DNA of 48,895 nucleotides from Flavobacteriales bacterium. Its GTDB lineage: Bacteria; Bacteroidota; Bacteroidia; NORP154. The notes beneath the pieces are model-generated. The model saw only the letters and a program-made list of their open reading frames with translations. It searched no databases and had not been told where the DNA came from. Shown here piece by piece: positions 1-48,895 of the stretch. The first letter of the stretch is position 1; the number at the start of each line of letters is the position of its first letter. Position numbers and translations under genes: made by a program. The stretch is taken from NCBI GenBank assembly GCA_012965955.1, contig DTRK01000283.1, forward strand, positions 1-48,895, in the 5' to 3' direction.

Positions 1-264
1 CGTGAACACATCAACAATTGATTTGAACTTATTTGGGCTTTTAAGTATTTGAGGAGCATAAGCATGTCCCCCTGTTTCATTGATATAATGAAATAGTTTC
101 AGCATATGCGCTCTTTCCTCTTCTGATTGGCGATACATAAATGTGGCCGCTCCATCAAACCCTTTCAATTGGCACCAGGAAGCCATTCCAAGATAGTAGT
201 AAGACGCAAATCCCTCCTGGGCTATTTGTTTGTTGAGCGCAGCTTCAATCTTATTTGATAACAT
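1..264 (-). CDS. Ferritin (non-haem Ftn family), partial: the N-terminal 88 codons are present and the 3' end runs off the window
   Basis: Absent from the ORF track because there is no stop in the window. The reverse complement from the ATG at 264-262 reads MLSNKIEAALNKQIAQEGFASYYYLGMASWCQLKGFDGAATFMYRQSEEERAHMLKLFHYINETGGHAYAPQILKSPNKFKSIVDVFT and stays open to position 1. It is colinear with the ferritin helix A/B region, including the EE..H ferroxidase-type residues. Confidence 0.85.
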   Translation of the reverse strand, partial: MLSNKIEAALNKQIAQEGFASYYYLGMASWCQLKGFDGAATFMYRQSEEERAHMLKLFHYINETGGHAYAPQILKSPNKFKSIVDVFT

Positions 265-368
265 ATGCTAAATATTTAATGAATGATGTGCTTATTGTCT
301 AACAATGATATTAATTTTATTTCGATTTTCGCACCCTTAAAGTTGATTTGCACAGATAGGATTAGCCA

Positions 369-983
369 ATGTTGACCAAAATTGTAATTCCTTGTTTTAC
401 TCCTTACGTCCCTGCGCACAGTGTTGGAGCTTTAGGCAAATGGTTAAGTGTGCCGGGTACCCAACTCCGAATCACAAAACACCGATCCTCTAAACTTGGT
501 GATTACAGGCCTTTAAATGGGGGTAAGCAACATCTTATCTCGGTCAACGGCAACCTTAATAAGTACGCCTTCTTAATTACTCTTGTGCATGAGATTGCGC
601 ATATGAACAATTACATTGCTTATCGGGGTAAGGTAAGGCCTCATGGGCAGGAATGGAAGGATGAATTCAAGCGCTTAATGGCAGAATTTGATCTGACCTC
701 CATATTCCCAGATATATTGCTTCCTAAGATTGAATCCTACATGGCTAACCCCAAAGCATCGAGCAGCTCAGATATATCCCTGTCGCTTGCATTGAGGGAA
801 TTCGACGCAAAAAAGGAAAACCATGTAGTGCTATCCCAGATTGAAGAGGGCGCAATTTTCAATACGAGGAACGGTAGGGCTTTCGTTAGAGGGGCCAGGC
901 AAAAAAAGCGCATTAAGTGCAAAGAGATGAAAACCGGACGCTTGTATTTGTTCAGTCCAATTGCCGAGGTTATACCGGCTTAA
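369..983 (+). CDS. SprT-like zinc metalloprotease domain protein
   Basis: 204-aa ORF with an HExxH motif (LVHEIAHMNNY) followed by HGQEW. Size and layout are typical of SprT-family proteins. Confidence 0.65.
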   Translation: MLTKIVIPCFTPYVPAHSVGALGKWLSVPGTQLRITKHRSSKLGDYRPLNGGKQHLISVNGNLNKYAFLITLVHEIAHMNNYIAYRGKVRPHGQEWKDEFKRLMAEFDLTSIFPDILLPKIESYMANPKASSSSDISLSLALREFDAKKENHVVLSQIEEGAIFNTRNGRAFVRGARQKKRIKCKEMKTGRLYLFSPIAEVIPA

Positions 984-1047
984 CTTTCCGGTATTTACCT
1001 CTTCACAGCAGGCCAGCCACCTGAGGCAAAAAAGACGATTATTTTTA

Positions 1048-1055
1048 TATCTTTG
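1048..1055 (+). promoter_or_regulatory. Putative Bacteroidota -7 promoter box (TATCTTTG, consensus TAnnTTTG)
   Basis: Exact match to TAnnTTTG, 54 nt upstream of the aminotransferase ATG in a 126-nt intergenic region. Confidence 0.3.
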
Positions 1056-1108
1056 CCCAGATATAATCGCTGATTTTAAACGCTTCTTAAAATCCCACAA
1101 ATAACCCA

Positions 1109-2398
1109 ATGGCCAACGAAACCGTCAGTGTAGATAAAGAGCTCATGCTCTCAGATATGGCAGAGAATCTGGTGCCCTCGGAAATTATCAAGTTGGCAAA
1201 TGAGGTAAATGAAAAAAGCAAGAACGGAGAGCATATCTTCAATCTTACAATAGGTGATTTTGACCCTTCCCTCTTTCCGATTCCGGAGGTGCTCAAAGAT
1301 GAAATTATCAAGGCCTACGAAGCTGGGCAGACCAATTATCCCACCTCTAACGGAATGATGGAGTTAAGGAGGGCGGTTTCCGGCTATCTGTTCAAGCACG
1401 GAGGCATCGAGTACAACGAAAATCAAATATTGATAGCTGGAGGAGGGCGTCCACTGATTTACGCTGCATATCAGGCAGTAGTTGATCCCGGTGATTCTGT
1501 AATCTTCCCGGTACCTTCATGGAATAACAACCACTACAGCCATATCTCCGGTGCAAAGCAGATCCCCATTCGTACGGAAGCAGAGAATAACTTCATGCTT
1601 CGCCCGGAAGATTTGAAGTCTCATATTGAAGAAGCCAGTCTGGTCGCTGTTTGTTCGCCACTAAATCCAACTGGAACCGTATTCAGCAAAGAGGGGCTCA
1701 CAGACATTTGCAAAATTATTCTCGAAGAGAACATTAGAAGAGCAGGTGTTAGAAAACCTGTGTATCTGCTCTATGATCAAATCTATTGGCAGCTGACATT
1801 TGGGGAAACAGTGCACTACAATCCAGTTGGGTTAGTGCCTGCGATGAAGGATTACACGGTATTCATAGATGGTATGTCAAAGGCATTTGCCGCTACTGGG
1901 GTAAGAATTGGATGGGGTTTCGGGCCGCAAAAAGTTATGGACAAAATGAAGGCAATCATTAGCCACCTCGGTGCCTGGTCGCCAAGAGCAGAACAGATAG
2001 CAACAGCGGCATTCCTGAATAAGGATGAAGCAGTTGACACTTATCTTCAGGGGTTCAGAAGCCGGGTTGAAGATAGACTTAATGGGTTCTTCAAGGGATT
2101 CAAAACACTAAAATCTCTGGGCTATAATGTCGATGCTATTAGCCCACAAGCCGCGATGTACCTCACAGTAAAGATCGATTTAAGGGGCATGCGTACCAAA
2201 GAAGGAACAGAATTGACCAGTATGGAAGATGTAACACAATATTTATTGAATGAAGCTAAGGTTGCTTTGGTGCCATTTTACGCATTTGGGACCGAACGCA
2301 ATTCACCTTGGTATCGATTGTCAATAGGCACCGCTTCTATTAGCGATATTGACCGGTTCTTTGAAAACTTACAGAGTGCTCTCTCTGAGCTTTCATAA
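1109..2398 (+). CDS. Pyridoxal-phosphate-dependent aminotransferase (class I/II, aspartate-aminotransferase-like)
   Basis: 429-aa ORF. It has the PLP-lysine context MSKAFAATGVRIGWGFGP, SPLNPTG, and YPTSNG near the N-terminus. Confidence 0.8.
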   Translation: MANETVSVDKELMLSDMAENLVPSEIIKLANEVNEKSKNGEHIFNLTIGDFDPSLFPIPEVLKDEIIKAYEAGQTNYPTSNGMMELRRAVSGYLFKHGGIEYNENQILIAGGGRPLIYAAYQAVVDPGDSVIFPVPSWNNNHYSHISGAKQIPIRTEAENNFMLRPEDLKSHIEEASLVAVCSPLNPTGTVFSKEGLTDICKIILEENIRRAGVRKPVYLLYDQIYWQLTFGETVHYNPVGLVPAMKDYTVFIDGMSKAFAATGVRIGWGFGPQKVMDKMKAIISHLGAWSPRAEQIATAAFLNKDEAVDTYLQGFRSRVEDRLNGFFKGFKTLKSLGYNVDAISPQAAMYLTVKIDLRGMRTKEGTELTSMEDVTQYLLNEAKVALVPFYAFGTERNSPWYRLSIGTASISDIDRFFENLQSALSELS

Positions 2399-2422
2399 TC
2401 CAGGTTTCCATAGTATCTATTA

Positions 2423-3490
2423 ATGAAAAACAACTATTGTATAATTATGGCTGGAGGGATAGGCAGCCGCTTTTGGCCTATGAGCACCTCCGAGAAGCCA
2501 AAGCAGTTTCTCGACATTCTAGGTGTGGGGAGAACCTTGATTCAGCATACGTACGATCGCTTTGCCAATATCTGCCCAAAGGAGAATGTCTATGTTGTAA
2601 CCAATGAAGCCTACAAGGACCTCATCATCGAACAACTACAAATTAATCCTGAGCAAGTCATTGCTGAGCCATTGAGGCGCAATACGGCACCCTGCATTGC
2701 TTATGCGAGTTTTAAGATTGCGCAGATCAATCCGGAGGCTAATTTGATAGTTGCCCCATCCGACCATTTAATTCTTGACCAACCTGGTTATGAGAATGTT
2801 ATAGAACTTGCGCTTAACCAGGCAATGAAGGAAGACTGTCTTATCACATTGGGCATCAAGCCCAGCAGGCCTGACACGGGATATGGATATATTCAATTTA
2901 CTGATGCCAACAAGGATGAAAATGGCCGGATCAAAAAAGTAAAAACATTTACTGAAAAGCCCGACTTAGAGCTGGCCAAAGAGTTTTTGGCAAGTGGCGA
3001 TTTTTATTGGAATGGAGGCATATTTGTGTGGACTGCCAGGAGTATTATGAACGCACTTGAGGGTTTGCTGCCTGAAGTTTATAATCTCTTTAAGAAAGGC
3101 GAAGGAAAATACAACACGGCCGAAGAATTGGATTTCATCGCTGACACCTACGAGCGTTGCAAGAACATCTCCATTGACTATGGAGTTATGGAAAAGGCGG
3201 AGAACGTATATGTTGTACTATCAGATTTTGGCTGGTCAGACCTGGGAACATGGGGTTCTCTCTACGATAGCCTTCCCAAGCAAGAAGATGGAAATGCTGT
3301 GATCGGGAAAAAGGTTTTTATGTATGAATCCAAAAACTGTATCGTGAATATGCCAGAGGATAAGCTGGTCATATTACAAGGGCTTGACGACTATATCGTT
3401 GTCGAGTCTAACGATACGCTGTTGGTATGTAAAAAGTCCGACGAGCAGAAGATCCGGGAAATGGTCAACGATGTTAACGGTAACGTCTAA
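2423..3490 (+). CDS. Mannose-1-phosphate guanylyltransferase (nucleotidyltransferase domain only)
   Basis: 355-aa ORF with the N-terminal GGIGSRFWPMS nucleotide-binding loop and the YGYI and DFGWSDLGTW motifs typical of ManC-type enzymes. Confidence 0.8.
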   Translation: MKNNYCIIMAGGIGSRFWPMSTSEKPKQFLDILGVGRTLIQHTYDRFANICPKENVYVVTNEAYKDLIIEQLQINPEQVIAEPLRRNTAPCIAYASFKIAQINPEANLIVAPSDHLILDQPGYENVIELALNQAMKEDCLITLGIKPSRPDTGYGYIQFTDANKDENGRIKKVKTFTEKPDLELAKEFLASGDFYWNGGIFVWTARSIMNALEGLLPEVYNLFKKGEGKYNTAEELDFIADTYERCKNISIDYGVMEKAENVYVVLSDFGWSDLGTWGSLYDSLPKQEDGNAVIGKKVFMYESKNCIVNMPEDKLVILQGLDDYIVVESNDTLLVCKKSDEQKIREMVNDVNGNV

Positions 3491-3503
3491 AGTGCATGGC
3501 ATG

Positions 3504-4889
3504 CTAGCCGATCATTTTCTTAGGGTCCACCCATTTATCAAACTCTTCTTCCGTCAGATAGCCGAGACCCAGAGCTTCCTCTTTTAGTGTAGTCCCATTC
3601 TTATAGGCTAGTTTTGCAATCTCTGCCGCTTTTTCGTACCCGATATGCGTGTTTAAGGCAGTAACCAGCATCAGTGAGTTTTGTAAGTTCTCCTTGATCG
3701 CCTCGTGGTTGGGCTCAATTCCCTTTGCGCAATTGTCGTTAAAAGAAACGCATACATCTCCTATCAACCTCGCTGACATCAGTATATTGAAGATCATCAC
3801 CGGTTTAAATACATTGAGCTCAAAATGGCCGCTCATTCCTCCTATAGTTACCGCAGCATCATTGCCTACCACCTGGGCACATACCATGGTCATTGCCTCG
3901 CATTGCGTTGGATTTACCTTGCCCGGCATAATAGAAGAACCTGGCTCATTAGCTGGAATAATCAACTCCCCAACTCCACATCGGGGACCAGACGCCAGAA
4001 GGCGTACATCATTTGCGATTTTCATCATGCTCACTGCCAATTGCTTTAAGGCCCCAGAGGATTCCACAATCGCATCATGGGCGGCCAGTGCTTCAAACTT
4101 GTTACCGGCCGAAGTGAACGGCAAGCCTGTTAGATCAGCAATGTGTCCGGCTACCTTGTCTGCATACCCTTCCGGAGTATTGATGCCAGTTCCTACAGCC
4201 GTACCTCCCAACGCCAATTCTGCCAAATGTGGCAGGGTATTTTCGAGGGCATGTATTCCGTGATCCAGTTGGGAAACATATCCTGAAAACTCCTGGCCCA
4301 GCGTTAGCGGAGTAGCATCCATCAAGTGAGTTCTCCCGATCTTGACAACATCAGCAAAGGCCTTTGCCTTATCATCCAAAGTGTTTCGCAGCTTCTTAAC
4401 CCCTGGGATAGTGGTTTCAATTATCATCTTGTATGCAGCAATGTGCATAGCGGTTGGAAAGGTGTCGTTTGAAGATTGAGACTTGTTAACGTCATCGTTG
4501 GCATGAATGAGTTTCTCTCCTTTTCCCAGTTCATTGCCCTGCAATGCGTGCGCCCTATTGGCAATCACCTCATTGGCATTCATGTTAGACTGCGTCCCTG
4601 AGCCCGTCTGCCATACCACCAACGGAAAGTTGTCGTTCAGCTTCCCTTCCAAAATCTCGTCACAAACCTGGCTGATCAAACTTGCTTTTTGTTTATCTAA
4701 AACCCCAAGCTCTTGATTGGTAATTGCAGCTGCCTTTTTCAACAAGGCAAACCCCCGTATAACTTCTATGGGCATTTGCTGGCCACCTATCTTGAAATTG
4801 TTTCTCGATCTCTCCGTTTGAGCGCCCCAATATTTATCTGCCGGGACCTCTACTTCGCCCATCGTGTCTTTTTCTATTCGATATTCCAT
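3504..4889 (-). CDS. fumC: Fumarate hydratase, class II
   Basis: 461-aa ORF with the class II fumarase/aspartase signature [17 protein letters not shown] and N-terminal [20 protein letters not shown]. Confidence 0.95.
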
Positions 4890-4923
4890 TGAAGAATAAT
4901 TATGCCGTCCCAGGGTGCTTGCA

Positions 4924-5262
4924 TTATAATAATCTGTTTACATTTTCAGGAGGCCTGCCAATAATAGCCTTATTTCCCTTCACCACAATGGGTCGCTCGA
5001 TAAGGACCGGGTTTTCGACCATTGCATTGATCCAGGCTTGATCCGAAAGCTTCTTGTCTTTGTACTCCTCCTTGAATAGTTTTTCACTTTTACGCAATAC
5101 CTGTTCTGGCTTTAAGTTCAATTTGGACAGTATTACGGAAAGATCGTTTGCAGATGGAGTGTCCTTTAGATACTCAATTATTTTCACGTTAGCACCGCTA
5201 TCAGTGATGATCGCAAGAGTCTCTCTGCTCTTCCTGCACCTCGGGTTATGGTAGATCTTCAT
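4924..5262 (-). CDS. arsC: ArsC/Spx-family reductase (glutaredoxin-type arsenate reductase-like)
   Basis: 112-aa ORF with the N-terminal [14 protein letters not shown] redox-cysteine motif and C-terminal LIERPIV. Confidence 0.7.
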
Positions 5263-5310
5263 TATCTCTGCTTGCTTCCATGTTGGTTTAATGGTATAAA
5301 AGTAGGCAAT

Positions 5311-6406
5311 TTAATCGCTTACCCTTCCAAATTCCATCAGGTATGCTTTAATAAAGTCATCAATCTCGCCATCCATTACGGCCTGAATATCAGAGGTCTC
5401 AACATTGGTTCGAATATCCTTTACCAACTGATATGGTTGCATCACATAATTTCTAATCTGGGACCCCCACTCTATCTTTTTCTTGTCACCCTCTATCTTG
5501 TCTCTCTTCGCTTGCTGTTCCCTCATCTCCAATTCGTATAACTGAGATTTTAACAAGCGCATGGCCTTGGCCTTGTTGTCAATTTGAGATCTCGATTCTG
5601 AATTTTCAATAATAATTCCCGATGGCCCGTGTTTAAGTCGTACGGCTGTTTCTATTTTATTTACACCCTGTCCACCTGCCCCACCAGATCGATATGTGTC
5701 CCAGGAAATATCTGCTGGATTGATCTCAATCTCAATGCTATCGTCAACGAGGGGATACACAAATACAGAAGCGAAAGAGGTGTGTCTCTTTTTGTTTGAG
5801 TCAAATGGCGATATACGTACAAGTCTGTGAACGCCATTTTCCCCTTTCAGATACCCAAAGGCAAAGTCTCCGTCAATTTCCAAAGTGACCGACTTTATGC
5901 CGGCTCCATCTCCAGGCTGGTGATCCAGGGTAGTTATCTTGAAGCCTCTCTTCTCTCCCCACATTGCGTACATGCGCAATAGCATATCCGCCCAATCCTG
6001 GCTCTCTGTACCTCCAGCGCCTGAGTTAATCTGTAATACAGCATTCATGTTGTCCTCTTCACCCGACAACATATTTTTGAACTCCAGATTTTCAATGAGC
6101 TTTAGTGCTTGCGCATATTGATCTTCAACTTCCTGATCCGATGCCTCACCTTCAGCACTAAAATCAACGAGTACAGAAAGGTCATCATACGCTGAGGTGG
6201 ACTCCTGATATGCAGTGGTCCAGACTTTCTTCTTGCTTATCATTTTTAGAAAGGCCTCTGCCTTCTTGGGATCATCCCAAAAGTTCTGCGCTTCTGTGAG
6301 TTTTTCATCCTCACTAATCGCTTTAAGTTTACTCTCAATGTCAAAGATGCCTCCTCAGCGCGTCCAGGCGCTCCTTCAGATCATTGAGTTGGGCAGTAGA
6401 GATCAT
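5311..6406 (-). CDS. prfB: Peptide chain release factor 2, requiring a programmed +1 ribosomal frameshift at 6346-6340
   Basis: The long ORF 5311..6243 carries the SPF and GGQ motifs. A short upstream ORF from the ATG at 6406 (MISTAQLNDLKERLDALRRHL) ends at the TGA at 6343-6341. A +1 shift at CTT TGA C continues as DIESKLKAISEDEKLTEAQNFWDDPKKAEAFLKM... in the frame of the long ORF. The joined product is 364 aa. Confidence 0.95.
6340..6355 (-). promoter_or_regulatory. RF2 autoregulatory +1 frameshift site: SD-like AGGAGG, 3-nt spacer, CTT TGA C
   Basis: The minus strand reads AGG AGG CAT CTT TGA C. Spacing and slippery/stop context are the same as the classical AGGGGG-TAT-CTT-TGA-C site. Confidence 0.9.
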
Positions 6407-6422
6407 TGAAGGTCCTATAAAA

Positions 6423-8342
6423 TTAATAAAGTATTATCCTGGTGGCTGCACTGTGCGCCTTCCCACCAATTCGAATAAAATACATGCCCGGCCCCAGGGC
6501 CGAAATATCATAGCGTATTGATGGGCCGGTGATCGCCCTCTTAGAGACCAAAGACCCCACGCTATTGTATAATTCAATCTGTTCATATTTCGCAAAATCC
6601 GCAATCCGCAATTCAAACCGGCCATCATTAGGAGAGGGAACAACACTGATATCCCTGCCCCCAACCTCCTCAGAGACACCCACCCCACATGGATCCTGAT
6701 ACCCTATAGCCGCAATGGTAAAGGTGTAGGTCTGTTCTAATGTGTCTGGGCCTTCCGGATAGAAAATAGGAGATAAGACGTCTCCTTGATCGCCGTAAAT
6801 ATTGTAGTTGGTCACGTCGCAAACGTAGGTTCCAATGGAGCTTGCACTTGCACCGTTAATGGTATAAGTATTCGCGTTTGCTCCAGGAATATCAATGCCG
6901 TCCAGTGTCCATTGATAAAGTAACGGGTCACTACTTCCCACGCTTAAAGTGAGGGTGTCACCAGCACACAAAGCCGTATCAACAAGAGGTCCTGGTTGAA
7001 TACCCGGATAGACAAAGCGCCCCAACACGGTACGGTGGTCTGAGAAATCAAAAATGCCCCACATCACGCTATCAACACTTCTAAAGGTAATCACCTTATT
7101 ATACGACTCTATCGGGTGCAAATGATCTGCCTGGCCCCAAACATGGTCGATAATTCTTCCTGTGTCAGCATATGAAAATGTAGATTCAAAATACCCGGTA
7201 TGTAGGGGAATAATGGGATTTGTATTGCTTCTAAGGGAATCGTACTCGAGACCGTCCTTTGGACCAGTATTTAAATCCCCTGTAAAAATTACAGCCTCGT
7301 CTGCCGGAATTGACAGAGTATCCATAAAATTTGCGATCTCTCCATACTGTTCTATCCTGTATTGCACATCCGCTGCTGAACCTCCTGCCTCCATATGCGT
7401 TCCGAATATGTGATACAGTTTCCCCAGTTTGTTTACCCGTGCATATTTCACCCCTTTGCTTGCCAAACAATCGAAGGCGCCGTTGTTGGAGCAGTTTGCG
7501 TATTTGATTTCCTCCTCTGTTTCTATTGGCCATCTACTGTAAATAAGCACTCCTCCATTGGTTGGTGAGGTGATATACGATAATGCCGTATCGTTCAGCA
7601 CCGCTGTGTAATGAGGAAACCCAACCGCCAACATGCCCGGCGTCAAATCATTGATTCTGGTCATGTCTTCAAAAACTTCTTCAAGCACGACAACATCCTG
7701 ATAGGGAGAAATCAATTCAGGAAAATAAGTGGCCCTTTCAAAGAAATTGAATGAAACTATAGGAGTCATCTGTATGTTATAGGTCATGACATTGATGACA
7801 TTTGGGTTGTTCAAATCAGTGGAGTCTATGCTATAGATGAAGTCTTCCTGTATAGCGAAAAGCACATCGTCATCATTGTCCACTATATCCGGTATCCTTT
7901 TAAACTTGAAGGTAAAGGGATCCCCTTGCACCGTGAATGTTGCACCGTGAAAATTGAGGTCATCGAACCAGGCTAGATCAAAACCGTTACCTGCTCCCGA
8001 GTGAAAAACTTCATAGCCGGCATTTCCCATGGTAACCCGCATCTGAATGATAATCGTGTCACTTGAATTTGTTAGAATGCCATCAAAATCAACTGTATCA
8101 CCAGAGCTCATGATCGTATCAGGTTCAAACTCCAACATCGCCATTTCATTAGCGTAAGCGGTAAGCAAGGTACTCATTACTGTGTATTGGCTGGTGTTCA
8201 GAGTAATATTGCCAGATTGAACCACCTGAAAACCATAGTCCAGTGCCGTGTTATTTTGCATAGTTATTAAGTGCTGTCCAATCACATTCGTTGAACACAT
8301 TAAAGCAATCGACACAAGTATTATTATCGGCCTGGTTATCAT
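6423..8342 (-). CDS. Secreted endonuclease/exonuclease/phosphatase (EEP) enzyme resembling sphingomyelinase C, with an Ig-like domain and a type A T9SS C-terminal sorting domain
   Basis: 639-aa ORF with a signal peptide (MITRPIIILVSIALMCSTNVIGQ). EEP catalytic motifs occur in order: VMTYNIQM, VVVLEEVF, IFGTHMEAG, FTGDLNTG, FSDHRTV. Then come an Ig-like module (CAGDTLTLSV...YVCDVTN) and a C-terminal tail VVPSPNDGRFELRI...LYNSVGSLV...GMYFIRI. Confidence 0.8.
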   Translation of the reverse strand: MITRPIIILVSIALMCSTNVIGQHLITMQNNTALDYGFQVVQSGNITLNTSQYTVMSTLLTAYANEMAMLEFEPDTIMSSGDTVDFDGILTNSSDTIIIQMRVTMGNAGYEVFHSGAGNGFDLAWFDDLNFHGATFTVQGDPFTFKFKRIPDIVDNDDDVLFAIQEDFIYSIDSTDLNNPNVINVMTYNIQMTPIVSFNFFERATYFPELISPYQDVVVLEEVFEDMTRINDLTPGMLAVGFPHYTAVLNDTALSYITSPTNGGVLIYSRWPIETEEEIKYANCSNNGAFDCLASKGVKYARVNKLGKLYHIFGTHMEAGGSAADVQYRIEQYGEIANFMDTLSIPADEAVIFTGDLNTGPKDGLEYDSLRSNTNPIIPLHTGYFESTFSYADTGRIIDHVWGQADHLHPIESYNKVITFRSVDSVMWGIFDFSDHRTVLGRFVYPGIQPGPLVDTALCAGDTLTLSVGSSDPLLYQWTLDGIDIPGANANTYTINGASASSIGTYVCDVTNYNIYGDQGDVLSPIFYPEGPDTLEQTYTFTIAAIGYQDPCGVGVSEEVGGRDISVVPSPNDGRFELRIADFAKYEQIELYNSVGSLVSKRAITGPSIRYDISALGPGMYFIRIGGKAHSAATRIILY

Positions 8343-8371
8343 GTTAATTGAGAAGGGATAAAGTTAATGAA

Positions 8372-8848
8372 TCATCGGGAAGGCTTATCTACTTTTTTAA
8401 CAAGCTGCCACACAAGATCTGGTTCGTATCCTTTTTGAATACAGTAGTTGCCGGTTTTCTGATCAATAACCGCTTGCTTACCCGGTGCAAGAGTCTTGCG
8501 CTTTTTGGCAATAAGGAACTCCAGGGTGCTGAGGTAATCAGTATTACTGATCTCTTTAAGGCCCTGTTCGATACAATATTCGGTCAGGCCACGTTTCCTG
8601 AGTTCAAGAATAATCCTGTTCCGACCCCAACGTTTTTGCCTAAACTTGCCACTTGCATAGAGTTGCGCGAAGCGCTCTTCATTTACGAACCCCAAGCCTA
8701 TCAGCTCGGCTAGAACCTCCTCTGATTGATCAGAAGAAGCACCTAAATCCAGCAGTTTCTTTCTGACCTCCTGATGGCAGCGATCTCTATACGCACAAAA
8801 GCGCGACGCCTTGGTTAACAGTAGCTTATTATCTGGTAAATTCCCCAT
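8372..8848 (-). CDS. recX: Recombination regulator RecX
   Basis: 158-aa ORF. FCAYRDRCHQEVRKKL, GFVNEERFAQLY and RWGRNRIILELRKRGL match the RecX three-repeat helical pattern. Confidence 0.85.
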   Translation of the reverse strand: MGNLPDNKLLLTKASRFCAYRDRCHQEVRKKLLDLGASSDQSEEVLAELIGLGFVNEERFAQLYASGKFRQKRWGRNRIILELRKRGLTEYCIEQGLKEISNTDYLSTLEFLIAKKRKTLAPGKQAVIDQKTGNYCIQKGYEPDLVWQLVKKVDKPSR

Positions 8849-8923
8849 TTGTCGAATTAGTGGTAGCTTGAGAGCAAATCTGACTAGTTTTAGATTTCTC
8901 TAGATTTTTCAGGTTCCTAAATT

Positions 8924-10195
8924 ATGAAAAACAAGGGTGCCTTTATCTTGCTCTTTTTAGCAAATTCCATTTCTGGAGTCGCGCAAGGGATCTGCATGAT
9001 CGCGATTCCCTGGCACATCACGTCTACTCTAAATATGCCTACATTGTTTGGAACGCTTTACGCCTCCCTCACTTTTATGGCGCTGTTCTGGGGATTATTA
9101 GTGGGGACGCTGATTGATAAATACAATCGAAAAACGATCTTTCTCTCCATTTGTGCGGTTGGTGGAGCAGTGTTACTGTCCACTGCTCTCTTAGGATTTT
9201 ATAAGGACGGACTGCATTACGGATATGCAGCCTTAGTGTTTGGATTGACATACTTTATATACTCTGTACACTACCCCGCCCTCTATGCATTTGCCCAGGA
9301 GATCTCTGAACCTAAAAACTATAGGCGTATCACCTCCTATATTGAGATACAGGGGCAGTTTACCAACATGCTAGGAGGAGCTTGCGCTGCCCTTCTCCTG
9401 ACAGGCATCAGTTCTGGCCCTAAAGAAGTCATGGGATATCTATTTGAATTGCCATTCTCGATTGAAAAATGGGATCTCCATCAGATCTTCTTGCTCGATG
9501 GCATCACCTATGTCATTGCATTTTTATTGATCTCGTTCATGAAATACGAGAGTATCGCTGACCCTGAACGGGACACAGGAACAATCCTGGAGCGTATTAT
9601 GCTCGGATTCAGCTACTTAAGAAACAATAAGGTTGTTTTCATCTTTGGTATTGCCTCGTTCACAGTATTTGTCACGGTATTGATTGTAGGCTTTTATTTG
9701 ACTCCTATTTATGTCACCAAGCACTTGCACGGTGGCGGGGGAGTATACGCCACTGCAGATATGTTCTTCGCCTTTGGGGCCATTCTGGCCGGTGCAGGAA
9801 TTCACTGGGTCTTCCACAGACTTAACTCTGTTCAAACAATTCTCTTTTTATCAACCATGACGGCTGGCATCTACTTCTTCTTTATGTACAATACAAATAT
9901 TCCTATTTTCTATGCTGCAATGCTCCTGTTAGGCATGAGTAATGCAGGCATACGCATTACGCGTGTAACCTATCTCTTCAAACACATTCCAAATGCTGTG
10001 ATCGGAAGAGCAACAAGTATTTTTGGAATGACCAACGTTTTCTTGAGGGTGTCATTCATCTCATTGTTTACCATTCCGTTTTTTGTGGAAGGCAACAATA
10101 TCATCTACCCATTCCTAATATTGGGAGTGTTGATTCTAATCTTTAACGTGCCTTTAATAATTTACTACAAAGCCATCGAGAAAGACAACCATTAG
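8924..10195 (+). CDS. MFS transporter
   Basis: 423-aa, highly hydrophobic ORF with roughly 12 predicted helices. A loop after TM2 (GTLIDKYNRKT) resembles the MFS signature. Confidence 0.7.
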   Translation: MKNKGAFILLFLANSISGVAQGICMIAIPWHITSTLNMPTLFGTLYASLTFMALFWGLLVGTLIDKYNRKTIFLSICAVGGAVLLSTALLGFYKDGLHYGYAALVFGLTYFIYSVHYPALYAFAQEISEPKNYRRITSYIEIQGQFTNMLGGACAALLLTGISSGPKEVMGYLFELPFSIEKWDLHQIFLLDGITYVIAFLLISFMKYESIADPERDTGTILERIMLGFSYLRNNKVVFIFGIASFTVFVTVLIVGFYLTPIYVTKHLHGGGGVYATADMFFAFGAILAGAGIHWVFHRLNSVQTILFLSTMTAGIYFFFMYNTNIPIFYAAMLLLGMSNAGIRITRVTYLFKHIPNAVIGRATSIFGMTNVFLRVSFISLFTIPFFVEGNNIIYPFLILGVLILIFNVPLIIYYKAIEKDNH

Positions 10196-11748
10196 GTCTT
10201 AATCTGCTCGTTCCTATTATTAAAGTACTTGACTTCCAGCAGGTGGTGAGACGGTTCGGCTTTTACCTTGATGCTCTTTTTATACTTCGATCTCCATTTA
10301 CCAGCAAGAGATGACATGAAACCGCGATTCAAATACGCTTCAATGAATGGATGAACATCGACTCTGAGGCCATTCTCATTTTGCTCATTGAGCAGGTAGC
10401 TTACATTTCTTTCAATGTCGTCAATAACCAGCTCACTGGGCTGAATTTCGCCGGTGCCTTTGCAGGTAGGACATTTTTCAGCAATCGCAATATTCATCTC
10501 AGGGCGAACCCGCTGTCGTGTAATCTGTATAAGTCCAAATCGACTAGGGGGTAATATCTTGTGTTTTGCCTTATCTCGGCTCATCATTTTCTTCATTTTC
10601 TCGTAGAGCTTTTTACGGTTCTCCGCCTTATACATATCGATGAAATCCACAACGATGATTCCACCCATATCCCTTAGCCTCAATTGACGTGCAATCTCTT
10701 CTGCGGCATCTAAGTTGACCGCAAGTGCATTGGCCTCCTGGTCATTATCCGCATTAGACCTGCTCCCACTATTCACATCGATAACGTGTAACGCTTCCGT
10801 ATGTTCAATAACCAGATATGCACGGCTTTTCATTGTGACAAACTTCCCAAACGAAGATTTGATTTGCTTATCTACCCCAAAATGATCAAAGATGGTTGTC
10901 TTGCCCGTATAGTACTTAACGATCTTCTCTTGCTCTGGTGAGATAGACCGGATATACTCTTTTACCTGCTCGTATTGCTCTTTATCATTTATAAAAATGC
11001 TGGTAAATGAGGCATTCAGCATGTCACGTAAGATAGCTGAAGTACGGTTTATCTCTCCCAATACTTTTTGAGGTGGCTTGGCGGTTTTCAGCTGTGAATA
11101 GGCGCTTTTCCAACGTTCAACCAAATCGCTTAGATCTGTATTGAGTTCTGCCACCTTTTTGTTTTCCGCAACTGTTCGAATAATGACCCCGAAATTCTTC
11201 GGTTTAATACTCTGAATGAGCCGTTTTAACCTATTGCGCTCTTGAGCACTGGCTATCTTCTGGGAAATAGAGATTTTGTCAGTAAATGGTATCAAGACCA
11301 GGAATCTGCCCGCCAGAGATAGCTCGCATCCAATCCTGGGCCCTTTTGTGGAAATTGGTTCCTTGACTATTTGAACCAGTACATTTTGCTTGCTTGCAAG
11401 CACATTGCTAATCTTCCCATTCTTATCAATATCCTTCTCAAACTTCATCCCCTCGAACAAGGGCCCAATCTGCTGATTGGAGAGTCCGCTCTTCACGAAC
11501 TTGTTGAGAGATTTATATTGAGCGCCGAGGTCAAGATAATGAAGAAAAGCATCCTTCTCGTAACCAACATCTACAAAAGCCGCGTTAAGGCCGGCCATTA
11601 CCTTCTTGACTCTGCCAAGATACAGATCCCCAACAGAGAATTGTGCATCTCCATCGTCGCTGTTTAGTTCTACTAGTTTGCGGTCTTCAAGCAACGCAAG
11701 CGTTACACCTGAACCGGTAGTAGAATCTATAAATAGATCTTTATTCAC
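10192..11748 (-). CDS. rng: Ribonuclease E/G family (RNase G-like)
   Basis: 518-aa ORF with an N-terminal S1 domain (GDLYLGRVKKVMAGLNAAFVDVG), the catalytic-core motif VIDVNSGS and GGIIVVDFIDM. Starts at a GTG. Confidence 0.9.
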   Translation of the reverse strand: MNKDLFIDSTTGSGVTLALLEDRKLVELNSDDGDAQFSVGDLYLGRVKKVMAGLNAAFVDVGYEKDAFLHYLDLGAQYKSLNKFVKSGLSNQQIGPLFEGMKFEKDIDKNGKISNVLASKQNVLVQIVKEPISTKGPRIGCELSLAGRFLVLIPFTDKISISQKIASAQERNRLKRLIQSIKPKNFGVIIRTVAENKKVAELNTDLSDLVERWKSAYSQLKTAKPPQKVLGEINRTSAILRDMLNASFTSIFINDKEQYEQVKEYIRSISPEQEKIVKYYTGKTTIFDHFGVDKQIKSSFGKFVTMKSRAYLVIEHTEALHVIDVNSGSRSNADNDQEANALAVNLDAAEEIARQLRLRDMGGIIVVDFIDMYKAENRKKLYEKMKKMMSRDKAKHKILPPSRFGLIQITRQRVRPEMNIAIAEKCPTCKGTGEIQPSELVIDDIERNVSYLLNEQNENGLRVDVHPFIEAYLNRGFMSSLAGKWRSKYKKSIKVKAEPSHHLLEVKYFNNRNEQIKT

Positions 11749-11769
11749 TACAAGTGGTTTTTACTTGTA
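11749..11769 (-). promoter_or_regulatory. Perfect 7-bp hairpin directly abutting the rng start codon
   Basis: TACAAGT-ggttttt-ACTTGTA. The 3' arm in mRNA sense ends one base before the GTG at 11748. Confidence 0.25.
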
Positions 11770-11887
11770 TGCCAAATCGGTCAAGTTCGGCCTACCCGAA
11801 ACAGGGTGCTTTCAAACTCGATCAAAGAGAGGTGAACTGATAATTTGTATTAGAAATAAAAGGAAGAAAGATTCATTAGAGCATCGA

Positions 11888-11980
11888 TTACGCTTTCTTC
11901 TTGTGACGATTCTTTTTCAAGCGCTTCTTGCGCTTATGAGTCGCCATCTTATGTCTTTTTCTCTTTTTACCGCTTGGCAT
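11888..11980 (-). CDS. 30-aa Lys/Arg-rich small protein (resembles the tiny basic ribosome-associated proteins annotated in Bacteroidota as AURKAIP1/COX24-domain or bS22-like)
   Basis: Not in the ORF track because it is too short. ATG at 11980 to TAA at 11890-11888 gives MPSGKKRKRHKMATHKRKKRLKKNRHKKKA. It fills the gap between the TPR gene and rng on the same strand. Confidence 0.7.
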   Translation of the reverse strand: MPSGKKRKRHKMATHKRKKRLKKNRHKKKA

Positions 11981-11990
11981 AACAAACGTG

Positions 11991-12488
11991 TTATATATTA
12001 TTTAATTCGTTAATAATATCATCGACCTGACTTTGTATACCTTCATCTTCTATCATGGTCTTATACTTAGTCATTGATCCGATGATCATATCTATTTTGC
12101 CCTCTCGGGCATATACTTGCGCCAAAAACTTAGCAGCGCCTTCATCTTTTTGCTCAGCATTCAAAACTTGTTGAAAACGATCAAACGCTTTTTCGTATTG
12201 CCCTGATACTACCGAGAATACTGCGAGCGCTAAATTCGCTTTTACATTGCCAGGCTCTTTCTCTAAAACCTGCCTCAACATCATAATGCCTTGCATAGGG
12301 GCTTCGCTCTGCAAAACGGAACTAATACCCTCTGTTATCTGCATTTCTAAGGTCTCCTCAGCGCCTTCAACATCTACCTTCTGATTGTCTGCATCAAACG
12401 GCACTGTTTTCGGAAGGACTACTATTACAGCAGCCAGTGCCAATGCACTAATTACGGCAATAACCTGTCCTTTTGATGATGAGATCAT
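11991..12488 (-). CDS. Membrane-anchored tetratricopeptide-repeat protein
   Basis: 165-aa ORF with an N-terminal hydrophobic anchor (VIAVISALALAAVIVVL) followed by TPR-like helical repeats (ANLALAVFSVVSGQYEKAFDRFQQVL...). Confidence 0.6.
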   Translation of the reverse strand: MISSSKGQVIAVISALALAAVIVVLPKTVPFDADNQKVDVEGAEETLEMQITEGISSVLQSEAPMQGIMMLRQVLEKEPGNVKANLALAVFSVVSGQYEKAFDRFQQVLNAEQKDEGAAKFLAQVYAREGKIDMIIGSMTKYKTMIEDEGIQSQVDDIINELNNI

Positions 12489-12509
12489 ATTAGCAACCCT
12501 GCAAGGCTA

Positions 12510-12797
12510 CTATACCGGTACACTTTTTTTCACTTTAGACACGAAGGTCTTAGCCGGCTTAAATGCAGGTATATTATGAGCTGGAATGATCAGTGTCGTA
12601 TTCTGAGAAATATTCCTCCCGGTTTTTTCCGCTCTTTTTTTAACTATAAAACTCCCAAATCCCCTGAGATAAACGTTTTTTCCACTCGCCATTGCACCCT
12701 TTACTTCGTTCATAAATGCTTCTACAGTTACCTGTACTGCGATTTTTTCAATTCCCGTCTTCAAAGAGATCTCGTTAACGATATCTGCCTTAGTCAT
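12510..12797 (-). CDS. HU/IHF-family DNA-binding protein
   Basis: 95-aa ORF. MTKADIVNEIS..., GFGSFIVKKRAEKTGRNISQNT and IPAHNIPAFKPAK match the HU fold signature. Confidence 0.9.
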   Translation of the reverse strand: MTKADIVNEISLKTGIEKIAVQVTVEAFMNEVKGAMASGKNVYLRGFGSFIVKKRAEKTGRNISQNTTLIIPAHNIPAFKPAKTFVSKVKKSVPV

Positions 12798-12831
12798 ACT
12801 ATCCTTTTTTATTGAGTAATTTTAATGGGTG

Positions 12832-12839
12832 CAAATATA
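12832..12839 (-). promoter_or_regulatory. Putative -7 promoter box (TATATTTG) for the HU gene
   Basis: The reverse complement of CAAATATA is TATATTTG, about 35 nt upstream of the HU ATG at 12797. Confidence 0.35.
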
Positions 12840-12946
12840 CATTTTAATATTAAACCTTGCGGTGCGTCGCCAAAGGCTTTGGCCAATGGAGACCGGTCAG
12901 GTAAGCCTGGAAGAGCGGCCAGCAGGTCCGGAGCAACACACCTAAT

Positions 12947-13993
12947 ATGTGGTTTTCAAATCAACTTCTGAAATGGTATGGTGCCAACAAGAGAAGTCTT
13001 CCCTGGCGCCAGACCAAAGACCCATATTGCATATGGATCTCCGAAGTTATCCTACAACAAACGAGGGTTGACCAGGGGCTCCCATACTATGAGTCATTCT
13101 TGAAAAAGTTTCCTGATATAGAGAGCCTTGCAGCCGCTGACGAAAAGGAAGTTCTTAAATCCTGGCAGGGACTTGGGTACTATTCGAGAGCGCGTAACTT
13201 GCATTTTGCGGCCAAAACAATTATTGATAGTGGAGGCAGGTTCCCTGAGACGTTTGAGGAGATTATCAAATTAAAAGGAATTGGCGAGTACACGGCTGCG
13301 GCCATCTCCTCCATATGTTTTAGTGAACCCAATGCTGTTATTGACGGCAATGTGTATCGGGTACTCTCCCGATTTAATGGCTTGGGCGTCGCCATTGATT
13401 CATGTAAGGGCAAGAAACTCTTTTCATCCATCGCCAATGACGTAATGGACAAGTCAAATCCCGGCGATTACAACCAGGCGATTATGGAATTTGGGGCATT
13501 GCAGTGTAAGTCCTCCAATCCAGACTGTGAGTCTTGCATCATTAAGTCAAGGTGTGCTGCGCATGAAACAGGAACAGTGGATTCATATCCCGTCAAGACA
13601 AAGAAGGTAAAGCAGAGAGCACGATACTTTAATTACATTGTAATTGAGGGTGACAGAGGTTGTTTTTATCAAAAAAGATCCGCAAAGGACATCTGGCAAA
13701 ACATGTATGAGCCCTTACTCATCGAATCAAATAAACACCTGGGGCGGAATGGCATTCTCAAAAGTGAGGAGTGGCTCCACGTTTTCGGAAATCAAGAAGA
13801 TGTAAAACTAGTTCCATCTGCAAGCTTAGAGCACAGACTCACTCATCAAACCATCAAAGCTAGATTTTGGAAGGCACAAACAAATTCCTGTTCAATGAAC
13901 ACTAAGTCACCATTAGAAGAGTTTGCTCAAGAGGATCTCAAGGAAATTCCAATCCCCAGATTAATCGAAAAGTATTTGGAATTGAGCGGTTAG
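12947..13993 (+). CDS. mutY: A/G-specific adenine DNA glycosylase
   Basis: 348-aa ORF with LPWR...DPY.IWISEVILQQTRV, HhH-GPD (GIGEYTAAAI), a 4Fe-4S Cys cluster C-x6-C-x2-C-x5-C (CKSSNPDCESCIIKSRC) and a C-terminal NUDIX-like domain. Confidence 0.93.
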   Translation: MWFSNQLLKWYGANKRSLPWRQTKDPYCIWISEVILQQTRVDQGLPYYESFLKKFPDIESLAAADEKEVLKSWQGLGYYSRARNLHFAAKTIIDSGGRFPETFEEIIKLKGIGEYTAAAISSICFSEPNAVIDGNVYRVLSRFNGLGVAIDSCKGKKLFSSIANDVMDKSNPGDYNQAIMEFGALQCKSSNPDCESCIIKSRCAAHETGTVDSYPVKTKKVKQRARYFNYIVIEGDRGCFYQKRSAKDIWQNMYEPLLIESNKHLGRNGILKSEEWLHVFGNQEDVKLVPSASLEHRLTHQTIKARFWKAQTNSCSMNTKSPLEEFAQEDLKEIPIPRLIEKYLELSG

Positions 13994-14034
13994 CATAAGG
14001 CTCCTAAATTCCGAACCTTTCCCTCTAAGATTCG

Positions 14035-14042
14035 TAACTTTG
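14035..14042 (+). promoter_or_regulatory. Putative -7 promoter box (TAACTTTG) for ssb
   Basis: Exact TAnnTTTG match, 49 nt upstream of the ssb ATG. Confidence 0.3.
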
Positions 14043-14090
14043 TTGACAAGGCTGATACATTTTCACCCTCGTATTCTATAATTCACAAAA

Positions 14091-14516
14091 ATGTCAGGAG
14101 TAAACAAGGTAATTTTGATTGGAAATCTGGGTAAAGACCCAGAGATAAAATATCTCGAGAGCAAGGTGCCCGTCGCCAATTTCACGCTAGCCACGAATTC
14201 CACATGGAAAGATAAAGACGGCATCAAGCAAGAACACACCGAGTGGCACAATATTGTACTCTGGAGAGGATTGGCCGAACTATCAGAGAAGTATCTTCAC
14301 AAAGGGGACAAAGTCTACATTGAGGGCCGTCTTAAAACACGTTCCTGGGAGGATAAAGACAATGTGAAGAGGTATACCACTGAGATTGTGGCTGAAAACA
14401 TGACCATGCTATCAGGAAAAAGAGCAGAAGAAACTCCAGTTCCAGATGACCAGGAACAGAACGCACCTGCAAGCATTCCTGATCTTGGCAAGCCGGTTGA
14501 TGATTTGCCATTCTAG
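14091..14516 (+). CDS. ssb: Single-stranded DNA-binding protein
   Basis: 141-aa ORF with the OB-fold N-terminus (NKVILIGNLGKDPE...TEWHNIVLW), a Pro/Gln-rich linker and the canonical acidic tail DDLPF. Confidence 0.95.
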   Translation: MSGVNKVILIGNLGKDPEIKYLESKVPVANFTLATNSTWKDKDGIKQEHTEWHNIVLWRGLAELSEKYLHKGDKVYIEGRLKTRSWEDKDNVKRYTTEIVAENMTMLSGKRAEETPVPDDQEQNAPASIPDLGKPVDDLPF

Positions 14517-14599
14517 CAGTATTCTGCTATATTTATTTTATATGATAACCTTTCTATTAATATTACCTCATCTGATATCTCGAATTCAAATACTCAAAT

Positions 14600-15997
14600 T
14601 TGGAAGAGGCAGGAAGTAGTGGTGAGCCGGCATATTGGCTCCTCTTTAGCACGATAAATATCGTTCAATTGCTTACGCCAGGGGTAATTATTGCCCTTCT
14701 ATCAGTAGGAATATTGTTATTTTTCTCTGCACTCATCTCAGGGGCCGAGGTTGCATTTTTCTCTATCAACACAGCATTAAAAGAGGAGCTCGAAAGAGGC
14801 GGGGGACGCAGATACAAATTAGTTCTTAACTTATTGGAAAGGAAGGAGAGACTCCTGGCTACTATCCTAATAGCCAATAATTTTATCAATGTTGCCATCG
14901 TGGTCATCTCAACATACATCAATGTCAAACTCTTTTCTTTTGCGGATAATCCTGCATTGAACTTTGTTATACAGGTGGTCGCTGTGACTTTCCTCATCCT
15001 TCTTTTTGGAGAGGTCATCCCGAAAGTCTATGCCCGACAAAATCCCCTCAAGCTGGCAGGCATAACTGCATATCCCGTCTATTATCTCAGAAAAGTGTTT
15101 TGGTATTTAGCATCGCTTCTGGTATTCACCACTCGCTTTATTCGAAAAAGGATTAAGCTGAAACAGCACAACATATCAGTTGATGAGTTACAGGACGCGC
15201 TTGAGCTAACTGATGAAAACACACTTGAAGAAGAGGACATTCTAAAGGGTATTGTCAAGTTTGGGAGCACAGATGTGAAGCAGATTATGAAACCTCGAAC
15301 GAATGTTGTTGCTATAGCACAGGAGACTGAATATAATGATCTGATCAAAACCATTGTTGACTTCGGATTTTCAAGATTACCTGTTTACGGGGAGACGCTG
15401 GACAATGTTAAGGGAGTGTTGTATATCAAGGATCTCTTGCCTGGGCTGAAGCTCAACTCAGAATCTGACCCTGCTGTTTCTTTTGCTGGTTCTCCCAATG
15501 GTGATTGGCAATCCCTCATCAGAACTCCGTTCTTCGTTCCAGAGAACAAAAAGATTGATGACCTCCTGAAAGAATTTAAGGAACGGAAGATTCACCTGGC
15601 AATTGTTGTTGATGAATATGGGGGTACATCGGGAATTGTTACACTTGAAGATATAATTGAAGAAATTGTTGGGGAGATCTCCGACGAGTATGACGATGAT
15701 GAGTTGGCGTATTCCAAGTTGGATGAATTGAACTTCGTATTTGATGGCAAAACAGCACTCAATGACATTTATCGCGCACTGGATATCGATGGAACCGCGT
15801 TTGAAGACGCCAAGGGCGAATCGGATTCTTTGGCGGGATTCATTATCGAGCTAGAGGGTAAGATCCCCAAGAAAAATGACAAGGTGACGTTTGAGAACTA
15901 CCTTTTTACAATTGAAGCGGCCAACCGAAGGAGAGTGGAGCGCGTTAAAGTTACTATCTTGCAAACCAATGAAGAATCTGAGAATCCCGAGAGTTAG
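14600..15997 (+). CDS. gldE: Gliding motility-associated protein GldE (DUF21/CNNM TM domain, CBS pair, CorC_HlyC)
   Basis: 465-aa ORF. TTG is the only in-frame start after the upstream stop. It has an N-terminal four-helix membrane domain, a CBS pair and a C-terminal transporter-associated domain. The mutY-ssb-gldE-gldD gene order is the one I recall around gldD/gldE in Flavobacterium johnsoniae. Confidence 0.85.
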   Translation: MEEAGSSGEPAYWLLFSTINIVQLLTPGVIIALLSVGILLFFSALISGAEVAFFSINTALKEELERGGGRRYKLVLNLLERKERLLATILIANNFINVAIVVISTYINVKLFSFADNPALNFVIQVVAVTFLILLFGEVIPKVYARQNPLKLAGITAYPVYYLRKVFWYLASLLVFTTRFIRKRIKLKQHNISVDELQDALELTDENTLEEEDILKGIVKFGSTDVKQIMKPRTNVVAIAQETEYNDLIKTIVDFGFSRLPVYGETLDNVKGVLYIKDLLPGLKLNSESDPAVSFAGSPNGDWQSLIRTPFFVPENKKIDDLLKEFKERKIHLAIVVDEYGGTSGIVTLEDIIEEIVGEISDEYDDDELAYSKLDELNFVFDGKTALNDIYRALDIDGTAFEDAKGESDSLAGFIIELEGKIPKKNDKVTFENYLFTIEAANRRRVERVKVTILQTNEESENPES

Positions 15998-16598
15998 CTG
16001 GCTTTTCTTGTTGATAATTTTGACCATTGGATGTGATGATGCATTTACACCGCGCCCCTGGGGGTACTTTAGAATTGACCTTCCAGAAAAGACATATCGC
16101 ACTTTTGAATCTGATTGCCCTTTCAGTTTTGAGTATCCTGAGTATTCGGTGGTAGTAGAGCACAGGAGCCGTACCTCCATGCCGTGTTGGTACAACCTGG
16201 AGTTCCCGGAATTTCAAGGGCGGCTATATCTTACCTACCACGCTATTCTGAAACAGGGAGAAATCAACGAAAATAAGGCGCCAGTTGAAAAATATCAGGA
16301 GGATGCGCGCAAATTTGCGATGGGGCATTCGGTGAAGGCAAGTGCTATTGATGAAGAACTTATAGCCAACAAAGAAGAATCGATTTACGGAATTGTATAT
16401 CACATCAAGGGTATGAATACGGCATCCAGTCTGCAATTTTATTTGACCGATAGCACTGATCATTTTTTTCGGGGGGCTCTCTATTTTGACACAGCTCCTC
16501 AGAACGATTCGCTTGCTCCCGTCATTGACTTCATCACCGAAGATGTGTTCAGGTTTATTGAAACATTCAAATGGGAAACGTCCGTCCCCGAAGCTTAG
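15969..16598 (+). CDS. gldD: Gliding motility lipoprotein GldD
   Basis: An internal ATG of track ORF 15891..16598 gives MKNLRIPRVSWLFLLIILTIGCDD, a lipoprotein signal with a lipobox Cys, followed by PRPWGYFRIDLPEK, which is typical of GldD. It overlaps the gldE 3' end by 29 nt. Confidence 0.85.
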   Translation: MKNLRIPRVSWLFLLIILTIGCDDAFTPRPWGYFRIDLPEKTYRTFESDCPFSFEYPEYSVVVEHRSRTSMPCWYNLEFPEFQGRLYLTYHAILKQGEINENKAPVEKYQEDARKFAMGHSVKASAIDEELIANKEESIYGIVYHIKGMNTASSLQFYLTDSTDHFFRGALYFDTAPQNDSLAPVIDFITEDVFRFIETFKWETSVPEA

Positions 16599-16605
16599 GT
16601 TCTGC

Positions 16606-17628
16606 CTAAGCTGTCTTTATCCTATTGAGAAAGTAAACTGTCGAGGCGAACAACATCATCGCTCCGGCCTGGTGCATTACCGCAATTGGGATCGGCACTC
16701 CCAAGATTAGGGTAAGGACTCCCAAGGTGAATTGAATTACTGCCGCTCCTACGATCATCCACAATCCTCTTTCTTGAGCCTTGCTCAGCTCACCCCTAGA
16801 TCTTAACGCCCACAACCAGCCTACTACAGATAATATTGCGAATGCCAAGCACCTATGCACGAACTGTACACCCGCCAGGCCTTCTGTAAAGTTACGCCAC
16901 CACGGTTCCAATGAAGTTACCGCTTGCGGAATCCAGGATTCTCCCATTTGAGGGAACGTGTTGAATATGTATCCAGCTTTCAGGCCAGCTACAAATGCAC
17001 CGTAAATAGTCTGAAGCAGGATTAAACCAAAAAGGAGTTTAGCGACCTTCCCTACAATGGCTGGAACTGCCTGAGATTCCTGATCTTCAGCCAGTCTGAA
17101 TGCTACCCATAGGATATACCCCAATAGAACTGTGGCTGTTATCAGATGGGCAGCCAAACGATAATGGCTGACATGCGGGTTGTCAATCAATCCACTTGCC
17201 ACCATAAACCAACCCAGAAACGCCTGAAATCCCCCAAGTAAGAACATTGCCAGCAGCTGCATGGTAAGCTTGGGCTCAAGCCACTTCCCAATCAGGAAAA
17301 AGACAAATGGAATAAGGAATACAATTCCGATCAATCTTCCCAACATGCGGTGGGAATACTCCCACCAGAAAATTCCTTTGAAATCCTCGAGTGTAAACCC
17401 GGAGTTGATTTGCTGGTATTCGGGAAATGCCTGGTATTTGGCAAAGGTCTCCTGCCAATCCGCATCTGATAGCGGAGGTATGCTTCCCATGATCAGTTTC
17501 CACTCTACCATAGACAACCCAGAATGGGTGAGCCTGGTAATACCACCGATGACTATCATGGCAAACACCAGAAACGCTCCGGTGTATAACCAGATCAAAA
17601 TGGGCTTCTTGTGCTCTTCAGCTATCAT
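16606..17628 (-). CDS. ctaA: Haem A synthase (COX15/CtaA family)
   Basis: Polytopic membrane protein with conserved His residues (WWEYSHRMLGR, HRLAAHL, FVHRCLA, AVMHQAGA). The start is placed at MIAEEHKKP (ATG at 17628) rather than the upstream MCCRW... extension. Confidence 0.85.
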   Translation of the reverse strand: MIAEEHKKPILIWLYTGAFLVFAMIVIGGITRLTHSGLSMVEWKLIMGSIPPLSDADWQETFAKYQAFPEYQQINSGFTLEDFKGIFWWEYSHRMLGRLIGIVFLIPFVFFLIGKWLEPKLTMQLLAMFLLGGFQAFLGWFMVASGLIDNPHVSHYRLAAHLITATVLLGYILWVAFRLAEDQESQAVPAIVGKVAKLLFGLILLQTIYGAFVAGLKAGYIFNTFPQMGESWIPQAVTSLEPWWRNFTEGLAGVQFVHRCLAFAILSVVGWLWALRSRGELSKAQERGLWMIVGAAVIQFTLGVLTLILGVPIPIAVMHQAGAMMLFASTVYFLNRIKTA

Positions 17629-17918
17629 AAAAGCGAAATTACTAATCTTAGCCACCCATCTGCAGCACAATATGGATATTTCCGATCCCAGTATCTATTA
17701 TGACGCCACCCATCTTTATCCTCCATGAGATCTAAGCTCCTACTGGTGCGGGATTCGGTGGACAATTTAGAATTCGACTGACAGGGAAGATCAGCACAAA
17801 ATGGTTTGCCGATCGTATTAGAACTGAACTGAGATGGCGGCTCCTTAGGGTACGTAATGGATACTGCAAATGCCAAAAGCGCGCAGACCTTTAGACTTCC
17901 TAGCCCATCTACTTTCAT
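17625..17918 (-). CDS. Hypothetical 97-aa protein (uncertain), overlapping ctaA by 4 nt
   Basis: This ORF fills the largest otherwise empty gap in the window. Its TGA overlaps the preferred ctaA ATG as ATGA. The N-terminus is mildly hydrophobic. I recognise no family. Confidence 0.3.
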   Translation of the reverse strand: MKVDGLGSLKVCALLAFAVSITYPKEPPSQFSSNTIGKPFCADLPCQSNSKLSTESRTSRSLDLMEDKDGWRHNRYWDRKYPYCAADGWLRLVISLL

Positions 17919-17960
17919 ATGGAAGTGTATTTTTTCCCTAACTTCGCCTGACCATTCTTC

Positions 17961-19640
17961 ATGATTAAATCACATCAGGTGAATTCCAGACTAATTGCAT
18001 TCGCGTTATTACTATCTGTGAGTGTTGGCAGCACATTGGCTCAGCCAGTAGTTACAAGAGGACCATATCTAAATCTTGGAACCAGCACCAGCATGGTTGT
18101 CCGATGGAGAACAGATGTTGGTGCTGATTCAAAGATCTGGTATGGCACTACTCTGGATACAACTTCCATGACGAGCATGGGTACAGCATCGTCAGTGACC
18201 GATCACGAAATGAATGTCACAGGACTTACTGCAAATACAAAGTACTTTTACGCGATTGGAACTACCTCGATCATGTTAGCTGGAGCAGATAGTGGTCATT
18301 ATTTTGTAACATCTCCTCCGGCAGGCACAAAGCAACCAATACGGATCTGGGCCATTGGCGATTTTGGTGAAGGAAACACGAACCAGGCAGCTGTTAGGGA
18401 TGCATTTAAAGAGTTTACCGGTGATGGACATGCCGATGTGTGGGTATGGCTAGGAGACAATGCGTATGACGATGGGCTCGATAGTGAGTATCAAACCAAC
18501 ACATTTGATATGTATCCGGAAATATTCACAAACACAGTCGTATGGCCCGCACTAGGCAACCACGATTATGGGTCGCTCCATCCGCTTATTCTTTCGCAAC
18601 CCGATGCATATTTGGATGCATTTACATTACCCACTGCGGGAGAAGCGGGTGGAACAGCCAGTGGAAACGAAGGGTATTATTCATACGATATTGGTAATGT
18701 ACATTTCGTGTGTTTGAATTCAGAAAACTATACTTGGTCGGGCTTTCCTCCTGCTATAACTATTACACATGATCCAGCGATGACCACATGGCTTCAAAAT
18801 GATCTGGCCGCTAACAACAGTGATTGGCTTATCGCATATTTTCATGCTACGCCCTATGCTGATGGAACGCATAGCGAGAATTACTCGGGTTCAGACCCTA
18901 TTGCAATTGTAGATGGTATTATCATGCGGACAATGAGGGATTACTTTGTTCCGATTCTGGAAAGTTATGGGGTTGACCTAATCCTTGCCGGACATAGCCA
19001 TGACTATGAACGGTCCTACTTAACTTATGGAAACTATGGTTCGGGAGGGCCTTATCCCCCTGATTCAACTATTTTGGATGGTGGCACCGGAAGATTATCT
19101 GATGGAGCGCCGTATCAAAAAATGACAACTGGTCCGTTTGCCAATAAGGGCGGCGTATTTTGTGTCGTAGGTTGTTCCGCCAAAACAGGGAATTTTACTA
19201 GTGACAACCAGCTAGATCACGAGCTGATGATTTTCGATGACTACCGACTGGGTTCATTGCTAATTGAAGTTGATGATGATCAGCTCGACGCATATTTTAT
19301 CGACACCTCAGGAACTGCGTGGGATAATTTCACCATCATAAAAACTCTGGCGCCAAGCGTTGAGGACAATGAGCTACAAGGCGATAATTTAACGGTATAT
19401 CCGAATCCTTTTGCTAGTCAGCTGTTTATTGAATACAACCTTGAAAAGGAAAAGCAGGTTTTATTGGATGTCATCGACCTCTCCGGAAAAACAGTTTATA
19501 CCATCATTGACGAAATGCAAACAGCAGGATCACACAAATACACCATTAACGCCGCACAAACAGGCCTCGTAGCTGGAGCATACCTGCTTCAATTCAAAAC
19601 TGAAGGAGTATTAATAGTACAGAAGACCATAAGGCTTTAA
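17961..19640 (+). CDS. Secreted metallophosphoesterase (purple-acid-phosphatase-like) with a type A T9SS C-terminal sorting domain
   Basis: 559-aa ORF with a signal peptide, an Fn3-like PAP N-domain (VVRWRTD...KYFYAIG), calcineurin-like motifs GDFG, GDNAYDDG, GNHDY and GHSHDYER, and a tail LTVYPNPFASQLFIEY...DLSGKTVY...GAYLLQF. Confidence 0.85.
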   Translation: MIKSHQVNSRLIAFALLLSVSVGSTLAQPVVTRGPYLNLGTSTSMVVRWRTDVGADSKIWYGTTLDTTSMTSMGTASSVTDHEMNVTGLTANTKYFYAIGTTSIMLAGADSGHYFVTSPPAGTKQPIRIWAIGDFGEGNTNQAAVRDAFKEFTGDGHADVWVWLGDNAYDDGLDSEYQTNTFDMYPEIFTNTVVWPALGNHDYGSLHPLILSQPDAYLDAFTLPTAGEAGGTASGNEGYYSYDIGNVHFVCLNSENYTWSGFPPAITITHDPAMTTWLQNDLAANNSDWLIAYFHATPYADGTHSENYSGSDPIAIVDGIIMRTMRDYFVPILESYGVDLILAGHSHDYERSYLTYGNYGSGGPYPPDSTILDGGTGRLSDGAPYQKMTTGPFANKGGVFCVVGCSAKTGNFTSDNQLDHELMIFDDYRLGSLLIEVDDDQLDAYFIDTSGTAWDNFTIIKTLAPSVEDNELQGDNLTVYPNPFASQLFIEYNLEKEKQVLLDVIDLSGKTVYTIIDEMQTAGSHKYTINAAQTGLVAGAYLLQFKTEGVLIVQKTIRL

Positions 19641-20704
19641 AGAGGGTTCTTGTAGCCCCTCTTGATTGGGGCCTTGGACATGCCACACGTTGTATCCCCA
19701 TCATTCGGGAGCTGGTAAACTGTGGAGCAGAAGTTATAATTGCCGCTGACGGTGGTGGACTCACCCTGTTAAAAGAAGAATTCCCAGATCTAGAGACAAT
19801 TCATTTGCCGGGTTACAAGATGCGCTATTCTGGCAACCGTTCTATGAACTTGCAGGTGTTCACCAATGTTCTCAAGATTTTCTACCAGATATACAAGGAG
19901 CATATCAAGCTCAAAAAACTCATCACAGAGCATCGTCTGGATGCCGTAATCTCTGACAATCGATATGGGTTATGGTCTAAGAAGATCTACTCCGTTTTCA
20001 TCACCCACCAGATCATTATTAAGTGCCCCCCCGCCCTCCGGTTTCTTGAGCCTGTACTGCGCGGTATAACCGGCTTTTTTATTGGAAAATACCATCGTTG
20101 CTGGGTTCCGGATGTAAAAGAAGGCGACAATCTATCTGGAGACCTAGCACATAAGCGCCTTCTTCCTTCACTGAAATTCATTGGCCCCCTCTCCCGTTTT
20201 GCACACCTCACTGGGACCTCTTATGAAAAAAAGTACGACGTTATCGCAACTCTTTCAGGACCTGAGCCACAGCGCAGCATCTTTGAAAAGTTGATCATAG
20301 GTCAACTGAACGGTACTGAGTTGAAGGGCATTGTTGTGCGTGGTGTGCCCGGTGAGTCAGCATCAAACCAGAACGGAGTGGTGATACATTCTCATCTGAA
20401 TACAGAGAAAATGTACGACGCCATAATGTCCTCGGATGTGGTGCTGAGCAGGCCAGGCTATTCCACTATTATGGATCTGGCGGCCTTGGGCAAAAAGGCA
20501 GTATTTGTTCCTACTCCTGGGCAAACGGAGCAGGAATATCTTGCAGGAATGCTAAAGAAGAGAGGGTTGTTCTATTCGGAGAGCCAACATGAATTTAAGC
20601 TGGACGCTGCCTTAACTAAAGCAAATGAATTCTCAGGGATTAAAATAGCACCCAACCCTTCTCTGCTAAAAGACGCAGTTCAAAAGCTCCTATCTAGGAT
20701 ATAG
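19640..20704 (+). CDS. Glycosyltransferase (GT28/MurG-like, UDP-glycosyltransferase fold); 5' boundary unresolved
   Basis: The track ORF starts at the TTG at 19805. The same frame is open from 19604 and encodes the conserved N-terminal loop VLVAPLDWGLGHATRCIPIIREL upstream of that TTG. The C-terminal half has SRPGYSTIMD and PGQTEQEYLA donor-binding motifs. Confidence 0.75.
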   Translation, partial: KRVLVAPLDWGLGHATRCIPIIRELVNCGAEVIIAADGGGLTLLKEEFPDLETIHLPGYKMRYSGNRSMNLQVFTNVLKIFYQIYKEHIKLKKLITEHRLDAVISDNRYGLWSKKIYSVFITHQIIIKCPPALRFLEPVLRGITGFFIGKYHRCWVPDVKEGDNLSGDLAHKRLLPSLKFIGPLSRFAHLTGTSYEKKYDVIATLSGPEPQRSIFEKLIIGQLNGTELKGIVVRGVPGESASNQNGVVIHSHLNTEKMYDAIMSSDVVLSRPGYSTIMDLAALGKKAVFVPTPGQTEQEYLAGMLKKRGLFYSESQHEFKLDAALTKANEFSGIKIAPNPSLLKDAVQKLLSRI

Positions 20705-21458
20705 CGCGCTGCCGAATCGCTTCGTATAGGACAACTCCAGCGGCAACTGATACATTTAGTGATTTAATCTGCCCTTTGATGGGAATACCTACTACCTGGT
20801 CAGCCAGGTCAAGACAGGCTTTGGATATACCCGTCTCTTCTGAACCCAAAATGACCGCAACGGGCTGGTTGAAATCTGACTTATAAATATTATTCTTGCC
20901 ATGCTCTGTACAAGCTACCACATTCAGACCACTGTCCTTTACCATTCGTATCGCATCCACTATTTCCTTGGTTCTGCAGACAGCGACTATGTTAAGTGCA
21001 CCAGCAGATGTCTTGATTGCATCTGAAGTAACACGCGCTCCTCCACTTTCCGGAATTACAATAGCATCTACGCCAGCGCACTCTGCCGTGCGTACGATGG
21101 CGCCAAAGTTCCTTACATCGGTGATCCCATCCAACAGAAGGATCAAAGGGTCCTTGCCGCTTTCGTAAATCGTAGGGAGAACATCCTCTAATCGGGCATA
21201 TGATATTGGAGAGATGAAACAGATTACACCCTGGTGGGTTTTTCTCGTCATCCGGTTGAGGCGGTCTGAGGGCACCCGTTTGAGGTGCAGCTTCCGCTCA
21301 TGTATCAGATCCATCAACTCGTTCAGGTTTTCTCCTTTCAATCCTTTTTGCACCAGGATGCTGTCGATCTCTTTCCCGGCCTTGATGGCTTCCATCACAG
21401 GACGCATTCCAAAGACCATCTGATCATTCTGCTTGTCTGCATGTTTTTTCTCTCTCAT
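20694..21458 (-). CDS. rlmB: 23S rRNA (guanosine-2'-O)-methyltransferase RlmB (SpoU/TrmH family)
   Basis: SpoU substrate-binding N-domain plus TrmH motifs (NFGAIVRTAECAG, ILGSEETGIS, IPIKGQIKSLNVSVAAGV). The ATG at 21458 is preferred over the TTG at 21470. Confidence 0.85.
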   Translation of the reverse strand: MREKKHADKQNDQMVFGMRPVMEAIKAGKEIDSILVQKGLKGENLNELMDLIHERKLHLKRVPSDRLNRMTRKTHQGVICFISPISYARLEDVLPTIYESGKDPLILLLDGITDVRNFGAIVRTAECAGVDAIVIPESGGARVTSDAIKTSAGALNIVAVCRTKEIVDAIRMVKDSGLNVVACTEHGKNNIYKSDFNQPVAVILGSEETGISKACLDLADQVVGIPIKGQIKSLNVSVAAGVVLYEAIRQRAIS

Positions 21459-21509
21459 ATCAAATAACAAAATTCAAATCCCAAACAATAAATCGCAAAT
21501 CCAAAATCG

Positions 21510-22787
21510 TCAATACACTATCCCCTGTCTCCAGGCATCTACTGCGTGGAACCAGCTGTTCTTGTAAATGACTGAACGGCTTAGGCGAAAGTCATTGTCA
21601 GAGAACGGATTGTCGGCCTTGTAAAATGTAAAGTTAACCGAGGTGATGTTTCCCTCTTCACCATAGGTCCAACTCTCTGCGTTAGAGTTTTTGTAAACCA
21701 CATCAGGTGGGCCGTATACGATAAAGATCATTCCCCTATCCGATTTCCAACCCTCCAAATAAGATGAGAAATACCTGTTGGCCTCTTCCACCCTGCCATA
21801 AAAGTGCCTGACGATCTTTCTGCCCCGATCGGGGTTTCCAGTGACGTTCAACCAAAAATTATCTACTGCCAATTTCTTATTTTCCAGTAATCTCATTTCT
21901 GAAAATTCCTGGCGGGTAGTGATATATCGCAAAGGGCCAATAAGCTCTTCCGGCTGGGTGAGCACTGGAAAATCATTATCATACACGAAGAATGTGATAC
22001 CACCATTAGTGCCTGTGTCAGATATGAGGTGGTAAATCCCGGCATCGAGAAAAGTAATTGACATCTTTCCATCCTCAAGGTGCATGTTGGCAAGGCTATC
22101 CGGTTTAACATTGAAAGGTTGTTGCGCCTTCACCGAAAACGGAGGTGAGGAGATTGGAAACTTCGATTTATAATATTTTAGCAACAATCGCTCAACCCCA
22201 TCCAGCTCAGAAAGCACATTTACCTTTTCTTGCTCACTTAAATAGTTCTTAAACAACGGCCTGTCTTCTGACCGTTTGTATACCAAAAAAGACTGCCTGT
22301 TGTCGACCTCCGCCTTGGTGATGTTGATAAATGACCTTACTGTTTGCTTCCTTTGCGTGTCTGATACAGATACTTCCAATAAGAGATTTCCCTTCTGTGG
22401 AGTTTTGAACTTAATCTCCTTCAATATGGCTGACTTTGCCTCCGCCTTACTGGGCTTGAACTTATGGGTGGCACTGTCAAGCACCTCTTTTGATTCGTAT
22501 GAGGGCAGGAGCCTGTAGTGTATGGTATAAGATGCAGTAAATTCCCCAGTCCCATCATTCCTGCTAAAGAGCAGCTCATCGGGTTTTATGTAGCAGAAAA
22601 CCTTCGATACAGAGTCAGAAATATGGTACACACTGTACTTAGGATGAAGAATTCCCGACTCTTTCCAGTAGAGGTAGGAAAGGTTTTGATTGCTCAGCCT
22701 GGTCGTTGAATAGCAGCCAGCTAGAAAAAGAAGTGTGAGCATGACCAATGCTCTATTCATTATCATTTGTGATTTTACAATCTTCAT
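21510..22787 (-). CDS. GWxTD domain-containing protein (secreted, function unknown)
   Basis: 425-aa ORF with a signal peptide ending in LAGC and a C-terminal GWKSDRGMIFIVYGPPD motif characteristic of the GWxTD family. Confidence 0.7.
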   Translation of the reverse strand: MKIVKSQMIMNRALVMLTLLFLAGCYSTTRLSNQNLSYLYWKESGILHPKYSVYHISDSVSKVFCYIKPDELLFSRNDGTGEFTASYTIHYRLLPSYESKEVLDSATHKFKPSKAEAKSAILKEIKFKTPQKGNLLLEVSVSDTQRKQTVRSFINITKAEVDNRQSFLVYKRSEDRPLFKNYLSEQEKVNVLSELDGVERLLLKYYKSKFPISSPPFSVKAQQPFNVKPDSLANMHLEDGKMSITFLDAGIYHLISDTGTNGGITFFVYDNDFPVLTQPEELIGPLRYITTRQEFSEMRLLENKKLAVDNFWLNVTGNPDRGRKIVRHFYGRVEEANRYFSSYLEGWKSDRGMIFIVYGPPDVVYKNSNAESWTYGEEGNITSVNFTFYKADNPFSDNDFRLSRSVIYKNSWFHAVDAWRQGIVY

Positions 22788-22873
22788 TGGATTTTAAAAA
22801 TTCCAATTAACAAGTTCCAAAATCCAATAACGATATTATAATTTATGTTTTGCAATATGATTTATTGGAATTT
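22786..22873 (-). repeat. Four copies of a 10-mer (ATTGGAWTTT and its complement) in interleaved inverted orientation across the GWxTD leader and start codon
   Basis: ATTGGATTTT at 22786-22795, AAATTCCAAT at 22798-22807, AAAATCCAAT at 22819-22828 and ATTGGAATTT at 22864-22873. The first copy covers the A and T of the ATG at 22787-22785. Confidence 0.6.
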
Positions 22874-22891
22874 GTTATTTAGCGCAAGGCG

Positions 22892-24178
22892 CTATAATTC
22901 ATCTCCTTCTTTGGCCACCTCATCAATCGTTGGTGGCGCCTCATCAGCTTGTGATGCCTCGCCACTATCATCTGTGATAGCTCTCTGTATCAGAGAATCA
23001 GGGAGGCTCTTGGAAGTCTTTGCACCCAGCGCCTTAATATTTTCTGTTTTTCTTACCAAATTGTCTTTACCTGTCGATAGCTTATTCATTGCCCCATCAT
23101 AAGAATCCTTTGCTGACTTCAATCTCTTCCCTACATTTATAAGGTCATCTACGAAGCCCACAAACTTATCATATAAGGCACCTCCCTGTCTTGCTATTTC
23201 TAAAACGTTCCTTTTCTGATCTTCTTGCTTCCATATTGAGGAAACCATGGATATTGTAGCCAAAAGCGTGCTGGTCGGTACTATGACAATGTTCTTTTTC
23301 TCCACTGCCCAAGCCATCAGATCCTGATCTGCGTGAATGGCGAGCATGAAAGCTGGCTCGATGGGTACAAACATCAACACATAATCCGGAGCATTTATCT
23401 GATACAGTTTTTGATAGTTCTTTGAGGAGAGATCCTGTACATGATTCTTCATACTTGTGACATGATCCTTCAAATGCCCTTCTCTTTCTACATCATCTTC
23501 ACTTTGATAGTAATTGGCATATGCAGTCAACGAAACTTTGGAGTCTATCACCAGGCACTTCCCCTCCGGTAGATTGACAATTACATCAGGTCTTTTGTGC
23601 TTTCCTTCCTCATCCTGAAAAGATCCCTGGGTTGAATAGTGCACCCCGTTCATGAGGCCGGCCTTTTCAAGAATCATCTCCAACTTAAATTCACCCCAAT
23701 CTCCCTGAGTTTTTGAATCTCCTTTTAGTGCCTTGGTTAAATTGATTGCATCCTTAGACATCCTGATATTCAGCTCACTTAAGTTCTTGATTTGTTCAGC
23801 AAGTGTTGATCGTTCTTTGGTACCCTTGACATAAGTGTCATTAACCTTCTTTTCAAACTCCTTGATCTTCACCCCCAGAGGATCCAAAATATTATTCAGA
23901 TTAACCTTATTCTGATCTGTAAATTTCTTGGTGGTATTATCCAGGATTTTGGTGGCCAGGTTTTCAAACTGGGTTCTTAGCTTTTCTTCCTGCCCTTCAT
24001 TTATTTCCCGAAGATTTTTAATCTCCTGATCCTTTGCAGCTATCTCTCGGTTTAAATCAATAATTGTTTGGGCTTCATCTCCATTCGCCGTGCTTTCCTT
24101 CTCTTTGAATGAACGATATGCAAGCGCCACAAGGGCGACAAAAATGAGTAGCAGCAATATGCTTATTAGGGTGTCCAA
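22892..24178 (-). CDS. rmuC: DNA recombination protein RmuC
   Basis: 428-aa ORF with an N-terminal membrane anchor, a long coiled coil and the C-terminal RmuC nuclease-like region (RPDVIVNLPEGKCLVIDSKV..., DYVLMFVPIEPAF). TTG start. Confidence 0.88.
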   Translation of the reverse strand: MDTLISILLLLIFVALVALAYRSFKEKESTANGDEAQTIIDLNREIAAKDQEIKNLREINEGQEEKLRTQFENLATKILDNTTKKFTDQNKVNLNNILDPLGVKIKEFEKKVNDTYVKGTKERSTLAEQIKNLSELNIRMSKDAINLTKALKGDSKTQGDWGEFKLEMILEKAGLMNGVHYSTQGSFQDEEGKHKRPDVIVNLPEGKCLVIDSKVSLTAYANYYQSEDDVEREGHLKDHVTSMKNHVQDLSSKNYQKLYQINAPDYVLMFVPIEPAFMLAIHADQDLMAWAVEKKNIVIVPTSTLLATISMVSSIWKQEDQKRNVLEIARQGGALYDKFVGFVDDLINVGKRLKSAKDSYDGAMNKLSTGKDNLVRKTENIKALGAKTSKSLPDSLIQRAITDDSGEASQADEAPPTIDEVAKEGDEL

Positions 24179-24229
24179 ATGAGTATATATTAGGTCGTTA
24201 AAGGTACAAATTTACATTCCGCAGCAATC

Positions 24230-25996
24230 CTAAAAACTACTTACAATCCCAAAATGCACCCGTGCCGCTTTTAAGTCAGGGGGATTCCCTTGCTGTTGCC
24301 CAATCGCGTAGTTGATGCTAAAGATGCCTGCCTTGGTTTCGAAGCTGATGCCCGCGCCATAACCGTAAGGAGCATCCACCCACGACTCATTCTTCAACCT
24401 GTTGATCTCATTTTCATAATAGGCCCCGTTGAAGAAGACATAGAGAAAAGAATTCTGCTCTAGTAAATAGCGGTACTCAATGATGTAAGTGCCGTAGGAA
24501 GAAGCAAAGATGCTTTCCTCATCAAAACCGCGCAAAGTGGCCAAGCCACCCAGACGGTATAATTCATTAACGAACATAGACTTACTACTCCTATATCCTC
24601 CTGCCAATCCCAGGCGGAGTACGTTTCTTCCAGATAACGGAATATAGCCATCTATGGTTGCGATGCCTTCATACTCTGTACTCCTCGTATCCACTGAATC
24701 TGGGTTGATGTCATCGTCGTTTTGAATTCTCTTGGTGCCAGCTCCTCCTTCGATTGAAGCGGCAATGCCCTTCCTGGGGTTCAACGCATAATCCAATTTG
24801 CGAACGGTATAGCCCATCCCGTAAAGCGTGCTTTTTACATTGGCGTAGATGGACACGGCAGAGCCAGTGCTCAGTATCCGTGTTTCTTTATTGTGAACGT
24901 AGGCTTTAAGTGAGTTCCCGCCTCTCAACAGGTATTGCAGTGCTGCCGTCGAGTATAAATCAAGATATAAAGTGTCGCGTTTGTAGAGCTTGAATTTTAG
25001 ATCAGCCCCGAAAGGGGTGGAGAGTACAAAGGGATACACAAAATTGACATTCAAGTCCTGTGTCCTCGGCTGGAGGCTCCTCCAATCGAAATGGATCAGC
25101 TCTCCTCGTCCAAAGGAATTCAGCAATTTCAGCTGCGCCTCGCCAGTGACAATTAGCTTACTCGTCGCCTTACTCTTGGGAAGAAAACCGATCATGCCAG
25201 TAAACCGACTGGCCTTTTTACCGGTCAGATTTAGCAAAAGGGTAGCGCTTTTATCTGTAAACCTAACCTGAGCTGGTTTCCTTTCCCTCAAAAAAGAGAG
25301 CTCCTTGATCCTCGATGAAATCTCTCCAATTAACCGCTCATTATACACATCCCCAGTCTTAATGCCGAGATAGCTGTGCAGGTAAATAGGCGATATATTG
25401 GCATCACCGACAATCTCAATCGAATCAATTAAGTACAACCTATTCGTGTTGACAATAAGTGAAGCTGAGATCTTCTCATTGTCAAACTTCACGTCATCCA
25501 ATCTAACTACCGCAAATGGGTGCCCGTTGTTTTCGTAATACTCCAATATAGATTCCTGCAAACCCTGTAATTGCAGGTGGTTGAAAAACTTGTTTTGGTA
25601 GAGCTTGGCTCTGAATCCTATTCTTGAAAGTACCCCTTCATCAACCTCGCTGGCATCTATCTGCGCCCACTCATAGACCTTTCCCTGGTCGAGATAAGCG
25701 GTCAGGCGAACTGTATCATAGTGCAGGCTGTCGAATGATGCTGCCAGATATCCCATGCTGTATAGGTCGGACAAGTAAGCCTGGACTGCCTGATGGCGAC
25801 TGAGACTATCCGGAAAATTTTCTACATATGGTAGTTCCTCTGCCAACTTAGTTCCAGGAAAAGGAAGGATTTTCAATCCATACGAGTCCACAGCACTGAC
25901 ATCAAAACCCAGTCCACTAAGACTTAAAAGCGCTATGATTACAACATATCTCAATTTAATTGACCTTATGATCTGATGAGACGAGACAGCGCGCAT
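24230..25996 (-). CDS. Omp85-family outer-membrane protein (BamA/TamA/ShlB-like, POTRA plus beta-barrel)
   Basis: 588-aa ORF with alternating beta-strand periodicity, LRGFDEES and GYGAGISFETKAGIFSINYA, and a terminal aromatic residue (F). An alternative TTG start at 25954 gives a cleaner signal peptide (MRYVVIIALLSLSGLGFDVSA) and removes the 41-nt overlap with the upstream gene. Confidence 0.7.
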   Translation of the reverse strand: MRAVSSHQIIRSIKLRYVVIIALLSLSGLGFDVSAVDSYGLKILPFPGTKLAEELPYVENFPDSLSRHQAVQAYLSDLYSMGYLAASFDSLHYDTVRLTAYLDQGKVYEWAQIDASEVDEGVLSRIGFRAKLYQNKFFNHLQLQGLQESILEYYENNGHPFAVVRLDDVKFDNEKISASLIVNTNRLYLIDSIEIVGDANISPIYLHSYLGIKTGDVYNERLIGEISSRIKELSFLRERKPAQVRFTDKSATLLLNLTGKKASRFTGMIGFLPKSKATSKLIVTGEAQLKLLNSFGRGELIHFDWRSLQPRTQDLNVNFVYPFVLSTPFGADLKFKLYKRDTLYLDLYSTAALQYLLRGGNSLKAYVHNKETRILSTGSAVSIYANVKSTLYGMGYTVRKLDYALNPRKGIAASIEGGAGTKRIQNDDDINPDSVDTRSTEYEGIATIDGYIPLSGRNVLRLGLAGGYRSSKSMFVNELYRLGGLATLRGFDEESIFASSYGTYIIEYRYLLEQNSFLYVFFNGAYYENEINRLKNESWVDAPYGYGAGISFETKAGIFSINYAIGQQQGNPPDLKAARVHFGIVSSF

Positions 25997-26597
25997 TCAC
26001 CCATTTGCCGTGCCAATCCTCATATTTTATAATCTTCCCATCTGCATCCAGAAAATCTCCGTTGCTATCGCTTTTTATTATTTTGCATCTACCAGAGGTT
26101 ATAGCAGCTTTGACCAGAAATATTAAAGTCTCTTCATTGACTCCGGGATTCTCTCTACTCAAACCGGCCCCTATTTGATTGTTACACAAATCCATTGTAT
26201 TGGCTATCATATCTGGAAGAACCCCTTCTTCGTACTGCCGCTTCTTGAAGTCCTTCTCATTGCCCTTTTCGTGGGCCACACCCAATTTCAAGGCCTTTTT
26301 TTCCTTGATTTCCTGGCAAAGAGAAGCCATCCAGAAACAATGCCTGAATGCATCTACCTGCCCACCGTTGCCATAGCCATCCAGATCTGGTGATTTCTCC
26401 TGCTCCCTGGTAATTTCCGCTGCATGTTCTGAAAGCTTGAGTGTCTTGATGGTGATAAAAGGATGAGCATATACCCATCGTCTTTCAGGTGATGAAAGCC
26501 CGAAGAACTTCTTCAACCTGCCTTGTTGCGCGTATCCCGAGGAAAACACGCTTACACAAGCCATTACCAGGACGAATTTATGGAACGTAGATGTCAT
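25956..26597 (-). CDS. Hypothetical secreted protein
   Basis: 213-aa ORF with a signal peptide (FVLVMACVSVFSSGYAQ) and a conserved-looking DAFRHCFWMASL motif. I recognise no family with confidence. Confidence 0.55.
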   Translation of the reverse strand: MTSTFHKFVLVMACVSVFSSGYAQQGRLKKFFGLSSPERRWVYAHPFITIKTLKLSEHAAEITREQEKSPDLDGYGNGGQVDAFRHCFWMASLCQEIKEKKALKLGVAHEKGNEKDFKKRQYEEGVLPDMIANTMDLCNNQIGAGLSRENPGVNEETLIFLVKAAITSGRCKIIKSDSNGDFLDADGKIIKYEDWHGKWVNARCLVSSDHKVN

Positions 26598-26618
26598 TTG
26601 ACTGTAAGGAGATGTTCT

Positions 26619-26626
26619 TATATTTG
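26619..26626 (+). promoter_or_regulatory. Putative -7 promoter box (TATATTTG) for the M1 peptidase gene
   Basis: Exact TAnnTTTG match, 86 nt upstream of the ATG at 26712. Confidence 0.3.
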
Positions 26627-26661
26627 TTATGAGCGAGTCCGAACAACCTTGCCCCAGATAG

Positions 26662-26680
26662 GCCTGCCGGTCTGGCAGGC
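26662..26680 (+). promoter_or_regulatory. GC-rich perfect hairpin in the divergent intergenic region / M1 peptidase leader
   Basis: GCCTGCC-ggtct-GGCAGGC, a 7-bp stem with a 5-nt loop and no following T-run. Confidence 0.3.
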
Positions 26681-26711
26681 AGGCTCTAAGATAAGAATAA
26701 ACAGGTTTCTA

Positions 26712-29654
26712 ATGAACGATAACGCTGGATTGGCCATTCTTATTACGTCACTCTTCCTGATTGGTGCATTCCCTTTGTTGGGCTGTGCACAGGATAGCGG
26801 CACAGAGGTATTCTGCTGTCGTCATGCCAAACAATCTATGATGGCCAGTGCTATCAAGGCTGGAGCACCCATTAGCACCGCTGTGGCAACAAGAAGCGAT
26901 ACCATAGATATCACAAAATTCACGATCAACCTTAACATTACGGACTTCTCAGGCCAAACAATTAAAGGGCATTGCAAAATAGACTTCCAGGCCATGATGG
27001 ATGGTGTTGATCATATTTCTCTGGACCTTCTTGCCATGAACATAGATTCAATTACTTCTGGAAGCAGTGTGCTAAATCACAACTATGATGACACGCTCTT
27101 GCGTGTCGAGCTAGGGATGGTGCTGGATAAAGGAAACAGTGCTGAGGTGACTGTATATTATAATGGATCACCGGTGAGTGACCCTTCTGGGTGGGGAGGG
27201 TTTTACTGGATGAGTGGTTACGCCTTCAACCTCGGTGTTGGTTTTCAATCGATTCCTCATAACTATGGAAGAGTGTGGTTTCCGTGTTTTGACAATTTTG
27301 TGGAGCGCTCCACCTATGAGTTCAACATCACAACTGCTGACGGGCGGTCAGCCAAGTGCAACGGTGAGTGGATCAGCGAGTCTCCTTTGAATGGTGACAC
27401 TCTTGTCACTAAATGGATATTGGATAAATCTATACCGTCGTACCTGGCCTGTGTAGCCGTCGCCGACTATGAAACCGTGAATATGCAGCACAGTGGTTTG
27501 AATGGGCCGGTGCCAATACGATTGTATGCAGCGGCAGGAGATACCGGAAATGTACGTGCTTCTTTTGCCAATGTAGCCAATGCCGTTGCGGCCTATGAAC
27601 AGGGCTATGGACCCTATCAATGGAATAAGGTGGGGTACTCAATGGTGCCATTTAATTCCGGTGCGATGGAGCATGCAACCAATATTGCCTATCCTCGCTA
27701 CGCTGCCAATGGCTCTTTGAGCTATGAAGACCTAATGGCCCACGAATTAGCGCATATGTGGTGGGGCGATCTGACTACCTGTGAAACGGCAGGCGATATG
27801 TGGTTAAATGAGGGTATGGCATCGTTTTCGGAGTTCTTGTTCAACGAATATGTGTACGGATGGGATGCTTACCGCCAACTGGTCATTGATAATCACGAAA
27901 GTGTCATTCACCTGGCTCATATTACGGAAGACGAATACCGGCCTTTGTATGACATTCCGCTTAACATCACCTACGGTACGCATGTATATGATAAAGGGGC
28001 TGATATTGTGCACACACTCAGAGGATATATGGGAGATTCACTCTTTTTTGGTGGACTGACCTCGTTTCTGGCAGTAAATAAATTCAGTCATATGAACTCC
28101 TATATGCTAAGGGATCATCTGACTAAATATTCAGGGATCGATATGTCTGATTTCTTTGACAAGTGGGTTTTCAAAGGAGGATTTCCTCATTTTTCGATTG
28201 ACTCAGTAGTTGTAGTGCCCAACGGTCCCAATTTCGACGCCAATGTCTATGTGAAGCAAAAGCTGGTCGGTACTGAATTTTATTGCCAGGATGCACCGTT
28301 GGAAATTACTTTCTTCGATGCCAATTGGGCGGAAAACAGTCAGATCATTACAATTTCCGGAACGACAGCTTCGCAGACATTTACCATTCCATTTAACCCG
28401 GCTTACACAGCGATCAACTACTACAACAAGATATCTGATGCCGTTTCGAGTGATGTAAAAACCATTTCGTCACCGGGCCTCTACAATTTCGTAAACACCC
28501 AGGGAGCTCATATGTCGTTCACGGTAAGTTCTATCACAGATTCGGCGCTTATCAGGGTGGAGCACAATTGGACGTACCCTGATCCAATGACAGGTGTTAA
28601 CAAGTACAAACTCTGTCCGAATCGCTATTGGAAGATCGATGGAATCCTGCCTGCCAGCTATGCGATGACAGCAAAGGCCTTTTACGATGGAAGGACCAGC
28701 GGAAGCAGCTATTACGACCATGGACTGTTCACTAGCCCATCTGACCATGAGGACAGTTTGGTCGTGATGTACAGATCAAATGCAGGTGCAAACTGGAGCG
28801 AATGGCCCTACGTAACCCAAACGGTTATTGCGGCCAATGATGAGTGGGGCCAGGTTGTACTTGACTCTGTGGTTCTCGGCGAATATGTCTTCGCTCTAAA
28901 GGGCACCAATTTTAGTGGAAGTACCTTCATATCAAATGTGGTCCATGTGTCATGTAATGGTGCATGTGATGGTTCGGCTACCGTAACGGCAGACGGTGGT
29001 GTTGGGCCGTATACCTATCTATGGAATGATCCGGGAGTTCAGCAAACCAGTACGGTGATCGGGTTATGTCCGGGAGACTATAGTGTTATTATCACAGATG
29101 CCGGAGGCGATACCGTGATCCGATCAGTTACGATTGCCGAACTCGATTCCCTGGGCGGATATTCATCGGTTACTTTCGAATCATGTGGTGGCTGTAATGA
29201 CGGCTCCATTTCGTTTACCGCTACCGGCGGAGCTACACCGTACACCTACCAATGGAACGATGGAAATAACCAAACTACGTTCATCGCCACGGGGCTTTCA
29301 GATAACGGCGTCTATAACTTGTTGTTAAGTGATGCAAATGGTTGTTCCTATAATGCGGCGAATTTATCCATCGGAGCAGAAGAAACATCGGAAGAGAATT
29401 TAGCCATTCGTATTTCACCCAATCCTTCATCCGGTAGCTTCGCAGTCAAGTTCGTGAAGAAATCTGCCCCAGCTAATTCAACTTTGCTGATATCAGACAT
29501 CAACGGAAGGGTTGTGCTTGAACAACGCATTTCCAAAGGAGTTAGTGAATTGCTGGTAAACACCAAGCATTGGAACTCCGGAGTTTACATCGCGACCATT
29601 CAAGATGATGAAGGCCAGCTATTCTTTGAAAAGTTGATTTATACTAAAGACTAG
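26712..29654 (+). CDS. M1-family zinc aminopeptidase fused to two SprB-type repeats and a type A T9SS C-terminal sorting domain
   Basis: The start is set at MNDNAGLAILITSLFLIGAFPLLGCAQ. It carries the exopeptidase motif GAMEH, the zinc site HELAH-x18-E (WLNEGMASF), repeats CNGACDGSATVTADGGVGPYTYLWND and CGGCNDGSISFTATGGATPYTYQWNDG, and a tail IRISPNPSSGSFAVKF...DINGRVV...GVYIATI. Confidence 0.88.
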   Translation: MNDNAGLAILITSLFLIGAFPLLGCAQDSGTEVFCCRHAKQSMMASAIKAGAPISTAVATRSDTIDITKFTINLNITDFSGQTIKGHCKIDFQAMMDGVDHISLDLLAMNIDSITSGSSVLNHNYDDTLLRVELGMVLDKGNSAEVTVYYNGSPVSDPSGWGGFYWMSGYAFNLGVGFQSIPHNYGRVWFPCFDNFVERSTYEFNITTADGRSAKCNGEWISESPLNGDTLVTKWILDKSIPSYLACVAVADYETVNMQHSGLNGPVPIRLYAAAGDTGNVRASFANVANAVAAYEQGYGPYQWNKVGYSMVPFNSGAMEHATNIAYPRYAANGSLSYEDLMAHELAHMWWGDLTTCETAGDMWLNEGMASFSEFLFNEYVYGWDAYRQLVIDNHESVIHLAHITEDEYRPLYDIPLNITYGTHVYDKGADIVHTLRGYMGDSLFFGGLTSFLAVNKFSHMNSYMLRDHLTKYSGIDMSDFFDKWVFKGGFPHFSIDSVVVVPNGPNFDANVYVKQKLVGTEFYCQDAPLEITFFDANWAENSQIITISGTTASQTFTIPFNPAYTAINYYNKISDAVSSDVKTISSPGLYNFVNTQGAHMSFTVSSITDSALIRVEHNWTYPDPMTGVNKYKLCPNRYWKIDGILPASYAMTAKAFYDGRTSGSSYYDHGLFTSPSDHEDSLVVMYRSNAGANWSEWPYVTQTVIAANDEWGQVVLDSVVLGEYVFALKGTNFSGSTFISNVVHVSCNGACDGSATVTADGGVGPYTYLWNDPGVQQTSTVIGLCPGDYSVIITDAGGDTVIRSVTIAELDSLGGYSSVTFESCGGCNDGSISFTATGGATPYTYQWNDGNNQTTFIATGLSDNGVYNLLLSDANGCSYNAANLSIGAEETSEENLAIRISPNPSSGSFAVKFVKKSAPANSTLLISDINGRVVLEQRISKGVSELLVNTKHWNSGVYIATIQDDEGQLFFEKLIYTKD
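28948..29375 (+). repeat. Two SprB-type repeats (about 70-80 aa each) inside the M1 peptidase gene
   Basis: The C-x-G-x-x-DG ... GG..PY.Y.WN pattern occurs twice. The same module occurs five times in the type B adhesin at 44865-45975. Confidence 0.7.
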
Positions 29655-31474
29655 ATGATCCCGTGAAGCGAAGCTCCTTTAGCACCTAGCTTATCAACTT
29701 TCTTTTCTGTTTCTGGATCTAGCTCCAAAACCGGTGCATGGTGTGGCTTAATACGTGCATCAATAACCATCGGGCCCTCACATCCCCAGTGCTTGGCTTT
29801 GGTAAAGCTCTGAACCCCGTGTACATCTTCAGCGGGATTGCTTCTTGTGAAAGTTACCCAAAGGAAGTTGTTCATTGACTCCATCACAAAACCACTATCA
29901 TCAGCAATGATGATTAGTGGCATAGCTTCCATGTCTATGCCGCTGAGAACATTAGATAAATCTTTCATCTCCCCTTCCGTAGTTGGCGCATCAACGTAGG
30001 CCGGGGCCTGAATGCACATCACGCCAGGCATAATCATCTTAGGATTGGAAAGTCCATTAGGTAAATTAAGGTCTTTAGGCAATTCACCTGATAACGTGCG
30101 CCTCGCCTCACCGACAGCAGCTATCACCAGCTTCGAACCTGCATTGAGCCCTGTTCCGCTATAATCCAATGTATCAATGGTGGAATTTGTGTAGAAGTGC
30201 AAGTCACGCTTCCAGTCTACGCGTTCCAGCATATGTGTGATAAACTGTTCACTATTGCTCACAGTGAGCTGGGCATTGTCTTCTTTGGCAGCTATCCAAA
30301 CATATTTAGCCAGGGACATTTGCCCAAACCCAAGTATGTGATTAGCAATTGTAAGTAGCTCCTGGGGTTGTTGCTGCTCGACATAAGGGGTATATCTCTC
30401 ACTTCCCAGGGCGAAGAGTAACGGGTGTACACCAGCAGCATCTACTGCCTGCACTTCGTGAAGTCCATTGATCTCTGTTGGAATCATAGGCCCTGTAAGC
30501 TCGTGAATTAGCCTTCCAAATTGCGTGTCTTCCTGAGGTGGGCGACCAACAACGGTGAAAGGCCATATCGCACCTTTCTTAGCGTAAACACCATTTACAT
30601 TCATCACTGGAAAATCATGGACAAGACTGTAATAGCCAAGATGGTCCCCGAATGGCCCTTCGGGTTTGTTCGTGTTGGGATGTACTTCTCCTGTTATCAC
30701 AAAATCCGCATCAGCTGAAATCACATGTCCATTGACATGGCCATATCTAAACCTCCTATTGTTCAAGAGTCCGGCAAATGTCAATTCCGAAATACCTTCT
30801 GGAAGAGGCATGATTGCGGCCATGGCATGTGCTGGAGGTCCGCCAACGAAAACACTCACCTTAAGTGGTTGTCCAAGCTCGTTGGCTTTCGCCTGGTGGA
30901 CGCCAATTCCTCTGTGTATTTGGTAGTGCAATCCCACCTCTGCATCAGCTTCATATTCGTTGCCTCTCATTTGTATGCGGTAGCATCCCAAATTGGAGCC
31001 CATTACGCCCTGCTTACTCATATCCTCTGTGTACACCTGAGGAAGCAGCACATAGGGTCCGCCGTCATCGGGCCAACACTGGATTTGAGGTAATTCCGAC
31101 AGCTTCCCTCGCGTTTGAAGACGGCTTAGTGGATTTCTAACTTTTTTTGGGAGCGCTTTGAGCGCGATGAGGTTTTTAAAAGGAGAGCGAATCGCTTTTA
31201 ACGGGTCACTCTTCAAAGTAAGGAGCTCTCTTACCTTGTCGAACGTATCGCGAAAAATGAATTTGGAACGCTCAAGTGTACCAAACATGTTTGAAACAGC
31301 CGGATATGAGCTCCCACTGACATTCTCGAACAAGATAGCTGGGCCTTCTGCCTGGTGCACTCGAAGATGTATTGCGGCCATTTCCAACAAAGGATCTACC
31401 TCCTCCTTAATCCGAATGAGATGCCTATGTGCTTCCAGATCAGCTAACGATTCCTGCAAGGTTTGATATCCCAT
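29651..31474 (-). CDS. UbiD-family decarboxylase (menaquinone/ubiquinone-type prenyl-FMN-dependent)
   Basis: 607-aa ORF. IKEEVDP, GPAILFENV, GCYRIQM, GGPPAH and the rest of the length are colinear with the UbiD family. Confidence 0.8.
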   Translation of the reverse strand: MGYQTLQESLADLEAHRHLIRIKEEVDPLLEMAAIHLRVHQAEGPAILFENVSGSSYPAVSNMFGTLERSKFIFRDTFDKVRELLTLKSDPLKAIRSPFKNLIALKALPKKVRNPLSRLQTRGKLSELPQIQCWPDDGGPYVLLPQVYTEDMSKQGVMGSNLGCYRIQMRGNEYEADAEVGLHYQIHRGIGVHQAKANELGQPLKVSVFVGGPPAHAMAAIMPLPEGISELTFAGLLNNRRFRYGHVNGHVISADADFVITGEVHPNTNKPEGPFGDHLGYYSLVHDFPVMNVNGVYAKKGAIWPFTVVGRPPQEDTQFGRLIHELTGPMIPTEINGLHEVQAVDAAGVHPLLFALGSERYTPYVEQQQPQELLTIANHILGFGQMSLAKYVWIAAKEDNAQLTVSNSEQFITHMLERVDWKRDLHFYTNSTIDTLDYSGTGLNAGSKLVIAAVGEARRTLSGELPKDLNLPNGLSNPKMIMPGVMCIQAPAYVDAPTTEGEMKDLSNVLSGIDMEAMPLIIIADDSGFVMESMNNFLWVTFTRSNPAEDVHGVQSFTKAKHWGCEGPMVIDARIKPHHAPVLELDPETEKKVDKLGAKGASLHGII

Positions 31475-31532
31475 GAATTGGATTTAGAACAAATGTAATA
31501 TTAATGGATTTGGCCTGAGCGGACGAAATTCC

Positions 31533-31582
31533 AAAAAAAAATCCCGCCACAGAAGTAGAGTAACACTAACTTCAGGACGGGA
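31533..31582 (-). terminator. Probable intrinsic terminator downstream of the DUF4290 gene
   Basis: In minus-strand sense, UCCCGUCC pairs with GGCGGGA (7 bp with a 1-nt bulge). An inner 5-bp extension (GAAGU/ACUUC) and an apical loop follow, then a run of 9 U. It starts 20 nt after the stop at 31602. Confidence 0.55.
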
Positions 31583-31601
31583 GTGGATCTGCTAAATGTG
31601 T

Positions 31602-32252
31602 TTAACTTCGCTGGGCTCGTCTTCGGTTATTCGATCCGGACCATTTTCCTGACCTTGACCCTTTCTTTCGGCCGCTATTGCTAGTGTTTCTCCTGGTCTG
31701 GAGTGTGATATTGCTAACATCAGCGAATACAAATCCCTCGGGCAATTTCAGTTTTCCGCCAGAAAGCTCAGCTAAATCGGCAATAATCTTTGTATCCTCA
31801 ACAGAATCTCTGTTCCATGTGAGATATGATTTCTTCAGGTGGTTGGCAATAGTGGCTACCAACGCTGCCTTCTCCGGTCCTTCTTTGAAATCTATTGCCT
31901 TCATAACCATTCCAGAAATAGTTTTCCCATAATGACGGTACTTATAATCCTTCTTTGGATATTCGATTCTCTCCGGTTTGATATTGACACTATCCTTTGT
32001 CGGAATCTCGAATGGTGAATCCACGTCCAATTTAAAGGCAGATATGATGAAGAGATGGTCCCACAGTTTGTGTTTAAAATCAGATACATCACGAAGGTGA
32101 GGATTCAATTCTCCCATCACATCCACAATGCTTCTTGCGCATCTGTTTCGCTCTTCCTTGTCCTTAATGGAAATGGCGTGTGCCACCATCTTTTGGATGT
32201 TCCTGCCATACTCTGGTATAATGAGATGCTCTCTCTGCGTATTGTATTCCAT
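31602..32252 (-). CDS. DUF4290 domain-containing protein
   Basis: 216-aa ORF. MEYNTQREHLIIPEYGRNIQKMV...NPHLRDVSDFKHKLWDHLFIIS matches the conserved N-terminal pattern of the Bacteroidota DUF4290 family. The C-terminal tail is basic. Confidence 0.8.
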   Translation of the reverse strand: MEYNTQREHLIIPEYGRNIQKMVAHAISIKDKEERNRCARSIVDVMGELNPHLRDVSDFKHKLWDHLFIISAFKLDVDSPFEIPTKDSVNIKPERIEYPKKDYKYRHYGKTISGMVMKAIDFKEGPEKAALVATIANHLKKSYLTWNRDSVEDTKIIADLAELSGGKLKLPEGFVFADVSNITLQTRRNTSNSGRKKGSRSGKWSGSNNRRRAQRS

Positions 32253-32440
32253 AAATAAAATTTGTCGCTATGCTTAGATAGGTCGATTAGTAGAAAAATG
32301 TAACCTGTTGTATTCCTTTAAGAAATCGTCAACAAAACTTTCAAGAGGAATTTACGAATGAAAGAATGAAGTTCTGTTGAAGCAGAATTGATTTGGGCTC
32401 AAAGTTATTCTTTTTTACCACAACAGCCAAATCTATCAGG

Positions 32441-34789
32441 TTAGTTGCTTAATATCTTAAGCTTAGCGTACTTTAAAAGAAGTTGCTTCTGTCCAACCTC
32501 TGTAAAGAAAACTGTTGCCTTTTGATTCGCCTGGGCTCCTTCAAGGTGCAATACTTTTCCTAGTCCGAATCGTTCGTGCTCAACTGCCATGCCCACTTGT
32601 AGGTCCTCAGTGTTATCAGCTTCAAATTTTGATACTTTTTTATTTGCTGCCTTGCTGAGCTTTACCATATTTTCCCTTAAGCCAGCTGGAGGGCTCTTTG
32701 GTAGATCAGTAGACTTCTTATTGTTAAAGCTCCAACCTCTGTTACCCTTCTTCCACCCGGTATTTCTCATTGGCCTTGATATTGGTGGACCTTCTAATAT
32801 CTCAGGTTGAATCAGGTAGGTTTCATCAATTTCCTCCAGAAACCTGCTCGGCTCACATTGTACCAAATTGCCCCACCTATATCTGGTGGTCGCATAAGAG
32901 ATGTGTACTTTTTGCTGGGCTCTTGTCAACGCCACATAGAACAGTCTTCTTTCCTCTTCCAGGTCCTCCCTGGAGTTAATCGACAATTGTGAAGGGAAGA
33001 GATTTTCCTCAAGCCCCACAATATACACCACCGGAAACTCGAGTCCTTTGGCCGCATGAATCGTCATCAGAGAAACACGATCATTGTCATTCGGGTCGTC
33101 TGTATCGGCATCTGTAAGCAAAGCTATATCCTCAAGAAAATGAGCCAAAGTAGGAGGATTGTCTTCCGCCGTGTCAACTTCCTCTCCTTGTTTCCGTGAC
33201 CACCTATCAGTAAATTCTTTGATGCCATTCAGCAGCTCCTGTAGGTTCTCATATCTACTCAGCCCTTCAGGTGTCTTATTGTCGTAAAGGTCCTTATTAA
33301 TTCCGGTAGATGTTGCGATGATATCCGCTAACTCGTATGCACCCTTTGATTCCAGCTCTACAGAAAAGCTCTTTATCATAGTCGCGAAATCAAATATTTT
33401 GCTCTGAACAGCAGCGCTAAGGCCCAACTTGTACTCACCAATATTAGAGATCAGTTCCCACATAGTCCTGTCACCCTCATTGGCAGCCACTGATATTTTC
33501 TCCATTGTTCGATTCCCAATTCCGCGGGCCGGGTAGTTGATTACGCGGCGCAGAGACTCTTCGTCTTTACTGTTCACCGTCAATCGAAAGTATGCGATGA
33601 GATCCTTGACCTCTTTGCGTTGATAGAATGAGAGTCCTCCATAAATCTTGTATGGAATATTGATTTTGCGCAATGCTTCCTCCATTGCTCTGGATTGAGC
33701 ATTGGTGCGGTATAGGATAGCGTGATCAAGATTGTGCAAATTCCTGTTCGCCTTTGAATCAAAGATGGAATGAGCAACTTGCCGCCCCTCCTCATTATCT
33801 GTTGGCGACTTAAGCACCGTTATCAGATCACCCTTGGCATTGTCGGTCCAAACTTCTTTGTGCAACTGCTGCTTATTGTTTTGAATGACACTGTTTGCCG
33901 CACCTACTATCGTTTTGGTAGACCGGTAGTTTTGCTCCAACCTAAACACTTTTAAATCCGGGTATTCCACTTGATAGTTGAGGATGTTCTGGATATTCGC
34001 TCCCCTGAACGCATAAATGCTCTGTGCATCATCACCTACCACACAAATGTTCTCATTGATCGCTGCCAGCTTCTTAACGATCGAATATTGCAAGGCATTT
34101 GTATCCTGAAACTCATCAATGAGCACATACTGAAACTTGTGCTGGTACTTATGAAGTGCGTCAGGAATCTCAGTAAGCAGGTAGTTCATGTTAAACAGGA
34201 GATCATCAAAATCCATGGCGCCAGCTTTAAAGCACCTTTTCACATAGGCTCTGTAAATTTCCCCCAGGCGAGGTTTGGCACTTTGCTGATCCTCCTTCTG
34301 GACATTCATATCATTTATATAGACTTCCGGGGTAATTAAATTGTTTTTCGAAAGAGAAATGCGATTCAATACCAAGCCTGGCTTGTATACCTTTTCGTCC
34401 AGACCGAATTCCCTGATAATTAACTTTATCTGACTCTTAGAATCCTGGGTGTCGTAGATGGTGAAATTGCTCGGGTAGCCCAGTTTTTCAGACTCAATTC
34501 TCAACACCCTGGCGAAGACAGAATGGAACGTTCCAATCCAAATATTTTGCGCATCTCTGCCTCCAACAATATTCACCACACGCTCCTTCATCTCTCGTGC
34601 TGCCTTGTTTGTAAATGTTAGGGAGAGTATGTTAAACGGGGCAACTCCGGATTTAATAAGATGAGCGATCCGATAGGTTAGCACCCTCGTTTTGCCAGAT
34701 CCAGCGCCAGCTATTATCATGACGGGCCCATTGAGCTCGGACACAGCTTTTCGCTGAACTTCGTTCAGAACATCCAGGTAATTACTCAC
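32441..34789 (-). CDS. uvrD: ATP-dependent DNA helicase, UvrD/PcrA/Rep family (SF1)
   Basis: 782-aa ORF with Walker A AGAGSGKTRVLT, motif II IDEFQDTN, YRS and TIHAAKGLEF helicase motifs, and a C-terminal Tudor-like domain. Confidence 0.9.
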   Translation of the reverse strand: MSNYLDVLNEVQRKAVSELNGPVMIIAGAGSGKTRVLTYRIAHLIKSGVAPFNILSLTFTNKAAREMKERVVNIVGGRDAQNIWIGTFHSVFARVLRIESEKLGYPSNFTIYDTQDSKSQIKLIIREFGLDEKVYKPGLVLNRISLSKNNLITPEVYINDMNVQKEDQQSAKPRLGEIYRAYVKRCFKAGAMDFDDLLFNMNYLLTEIPDALHKYQHKFQYVLIDEFQDTNALQYSIVKKLAAINENICVVGDDAQSIYAFRGANIQNILNYQVEYPDLKVFRLEQNYRSTKTIVGAANSVIQNNKQQLHKEVWTDNAKGDLITVLKSPTDNEEGRQVAHSIFDSKANRNLHNLDHAILYRTNAQSRAMEEALRKINIPYKIYGGLSFYQRKEVKDLIAYFRLTVNSKDEESLRRVINYPARGIGNRTMEKISVAANEGDRTMWELISNIGEYKLGLSAAVQSKIFDFATMIKSFSVELESKGAYELADIIATSTGINKDLYDNKTPEGLSRYENLQELLNGIKEFTDRWSRKQGEEVDTAEDNPPTLAHFLEDIALLTDADTDDPNDNDRVSLMTIHAAKGLEFPVVYIVGLEENLFPSQLSINSREDLEEERRLFYVALTRAQQKVHISYATTRYRWGNLVQCEPSRFLEEIDETYLIQPEILEGPPISRPMRNTGWKKGNRGWSFNNKKSTDLPKSPPAGLRENMVKLSKAANKKVSKFEADNTEDLQVGMAVEHERFGLGKVLHLEGAQANQKATVFFTEVGQKQLLLKYAKLKILSN

Positions 34790-34824
34790 AATAATTGGTA
34801 AAAATGTTGGTCGTGATGTGACTA

Positions 34825-34832
34825 CAAAAATA
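34825..34832 (-). promoter_or_regulatory. Putative -7 promoter box (TATTTTTG) for the helicase gene
   Basis: The reverse complement of CAAAAATA, 36-43 nt upstream of the ATG at 34789. Confidence 0.3.
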
Positions 34833-34924
34833 CATTTTTGATGACCAAGTCAAACCAATTCTACCTGTATTTTCGTCAATTTATTAACCACATTAGTTTC
34901 TAAATTTATTAGCTTACATCTCTT

Positions 34925-37723
34925 ATGATAACAGGGCATTGGTCACACATGATTATCTGCCACAAGTTGCCTTATATGGTGGCTTTTGTATCAGGCGCAT
35001 ATCTCTCTTCAGCCATTTGTATGGGGCAGGGATATGTGGAGGAAAGCACATCATTAGGAATCGAACATTTGCATATTGGTCCGATGCTGATGGGTGGAGG
35101 AGCAGCGTTCCTCGATTTCGACGCAGATGGATATGAGGACCTCTATCTAACTGGTGGCACAGCAGCCGACAAACTGTACCGAAATAATGGGAACAGCACC
35201 TTTACTGATGTTACATTGTCGGCAGGAATTATAGGCACCGATTCGATCAATACTATGGGTGTGGTTGCCGGAGACCTGGATAATGATGGCTTTAAGGAAA
35301 TCTTTGTGACCACCTGGGACGGGTACGCCAACATTCTCTTTCAAAACAATGGAGATGGGACATTCCAAGACGTTTCTTTTTCCGCCGGAATAATAGATTC
35401 AGCACTGAGCGTGTCAGCAACATTGGGAGATGTCAATAAAGACGGATTTCTGGACATATACGTAGGCAATTACATCGACCTCTCCGTTGTTGCACCCAAT
35501 GGCTTTGATTATACGTGTTATGCCAATTACCTGTACATCAATAATGGCAATAACACGTTTACAGAATCTGGGTTGGCCTATGGAGTTGCAGATACGGGCT
35601 GCGCTCTGGCAGTGGCGTTTACCGATTTCGATGACTCCGGAGATATGGATGTATATCTAGCTAATGATTTTGGGAAATGGGTGCTGCCCAATGCGCTCTA
35701 TGAGAACAATTATCCAACACCAAATCACAGCAATATAACGATTTCTGCAGGCGTCAACGACTCAATATTTGGAATGGGGATAGCCATTGGTGATTACGAT
35801 GAAGATGGGGATTTCGACTACTACATTACCAACCTCGGGCGCAATGTGCTGCGGCAAAACCAGGGGAATGGAACATTGGACGATTATACAGATACCGCGG
35901 GAGTCACCAACACCTATACCGACAGTACTTTTATGGCCGTAGGATGGGGAACCGCATTTTTTGATTATGACAATGATACTTATCTGGATTTAATTGTTTC
36001 CAACGGATATATTCCCGCGGATTCATTTATCTACAATACCCCCAGCAACCCCAATAAATTGTATAGAAATACTGGGGGAGTAGCGTTTCAGGATGTGTCA
36101 GATGGGACTGGCTTTAACGACACCACCATTGGCAGAGGCTTAGCAATTGGCGACTATAATTATGATGGAGCTATAGACGTGGTAGTAGGTGTGGTGTACA
36201 TTGACACAACCAATGGTAATAGAACATTGGTTTATAATAATGGAGAACAAGGGAACAACTGGCTCAAAATAAGCTTACAAGGCGTAATCACAAACCGAGA
36301 TGCCTTTGGAAGCCATGTCATTGTGTACGCAGCGGGACGACAGTTTATCAGAGAAGTAGACGGTGGCTCAAGTCACTTGTCTCACAGCAGCAGTACTCTT
36401 CATTTCGGACTTGGCAGTATTCCAATGGTAGATTCAATAGTAGTTTCCTGGCTAAATGGTGGAAAAGACACATTGTTAAATGTTGCCGTGAATCAGCAAG
36501 TGCATTTGGTTGAGGACTCCTTGTTTTTCACGCTTCATTACCAGAAGGTACAAATTTGCTCAGGAGATAGTGCTTTTTTAGGTGGGGCCTACCAATTCAA
36601 CCAGGGAACATATCACGATACGCTTAGTTCGGTATACGGCCATGATAGCATTGTCCACTCTTCCCTGGCCTTTTCTGCACTCGTTACCGATACGGTGCAG
36701 ATCGCAATATGCGATGGTGATAGCGTTTTGGCAGGAGGTGCTTTTCAAGTCTCATCAGGAATTTATACTGACACCTTAACAGGCGTAACTTGTGACAGTG
36801 CAATAATTACAGAGCTCACGGTCCTTAATGCAGTTTTGAATATTATTAGCGACACAATCTGCGCTGGAGAATTGTTCGAGGGGGAACCATATACTAATGA
36901 CACGATTTTGACCAATGTCCTGACTGCTTCAAGCGGTTGCGATAGCGTGCTAACAATTAACTTGTCTGTTTGGCCTGTTTCAGATGTGGTTGTTGACACT
37001 ACCATCTGTAAAGGAGAATTGTATTTTGGCACTCTCTATTCTTCAGCTACCACCATTGTAGACAGCTTAAGCACTGCAATGGGTTGCGATAGCATCGTGA
37101 CCACGAACCTGCAAGTCTTAAATCCTGATTCATCGAGTAGCTCCTTCTCAATTTGCGAAGGGGATTTAGTGGGCGGCCAACCTGTGTCCTCCGATACATC
37201 AATTGTTGCGGTGTACAATGGTGTGAACGGATGTGACAGTGTTACAATTACCACAGTCACCGTGTTTCCGCCCGCTGCTAGCACCTCCAATCTCACGGTT
37301 GATTGGGGAGACACAATAATCGGTATTGTTGTGTTTGAAGACACCATCTTGTTTGACACATTAATTTCATCCAACGGATGCGATAGTGTCTCACAGCTTA
37401 CTGTTACGGTACTACTGCCTGACAACATTGCTGATATGAGCAGTCAAATATCCAACCCGATCAATTGCTACCCGAATCCGTTCACTTCGGAGTTGAACAT
37501 CGATCTGTTCATGCCTTTGAATGACGATGTACAAGTCACTATACACGACCTGACAGGAACAAAGGTTGCAGTAGTATATGCAGGCCGCTTAGGTAGCGGT
37601 AAACACGCTCTTAAGTGGAGTGGAACCACCGAATCAGGTTGTGCTGTGTCCCAAGGCCTATATATTTGCCGCCTTCTATCATCGGGAGCGTTTAGTTTGC
37701 ACCAGATAATTCTTATGAAATAG
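34925..37723 (+). CDS. CRTAC1-family FG-GAP/VCBS-repeat protein with an ASPIC/UnbV domain, six Cys-bracketed modules and a type A T9SS C-terminal sorting domain
   Basis: 932-aa ORF. The true start may be an internal Met at 34949 or 34976. It has repeated FG-GAP motifs (DFDADGYEDLY, DLDNDGFKEIF, DVNKDGFLDIY, DYDEDGDFDYY, DYNYDGAIDVV), the UnbV region NNWLKISLQG...DAFGSHV...GGSSHLS, the repeat block 36548-37416, and a tail CYPNPFTSELNIDL...DLTGTKV...GLYICRL. Confidence 0.85.
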   Translation: MITGHWSHMIICHKLPYMVAFVSGAYLSSAICMGQGYVEESTSLGIEHLHIGPMLMGGGAAFLDFDADGYEDLYLTGGTAADKLYRNNGNSTFTDVTLSAGIIGTDSINTMGVVAGDLDNDGFKEIFVTTWDGYANILFQNNGDGTFQDVSFSAGIIDSALSVSATLGDVNKDGFLDIYVGNYIDLSVVAPNGFDYTCYANYLYINNGNNTFTESGLAYGVADTGCALAVAFTDFDDSGDMDVYLANDFGKWVLPNALYENNYPTPNHSNITISAGVNDSIFGMGIAIGDYDEDGDFDYYITNLGRNVLRQNQGNGTLDDYTDTAGVTNTYTDSTFMAVGWGTAFFDYDNDTYLDLIVSNGYIPADSFIYNTPSNPNKLYRNTGGVAFQDVSDGTGFNDTTIGRGLAIGDYNYDGAIDVVVGVVYIDTTNGNRTLVYNNGEQGNNWLKISLQGVITNRDAFGSHVIVYAAGRQFIREVDGGSSHLSHSSSTLHFGLGSIPMVDSIVVSWLNGGKDTLLNVAVNQQVHLVEDSLFFTLHYQKVQICSGDSAFLGGAYQFNQGTYHDTLSSVYGHDSIVHSSLAFSALVTDTVQIAICDGDSVLAGGAFQVSSGIYTDTLTGVTCDSAIITELTVLNAVLNIISDTICAGELFEGEPYTNDTILTNVLTASSGCDSVLTINLSVWPVSDVVVDTTICKGELYFGTLYSSATTIVDSLSTAMGCDSIVTTNLQVLNPDSSSSSFSICEGDLVGGQPVSSDTSIVAVYNGVNGCDSVTITTVTVFPPAASTSNLTVDWGDTIIGIVVFEDTILFDTLISSNGCDSVSQLTVTVLLPDNIADMSSQISNPINCYPNPFTSELNIDLFMPLNDDVQVTIHDLTGTKVAVVYAGRLGSGKHALKWSGTTESGCAVSQGLYICRLLSSGAFSLHQIILMK
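36548..37416 (+). repeat. Six tandem modules of about 46 aa: IC.GD...G......G.Y.DTL.S..GCDS...T.L.V
   Basis: Read directly from the translation: VQICSGDS...HDSIV, VQIAICDGDS...TCDSAI, DTICAGEL...GCDSVL, TTICKGEL...GCDSIV, FSICEGDL...GCDSVT and a degenerate sixth ending GCDSVS. Confidence 0.75.
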
Positions 37724-37728
37724 CTTTG
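37721..37728 (+). promoter_or_regulatory. Putative -7 promoter box (TAGCTTTG) for the SiaB-like operon
   Basis: Exact TAnnTTTG match, 112 nt upstream of the GTG at 37840. It overlaps the stop codon of the preceding gene. Confidence 0.25.
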
Positions 37729-37839
37729 CTCTTCGATAATGTTTAAAAAATATTCTATTTTTCCATATTGGTTAGCGTTCATCTGGCTGAGCAAATAAAA
37801 GGTGCGTTTAGGAGGCTTTAATGGTTATAGACGTAGATT

Positions 37840-38388
37840 GTGAGTGTGAACATTGATAACATATTTGGAATTCACCATAAAATGCTGGACGAGAAGATCC
37901 TTTTAGCATATAAAGGGGATTTTAACCACGGTATTGTGAACGCGTTGCTCACCAATGCCAAGTCACAGATGGAGGGCTTGGGGCTAGACCTGGCCACCAG
38001 GAAGAAACTCTACAACATTATGGTTGAATGTCTGGAGAACATCAATCGATATGCAGGAGAGGGAACTTTTGAAAATGACTTGCTTCAAAGCTTCCCCTTA
38101 TTCCTTCTGGGACTGAGTGAAAATGGATATTATATCACTGTGGGAAATCTTATTCGTGGTGAAGACCAAGAACGTTTGAAAATACAGCTCGATGATGTCA
38201 ATAAATTGAATCGAGAAGAGTTAAAGGAGAAGTACCGCGATGCTATAATGGTGGCAAAAATAACAGAAGGGAGTGGGGCAGGATTGGGCATTATTGACAT
38301 GGCTATAAAATCTGAGCACCGTTTGGAATACACGTTTAATGATGTGAAGGATGATATTTCCTTTTTCATTTTAGAAATAAAAATCTAA
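37840..38388 (+). CDS. SiaB-like GHKL-fold serine/threonine protein kinase (anti-sigma-kinase-like)
   Basis: 182-aa ORF with a GTG start, an N-box-like ECLENINRYA and a G2-box-like GSGAGLGIIDMA. Its size and its position directly upstream of a DUF1987 gene match the siaB-siaC arrangement. Confidence 0.7.
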   Translation: MSVNIDNIFGIHHKMLDEKILLAYKGDFNHGIVNALLTNAKSQMEGLGLDLATRKKLYNIMVECLENINRYAGEGTFENDLLQSFPLFLLGLSENGYYITVGNLIRGEDQERLKIQLDDVNKLNREELKEKYRDAIMVAKITEGSGAGLGIIDMAIKSEHRLEYTFNDVKDDISFFILEIKI

Positions 38389-38411
38389 TCTGACTTTTAG
38401 TACAATTATTG

Positions 38412-38810
38412 ATGGAGGCTCTAAGAATAGAAGCAACTGAATTTACGCCAGAGGTCATAATGGATCCGGCATCAAACTCATTTGAGATTACAGGCGAATC
38501 CAGGCCAGAAAATGCAGGTAAGTTCTATCAGAAGATTCTTGATTGGTTAGACAGCTATTACAACCTGAGGTATTGGAAAGACAGCAAATTCAGTGGTGTC
38601 GACGCAGTATTTGAATTCAAACTTGATTATTTCAATTCTACTTCAGCAAAGTTTATACTGGATATCTTCATGAAACTCCAGACATTTCGAAAAGATGAGA
38701 TTAACATTAAGGTAAAATGGCACTATGCTAAGCCCGATCTCGATATGAAGGAATCTGGCGAGGAATTTGCAGAAATGACCGGTATTCCGTTCGAGTATAT
38801 CGCTACTTAG
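38412..38810 (+). CDS. SiaC-like DUF1987 domain protein (putative phospho-regulated partner-switch protein)
   Basis: 132 aa from the ATG at 38412 (the track uses the TTG at 38409). EFTPEVIMDP...FEITGESRPENAGKFYQKILDWL...FKLDYFNSTSAKFILDIF matches the DUF1987 pattern as I remember it. Confidence 0.75.
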   Translation: MEALRIEATEFTPEVIMDPASNSFEITGESRPENAGKFYQKILDWLDSYYNLRYWKDSKFSGVDAVFEFKLDYFNSTSAKFILDIFMKLQTFRKDEINIKVKWHYAKPDLDMKESGEEFAEMTGIPFEYIAT

Positions 38811-38865
38811 CTTAGCTGAAGATATTGAACGAATCGGTCTGTCGTGTCAAACCAACATTAGTCAA

Positions 38866-41448
38866 ATGGGCATAATCTTTAGGATATTCAATCTTGCATT
38901 CGCCCTATCCGTACTCATACTGTTTAGCACAGTAGCTTTTGCGCAGTCCCCGGATGTGCCATGGGACCGTGGACTCTTTGACGATAAGGAAGCATACAAA
39001 GATGCCTATAAAAACTTTCAAAAAGGCGAATCATTGTACGGGCAAGGAGTTTACTCCAAAGCCCTCACCCATTATCTTGCAGCCCACGACTTCAATCCGA
39101 ATAATGCTGAACTGAACATGAGAATTGGGGAATGTTACCTTTACTCATCTTCAAAACCTAAGGCCCGGGCTTATCTGGAAAAAGCGCTGGAACTAAACGA
39201 GAGAATAAATATTAGCATCCATTTGTTGCTTGGCAAGGCCCACCATTTGGAAATGAAATGGTCTCTGGCTCTGGAACAATATGGTAAATTCATTAATCTG
39301 GCCCAACAAGATGATGTGGACAGGATTAATCTGGCCCGGAAGAGAGTTGAAGAATGCAAGTATGGACAGGTGATGACCAAGACACCTATTAACGTAAAGA
39401 TAGAGGCCCTGCCAGCCCCGGTAAACTCTGAATTTGCGGAATATCATCCCCTGATATCAGCCGATGAAGCCGTGATGTACTTTACATCCAGAAGAGACAA
39501 TACAACAGGAGGTAATAGGGATTTAAACTACGATGTGTACTATGAGGACGTTTATAAAACTAGCGAGAAGGATGGTATTTGGGATGAGCCTGCAGGAATT
39601 GGACCGGAGGTCAATACCGATTTTCACGATGCAACAGTTGGGCTTTCTCCTGATGGTCAACAACTGTTCATCTTCAAAGACGATATTGGCGATGGAAACA
39701 TCTACTACTGCGAATTAGATGGGGATACATGGTCGACTCCACTTAAGCTCAACGAGAATATTAACTCTGAATTCAATGAAGCCACCGCCTGTTTCTCGTT
39801 TGATGGAATGACCATTTACTTCGTAAGTGACCGGCCAGGAGGTTTTGGCCAAAATGACATCTATATTGCCAAAAAGGGCGATGATGGGGATTGGGGGGTG
39901 CCAAAAAATTTAGGGGCTTCTGTCAACACGTTGTATAACGAAGATGCAGTGTTCATGCATCCTGATGGCAAAACCCTGTATTTCAGTTCTGAAGGCCACG
40001 CCAATATGGGTGGATATGACATCTTTCAGTCAGTCTATGATGCCGAGTCCAAGGTCTGGTCGACACCCAAGAATATGGGATATCCCATAAATAGCACTGA
40101 TGATGATGTGTTCTTCGTGCTATCAGCGAGTGGTGAAAGAGGCTACTATTCTTCTATAAAGAGCGATGGATTGGGGGAAAAGGACATTTACATGATTACA
40201 TTCCCCGATGAGAATGCCAAACCTGAACTTATCTTGGTGAAGGGAGTAGTAATCGACAAAGTCACAGGACGGCCCATTTACGCAGATATTGAAGTTGTTG
40301 ACAATGAAAAAAATGAGGTGGTGGCCCGCAGTAAATCCAATAAACTAACGGGAGAATATTTGTTCTCGCTTCCTTCAGGAAGAGATTACGGAGTAACGGT
40401 AACTGCTGATGGGTACTTCTTTTATTCAGAAAATATTGACGTTGCTAAGTCGACTCCATATCATGAAATCTTCAGAAATATTCAACTAAGTAAAATAGGA
40501 GAGGGAAAATCTATTGTCCTCAACTTTCTCTATTTTGAATATGACAAGGCAACGCTCACCAAACAATCCATTATGGAATTGGAGCGTGTGTTGGATTTAA
40601 TGAATTCAAACCCCAACCTCAAAATTGAAATTGCAGGCCATACAGACAATAAAGGAACCCAAGACTACAATGTACAGCTTTCTAAGAGGCGTGCGCAAGC
40701 AGTTGTGGATTGGCTGGCCAGCAAGAACATCGAGAGGTCTAAAATGACTTCGAAGGGTTATGGGTTTTCAATGCCTGTTGAGAGCAATGACACAGAAGCA
40801 GGAAGAGCCAAAAACAGGCGTACAGAATTTGTGGTCTTAGAGTACGATGTGCCACCGTCTAAGGAAAGATCATTGGATCCTCCAATGGAACCAACTATAG
40901 AATCAACGGCCCGAATTGCTCACACTGACCGGGAAAGGGAAGAACCTGTCATAGAACCAGCGGCAGAGTCCGAAGTGCAGCCAGAATCAACTACGGAGAC
41001 GCTGGCCAAAACGGATGACAAAGGCCAATCTGGCGGAGAGTCCTCACCTGACCCCGAACCTGTATTTTCAGAACCAGCCGTGGTTGTAGAAGAGACTGGC
41101 GCACCATATTCTACAGGTTTGCGCCCATTCTCCTCGTCCAAACCAAATTATTATAGTAGCAACAGGATTGAGGTGGACTCTAAAATGTCTGGTGGAGTTA
41201 TCTATCGTGTGCAAATTGGCTCTTTCTCAAAATTGCCTGAAGGAACCAAGCTTAAAGGGCTTTATCCAGTAACAGCAATGAAGCTCGACAACGGACTTTA
41301 CAGATGTAGTGTGGGTGAATTCAGAACCTATAAAGAGGCTAAGTTGACGCAAAAAGAGGTTAGGGCAACAGGGTTTTCAGATGCGTTTCTCATCGCTTTC
41401 TACAACGGGCAGAAAATCTCTGTTTCTAAAGCAATCAATTTGCAATAA
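38866..41448 (+). CDS. Envelope protein: signal peptide, TPR, PD40/TolB-like repeats, carboxypeptidase-regulatory-like fold, OmpA C-terminal-like domain, acidic Pro/Glu/Ser linker, SPOR domain
   Basis: 860-aa ORF with repeated S.DG..LYF.S.R.GG.G..DIY units. The OmpA-like domain reads FEYDKATL...IAGHTDNKGTQDYNVQLSKRRAQAV...NRRTEFVV. The SPOR-like end reads IYRVQIGSFSK...GLYRCSVGEFRTYKEA...GFSDAFLIAF. Confidence 0.85.
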   Translation: MGIIFRIFNLAFALSVLILFSTVAFAQSPDVPWDRGLFDDKEAYKDAYKNFQKGESLYGQGVYSKALTHYLAAHDFNPNNAELNMRIGECYLYSSSKPKARAYLEKALELNERINISIHLLLGKAHHLEMKWSLALEQYGKFINLAQQDDVDRINLARKRVEECKYGQVMTKTPINVKIEALPAPVNSEFAEYHPLISADEAVMYFTSRRDNTTGGNRDLNYDVYYEDVYKTSEKDGIWDEPAGIGPEVNTDFHDATVGLSPDGQQLFIFKDDIGDGNIYYCELDGDTWSTPLKLNENINSEFNEATACFSFDGMTIYFVSDRPGGFGQNDIYIAKKGDDGDWGVPKNLGASVNTLYNEDAVFMHPDGKTLYFSSEGHANMGGYDIFQSVYDAESKVWSTPKNMGYPINSTDDDVFFVLSASGERGYYSSIKSDGLGEKDIYMITFPDENAKPELILVKGVVIDKVTGRPIYADIEVVDNEKNEVVARSKSNKLTGEYLFSLPSGRDYGVTVTADGYFFYSENIDVAKSTPYHEIFRNIQLSKIGEGKSIVLNFLYFEYDKATLTKQSIMELERVLDLMNSNPNLKIEIAGHTDNKGTQDYNVQLSKRRAQAVVDWLASKNIERSKMTSKGYGFSMPVESNDTEAGRAKNRRTEFVVLEYDVPPSKERSLDPPMEPTIESTARIAHTDREREEPVIEPAAESEVQPESTTETLAKTDDKGQSGGESSPDPEPVFSEPAVVVEETGAPYSTGLRPFSSSKPNYYSSNRIEVDSKMSGGVIYRVQIGSFSKLPEGTKLKGLYPVTAMKLDNGLYRCSVGEFRTYKEAKLTQKEVRATGFSDAFLIAFYNGQKISVSKAINLQ

Positions 41449-43523
41449 TGGGCATGAACAGAATATTTTTTCTCTTTTGTCTACTCGGGTTTCTCCTGAT
41501 TTCATTGAATGTCATCGGCCAATCGAATATTGAGCAACTTCAATCCCAGCTAGATACCGCATCAGAAAGCGACAAAGCAAATATCTATAATCAACTGTCA
41601 CAGCTATATTTCAACACAGATGATGACGAAAAAAGCCTGGAGAATGCCAAAAATGCGCTGAGAAGTGCTAAAGCGTCCAAGAATGTAAACGAGGAAGCTG
41701 AAGCGCACATCAATCTCGGACTGCTGAATAGCAAGGCGGGAAAGTACCAGGAAGCAATTGAAGATTTTAAGTCGTCACTAGCCATTCACGAAACACACGA
41801 CAGCAAGCTGGGAGTGGGTTACAATTATATTCAAATTGGCCTTTGTTATGGGCAATTGAAAAATTCGTCAACAGCACTAGAACATTTCAATAAGGCATTC
41901 AACGTGTACAACGGGCTCAATGACAATGAGGGAATGTCACATGCATTGGTAAGGATTGGTGAAGTGCATTTTGCAAACGGAAATTATGAAAAAGCTATAG
42001 CCGAATATGAAAAAGCTATTATATATGATAAGAAGACCGATGACCAAGCAGCAATGGCCCAAACCTATAATATGATTGGCTCTTCATATTCTAACTTTGG
42101 GAATTATGAACTTGCCCAAACCATCCTGGTTAAAGCGCTTGCCCTGGCAAAATCAAGCAATCAGTCTATTCTGACGAACAATGTTTTAAGAAACCTGGAA
42201 GTTGTCGAGAGAAACCTAGAAGCATATCGGGAAAGTAAATCGGAATTTCAAAAAATAGAGGAGGCAAAAAAAGAAGAACAAATTCAGGATTTGGAGGTTA
42301 AAAGTTCTCAATTGGAAGAGCAGACCTCAGAGTTTCTTAACACTATTGCCACACTCGACGAAGAAAACAAGATAATTGCACTTCTTGCAAAGGTGAACAA
42401 GGACGCATTGAGGCAAGAAAAGCTGCTCAAAGAACAAAAAGCACAGGAATTAGAACTTGAAAAAAAGGAAAATCAGATAAAAGAGGCGGCGAGCCAGGCT
42501 GAGATTGAAAAGAAACGGACTGAGATTGAAAAGAAAAATGCCATTACAGCTGGATTGATTGTAGGACTCGTTTTCCTGGCAGCAATCGTTTTTCTAATAC
42601 TGAACCGATACCAACAGAAACGTAAAGCGAATACTCAACTGGCTAAGCAAAATCAAGAAATTACAGAGCAAAAAGAAGAGATCAGTGGCCAAAAGGAAAA
42701 GCTAGAGGCGCAAAAATCGCAGCTCGAAAGAACGAACAGACAAATCACAGACAGTATAGACTATGCCAAGCGTATTCAAAATGCCTTGCTCAGCTCAAAG
42801 GCGAAAATTAGCGCACTGTTACCGGAGTCATTCATTCTATTTAAGCCTAAAGCTGTTGTAAGCGGGGACTTCTACTGGATAAAAGAAAAGAATGGAAGTA
42901 TCCTCTTCGCAGCTGCGGATTGCACGGGCCATGGTATTCCAGGTGCTTTTATGAGTATCATTTCAAACAATGTACTTAACGATATTATGGCTCAGCATGA
43001 CACGAGCAATCCGGGAGAGATTTTAAAAATGGCAAGTGATAAAATTATCGCCCTGCTCCAGGATAAAGAATCGCAGGTTGTCGAGTCAAGTGATGGCAGC
43101 AAGATCGAATGGGAGGTGAAAGATGGTATGGATATCGCTTTGTGTTCTCTTAACAAGGACAGCTTGCAGCTGCAGTATGCAGGTGCACACAATCCGTTGT
43201 ATGTGATAAGAGATGGAAAATTGACCGAATACCGTGGTGACCGATTGTTCATAGGTAACACTACAGAATCAACGGTATTCAACACTCACGAAATTCCATT
43301 GAAAAAGGGCGATATGCTTTATGTTTTCTCTGATGGATTTGTAGATCAGAGGGGAGGGCCGGAAAACAAAAAATTCTACTACCAGCCTTTTCAGGAAATG
43401 CTTCTTGAGATCCATCAGAAAGGCATGGATGAACAACGGACTCACCTTGACAGGGTGCTCACGGACTGGATGGGCAATCATGAACAAATCGACGACGTGA
43501 TAATATTTGGGGTAAAGATATAG
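41448..43523 (+). CDS. Transmembrane PP2C/SpoIIE-family Ser/Thr phosphatase with an extracytoplasmic TPR plus coiled-coil sensor region (SiaA-analogous)
   Basis: 691-aa ORF with an N-terminal signal/anchor, TPR repeats (about aa 30-260), a coiled coil and a TM helix ITAGLIVGLVFLAAIVFLILN followed by basic NRYQQKRK. The PP2C motifs are VSGDFYW, AADCTGHGIPGAFMS, DGMDIAL, SDGFVDQ and DDVIIFGVKI. The ATG overlaps the upstream TAA (TAATG). Confidence 0.85.
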   Translation: MGMNRIFFLFCLLGFLLISLNVIGQSNIEQLQSQLDTASESDKANIYNQLSQLYFNTDDDEKSLENAKNALRSAKASKNVNEEAEAHINLGLLNSKAGKYQEAIEDFKSSLAIHETHDSKLGVGYNYIQIGLCYGQLKNSSTALEHFNKAFNVYNGLNDNEGMSHALVRIGEVHFANGNYEKAIAEYEKAIIYDKKTDDQAAMAQTYNMIGSSYSNFGNYELAQTILVKALALAKSSNQSILTNNVLRNLEVVERNLEAYRESKSEFQKIEEAKKEEQIQDLEVKSSQLEEQTSEFLNTIATLDEENKIIALLAKVNKDALRQEKLLKEQKAQELELEKKENQIKEAASQAEIEKKRTEIEKKNAITAGLIVGLVFLAAIVFLILNRYQQKRKANTQLAKQNQEITEQKEEISGQKEKLEAQKSQLERTNRQITDSIDYAKRIQNALLSSKAKISALLPESFILFKPKAVVSGDFYWIKEKNGSILFAAADCTGHGIPGAFMSIISNNVLNDIMAQHDTSNPGEILKMASDKIIALLQDKESQVVESSDGSKIEWEVKDGMDIALCSLNKDSLQLQYAGAHNPLYVIRDGKLTEYRGDRLFIGNTTESTVFNTHEIPLKKGDMLYVFSDGFVDQRGGPENKKFYYQPFQEMLLEIHQKGMDEQRTHLDRVLTDWMGNHEQIDDVIIFGVKI

Positions 43524-43590
43524 CGCCGGTCAACCTGTCATCAAGTAAAAAACATTTGCCGACCTCTTTGCTCTTAAGCCATATTTAGTA

Positions 43591-44589
43591 TCACAAGAAA
43601 CTAACTGAAGATTTTCGGGCCTCTGTAAAGACCTTGTAGCCCAACAGAATCTCATGGCTGCCCGTGGAATACTGCTTTAGCTCTGAAAGTGTCACATCAT
43701 ATGAATATCCAATATTTATTTTATCCTTGATATTATAGCCCGCTATAATTACCAACGCATCATTTGTTCTATATGACAATCCTCCCCACATTTGCTCCTT
43801 GAAGTTCACCTTTATATTAAAATCCAACGTTAAAGGAGCTGGACTCATGTATTTTAACATTAGGCTAGGAGTTATGTTGAGGTCATTTTTTAGATAGAAC
43901 TTATATCCACCCGTTACAAAGTGGTGAATGTTGACTTTAGTTTCCGCAGGAATGTCAATGTCGCGAATGTGGTTTTGGAGGAGCTGTTCACTGGAATACC
44001 CAATGTAGAATTTGTCTGAAAAAACCCAGATGCCACTGTTCATGTCAAAGAACGACTTTCTCAATCCCATGGATACCAGGTAGTCGTATGTATTGTCATT
44101 GGGGTCTGCTACCTCAACTTTTTTCGCATTCATCTGCCATGCCGAAATACCTGCTCCAAGGCCTAAAGACATTCTTATCTCCTCAGTAATATTCAAGTGC
44201 AGGGCATACGATACATAACCAGCCGTATTTGTAAATGCCCCGTACGTATCTGAAACAATATATCCGCCAATGCCATGGCTGAGCAACTTCCTCCCACTCT
44301 TAACCTCTGTAAATCCAAGTCGACTAGATCTCAGACTGGAACCTTTGGTACCGCCTCCAATGGTTCCATCGATGCTGAAGTAGGAAGTCTTGGGCGCATC
44401 AGTGAATCCCGTCCATTGATCTCTGTAAGACAGTTTTAAGTTGACATTATTATTAACGCCTGAGGTAGCCGGGTTTAATAATATGGGATTGTGCAAATAC
44501 TGGCTGAACTGTGCCAGCTGTTGGCCACTCACCAGGTTAGCACTCGTTAAGATCGCCAGTAGTATTAATGTCTTTTTCCGTTGTTTCAT
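43591..44589 (-). CDS. PorP/SprF-family type IX secretion system outer-membrane protein
   Basis: 332-aa ORF with a signal peptide followed by QQLAQFSQYLHNPILLNPATSG...YRDQWTGFTDAPKT, the hallmark N-terminus of PorP/SprF. The remainder is beta-barrel-like. It starts 1 nt after the stop of the type B adhesin gene. Confidence 0.9.
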   Translation of the reverse strand: MKQRKKTLILLAILTSANLVSGQQLAQFSQYLHNPILLNPATSGVNNNVNLKLSYRDQWTGFTDAPKTSYFSIDGTIGGGTKGSSLRSSRLGFTEVKSGRKLLSHGIGGYIVSDTYGAFTNTAGYVSYALHLNITEEIRMSLGLGAGISAWQMNAKKVEVADPNDNTYDYLVSMGLRKSFFDMNSGIWVFSDKFYIGYSSEQLLQNHIRDIDIPAETKVNIHHFVTGGYKFYLKNDLNITPSLMLKYMSPAPLTLDFNIKVNFKEQMWGGLSYRTNDALVIIAGYNIKDKINIGYSYDVTLSELKQYSTGSHEILLGYKVFTEARKSSVSFL

Positions 44590-44590
44590 C

Positions 44591-47500
44591 TTATTTCATT
44601 ATGGTAACAGCACCAGTGACCGGATCACTGCCCTCGTGAAGATCAATTATGAAGAAATAGGATCCCATTGGCAGTTCCTTGCCTTGATAGGTTCCATCCC
44701 AGGGGTCTTCATATCCAATGGAGTTGAATATCATTTGGCCCCATCGGCCCATAATAGTTACCTCCACCTTAGGATAAAGAGACATATCTCCAATCGTCCA
44801 AAAATCATTGACCCCATCTCCATTTGGTGTAAACGCAGTGGCTGCGTCAATCATAGCGACCTTAATAATTACCGTATCTGTCACCGTACATCCCTCATTA
44901 TCTTCAATACCAATGATATATATACCCGCTGACAATCCTGTTGCAGTAGAGCTTGTATGTCCGCTGGACCACATATAAGTATAAGGTGCAACTCCTCCAA
45001 CAGCGGTAACAGAGCCCGAACCATCTGAATTGCCAATTGAAGCATTTTGAGCAGTTGTCGTAGACGTGACAGCGAGGTTCTCAGTAATTGAAGTGCCAAT
45101 CGCAGCATTGCACCCTTTCGAGTCTACTACATCTACTGACACCAGCCCTCCTGACAACCCAACGGCTACTGAAGTAGTTTGACCATCATCCCACAGATAT
45201 GTATAGGCGGGATTTCCTCCTGCAGCAACTACAATGGCTGTTCCATTGGATACTCCTCCGCACGTAACCGCCGTTTCTGACACACTTAGTGTTAACATCG
45301 CTGGTTCAGTCACGGTGATCATGTCAACCAATTGGCACCCATTATCATCTGTAACAGTAACACCATAAGTGCCTACACTCAAGGAAATAATCACAGGGTC
45401 AATTTGTCCCCCATCCCAGAGGTAGTCATACGGAGGCACACCACCCTGGGCAGAAATCGCGGCAGAGCCATCCTGGCCGCCATTGCAGCTTACTGCTGTG
45501 CCAGAGCCAATGCTCGTTAAGGCGGCCGGTTCAGATACGATCGCTGTATCAATACTTGTACAGCCATTGACGTCAGCTATCACTACACTGTATGTTCCAG
45601 CCGTTAAAGCCTGTGCAGTATCAGTTGTCTGTAAGGCAATATCATCCCACTGGAAGGTATATGGTGTACTTCCACCTGATCCCGCCCCAATGGCAAACCC
45701 ATCCGAACCTCCATTACAACTTACATCAACAGTTGCAATTGAGGCCACTAAAGGCGTTGTAGGTTCCATTACACTGGCAGAATCAATTCCAACACATCCA
45801 TTGAAGTCTGTAACCGTAACCGCATAAGTGCCAGAAGGCAACCCAGTTGCGGTAGAGTTGGTTTGACTGCTGCCATCATTCCACAAATAGGAATACGGGC
45901 CAGTTCCCCCAGATGCGACAACTGTTGTTGTTCCATCAGCACCTCCAGTACAGTTAGCATTAACGGCAGATGTAACCAACACCGGATTTGAATTAACTGT
46001 CATTGATATTGGTGCAGAAACCGCAGAGCAAAGGTTTGTATCTGTAACCTGAACAATGTATGCTCCCGTGCTTGTTACAGTTATAGTGCTGGTAATTTCT
46101 ACTGTGCTCCACAAATAAGTGACCCAGGATCCCGCCGACAAGCCCACGCTGTCTCCCTGACAGAATGATGTTGGGCCATTAGCCACAATAACCGGAACCG
46201 GCAATGGATTAACCAAAGTTGTCAGGGTGGTATCCTTTGTACAACCATTTCCATCAGTATATGAATACGTCACACTGTGCGTTCCCACACCGGCTACAGC
46301 AGGATCAAATGTGCTGCCAGAAACACCGGTTCCTGAGAATGTGCCTCCCAATGGAAAGCCCACTAAGTTGGCTGCCAATCCATCCACGCAATACTCCGCA
46401 CCTAGTCCCGAGAATGTAACTGCCGGCAGGGCAAGGACAACCACCGTTTGGGAAGTGCTATCACCACAGCCATACGCGTCCACAAACAAATATTGAACAA
46501 CATGAGCCCCAACACCTGCAACAACAGGGTCAAATGTGCTCCCACTCATGCCAGGTCCTGAGAACACTCCTCCCGCCGGCACTCCCGTTAGACTTGACGT
46601 CCCAGCGTCAACACAATAAGTAGCATTTAAGCCAGTAAAACTTGCAATGGGTTGTGAAACAACATTCGTTGTATCTGTTTGAAAGCTTGCACAGCTATTG
46701 CTATCTGAATAAGTATATGATATTACATGCATTCCTGTACCTGCGATAGAAGGGAAAAAGCTATTGCCACTTATTCCATTTCCGCTGAAGAAACCAGCAG
46801 CAGGTGTTCCACTAAGAACATCTCCACCTGCACTAACGCAATAGGCAGTGTCCAGGCCGGTGAACGTAACAACCGGCAATGCATTTACAACAGTATTAGT
46901 TTGAGCGCTATCTGTGCATCCATTCCCATCAGTGTATGTGTAAGTAATTGCATAACTTCCAATGCCTGCCGCCGCAGGGTCAAACGAAGATCCCGTAACA
47001 CCAGTACCTGTAAAAGTACCCCCCGGTATGAAGCCAACCAGATTAGCCGGACTTGCATCTACACAATAGCTGCTATCCAAGCCGGAAAACGTCACAGCAG
47101 GCAATGGATTTACCACTACAGATTGCAGCAAGCTATCTGTACAACCACCACCATCTGAATACACATACACAATGGAATGGGTACCCGTTCCGGCAACAGC
47201 CGGATCAAATACGTTTGATGTAATTCCAGGACCTGAGAAGGTTCCTCCAATTGGTGATCCTGTGAGTGTTTCTGTTGCTGCACTCACACAATAGGCGGCA
47301 GATAGTCCTGAAAATGACACTACGGGAAGTGGAGTTACTACTGTACCCTGTACCTGTGAGCCAGTACAGCCATTACCATCTGTATAAACATACGTAACAG
47401 TGTGTGAACCTGTATCTGCTACAGACGGCACAAATGCCCCTCCTGAGACGCCCGTTCCTGAGAATGTTCCTCCAAGAGGAGAGCCCACCAGCACTGCAGC

Positions 47501-48895
47501 CGCGTCATCAATGCAGTAGGTTGCGTTCAACCCAGTAAACGTAACAACAGGCAGGGCATTAACTGTTACCAACTTTGTAGAATCACTGGAACATCCGTTG
47601 CCATCTGAATACGCGTAGTTAATGCTATGCGTTCCCACCCCGGCTATCGCAGGGTCAAAGGTGCTGCCCGATATGCCCGGGCCGGTAAATACACCTCCCG
47701 ATGGAACTCCTGAAAGAGTAACCGCAACTGCATCTAAGCAATATGCCGTGTCAAGACCGGAAAATGTGACGAGAGGAAGCGTAGTGACATTGACAGACTG
47801 ATCGTCCGAATTGACACACCCATTTCCATCTGTATAAGTATAGGATATAACGTGAAGGCCATTGCCTGCAGTAGCCGGGGTGAAAGAGCTGCCACTCACT
47901 CCCGGGCCAGAAAACACGCCACCTGCTGGAAATCCCGTTAACAGGACAGGCACTACATCATCCCCACAGTAAGGCCCATTTAATCCACTGAAGCTAACTA
48001 TAGGAAGCCCAATAATTACGGTAGAGTCCAGAGCGGAGTTTGTGCACCCATTGCCATCGGTATAAGTATAAGTTATCACATTGGTGCCCACTGCTGCCAG
48101 GTCTGGAAAGAAATCATTGCCAACCACACCATTCCCTGAGAAAGCACCCCCCACAGGTGTTGGAGTCAATGGAACCGCATTTGTATCACTGATACAATAC
48201 GTAGCCCCTAGCCCGCTGTAACTTACTGTTGGCAAATTGGCAAACAGCACCACTACGGTAGCTGAGTCATCACAAACCCCATTCACTTCCCGCCATTCGA
48301 ATGTATAAGTGCCCACCATCGATACCGTGGCTGTAGCATTGGCTGTATTGGCATCTGGTACATAGGTCGCAGTGCCGGGTCCAGACTCAATGGTCCATGT
48401 GCCTGTGCCAACAGAAGCGAATGCCCCCAACGTATGGTCCAACGTTCCACAAACCGTATCTCCAGTTCCCGCATTAGCTGCCGGCTGTTCATAGAAGTCC
48501 ACCTGAACGTCATCAAAATCTGAGCAGGTTCCGTTGAGCTCCGTCCACCGGAAAAAATACGTGCCATACGCCGTTACAGTTGCCAATGCAGTAGGACTAT
48601 TAGCATTGGGAAAGTAGTTGGCTACACTTGGAGGAACTCCAACCTGAGTCCATGTACCAGTACCGAAAGTTGGAGCTGCCGAGAAAATAAAGTTCAAGTC
48701 GCACTCATTTCCGCCACTACCGGCATTAGCAACCGGTTGCTCATAATAATTAATTATAATCTCATCAAAATCCGAACAAGTGCCGTTCACTTCTGTCCAC
48801 CTGTAGGTATAAGTTCCATAGAGCGTTGCAGTAGCTGTAGCAGATGGACTGTTTGCATTTGGCGCATAACCCGTAGTTCCTGGTCCGGCAACTTG
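44591..48895 (-). CDS. Giant repeat adhesin with a type B T9SS (gliding motility-associated) C-terminal domain; 5'-truncated by the window edge (at least 1434 aa present)
   Basis: The frame stays open beyond the track's GTG at 48790 to the window end. From N to C it has three ~93-aa modules, nine 75-aa modules, one Ig-like module and five SprB-type repeats. The tail reads FTPNGDGVNDFWTIGD...IMGRWGQMIFN...WDG...GSYFFIIDL. Confidence 0.92.
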   Translation of the reverse strand, partial: QVAGPGTTGYAPNANSPSATATATLYGTYTYRWTEVNGTCSDFDEIIINYYEQPVANAGSGGNECDLNFIFSAAPTFGTGTWTQVGVPPSVANYFPNANSPTALATVTAYGTYFFRWTELNGTCSDFDDVQVDFYEQPAANAGTGDTVCGTLDHTLGAFASVGTGTWTIESGPGTATYVPDANTANATATVSMVGTYTFEWREVNGVCDDSATVVVLFANLPTVSYSGLGATYCISDTNAVPLTPTPVGGAFSGNGVVGNDFFPDLAAVGTNVITYTYTDGNGCTNSALDSTVIIGLPIVSFSGLNGPYCGDDVVPVLLTGFPAGGVFSGPGVSGSSFTPATAGNGLHVISYTYTDGNGCVNSDDQSVNVTTLPLVTFSGLDTAYCLDAVAVTLSGVPSGGVFTGPGISGSTFDPAIAGVGTHSINYAYSDGNGCSSDSTKLVTVNALPVVTFTGLNATYCIDDAAAVLVGSPLGGTFSGTGVSGGAFVPSVADTGSHTVTYVYTDGNGCTGSQVQGTVVTPLPVVSFSGLSAAYCVSAATETLTGSPIGGTFSGPGITSNVFDPAVAGTGTHSIVYVYSDGGGCTDSLLQSVVVNPLPAVTFSGLDSSYCVDASPANLVGFIPGGTFTGTGVTGSSFDPAAAGIGSYAITYTYTDGNGCTDSAQTNTVVNALPVVTFTGLDTAYCVSAGGDVLSGTPAAGFFSGNGISGNSFFPSIAGTGMHVISYTYSDSNSCASFQTDTTNVVSQPIASFTGLNATYCVDAGTSSLTGVPAGGVFSGPGMSGSTFDPVVAGVGAHVVQYLFVDAYGCGDSTSQTVVVLALPAVTFSGLGAEYCVDGLAANLVGFPLGGTFSGTGVSGSTFDPAVAGVGTHSVTYSYTDGNGCTKDTTLTTLVNPLPVPVIVANGPTSFCQGDSVGLSAGSWVTYLWSTVEITSTITVTSTGAYIVQVTDTNLCSAVSAPISMTVNSNPVLVTSAVNANCTGGADGTTTVVASGGTGPYSYLWNDGSSQTNSTATGLPSGTYAVTVTDFNGCVGIDSASVMEPTTPLVASIATVDVSCNGGSDGFAIGAGSGGSTPYTFQWDDIALQTTDTAQALTAGTYSVVIADVNGCTSIDTAIVSEPAALTSIGSGTAVSCNGGQDGSAAISAQGGVPPYDYLWDGGQIDPVIISLSVGTYGVTVTDDNGCQLVDMITVTEPAMLTLSVSETAVTCGGVSNGTAIVVAAGGNPAYTYLWDDGQTTSVAVGLSGGLVSVDVVDSKGCNAAIGTSITENLAVTSTTTAQNASIGNSDGSGSVTAVGGVAPYTYMWSSGHTSSTATGLSAGIYIIGIEDNEGCTVTDTVIIKVAMIDAATAFTPNGDGVNDFWTIGDMSLYPKVEVTIMGRWGQMIFNSIGYEDPWDGTYQGKELPMGSYFFIIDLHEGSDPVTGAVTIMK
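44865..45975 (-). repeat. Five SprB-type repeats (about 79 aa): C.GG.DG......GG..PY.Y.W.DG......GL..G.Y.V.V.D.NGC
   Basis: Read from the translation, from NANCTGGADG... through ...NEGCTVTDTVIIKV. Confidence 0.8.
46200..48240 (-). repeat. Nine tandem 75-aa (225-bp) modules: LP.V.FSGL...YC.D......L.G.P.GG.FSG.GV.G..F.P..AG.G.H.I.Y.YTDGNGC
   Basis: There are nine consecutive units in the translation. The DNA shows matching diverged 225-bp periodicity, for example the ggrtcaaa... segments near 46300, 46527, 46978, 47201 and 47651. Confidence 0.85.
48241..48895 (-). repeat. N-proximal ~93-aa modules (two complete, one cut by the window edge): GTGTW...P.A..P.A.ATV...GTY.F.W.E.NG.C.D.D.V.V.FY..P.ANAG
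   Basis: Read from the translation, including the 35 codons upstream of the track ORF start. Confidence 0.7.

Follow-up and report, generated by a model that had tools for sequence, protein, structure and literature searches.

What does a Sia-type partner switch control when no diguanylate cyclase is encoded beside it, and why should a wall-binding envelope protein be found among its genes? Both questions are raised by four co-directional genes at positions 37840-43523 of the window, by which we mean the whole 48,895-nt stretch of Flavobacteriales DNA analyzed here. We propose that they encode a partner switch in which the periplasmic input side is coupled to the anchoring of T9SS cargo to the wall, and in which the output is unlinked and is not a cyclase; based on genomic context and topology, we assign this reading a probability of about 0.5.

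A four-gene operon kept in diverged relatives

All four genes lie on the + strand, in the order SiaB-like kinase (ORF1; 37840..38388, 182 aa from a GTG start), SiaC-like phosphoprotein (ORF2; 38412..38810, 132 aa from ATG, or 133 aa if translation starts at a TTG one codon upstream), PorE-like/SPOR protein (ORF3; 38866..41448, 860 aa) and SiaA-like TPR-TM-PP2C phosphatase (ORF4; 41448..43523, 691 aa). Gaps of 23 nt and 55 nt separate the first three genes, and the ORF3 stop codon shares 1 nt with the start of the PP2C gene (TAATG); at this last junction, three relatives (L090, L091 and L001) have a gap of 5-15 nt. The ORFs, sizes and spacing reported in a preliminary description of this DNA are borne out by the ORF coordinates and by direct reading of the sequence. 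Relatives keep the gene order at SiaC identities of 67-89% and ORF3 identities of 56-75%, which argues that the four-gene set is not a chance arrangement of ORFs.

Directly upstream, across a 116-nt gap, a + strand gene (34925..37723) encodes an FG-GAP/ASPIC-UnbV protein that has a C-terminal domain of T9SS type A (Pfam FG-GAP_3, UnbV_ASPIC, Por_Secre_tail). All close relatives have this gene in synteny, L001, L090 and L091 with gaps of 49-97 nt, and it may or may not belong to the same transcription unit as the operon. Overlapping its stop codon, 112 nt ahead of the SiaB-like start, is TAGCTTTG (37721..37728, + strand), which matches the Bacteroidota -7 motif TAnnTTTG and has no further + strand counterpart from 37700 to 42092. 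This short motif occurs 28 times in the window, below the shuffle mean of 39.5; judged from this match, TAGCTTTG is a weak candidate for the operon promoter.

The three switch components

ORF1 is predicted to be a cytoplasmic, GHKL-like Ser/Thr protein kinase of the SiaB family (DUF6272). Pfam DUF6272 matches it at 2.3e-32, the NCBIfam model SiaB_fam_kinase scores 137.6 bits against a cut-off of 85, and SiaB itself (6kko_A, 1.8e-10) is the sole match in a PDB search. Its E63 and N67, which align with SiaB E61 and N65, are conserved in 100% and 98% of 74 homologues, respectively, and G148-L-G150 in at least 94%; hydropathy revealed no hydrophobic segment and no export signal. The same is true of ORF2, a predicted cytoplasmic, STAS-like phosphoprotein of the SiaC family (Pfam SiaC/DUF1987, 1.4e-33; PDB matches to SiaC, 6kko_C and 6k4f, 4e-10). 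Its FNSTS segment aligns with the LNTSS segment of SiaC that holds T68, the experimentally shown phosphosite (PMC7647112). The predicted phospho-acceptor motif N75-S76-T77-S78 is intact; across 20 homologues it shows no variation at N75, S76 or S78 and at least 90% conservation at T77.

The phosphatase combines TPR_12, found in five stretches (Pfam, 9e-38), with a SpoIIE/PP2C domain at residues 482-690 (42891-43517; Pfam, 2.7e-22), for which SiaA-PP2C (6k4e_A, 2.7e-27) is the sole PDB match. The PP2C motifs GDFY, DCTGHG, SDGFVDQ and DDV are kept, and the metal-binding Asp residues are at least 91% conserved among 74 homologues. The NCBIfam SiaA model covers residues 394-689 only. By hydropathy, an N-terminal signal or anchor (residues 1-28) and one transmembrane (TM) segment (residues 366-387, approximate limits; 42543-42608) enclose the TPR region. 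Thus, the TPR domain (residues ~40-250) and the coiled coil that follows it (residues ~255-365) would be extracytoplasmic, and the PP2C domain, separated from the TM by a cytoplasmic coiled coil, would face the cytoplasm, in agreement with the topology originally described.

An exported PorE-like protein in the third position

ORF3 is, by its domain content and modeled fold, a predicted PorE-like paralogue, in which a T9SS wall-anchor domain set is extended by a SPOR tail as a second wall-binding domain. Pfam assigned OmpA (1e-21), PD40, TPR_11 and SPOR (25.4 bits, cut-off 21), all above cut-offs, with CarboxypepD_reg at 23.1 bits under its cut-off of 32.3. The NCBIfam models CHU_0125_OmpA (334.6 bits, cut-off 620) and T9SS_PorE (297.7 bits, cut-off 600) remained below cut-off, though near-full model length was matched in both cases. 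An AF2 model with a mean pLDDT of 80.1 supports the domain boundaries, which on the + strand comprise a signal peptide (residues 1-27; 38866-38946), TPR (41-172; 38986-39381), a TolB/PD40-type beta-propeller (178-445; 39397-40200), a CRD beta-sandwich (455-541; 40228-40488), OmpA_C (549-659; 40510-40842), a disordered linker (665-750; 40858-41115) of S/E/P-rich composition and SPOR (778-859; 41197-41442). [quoted passage not shown] All families anticipated in the preliminary description (DUF1987, SiaB family, PP2C/SpoIIE, OmpA and SPOR) have thereby been assigned by profile searches.

Hydropathy detects an N-terminal signal-like segment only; the signal peptide has no lipobox Cys, and ORF3 is not a lipoprotein. 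With a signal peptide and no further hydrophobic segment, ORF3 is predicted to be exported, and because the SiaC-like protein is cytoplasmic, direct binding between the two is excluded. The gene had been said to sit in the effector position; it does come after the SiaC-like gene, but a role as SiaC effector is unlikely for an exported protein when neither the SiaB-like nor the SiaC-like protein has an export signal. The other suggestion made at the time, namely that the state of the envelope or wall is sensed through the OmpA/SPOR protein and the periplasmic TPR domain, fits better given ORF3 export.

Convergent with the operon, 67 nt past the PP2C stop codon, lies a - strand gene (43591..44589) for a PorP/SprF-family T9SS outer-membrane shuttle/anchor (Pfam PorP_SprF, 2.2e-74; TIGR03519, 256.9 bits, cut-off 90.55), a convergent neighbor also present in L001, L010, L011, L013, L014, L090 and L091. 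Next to it, likewise on the - strand (44591..48790), is the gene for a surface protein with SprB repeats and a C-terminal sorting domain of T9SS type B (Pfam SprB in five stretches, CHU_C at 2.6e-21; TIGR04131 type B, 65.4 bits, cut-off 35). The N-terminus of this protein may extend upstream of the listed ORF start, and the protein is presumed to be the cargo of the adjoining PorP/SprF. PorE-like proteins encoded beside PorP-like and type B cargo proteins are thought to anchor the cargo statically to the wall, and it has been proposed that static and mobile type B cargo differ in the presence or absence of such an anchor (PMC9143113, PMC12618676). Neither the PorE-like nature of ORF3 nor the location of the operon beside this PorP/SprF and type-B-CTD cargo pair had been pointed out in the preliminary description.

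No cyclase and no other cytoplasmic partner

Among window ORFs of at least 150 aa, Pfam identifies none with a GGDEF, EAL or HD domain, a phmmer search with a GGDEF consensus likewise yields no GGDEF domain in stop-to-stop ORFs of at least 60 aa, and the original statement that the window holds no GGDEF, EAL or HD-GYP motif is upheld. We extended the search to 89 related loci, mostly MAG contigs, with up to 10 kb on each side. None of these loci contains a GGDEF ORF, the consensus query having been validated against the PDB, where its top match was SiaD itself (7e6g_A, 3.6e-41). It is thus unlikely that a SiaD lies just outside the window, and the concern that homologous modules might consistently have a GGDEF gene beside them finds no instance among the 89.

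Could the canonical SiaABCD logic nevertheless apply, with an unlinked cyclase (SiaD-like GGDEF or other) as the SiaC target and the OmpA/SPOR gene as an unrelated insertion? The visible DNA amounts to 49 kb of the genome, and for SiaB, SiaC and PP2C alike the best or only relative of solved structure is a Pseudomonas Sia protein. However, besides the result at the 89 loci, the NCBIfam SiaB, SiaC and SiaA equivalog models all score far under their cut-offs and, to our knowledge, c-di-GMP enzymes are generally few in Bacteroidota. The putative target-binding surface argues in the same direction. The residues of P. aeruginosa SiaC that contact SiaD, R103, L107, E110 and D114 (PMC8457831), align with D111, S115, E118 and M122 of the window protein, so that three of the four are replaced, with the charge reversed between R103 and D111. 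The surrounding DxDMKESGExF is near-invariant among 20 Bacteroidota homologues, with eight positions invariant and two at least 90% conserved. The SiaC-like protein therefore appears to carry a partner face different from that of P. aeruginosa SiaC, which we count in favor of our model, and we consider an unlinked cyclase quite improbable.

Unbiased clustering of neighbor genes uncovered no recurrent cytoplasmic partner but PP2C; specifically, no sigma factor or regulator recurs beside the SiaB-SiaC pair. This also speaks against the kinase being the output, as in RsbW/SpoIIAB, in which case the SiaB-like protein would hold a cytoplasmic target, such as a sigma factor or other regulator, and free it once the unphosphorylated SiaC-like protein binds the kinase, and there would be no separate SiaC effector. 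Kinases of the RsbW type target group-3 sigma factors, which Bacteroidota, as far as we know, do not have, and the sole known action of SiaB is that of a kinase. Such a scheme would accord with the GHKL anti-sigma-kinase fold class of SiaB and the STAS-like nature of SiaC (PMC7647112, PMC8457831), with the frequent occurrence of SiaB-SiaC pairs on their own (L004, L007, L020, L043) and with the existence of tandem DUF6272 and tandem SiaC fusions, but on balance we find it rather unlikely.

Envelope genes recur beside SiaB-SiaC pairs

Envelope and T9SS genes do recur in the neighborhoods of these pairs. Across the SiaB/SiaC pairs of 80 Bacteroidota genomes, a PP2C phosphatase occurs within 1 kb in 44 cases and an OmpA-family wall anchor in 20. 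OmpA-domain gene starts number 1.34 per 10 kb within 1 kb of SiaBC versus 0.18-0.29 at 1-10 kb, i.e. they are 5-7 times denser than a background estimated from locus flanks only. PorP/SprF, CHU_C cargo and M23 wall hydrolases (the latter in L040, L051 and L045) are further recurrent neighbors. The gene orders in which such neighbors occur number at least three and belong to separate SiaC clades, with OmpA-linked loci spread over at least three separate clades of the SiaC tree. In class 1 loci, in the class 3 loci L045 and L066, and in L021 and L022, the OmpA-family gene directly adjoins the PP2C gene. L045 and L066 have the order CHU_C or PorP, PorE-like, TPR-PP2C, SiaB, SiaC, and L060 the order CHU_C, PorP, PorE-like, SiaB, SiaC, PP2C, in all three on one strand with small gaps or overlaps; directly upstream of SiaB there is SprB-repeat/CHU_C cargo in L033 and L036, and a CHU_C-matching gene in L028 and L038. 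Every SPOR-tailed ORF3 orthologue looked up sits inside the four-gene operon. Most relatives have SiaB-SiaC alone or followed by one or more PP2C genes, and many pairs, such as the four solitary ones named above, have no envelope gene nearby. Class 2 loci encode an OmpA protein beside SiaB with no PP2C within the fetched stretch, and hence do not fit a strict OmpA-PP2C pairing.

It could be argued that there is no functional link at all, a PorE-like paralogue having landed in the regulatory operon of one lineage and the other associations merely reflecting the high copy number of OmpA/PorE-like and cargo genes. The PorE-like family is indeed huge (more than 7,800 matches at E <= 1e-20), and a typical member (P0155, in L092) is not beside any Sia gene. 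Moreover, the four-gene order with the SPOR-tailed protein is confined to one narrow, syntenic Flavobacteriales lineage and by itself represents roughly one evolutionary event. Coincidence is, however, hard to reconcile with the local excess of OmpA genes, the several gene orders in separate SiaC clades, the overlapping or very tight junctions and an arrangement kept at ORF3 identities down to 56%, and we consider it just as improbable as the unlinked cyclase.

A model for sensing of wall anchoring

In the model we favor, the SiaB-like kinase would phosphorylate the SiaC-like protein on S76 or T77, and a signal at the periplasmic TPR domain would cause the phosphatase to strip this phosphate. 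That signal would arise from, or be shaped by, the PorE-like/SPOR protein, which may report the state of peptidoglycan or the wall anchoring of PorP/SprF-bound type-B cargo, here the neighboring SprB-repeat adhesin, and would thus serve as a periplasmic partner of the phosphatase (input or scaffold) rather than as the SiaC effector. The unphosphorylated SiaC-like protein would then bind a cytoplasmic target that is neither a diguanylate cyclase nor encoded beside the module. A precedent is provided by P. aeruginosa YfiB, a wall-binding, OmpA-like lipoprotein through which the state of the envelope is communicated to the inner-membrane enzyme YfiN.

Alternatively, control could run inside out, with the PorE-like/SPOR protein as the regulated output and not the input. 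The phospho-state of the SiaC-like protein, or SiaB/SiaC binding to its partner, the cytoplasmic part of the phosphatase, would alter the conformation of the periplasmic TPR domain, which would govern ORF3 wall anchoring, such that the neighboring type-B adhesin is held static or released. We know of no precedent for an outward-signaling PP2C partner switch, which counts against this possibility. ORF3 does occupy the place that siaD has in the Pseudomonas operon, with its translation coupled to that of the phosphatase gene, none of the 89 loci encodes another effector nearby, and the proposed role of PorE-like anchors in setting type B cargo static or mobile (PMC9143113, PMC12618676) would suit such an output. 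Nevertheless, SiaC-type proteins work by binding cytoplasmic targets (PMC8457831) and most SiaB-SiaC-PP2C modules have no OmpA gene nearby, so that we regard inside-out control as unlikely. Sensing from the periplasm inward remains our preferred reading, and the recurrence of cyclase-free Sia-like switches beside T9SS cargo-anchoring genes points to an undescribed envelope-sensing pathway; in keeping with the original claim, a literature search found no account of such modules in Bacteroidota.

Comparison with known systems

SiaABCD of P. aeruginosa (PA0172-PA0169) shares with the window all three switch components (best or only solved relatives 6kko_A, 6kko_C/6k4f and 6k4e_A), the SiaB catalytic Glu, an acceptor motif of the T68 type where helix alpha-2 begins, the PP2C metal-binding motifs, and a membrane-bound phosphatase with an extracytoplasmic sensor. 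In contrast to it, neither the window nor the 89 related loci hold a SiaD/GGDEF protein, the order is B-C-X-A instead of A-B-C-D, the SiaD-contact residues are largely replaced (three of four), and the operon includes an exported wall-binding protein. The sensor consists of TPR and coiled coil with a single TM after the signal/anchor, whereas SiaA has a two-TM periplasmic domain and HAMP. Scores on the NCBIfam equivalog models for SiaB, SiaC and SiaA are 71.9, 71.4 and 189.6 bits against cut-offs of 225, 150 and 700.

With PorE of P. gingivalis (PG1058) and the PorE-like proteins of F. johnsoniae (e.g. the Fjoh_3952-3950 operon), ORF3 shares the domain order TPR, beta-propeller, CRD, OmpA_C and the vicinity of genes for PorP/SprF and type B CTD cargo. 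Unlike them, it falls well below the PorE-model cut-off, has no lipobox Cys and carries the extra disordered linker and SPOR domain; instead of following PorP and cargo, its gene lies in a regulatory operon on the opposite strand. In L001, L010, L011, L013, L014 and L091, PorP is followed by a shorter PorE-like gene of its own, which is absent from the window and L090.

Residues 8-403 of ORF4 (signal/anchor, TPR, coiled coil and TM) match the model of the P. gingivalis histidine kinase FimS at 1e-14, which identifies its input module as a sensor type common in Bacteroidota, although the score of 53.8 bits is far under the cut-off of 600 and the output domain is PP2C, not a histidine kinase.

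YfiBNR of P. aeruginosa, in which an OmpA_C-type peptidoglycan-binding periplasmic protein is co-encoded with an inner-membrane signaling enzyme having a periplasmic sensor, may serve as a working analogy for inward relay of envelope state. Similarity to YfiB is confined to the OmpA_C domain of ORF3, where the YfiB model reaches 87.7 bits, and the YfiB structures 4zhv, 5eb1 and 6ikk are among the fold matches of ORF3. YfiB differs, however, in being a small lipoprotein that sequesters the periplasmic repressor YfiR, for which there is no similar gene here, and that system has a GGDEF cyclase as its output enzyme instead of a PP2C partner switch.

Finally, the classical partner switches SpoIIE/SpoIIAA/SpoIIAB and RsbU/RsbV/RsbW likewise co-encode a PP2C phosphatase, a GHKL-type kinase and a STAS-like phosphoprotein, but the antagonist of the window module is DUF1987 and not a canonical STAS protein, its kinase is DUF6272, and it has no linked sigma factor. 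Among them, SpoIIE is a membrane phosphatase through which dephosphorylation is coupled to the division septum, a morphological or envelope event.

Results

The operon consists of four co-directional, tightly packed genes on the forward strand, which encode the SiaB-like ORF1 (37840-38388; 182 aa, GTG start), the SiaC-like ORF2 (38412-38810; 132 aa), the PorE-like ORF3 with its SPOR tail (38866-41448; 860 aa) and the TPR-PP2C protein ORF4 (41448-43523; 691 aa). As read directly from the sequence, the genes are separated by gaps of 23 nt and 55 nt and then by a TAATG stop/start overlap. The packing claimed in the preliminary description is thus borne out by the coordinates, and profile searches against Pfam and NCBIfam confirmed the families it had predicted (SiaB-like, DUF1987, TPR/PD40/OmpA/SPOR and TPR/PP2C). 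Scans of 37500-43800 for sigma-70 promoters and intrinsic terminators returned sites no more numerous than in shuffled sequences, and the window gave no matches when scanned for Rfam families and for tRNAs. Bacteroidota promoters depart from the sigma-70 consensus, and a single TAnnTTTG match at 37721-37728 could represent the -7 box of the operon.

By profile and alignment, ORF1 is a member of the SiaB family of protein kinases. Its score of 137.6 bits with NCBIfam NF038262 (SiaB_fam_kinase) exceeds the curated cut-off of 85, the match extending from residue 9 to 182 and over model positions 2-177 of 177, and Pfam DUF6272 gives 111.9 bits against a cut-off of 26.6 (2e-32). Sia proteins of Pseudomonas aeruginosa are the best or only solved relatives of both ORF1 (SiaB 6kko_A, 1.8e-10) and ORF2 (SiaC 6kko_C and 6k4f, 4e-10). 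E63 and N67 of ORF1 align with E61 and N65 of 6kko_A, E61 being the predicted catalytic Glu of SiaB (PMC7647112); the catalytic Glu, the GHKL N-box Asn and the G-box are all kept in the alignment, and conservation among 74 non-identical homologues amounts to 100% for E63, 98% for N67 and at least 94% for G148-L-G150.

ORF2 matches Pfam PF09345 (SiaC/DUF1987) with 115.5 bits (cut-off 24.5; 1.4e-33); its residues 6-131 align to positions 1-119 of the 120 in the model. The phosphosite of SiaC was mapped experimentally to T68 in the peptide LLYLNTSSIK (PMC7647112), and LNTSS of 6kko_C aligns with FNSTS of ORF2, in whose motif N75-S76-T77-S78 the first, second and fourth residues never vary across 20 Bacteroidota SiaC homologues, with T77 at least 90% conserved. 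Either S76 or T77 is the candidate phosphorylated residue, and sequence alone does not separate them. The SiaD-contact residues of SiaC, namely R103, L107, E110 and D114 (PMC8457831), align with D111, S115, E118 and M122 of ORF2, which lie within the motif DxDMKESGExF that is almost invariant across the Bacteroidota set. With three of the four SiaD-contact residues replaced, the SiaC-like protein seems to carry a conserved yet different partner face, and a SiaD-type cyclase is probably not its target; the helix bearing the motif may, however, serve in contacts with the kinase or phosphatase as well.

In ORF4, Pfam recorded five stretches of TPR_12. Residues 482-690 were assigned to SpoIIE/PP2C, a domain whose sole sequence match in the PDB was SiaA-PP2C 6k4e_A (2.7e-27 over 229 residues). 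The PP2C motifs GDFY, DCTGHG, SDGFVDQ and DDV are present, with their Asp residues at least 91% conserved among 74 homologues. A hydropathy scan detected hydrophobic segments at residues 1-28 and 366-387, and the first 400 residues comprise a signal or anchor, the TPR, a coiled coil and one TM segment. Because of these two segments, the TPR and coiled coil are predicted to be periplasmic and the PP2C domain cytoplasmic, just as the preliminary description had placed them. Judged by their sequences, the three switch components look functional.

ORF3 scored 297.7 bits against the NCBIfam PorE model NF052230 (cut-off 600; residues 48-638, model positions 19-600 of 648) and 334.6 bits against CHU_0125_OmpA (cut-off 620), in both cases over almost the full model length. 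With one contig considered, we rejected ORF3 as the PorE orthologue of this genome at the level of the NCBIfam cut-off; since it scores under that cut-off, it is taken to be a PorE-like paralogue and not PorE itself. The PorE domain order of TPR, beta-propeller, CRD and OmpA_C is present by Pfam, the PorE model, AlphaFold2 and Foldseek. In the AlphaFold2 model (31 homologues, mean pLDDT 80.1, pTM 0.67), a signal helix is followed by the TPR (41-172), the propeller (178-445), a CRD beta-sandwich (455-541) and OmpA_C (549-659), and then by an 85-residue disordered S/E/P-rich linker and a compact alpha/beta domain (778-859), in which strands and helices alternate with block-mean pLDDT of 83-93. 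Pfam assigned residues 780-841 to SPOR (PF05036), the score of 25.4 bits being above the cut-off of 21. [quoted passage not shown] Taken together, the NCBIfam, AlphaFold2, Pfam and Foldseek results argue that ORF3 is a PorE-like paralogue to which a second, predicted wall-binding module has been added. Unlike PorE, it has a signal peptide, MGIIFRIFNLAFALSVLILFSTVAFAQS, that contains no Cys, and thus lacks the lipobox of an outer-membrane lipoprotein. The PorE-like family numbers more than 7,800 matches at E <= 1e-20; among the matches listed, most are 650-700 aa long and only about a dozen are full-length ORF3 orthologues with the C-terminal extension, with SPOR recorded by Pfam in half (6/12) of the full-length orthologues listed.

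The hydropathy scan revealed only an N-terminal signal-like segment in ORF3 and no hydrophobic segment in ORF1 or ORF2. The preliminary description had read the operon as a Sia-type switch without a cyclase, with ORF3 in the effector position. The former part stands. The latter reading does not, because topology places ORF3 outside the cytoplasm, where it cannot directly bind the cytoplasmic SiaC-like protein; it follows from the predicted topology that its natural partner would be the periplasmic part of the phosphatase.

Directly downstream of the operon, and convergent with it, profile searches identified a PorP/SprF gene (43591-44589) and a gene whose product combines SprB repeats with a type B T9SS sorting domain (44591-48790). 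The connection of ORF3 with the PorP/SprF protein is one of gene adjacency. The gap between the PP2C and PorP/SprF genes, 43524-43590, measures only 67 nt, and L090, a further relative of this operon, likewise has no extra genes there. The cargo-PorP pair of the window and of L090 has no PorE-like gene of its own, ORF3 being the only one nearby. In the close relatives L001 (15287-19055), L010, L011 and L013, a second TPR-PP2C gene and a shorter, separate PorE-like OmpA gene lie between the first PP2C and PorP/SprF genes, the second TPR-PP2C being 34% identical to ORF4; L014 and L091 have the PorE-like gene and a single PP2C. The gene that immediately precedes the operon, on its strand, encodes an FG-GAP/ASPIC-UnbV protein ending in a type A T9SS CTD (34925-37723, +). 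L001, L090 and L091 keep this gene in synteny, the gap measuring 49-116 nt, and it could share a transcript with the operon.

Elsewhere in the window, a CNNM/CBS/CorC_HlyC membrane protein gene (14600-15997, +) is overlapped by that of the gliding lipoprotein GldD (15891-16598, +), a pair that resembles gldE-gldD of Flavobacterium johnsoniae. T9SS cargo is dense: three more proteins with type A sorting domains are an endonuclease/exonuclease/phosphatase (6423-8342, -), a purple-acid-type metallophosphatase (17961-19640, +) and an M1 peptidase with SprB repeats (26523-29654, +). The presence of GldD beside the CNNM/CBS/CorC protein, together with several T9SS cargo genes, suggests that the source organism is a member of Flavobacteriales equipped for gliding motility and T9SS as far as its genes go; the relatives nearest to it are marine subsurface MAGs. 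In its housekeeping part, the window encodes a GWxTD-domain protein (21510-22787, -) and a protein of 588 aa that matches POTRA weakly (24230-25996, -).

To place the operon in a comparative frame, a SiaC alignment was scanned against one genome per species, which yielded 80 loci, all from Bacteroidota; these and nine metagenome loci were annotated by phmmer with queries from the window and a GGDEF consensus, for which SiaD 7e6g_A was the top PDB match. Carriers of the module include the MAGs NORP269 (JAESRW01), NORP157 (NVRW01), UWMA-0021 (DTRI01) and B1T1B10 (JACZWC01), and locus L042 bears the label Chitinophaga pinensis. The preliminary description had allowed that a cyclase might lie just beyond the window, and no GGDEF ORF was detected in the window or in any of these 89 related loci, which are MAG fragments, such that unlinked partners, cyclases included, would escape the survey. 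The EAL consensus applied to the loci had no positive control, and the claim for the loci is restricted to GGDEF; absence of EAL and HD is claimed for the window only, where Pfam found neither these nor GGDEF in any ORF of at least 150 aa, in agreement with the earlier reading.

All-against-all clustering of 1,137 neighbouring ORFs grouped SiaC from 88 loci, SiaB from 79, PP2C from 54, OmpA/PorE-like proteins from about 29 (in three clusters) and PorP from 14. These ORFs were examined for the recurrent fifth partner proposed earlier: PP2C, OmpA/PorE-like proteins and PorP do recur, and no cytoplasmic effector candidate common to clades emerged. The remaining clusters are lineage-specific synteny blocks, such as an ABC transporter and a 7TMR-DISM histidine kinase in the clade of Bacteroidales or, elsewhere, FeoB, DUF6427 and housekeeping genes. 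A search for domain fusions that would reveal an effector returned only tandems: SiaC-SiaC in one polypeptide in L017 (397-1215, +) and L066 (9973-10803, +), and DUF6272-DUF6272 in L066 (14214-15344, -), a locus with three separate SiaC and two TPR-PP2C genes within 12 kb.

The gene orders were sorted into six classes. The first, that of the window lineage, contains SiaB, SiaC, the PorE-like protein with SPOR and one or two TPR-PP2C genes, and converges on a cargo operon in which CHU_C and PorP are joined, in most members, by a second PorE-like gene. In the second (13 loci), an OmpA-family protein with a CRD and two OmpA domains is encoded directly upstream of SiaB-SiaC-SiaC. The third (L045, L066) has CHU_C, PorP, PorE-like, TPR-PP2C, SiaB and SiaC on one strand with tiny gaps, and varies in L074, where a T9SS lipase replaces the PorE-like protein, and in L060, where PP2C follows SiaC. 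The fourth has SiaB-SiaC and then one to four TPR-PP2C genes, with a SprB-repeat/CHU_C cargo gene directly upstream of SiaB in L028, L033, L036 and L038; the fifth, from Bacteroidales, has SiaB-SiaC with a convergent PP2C, and the sixth SiaB-SiaC alone. The SPOR-tailed, full-length orthologues that were looked up (L090, L091) have this operon between the same flanks, and judged from these gene orders the four-gene arrangement is an invention of one lineage.

OmpA-domain genes start at a density of 1.34 per 10 kb within 1 kb of the adjacent SiaB-SiaC pair versus 0.18-0.29 per 10 kb at 1-10 kb, and the OmpA-linked loci fall into at least three separate clades of the SiaC tree. The PorP link is indirect, via the PorE-like or PP2C gene, because the number of PorP genes within 1 kb of the pair is 0. 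For many SiaB-SiaC pairs no envelope gene is a neighbour, and in class 2 no PP2C is adjacent. Read from gene context, the cross-clade theme is the cell envelope, represented by wall anchors, type B cargo with its shuttles, and wall hydrolases.

Peptidase_M23 wall hydrolases are encoded two genes upstream of SiaB in L040 (7949-8917) and L051 (314-1345), and an Amidase_2-CUB-M23 protein directly downstream of SiaC in L045 (6278-8587). In L021 (15720-19638) and L022 (15451-19373), about 5 kb from SiaB-SiaC, PP2C is followed by a Kelch-propeller, CRD and OmpA_C protein, so that propeller-CRD-OmpA proteins of a second type also pair with PP2C. In L044 (4284-7592, +), directly upstream of SiaB-SiaC, the PP2C protein carries a Reg_prop/Y_Y_Y periplasmic sensor in place of the TPR. 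Such sensors occur in Bacteroides hybrid two-component glycan sensors, and, as far as domain composition indicates, these phosphatases can exchange one sensor domain for another. An orphan SiaC paralogue, 54-55% identical and with no adjacent SiaB, directly follows the gene for a 696-aa Porin_10 outer-membrane protein in L009/L018 (11-2533; contig JAESRW010000013, same MAG as L010). This MAG is the closest to the window, and additional SiaC copies may exist in the window organism as well.

Discussion

PorE-like proteins encoded beside PorP-like shuttles and type B cargo have been proposed to fix the cargo statically to the wall, whereas mobile adhesins such as SprB have no PorE-like neighbour (PMC9143113, PMC12618676). 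In the most economical model, ORF3 and the periplasmic TPR of the phosphatase would form the input side and report the state of the wall or of anchoring, phosphorylation of the SiaC-like protein would be set by the PP2C domain against the SiaB-like kinase, and the SiaC-like protein would act on an unlinked cytoplasmic target. Carried further, this would constitute an undescribed envelope-to-cytoplasm route for T9SS surface proteins of Bacteroidota, in which the PorE-like/SPOR anchor and the periplasmic-TPR PP2C phosphatase sense the peptidoglycan anchoring of PorP/SprF-bound type B cargo (SprB-like adhesins) and relay it via SiaB/SiaC to a target unrelated to c-di-GMP; we give this reading a probability of roughly one in four. 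SPOR would then serve as an extra domain binding septal glycan, and the target could be a transcription factor, for instance, or the motor of gliding and the T9SS. Whatever in these readings goes further than family assignment and topology is drawn from gene context, and the T9SS-anchoring claim, which comes from gene neighbourhoods alone, should be regarded as a generator of hypotheses and not as a demonstrated pathway. The link to cargo anchoring is specific and testable, and it was overlooked in the preliminary description.

If true, the envelope-to-cytoplasm route would amount to feedback control of adhesin anchoring or of gliding. To our knowledge, little has been learned about the regulation of the T9SS/gliding apparatus beyond PorXY-SigP in P. 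gingivalis, or about how cells choose between a mobile and a wall-fixed type B adhesin. The conserved switch of kinase, phosphatase and phosphoprotein, whose genes accompany those of PorE-like anchors, PorP/SprF shuttles and SprB-like cargo, offers a concrete candidate for such a regulator and is open to genetic tests. In the literature searched, the coverage of which was incomplete and included few subscription-journal papers, we found none tying T9SS to PP2C partner switches or dealing with DUF6272/DUF1987 modules in Bacteroidota, in keeping with the earlier statement that no experimental description of such a module was known.

We know of the SiaABC logic only as a c-di-GMP/biofilm switch in Pseudomonas. 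Bacteroidota is a phylum with few c-di-GMP enzymes, and since the same logic is in use there, the DUF1987 family must have at least one other target class, which could be found by pull-down.

Compared with SiaABCD of P. aeruginosa, the module described here has no co-encoded GGDEF cyclase (SiaD). Scores against all three equivalog models lie far under their cut-offs, with 71.9 bits versus 225 for ORF1 (NF038264, SiaB), 71.4 versus 150 for ORF2 (NF038265, SiaC) and 189.6 versus 700 for ORF4 (NF038263, SiaA; match limited to residues 394-689), and the switch proteins are therefore family members and not orthologues of the Pseudomonas proteins. The sensor of SiaA consists of two TM segments flanking a periplasmic domain, followed by HAMP (PMC7647112), whereas ORF4, in which Pfam reported no HAMP domain, lacks this architecture and keeps the SiaA-type PP2C domain. 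On the envelope side, a precedent is offered by YfiB of P. aeruginosa, an OmpA-like wall binder that passes the state of the envelope to an inner-membrane signalling enzyme.
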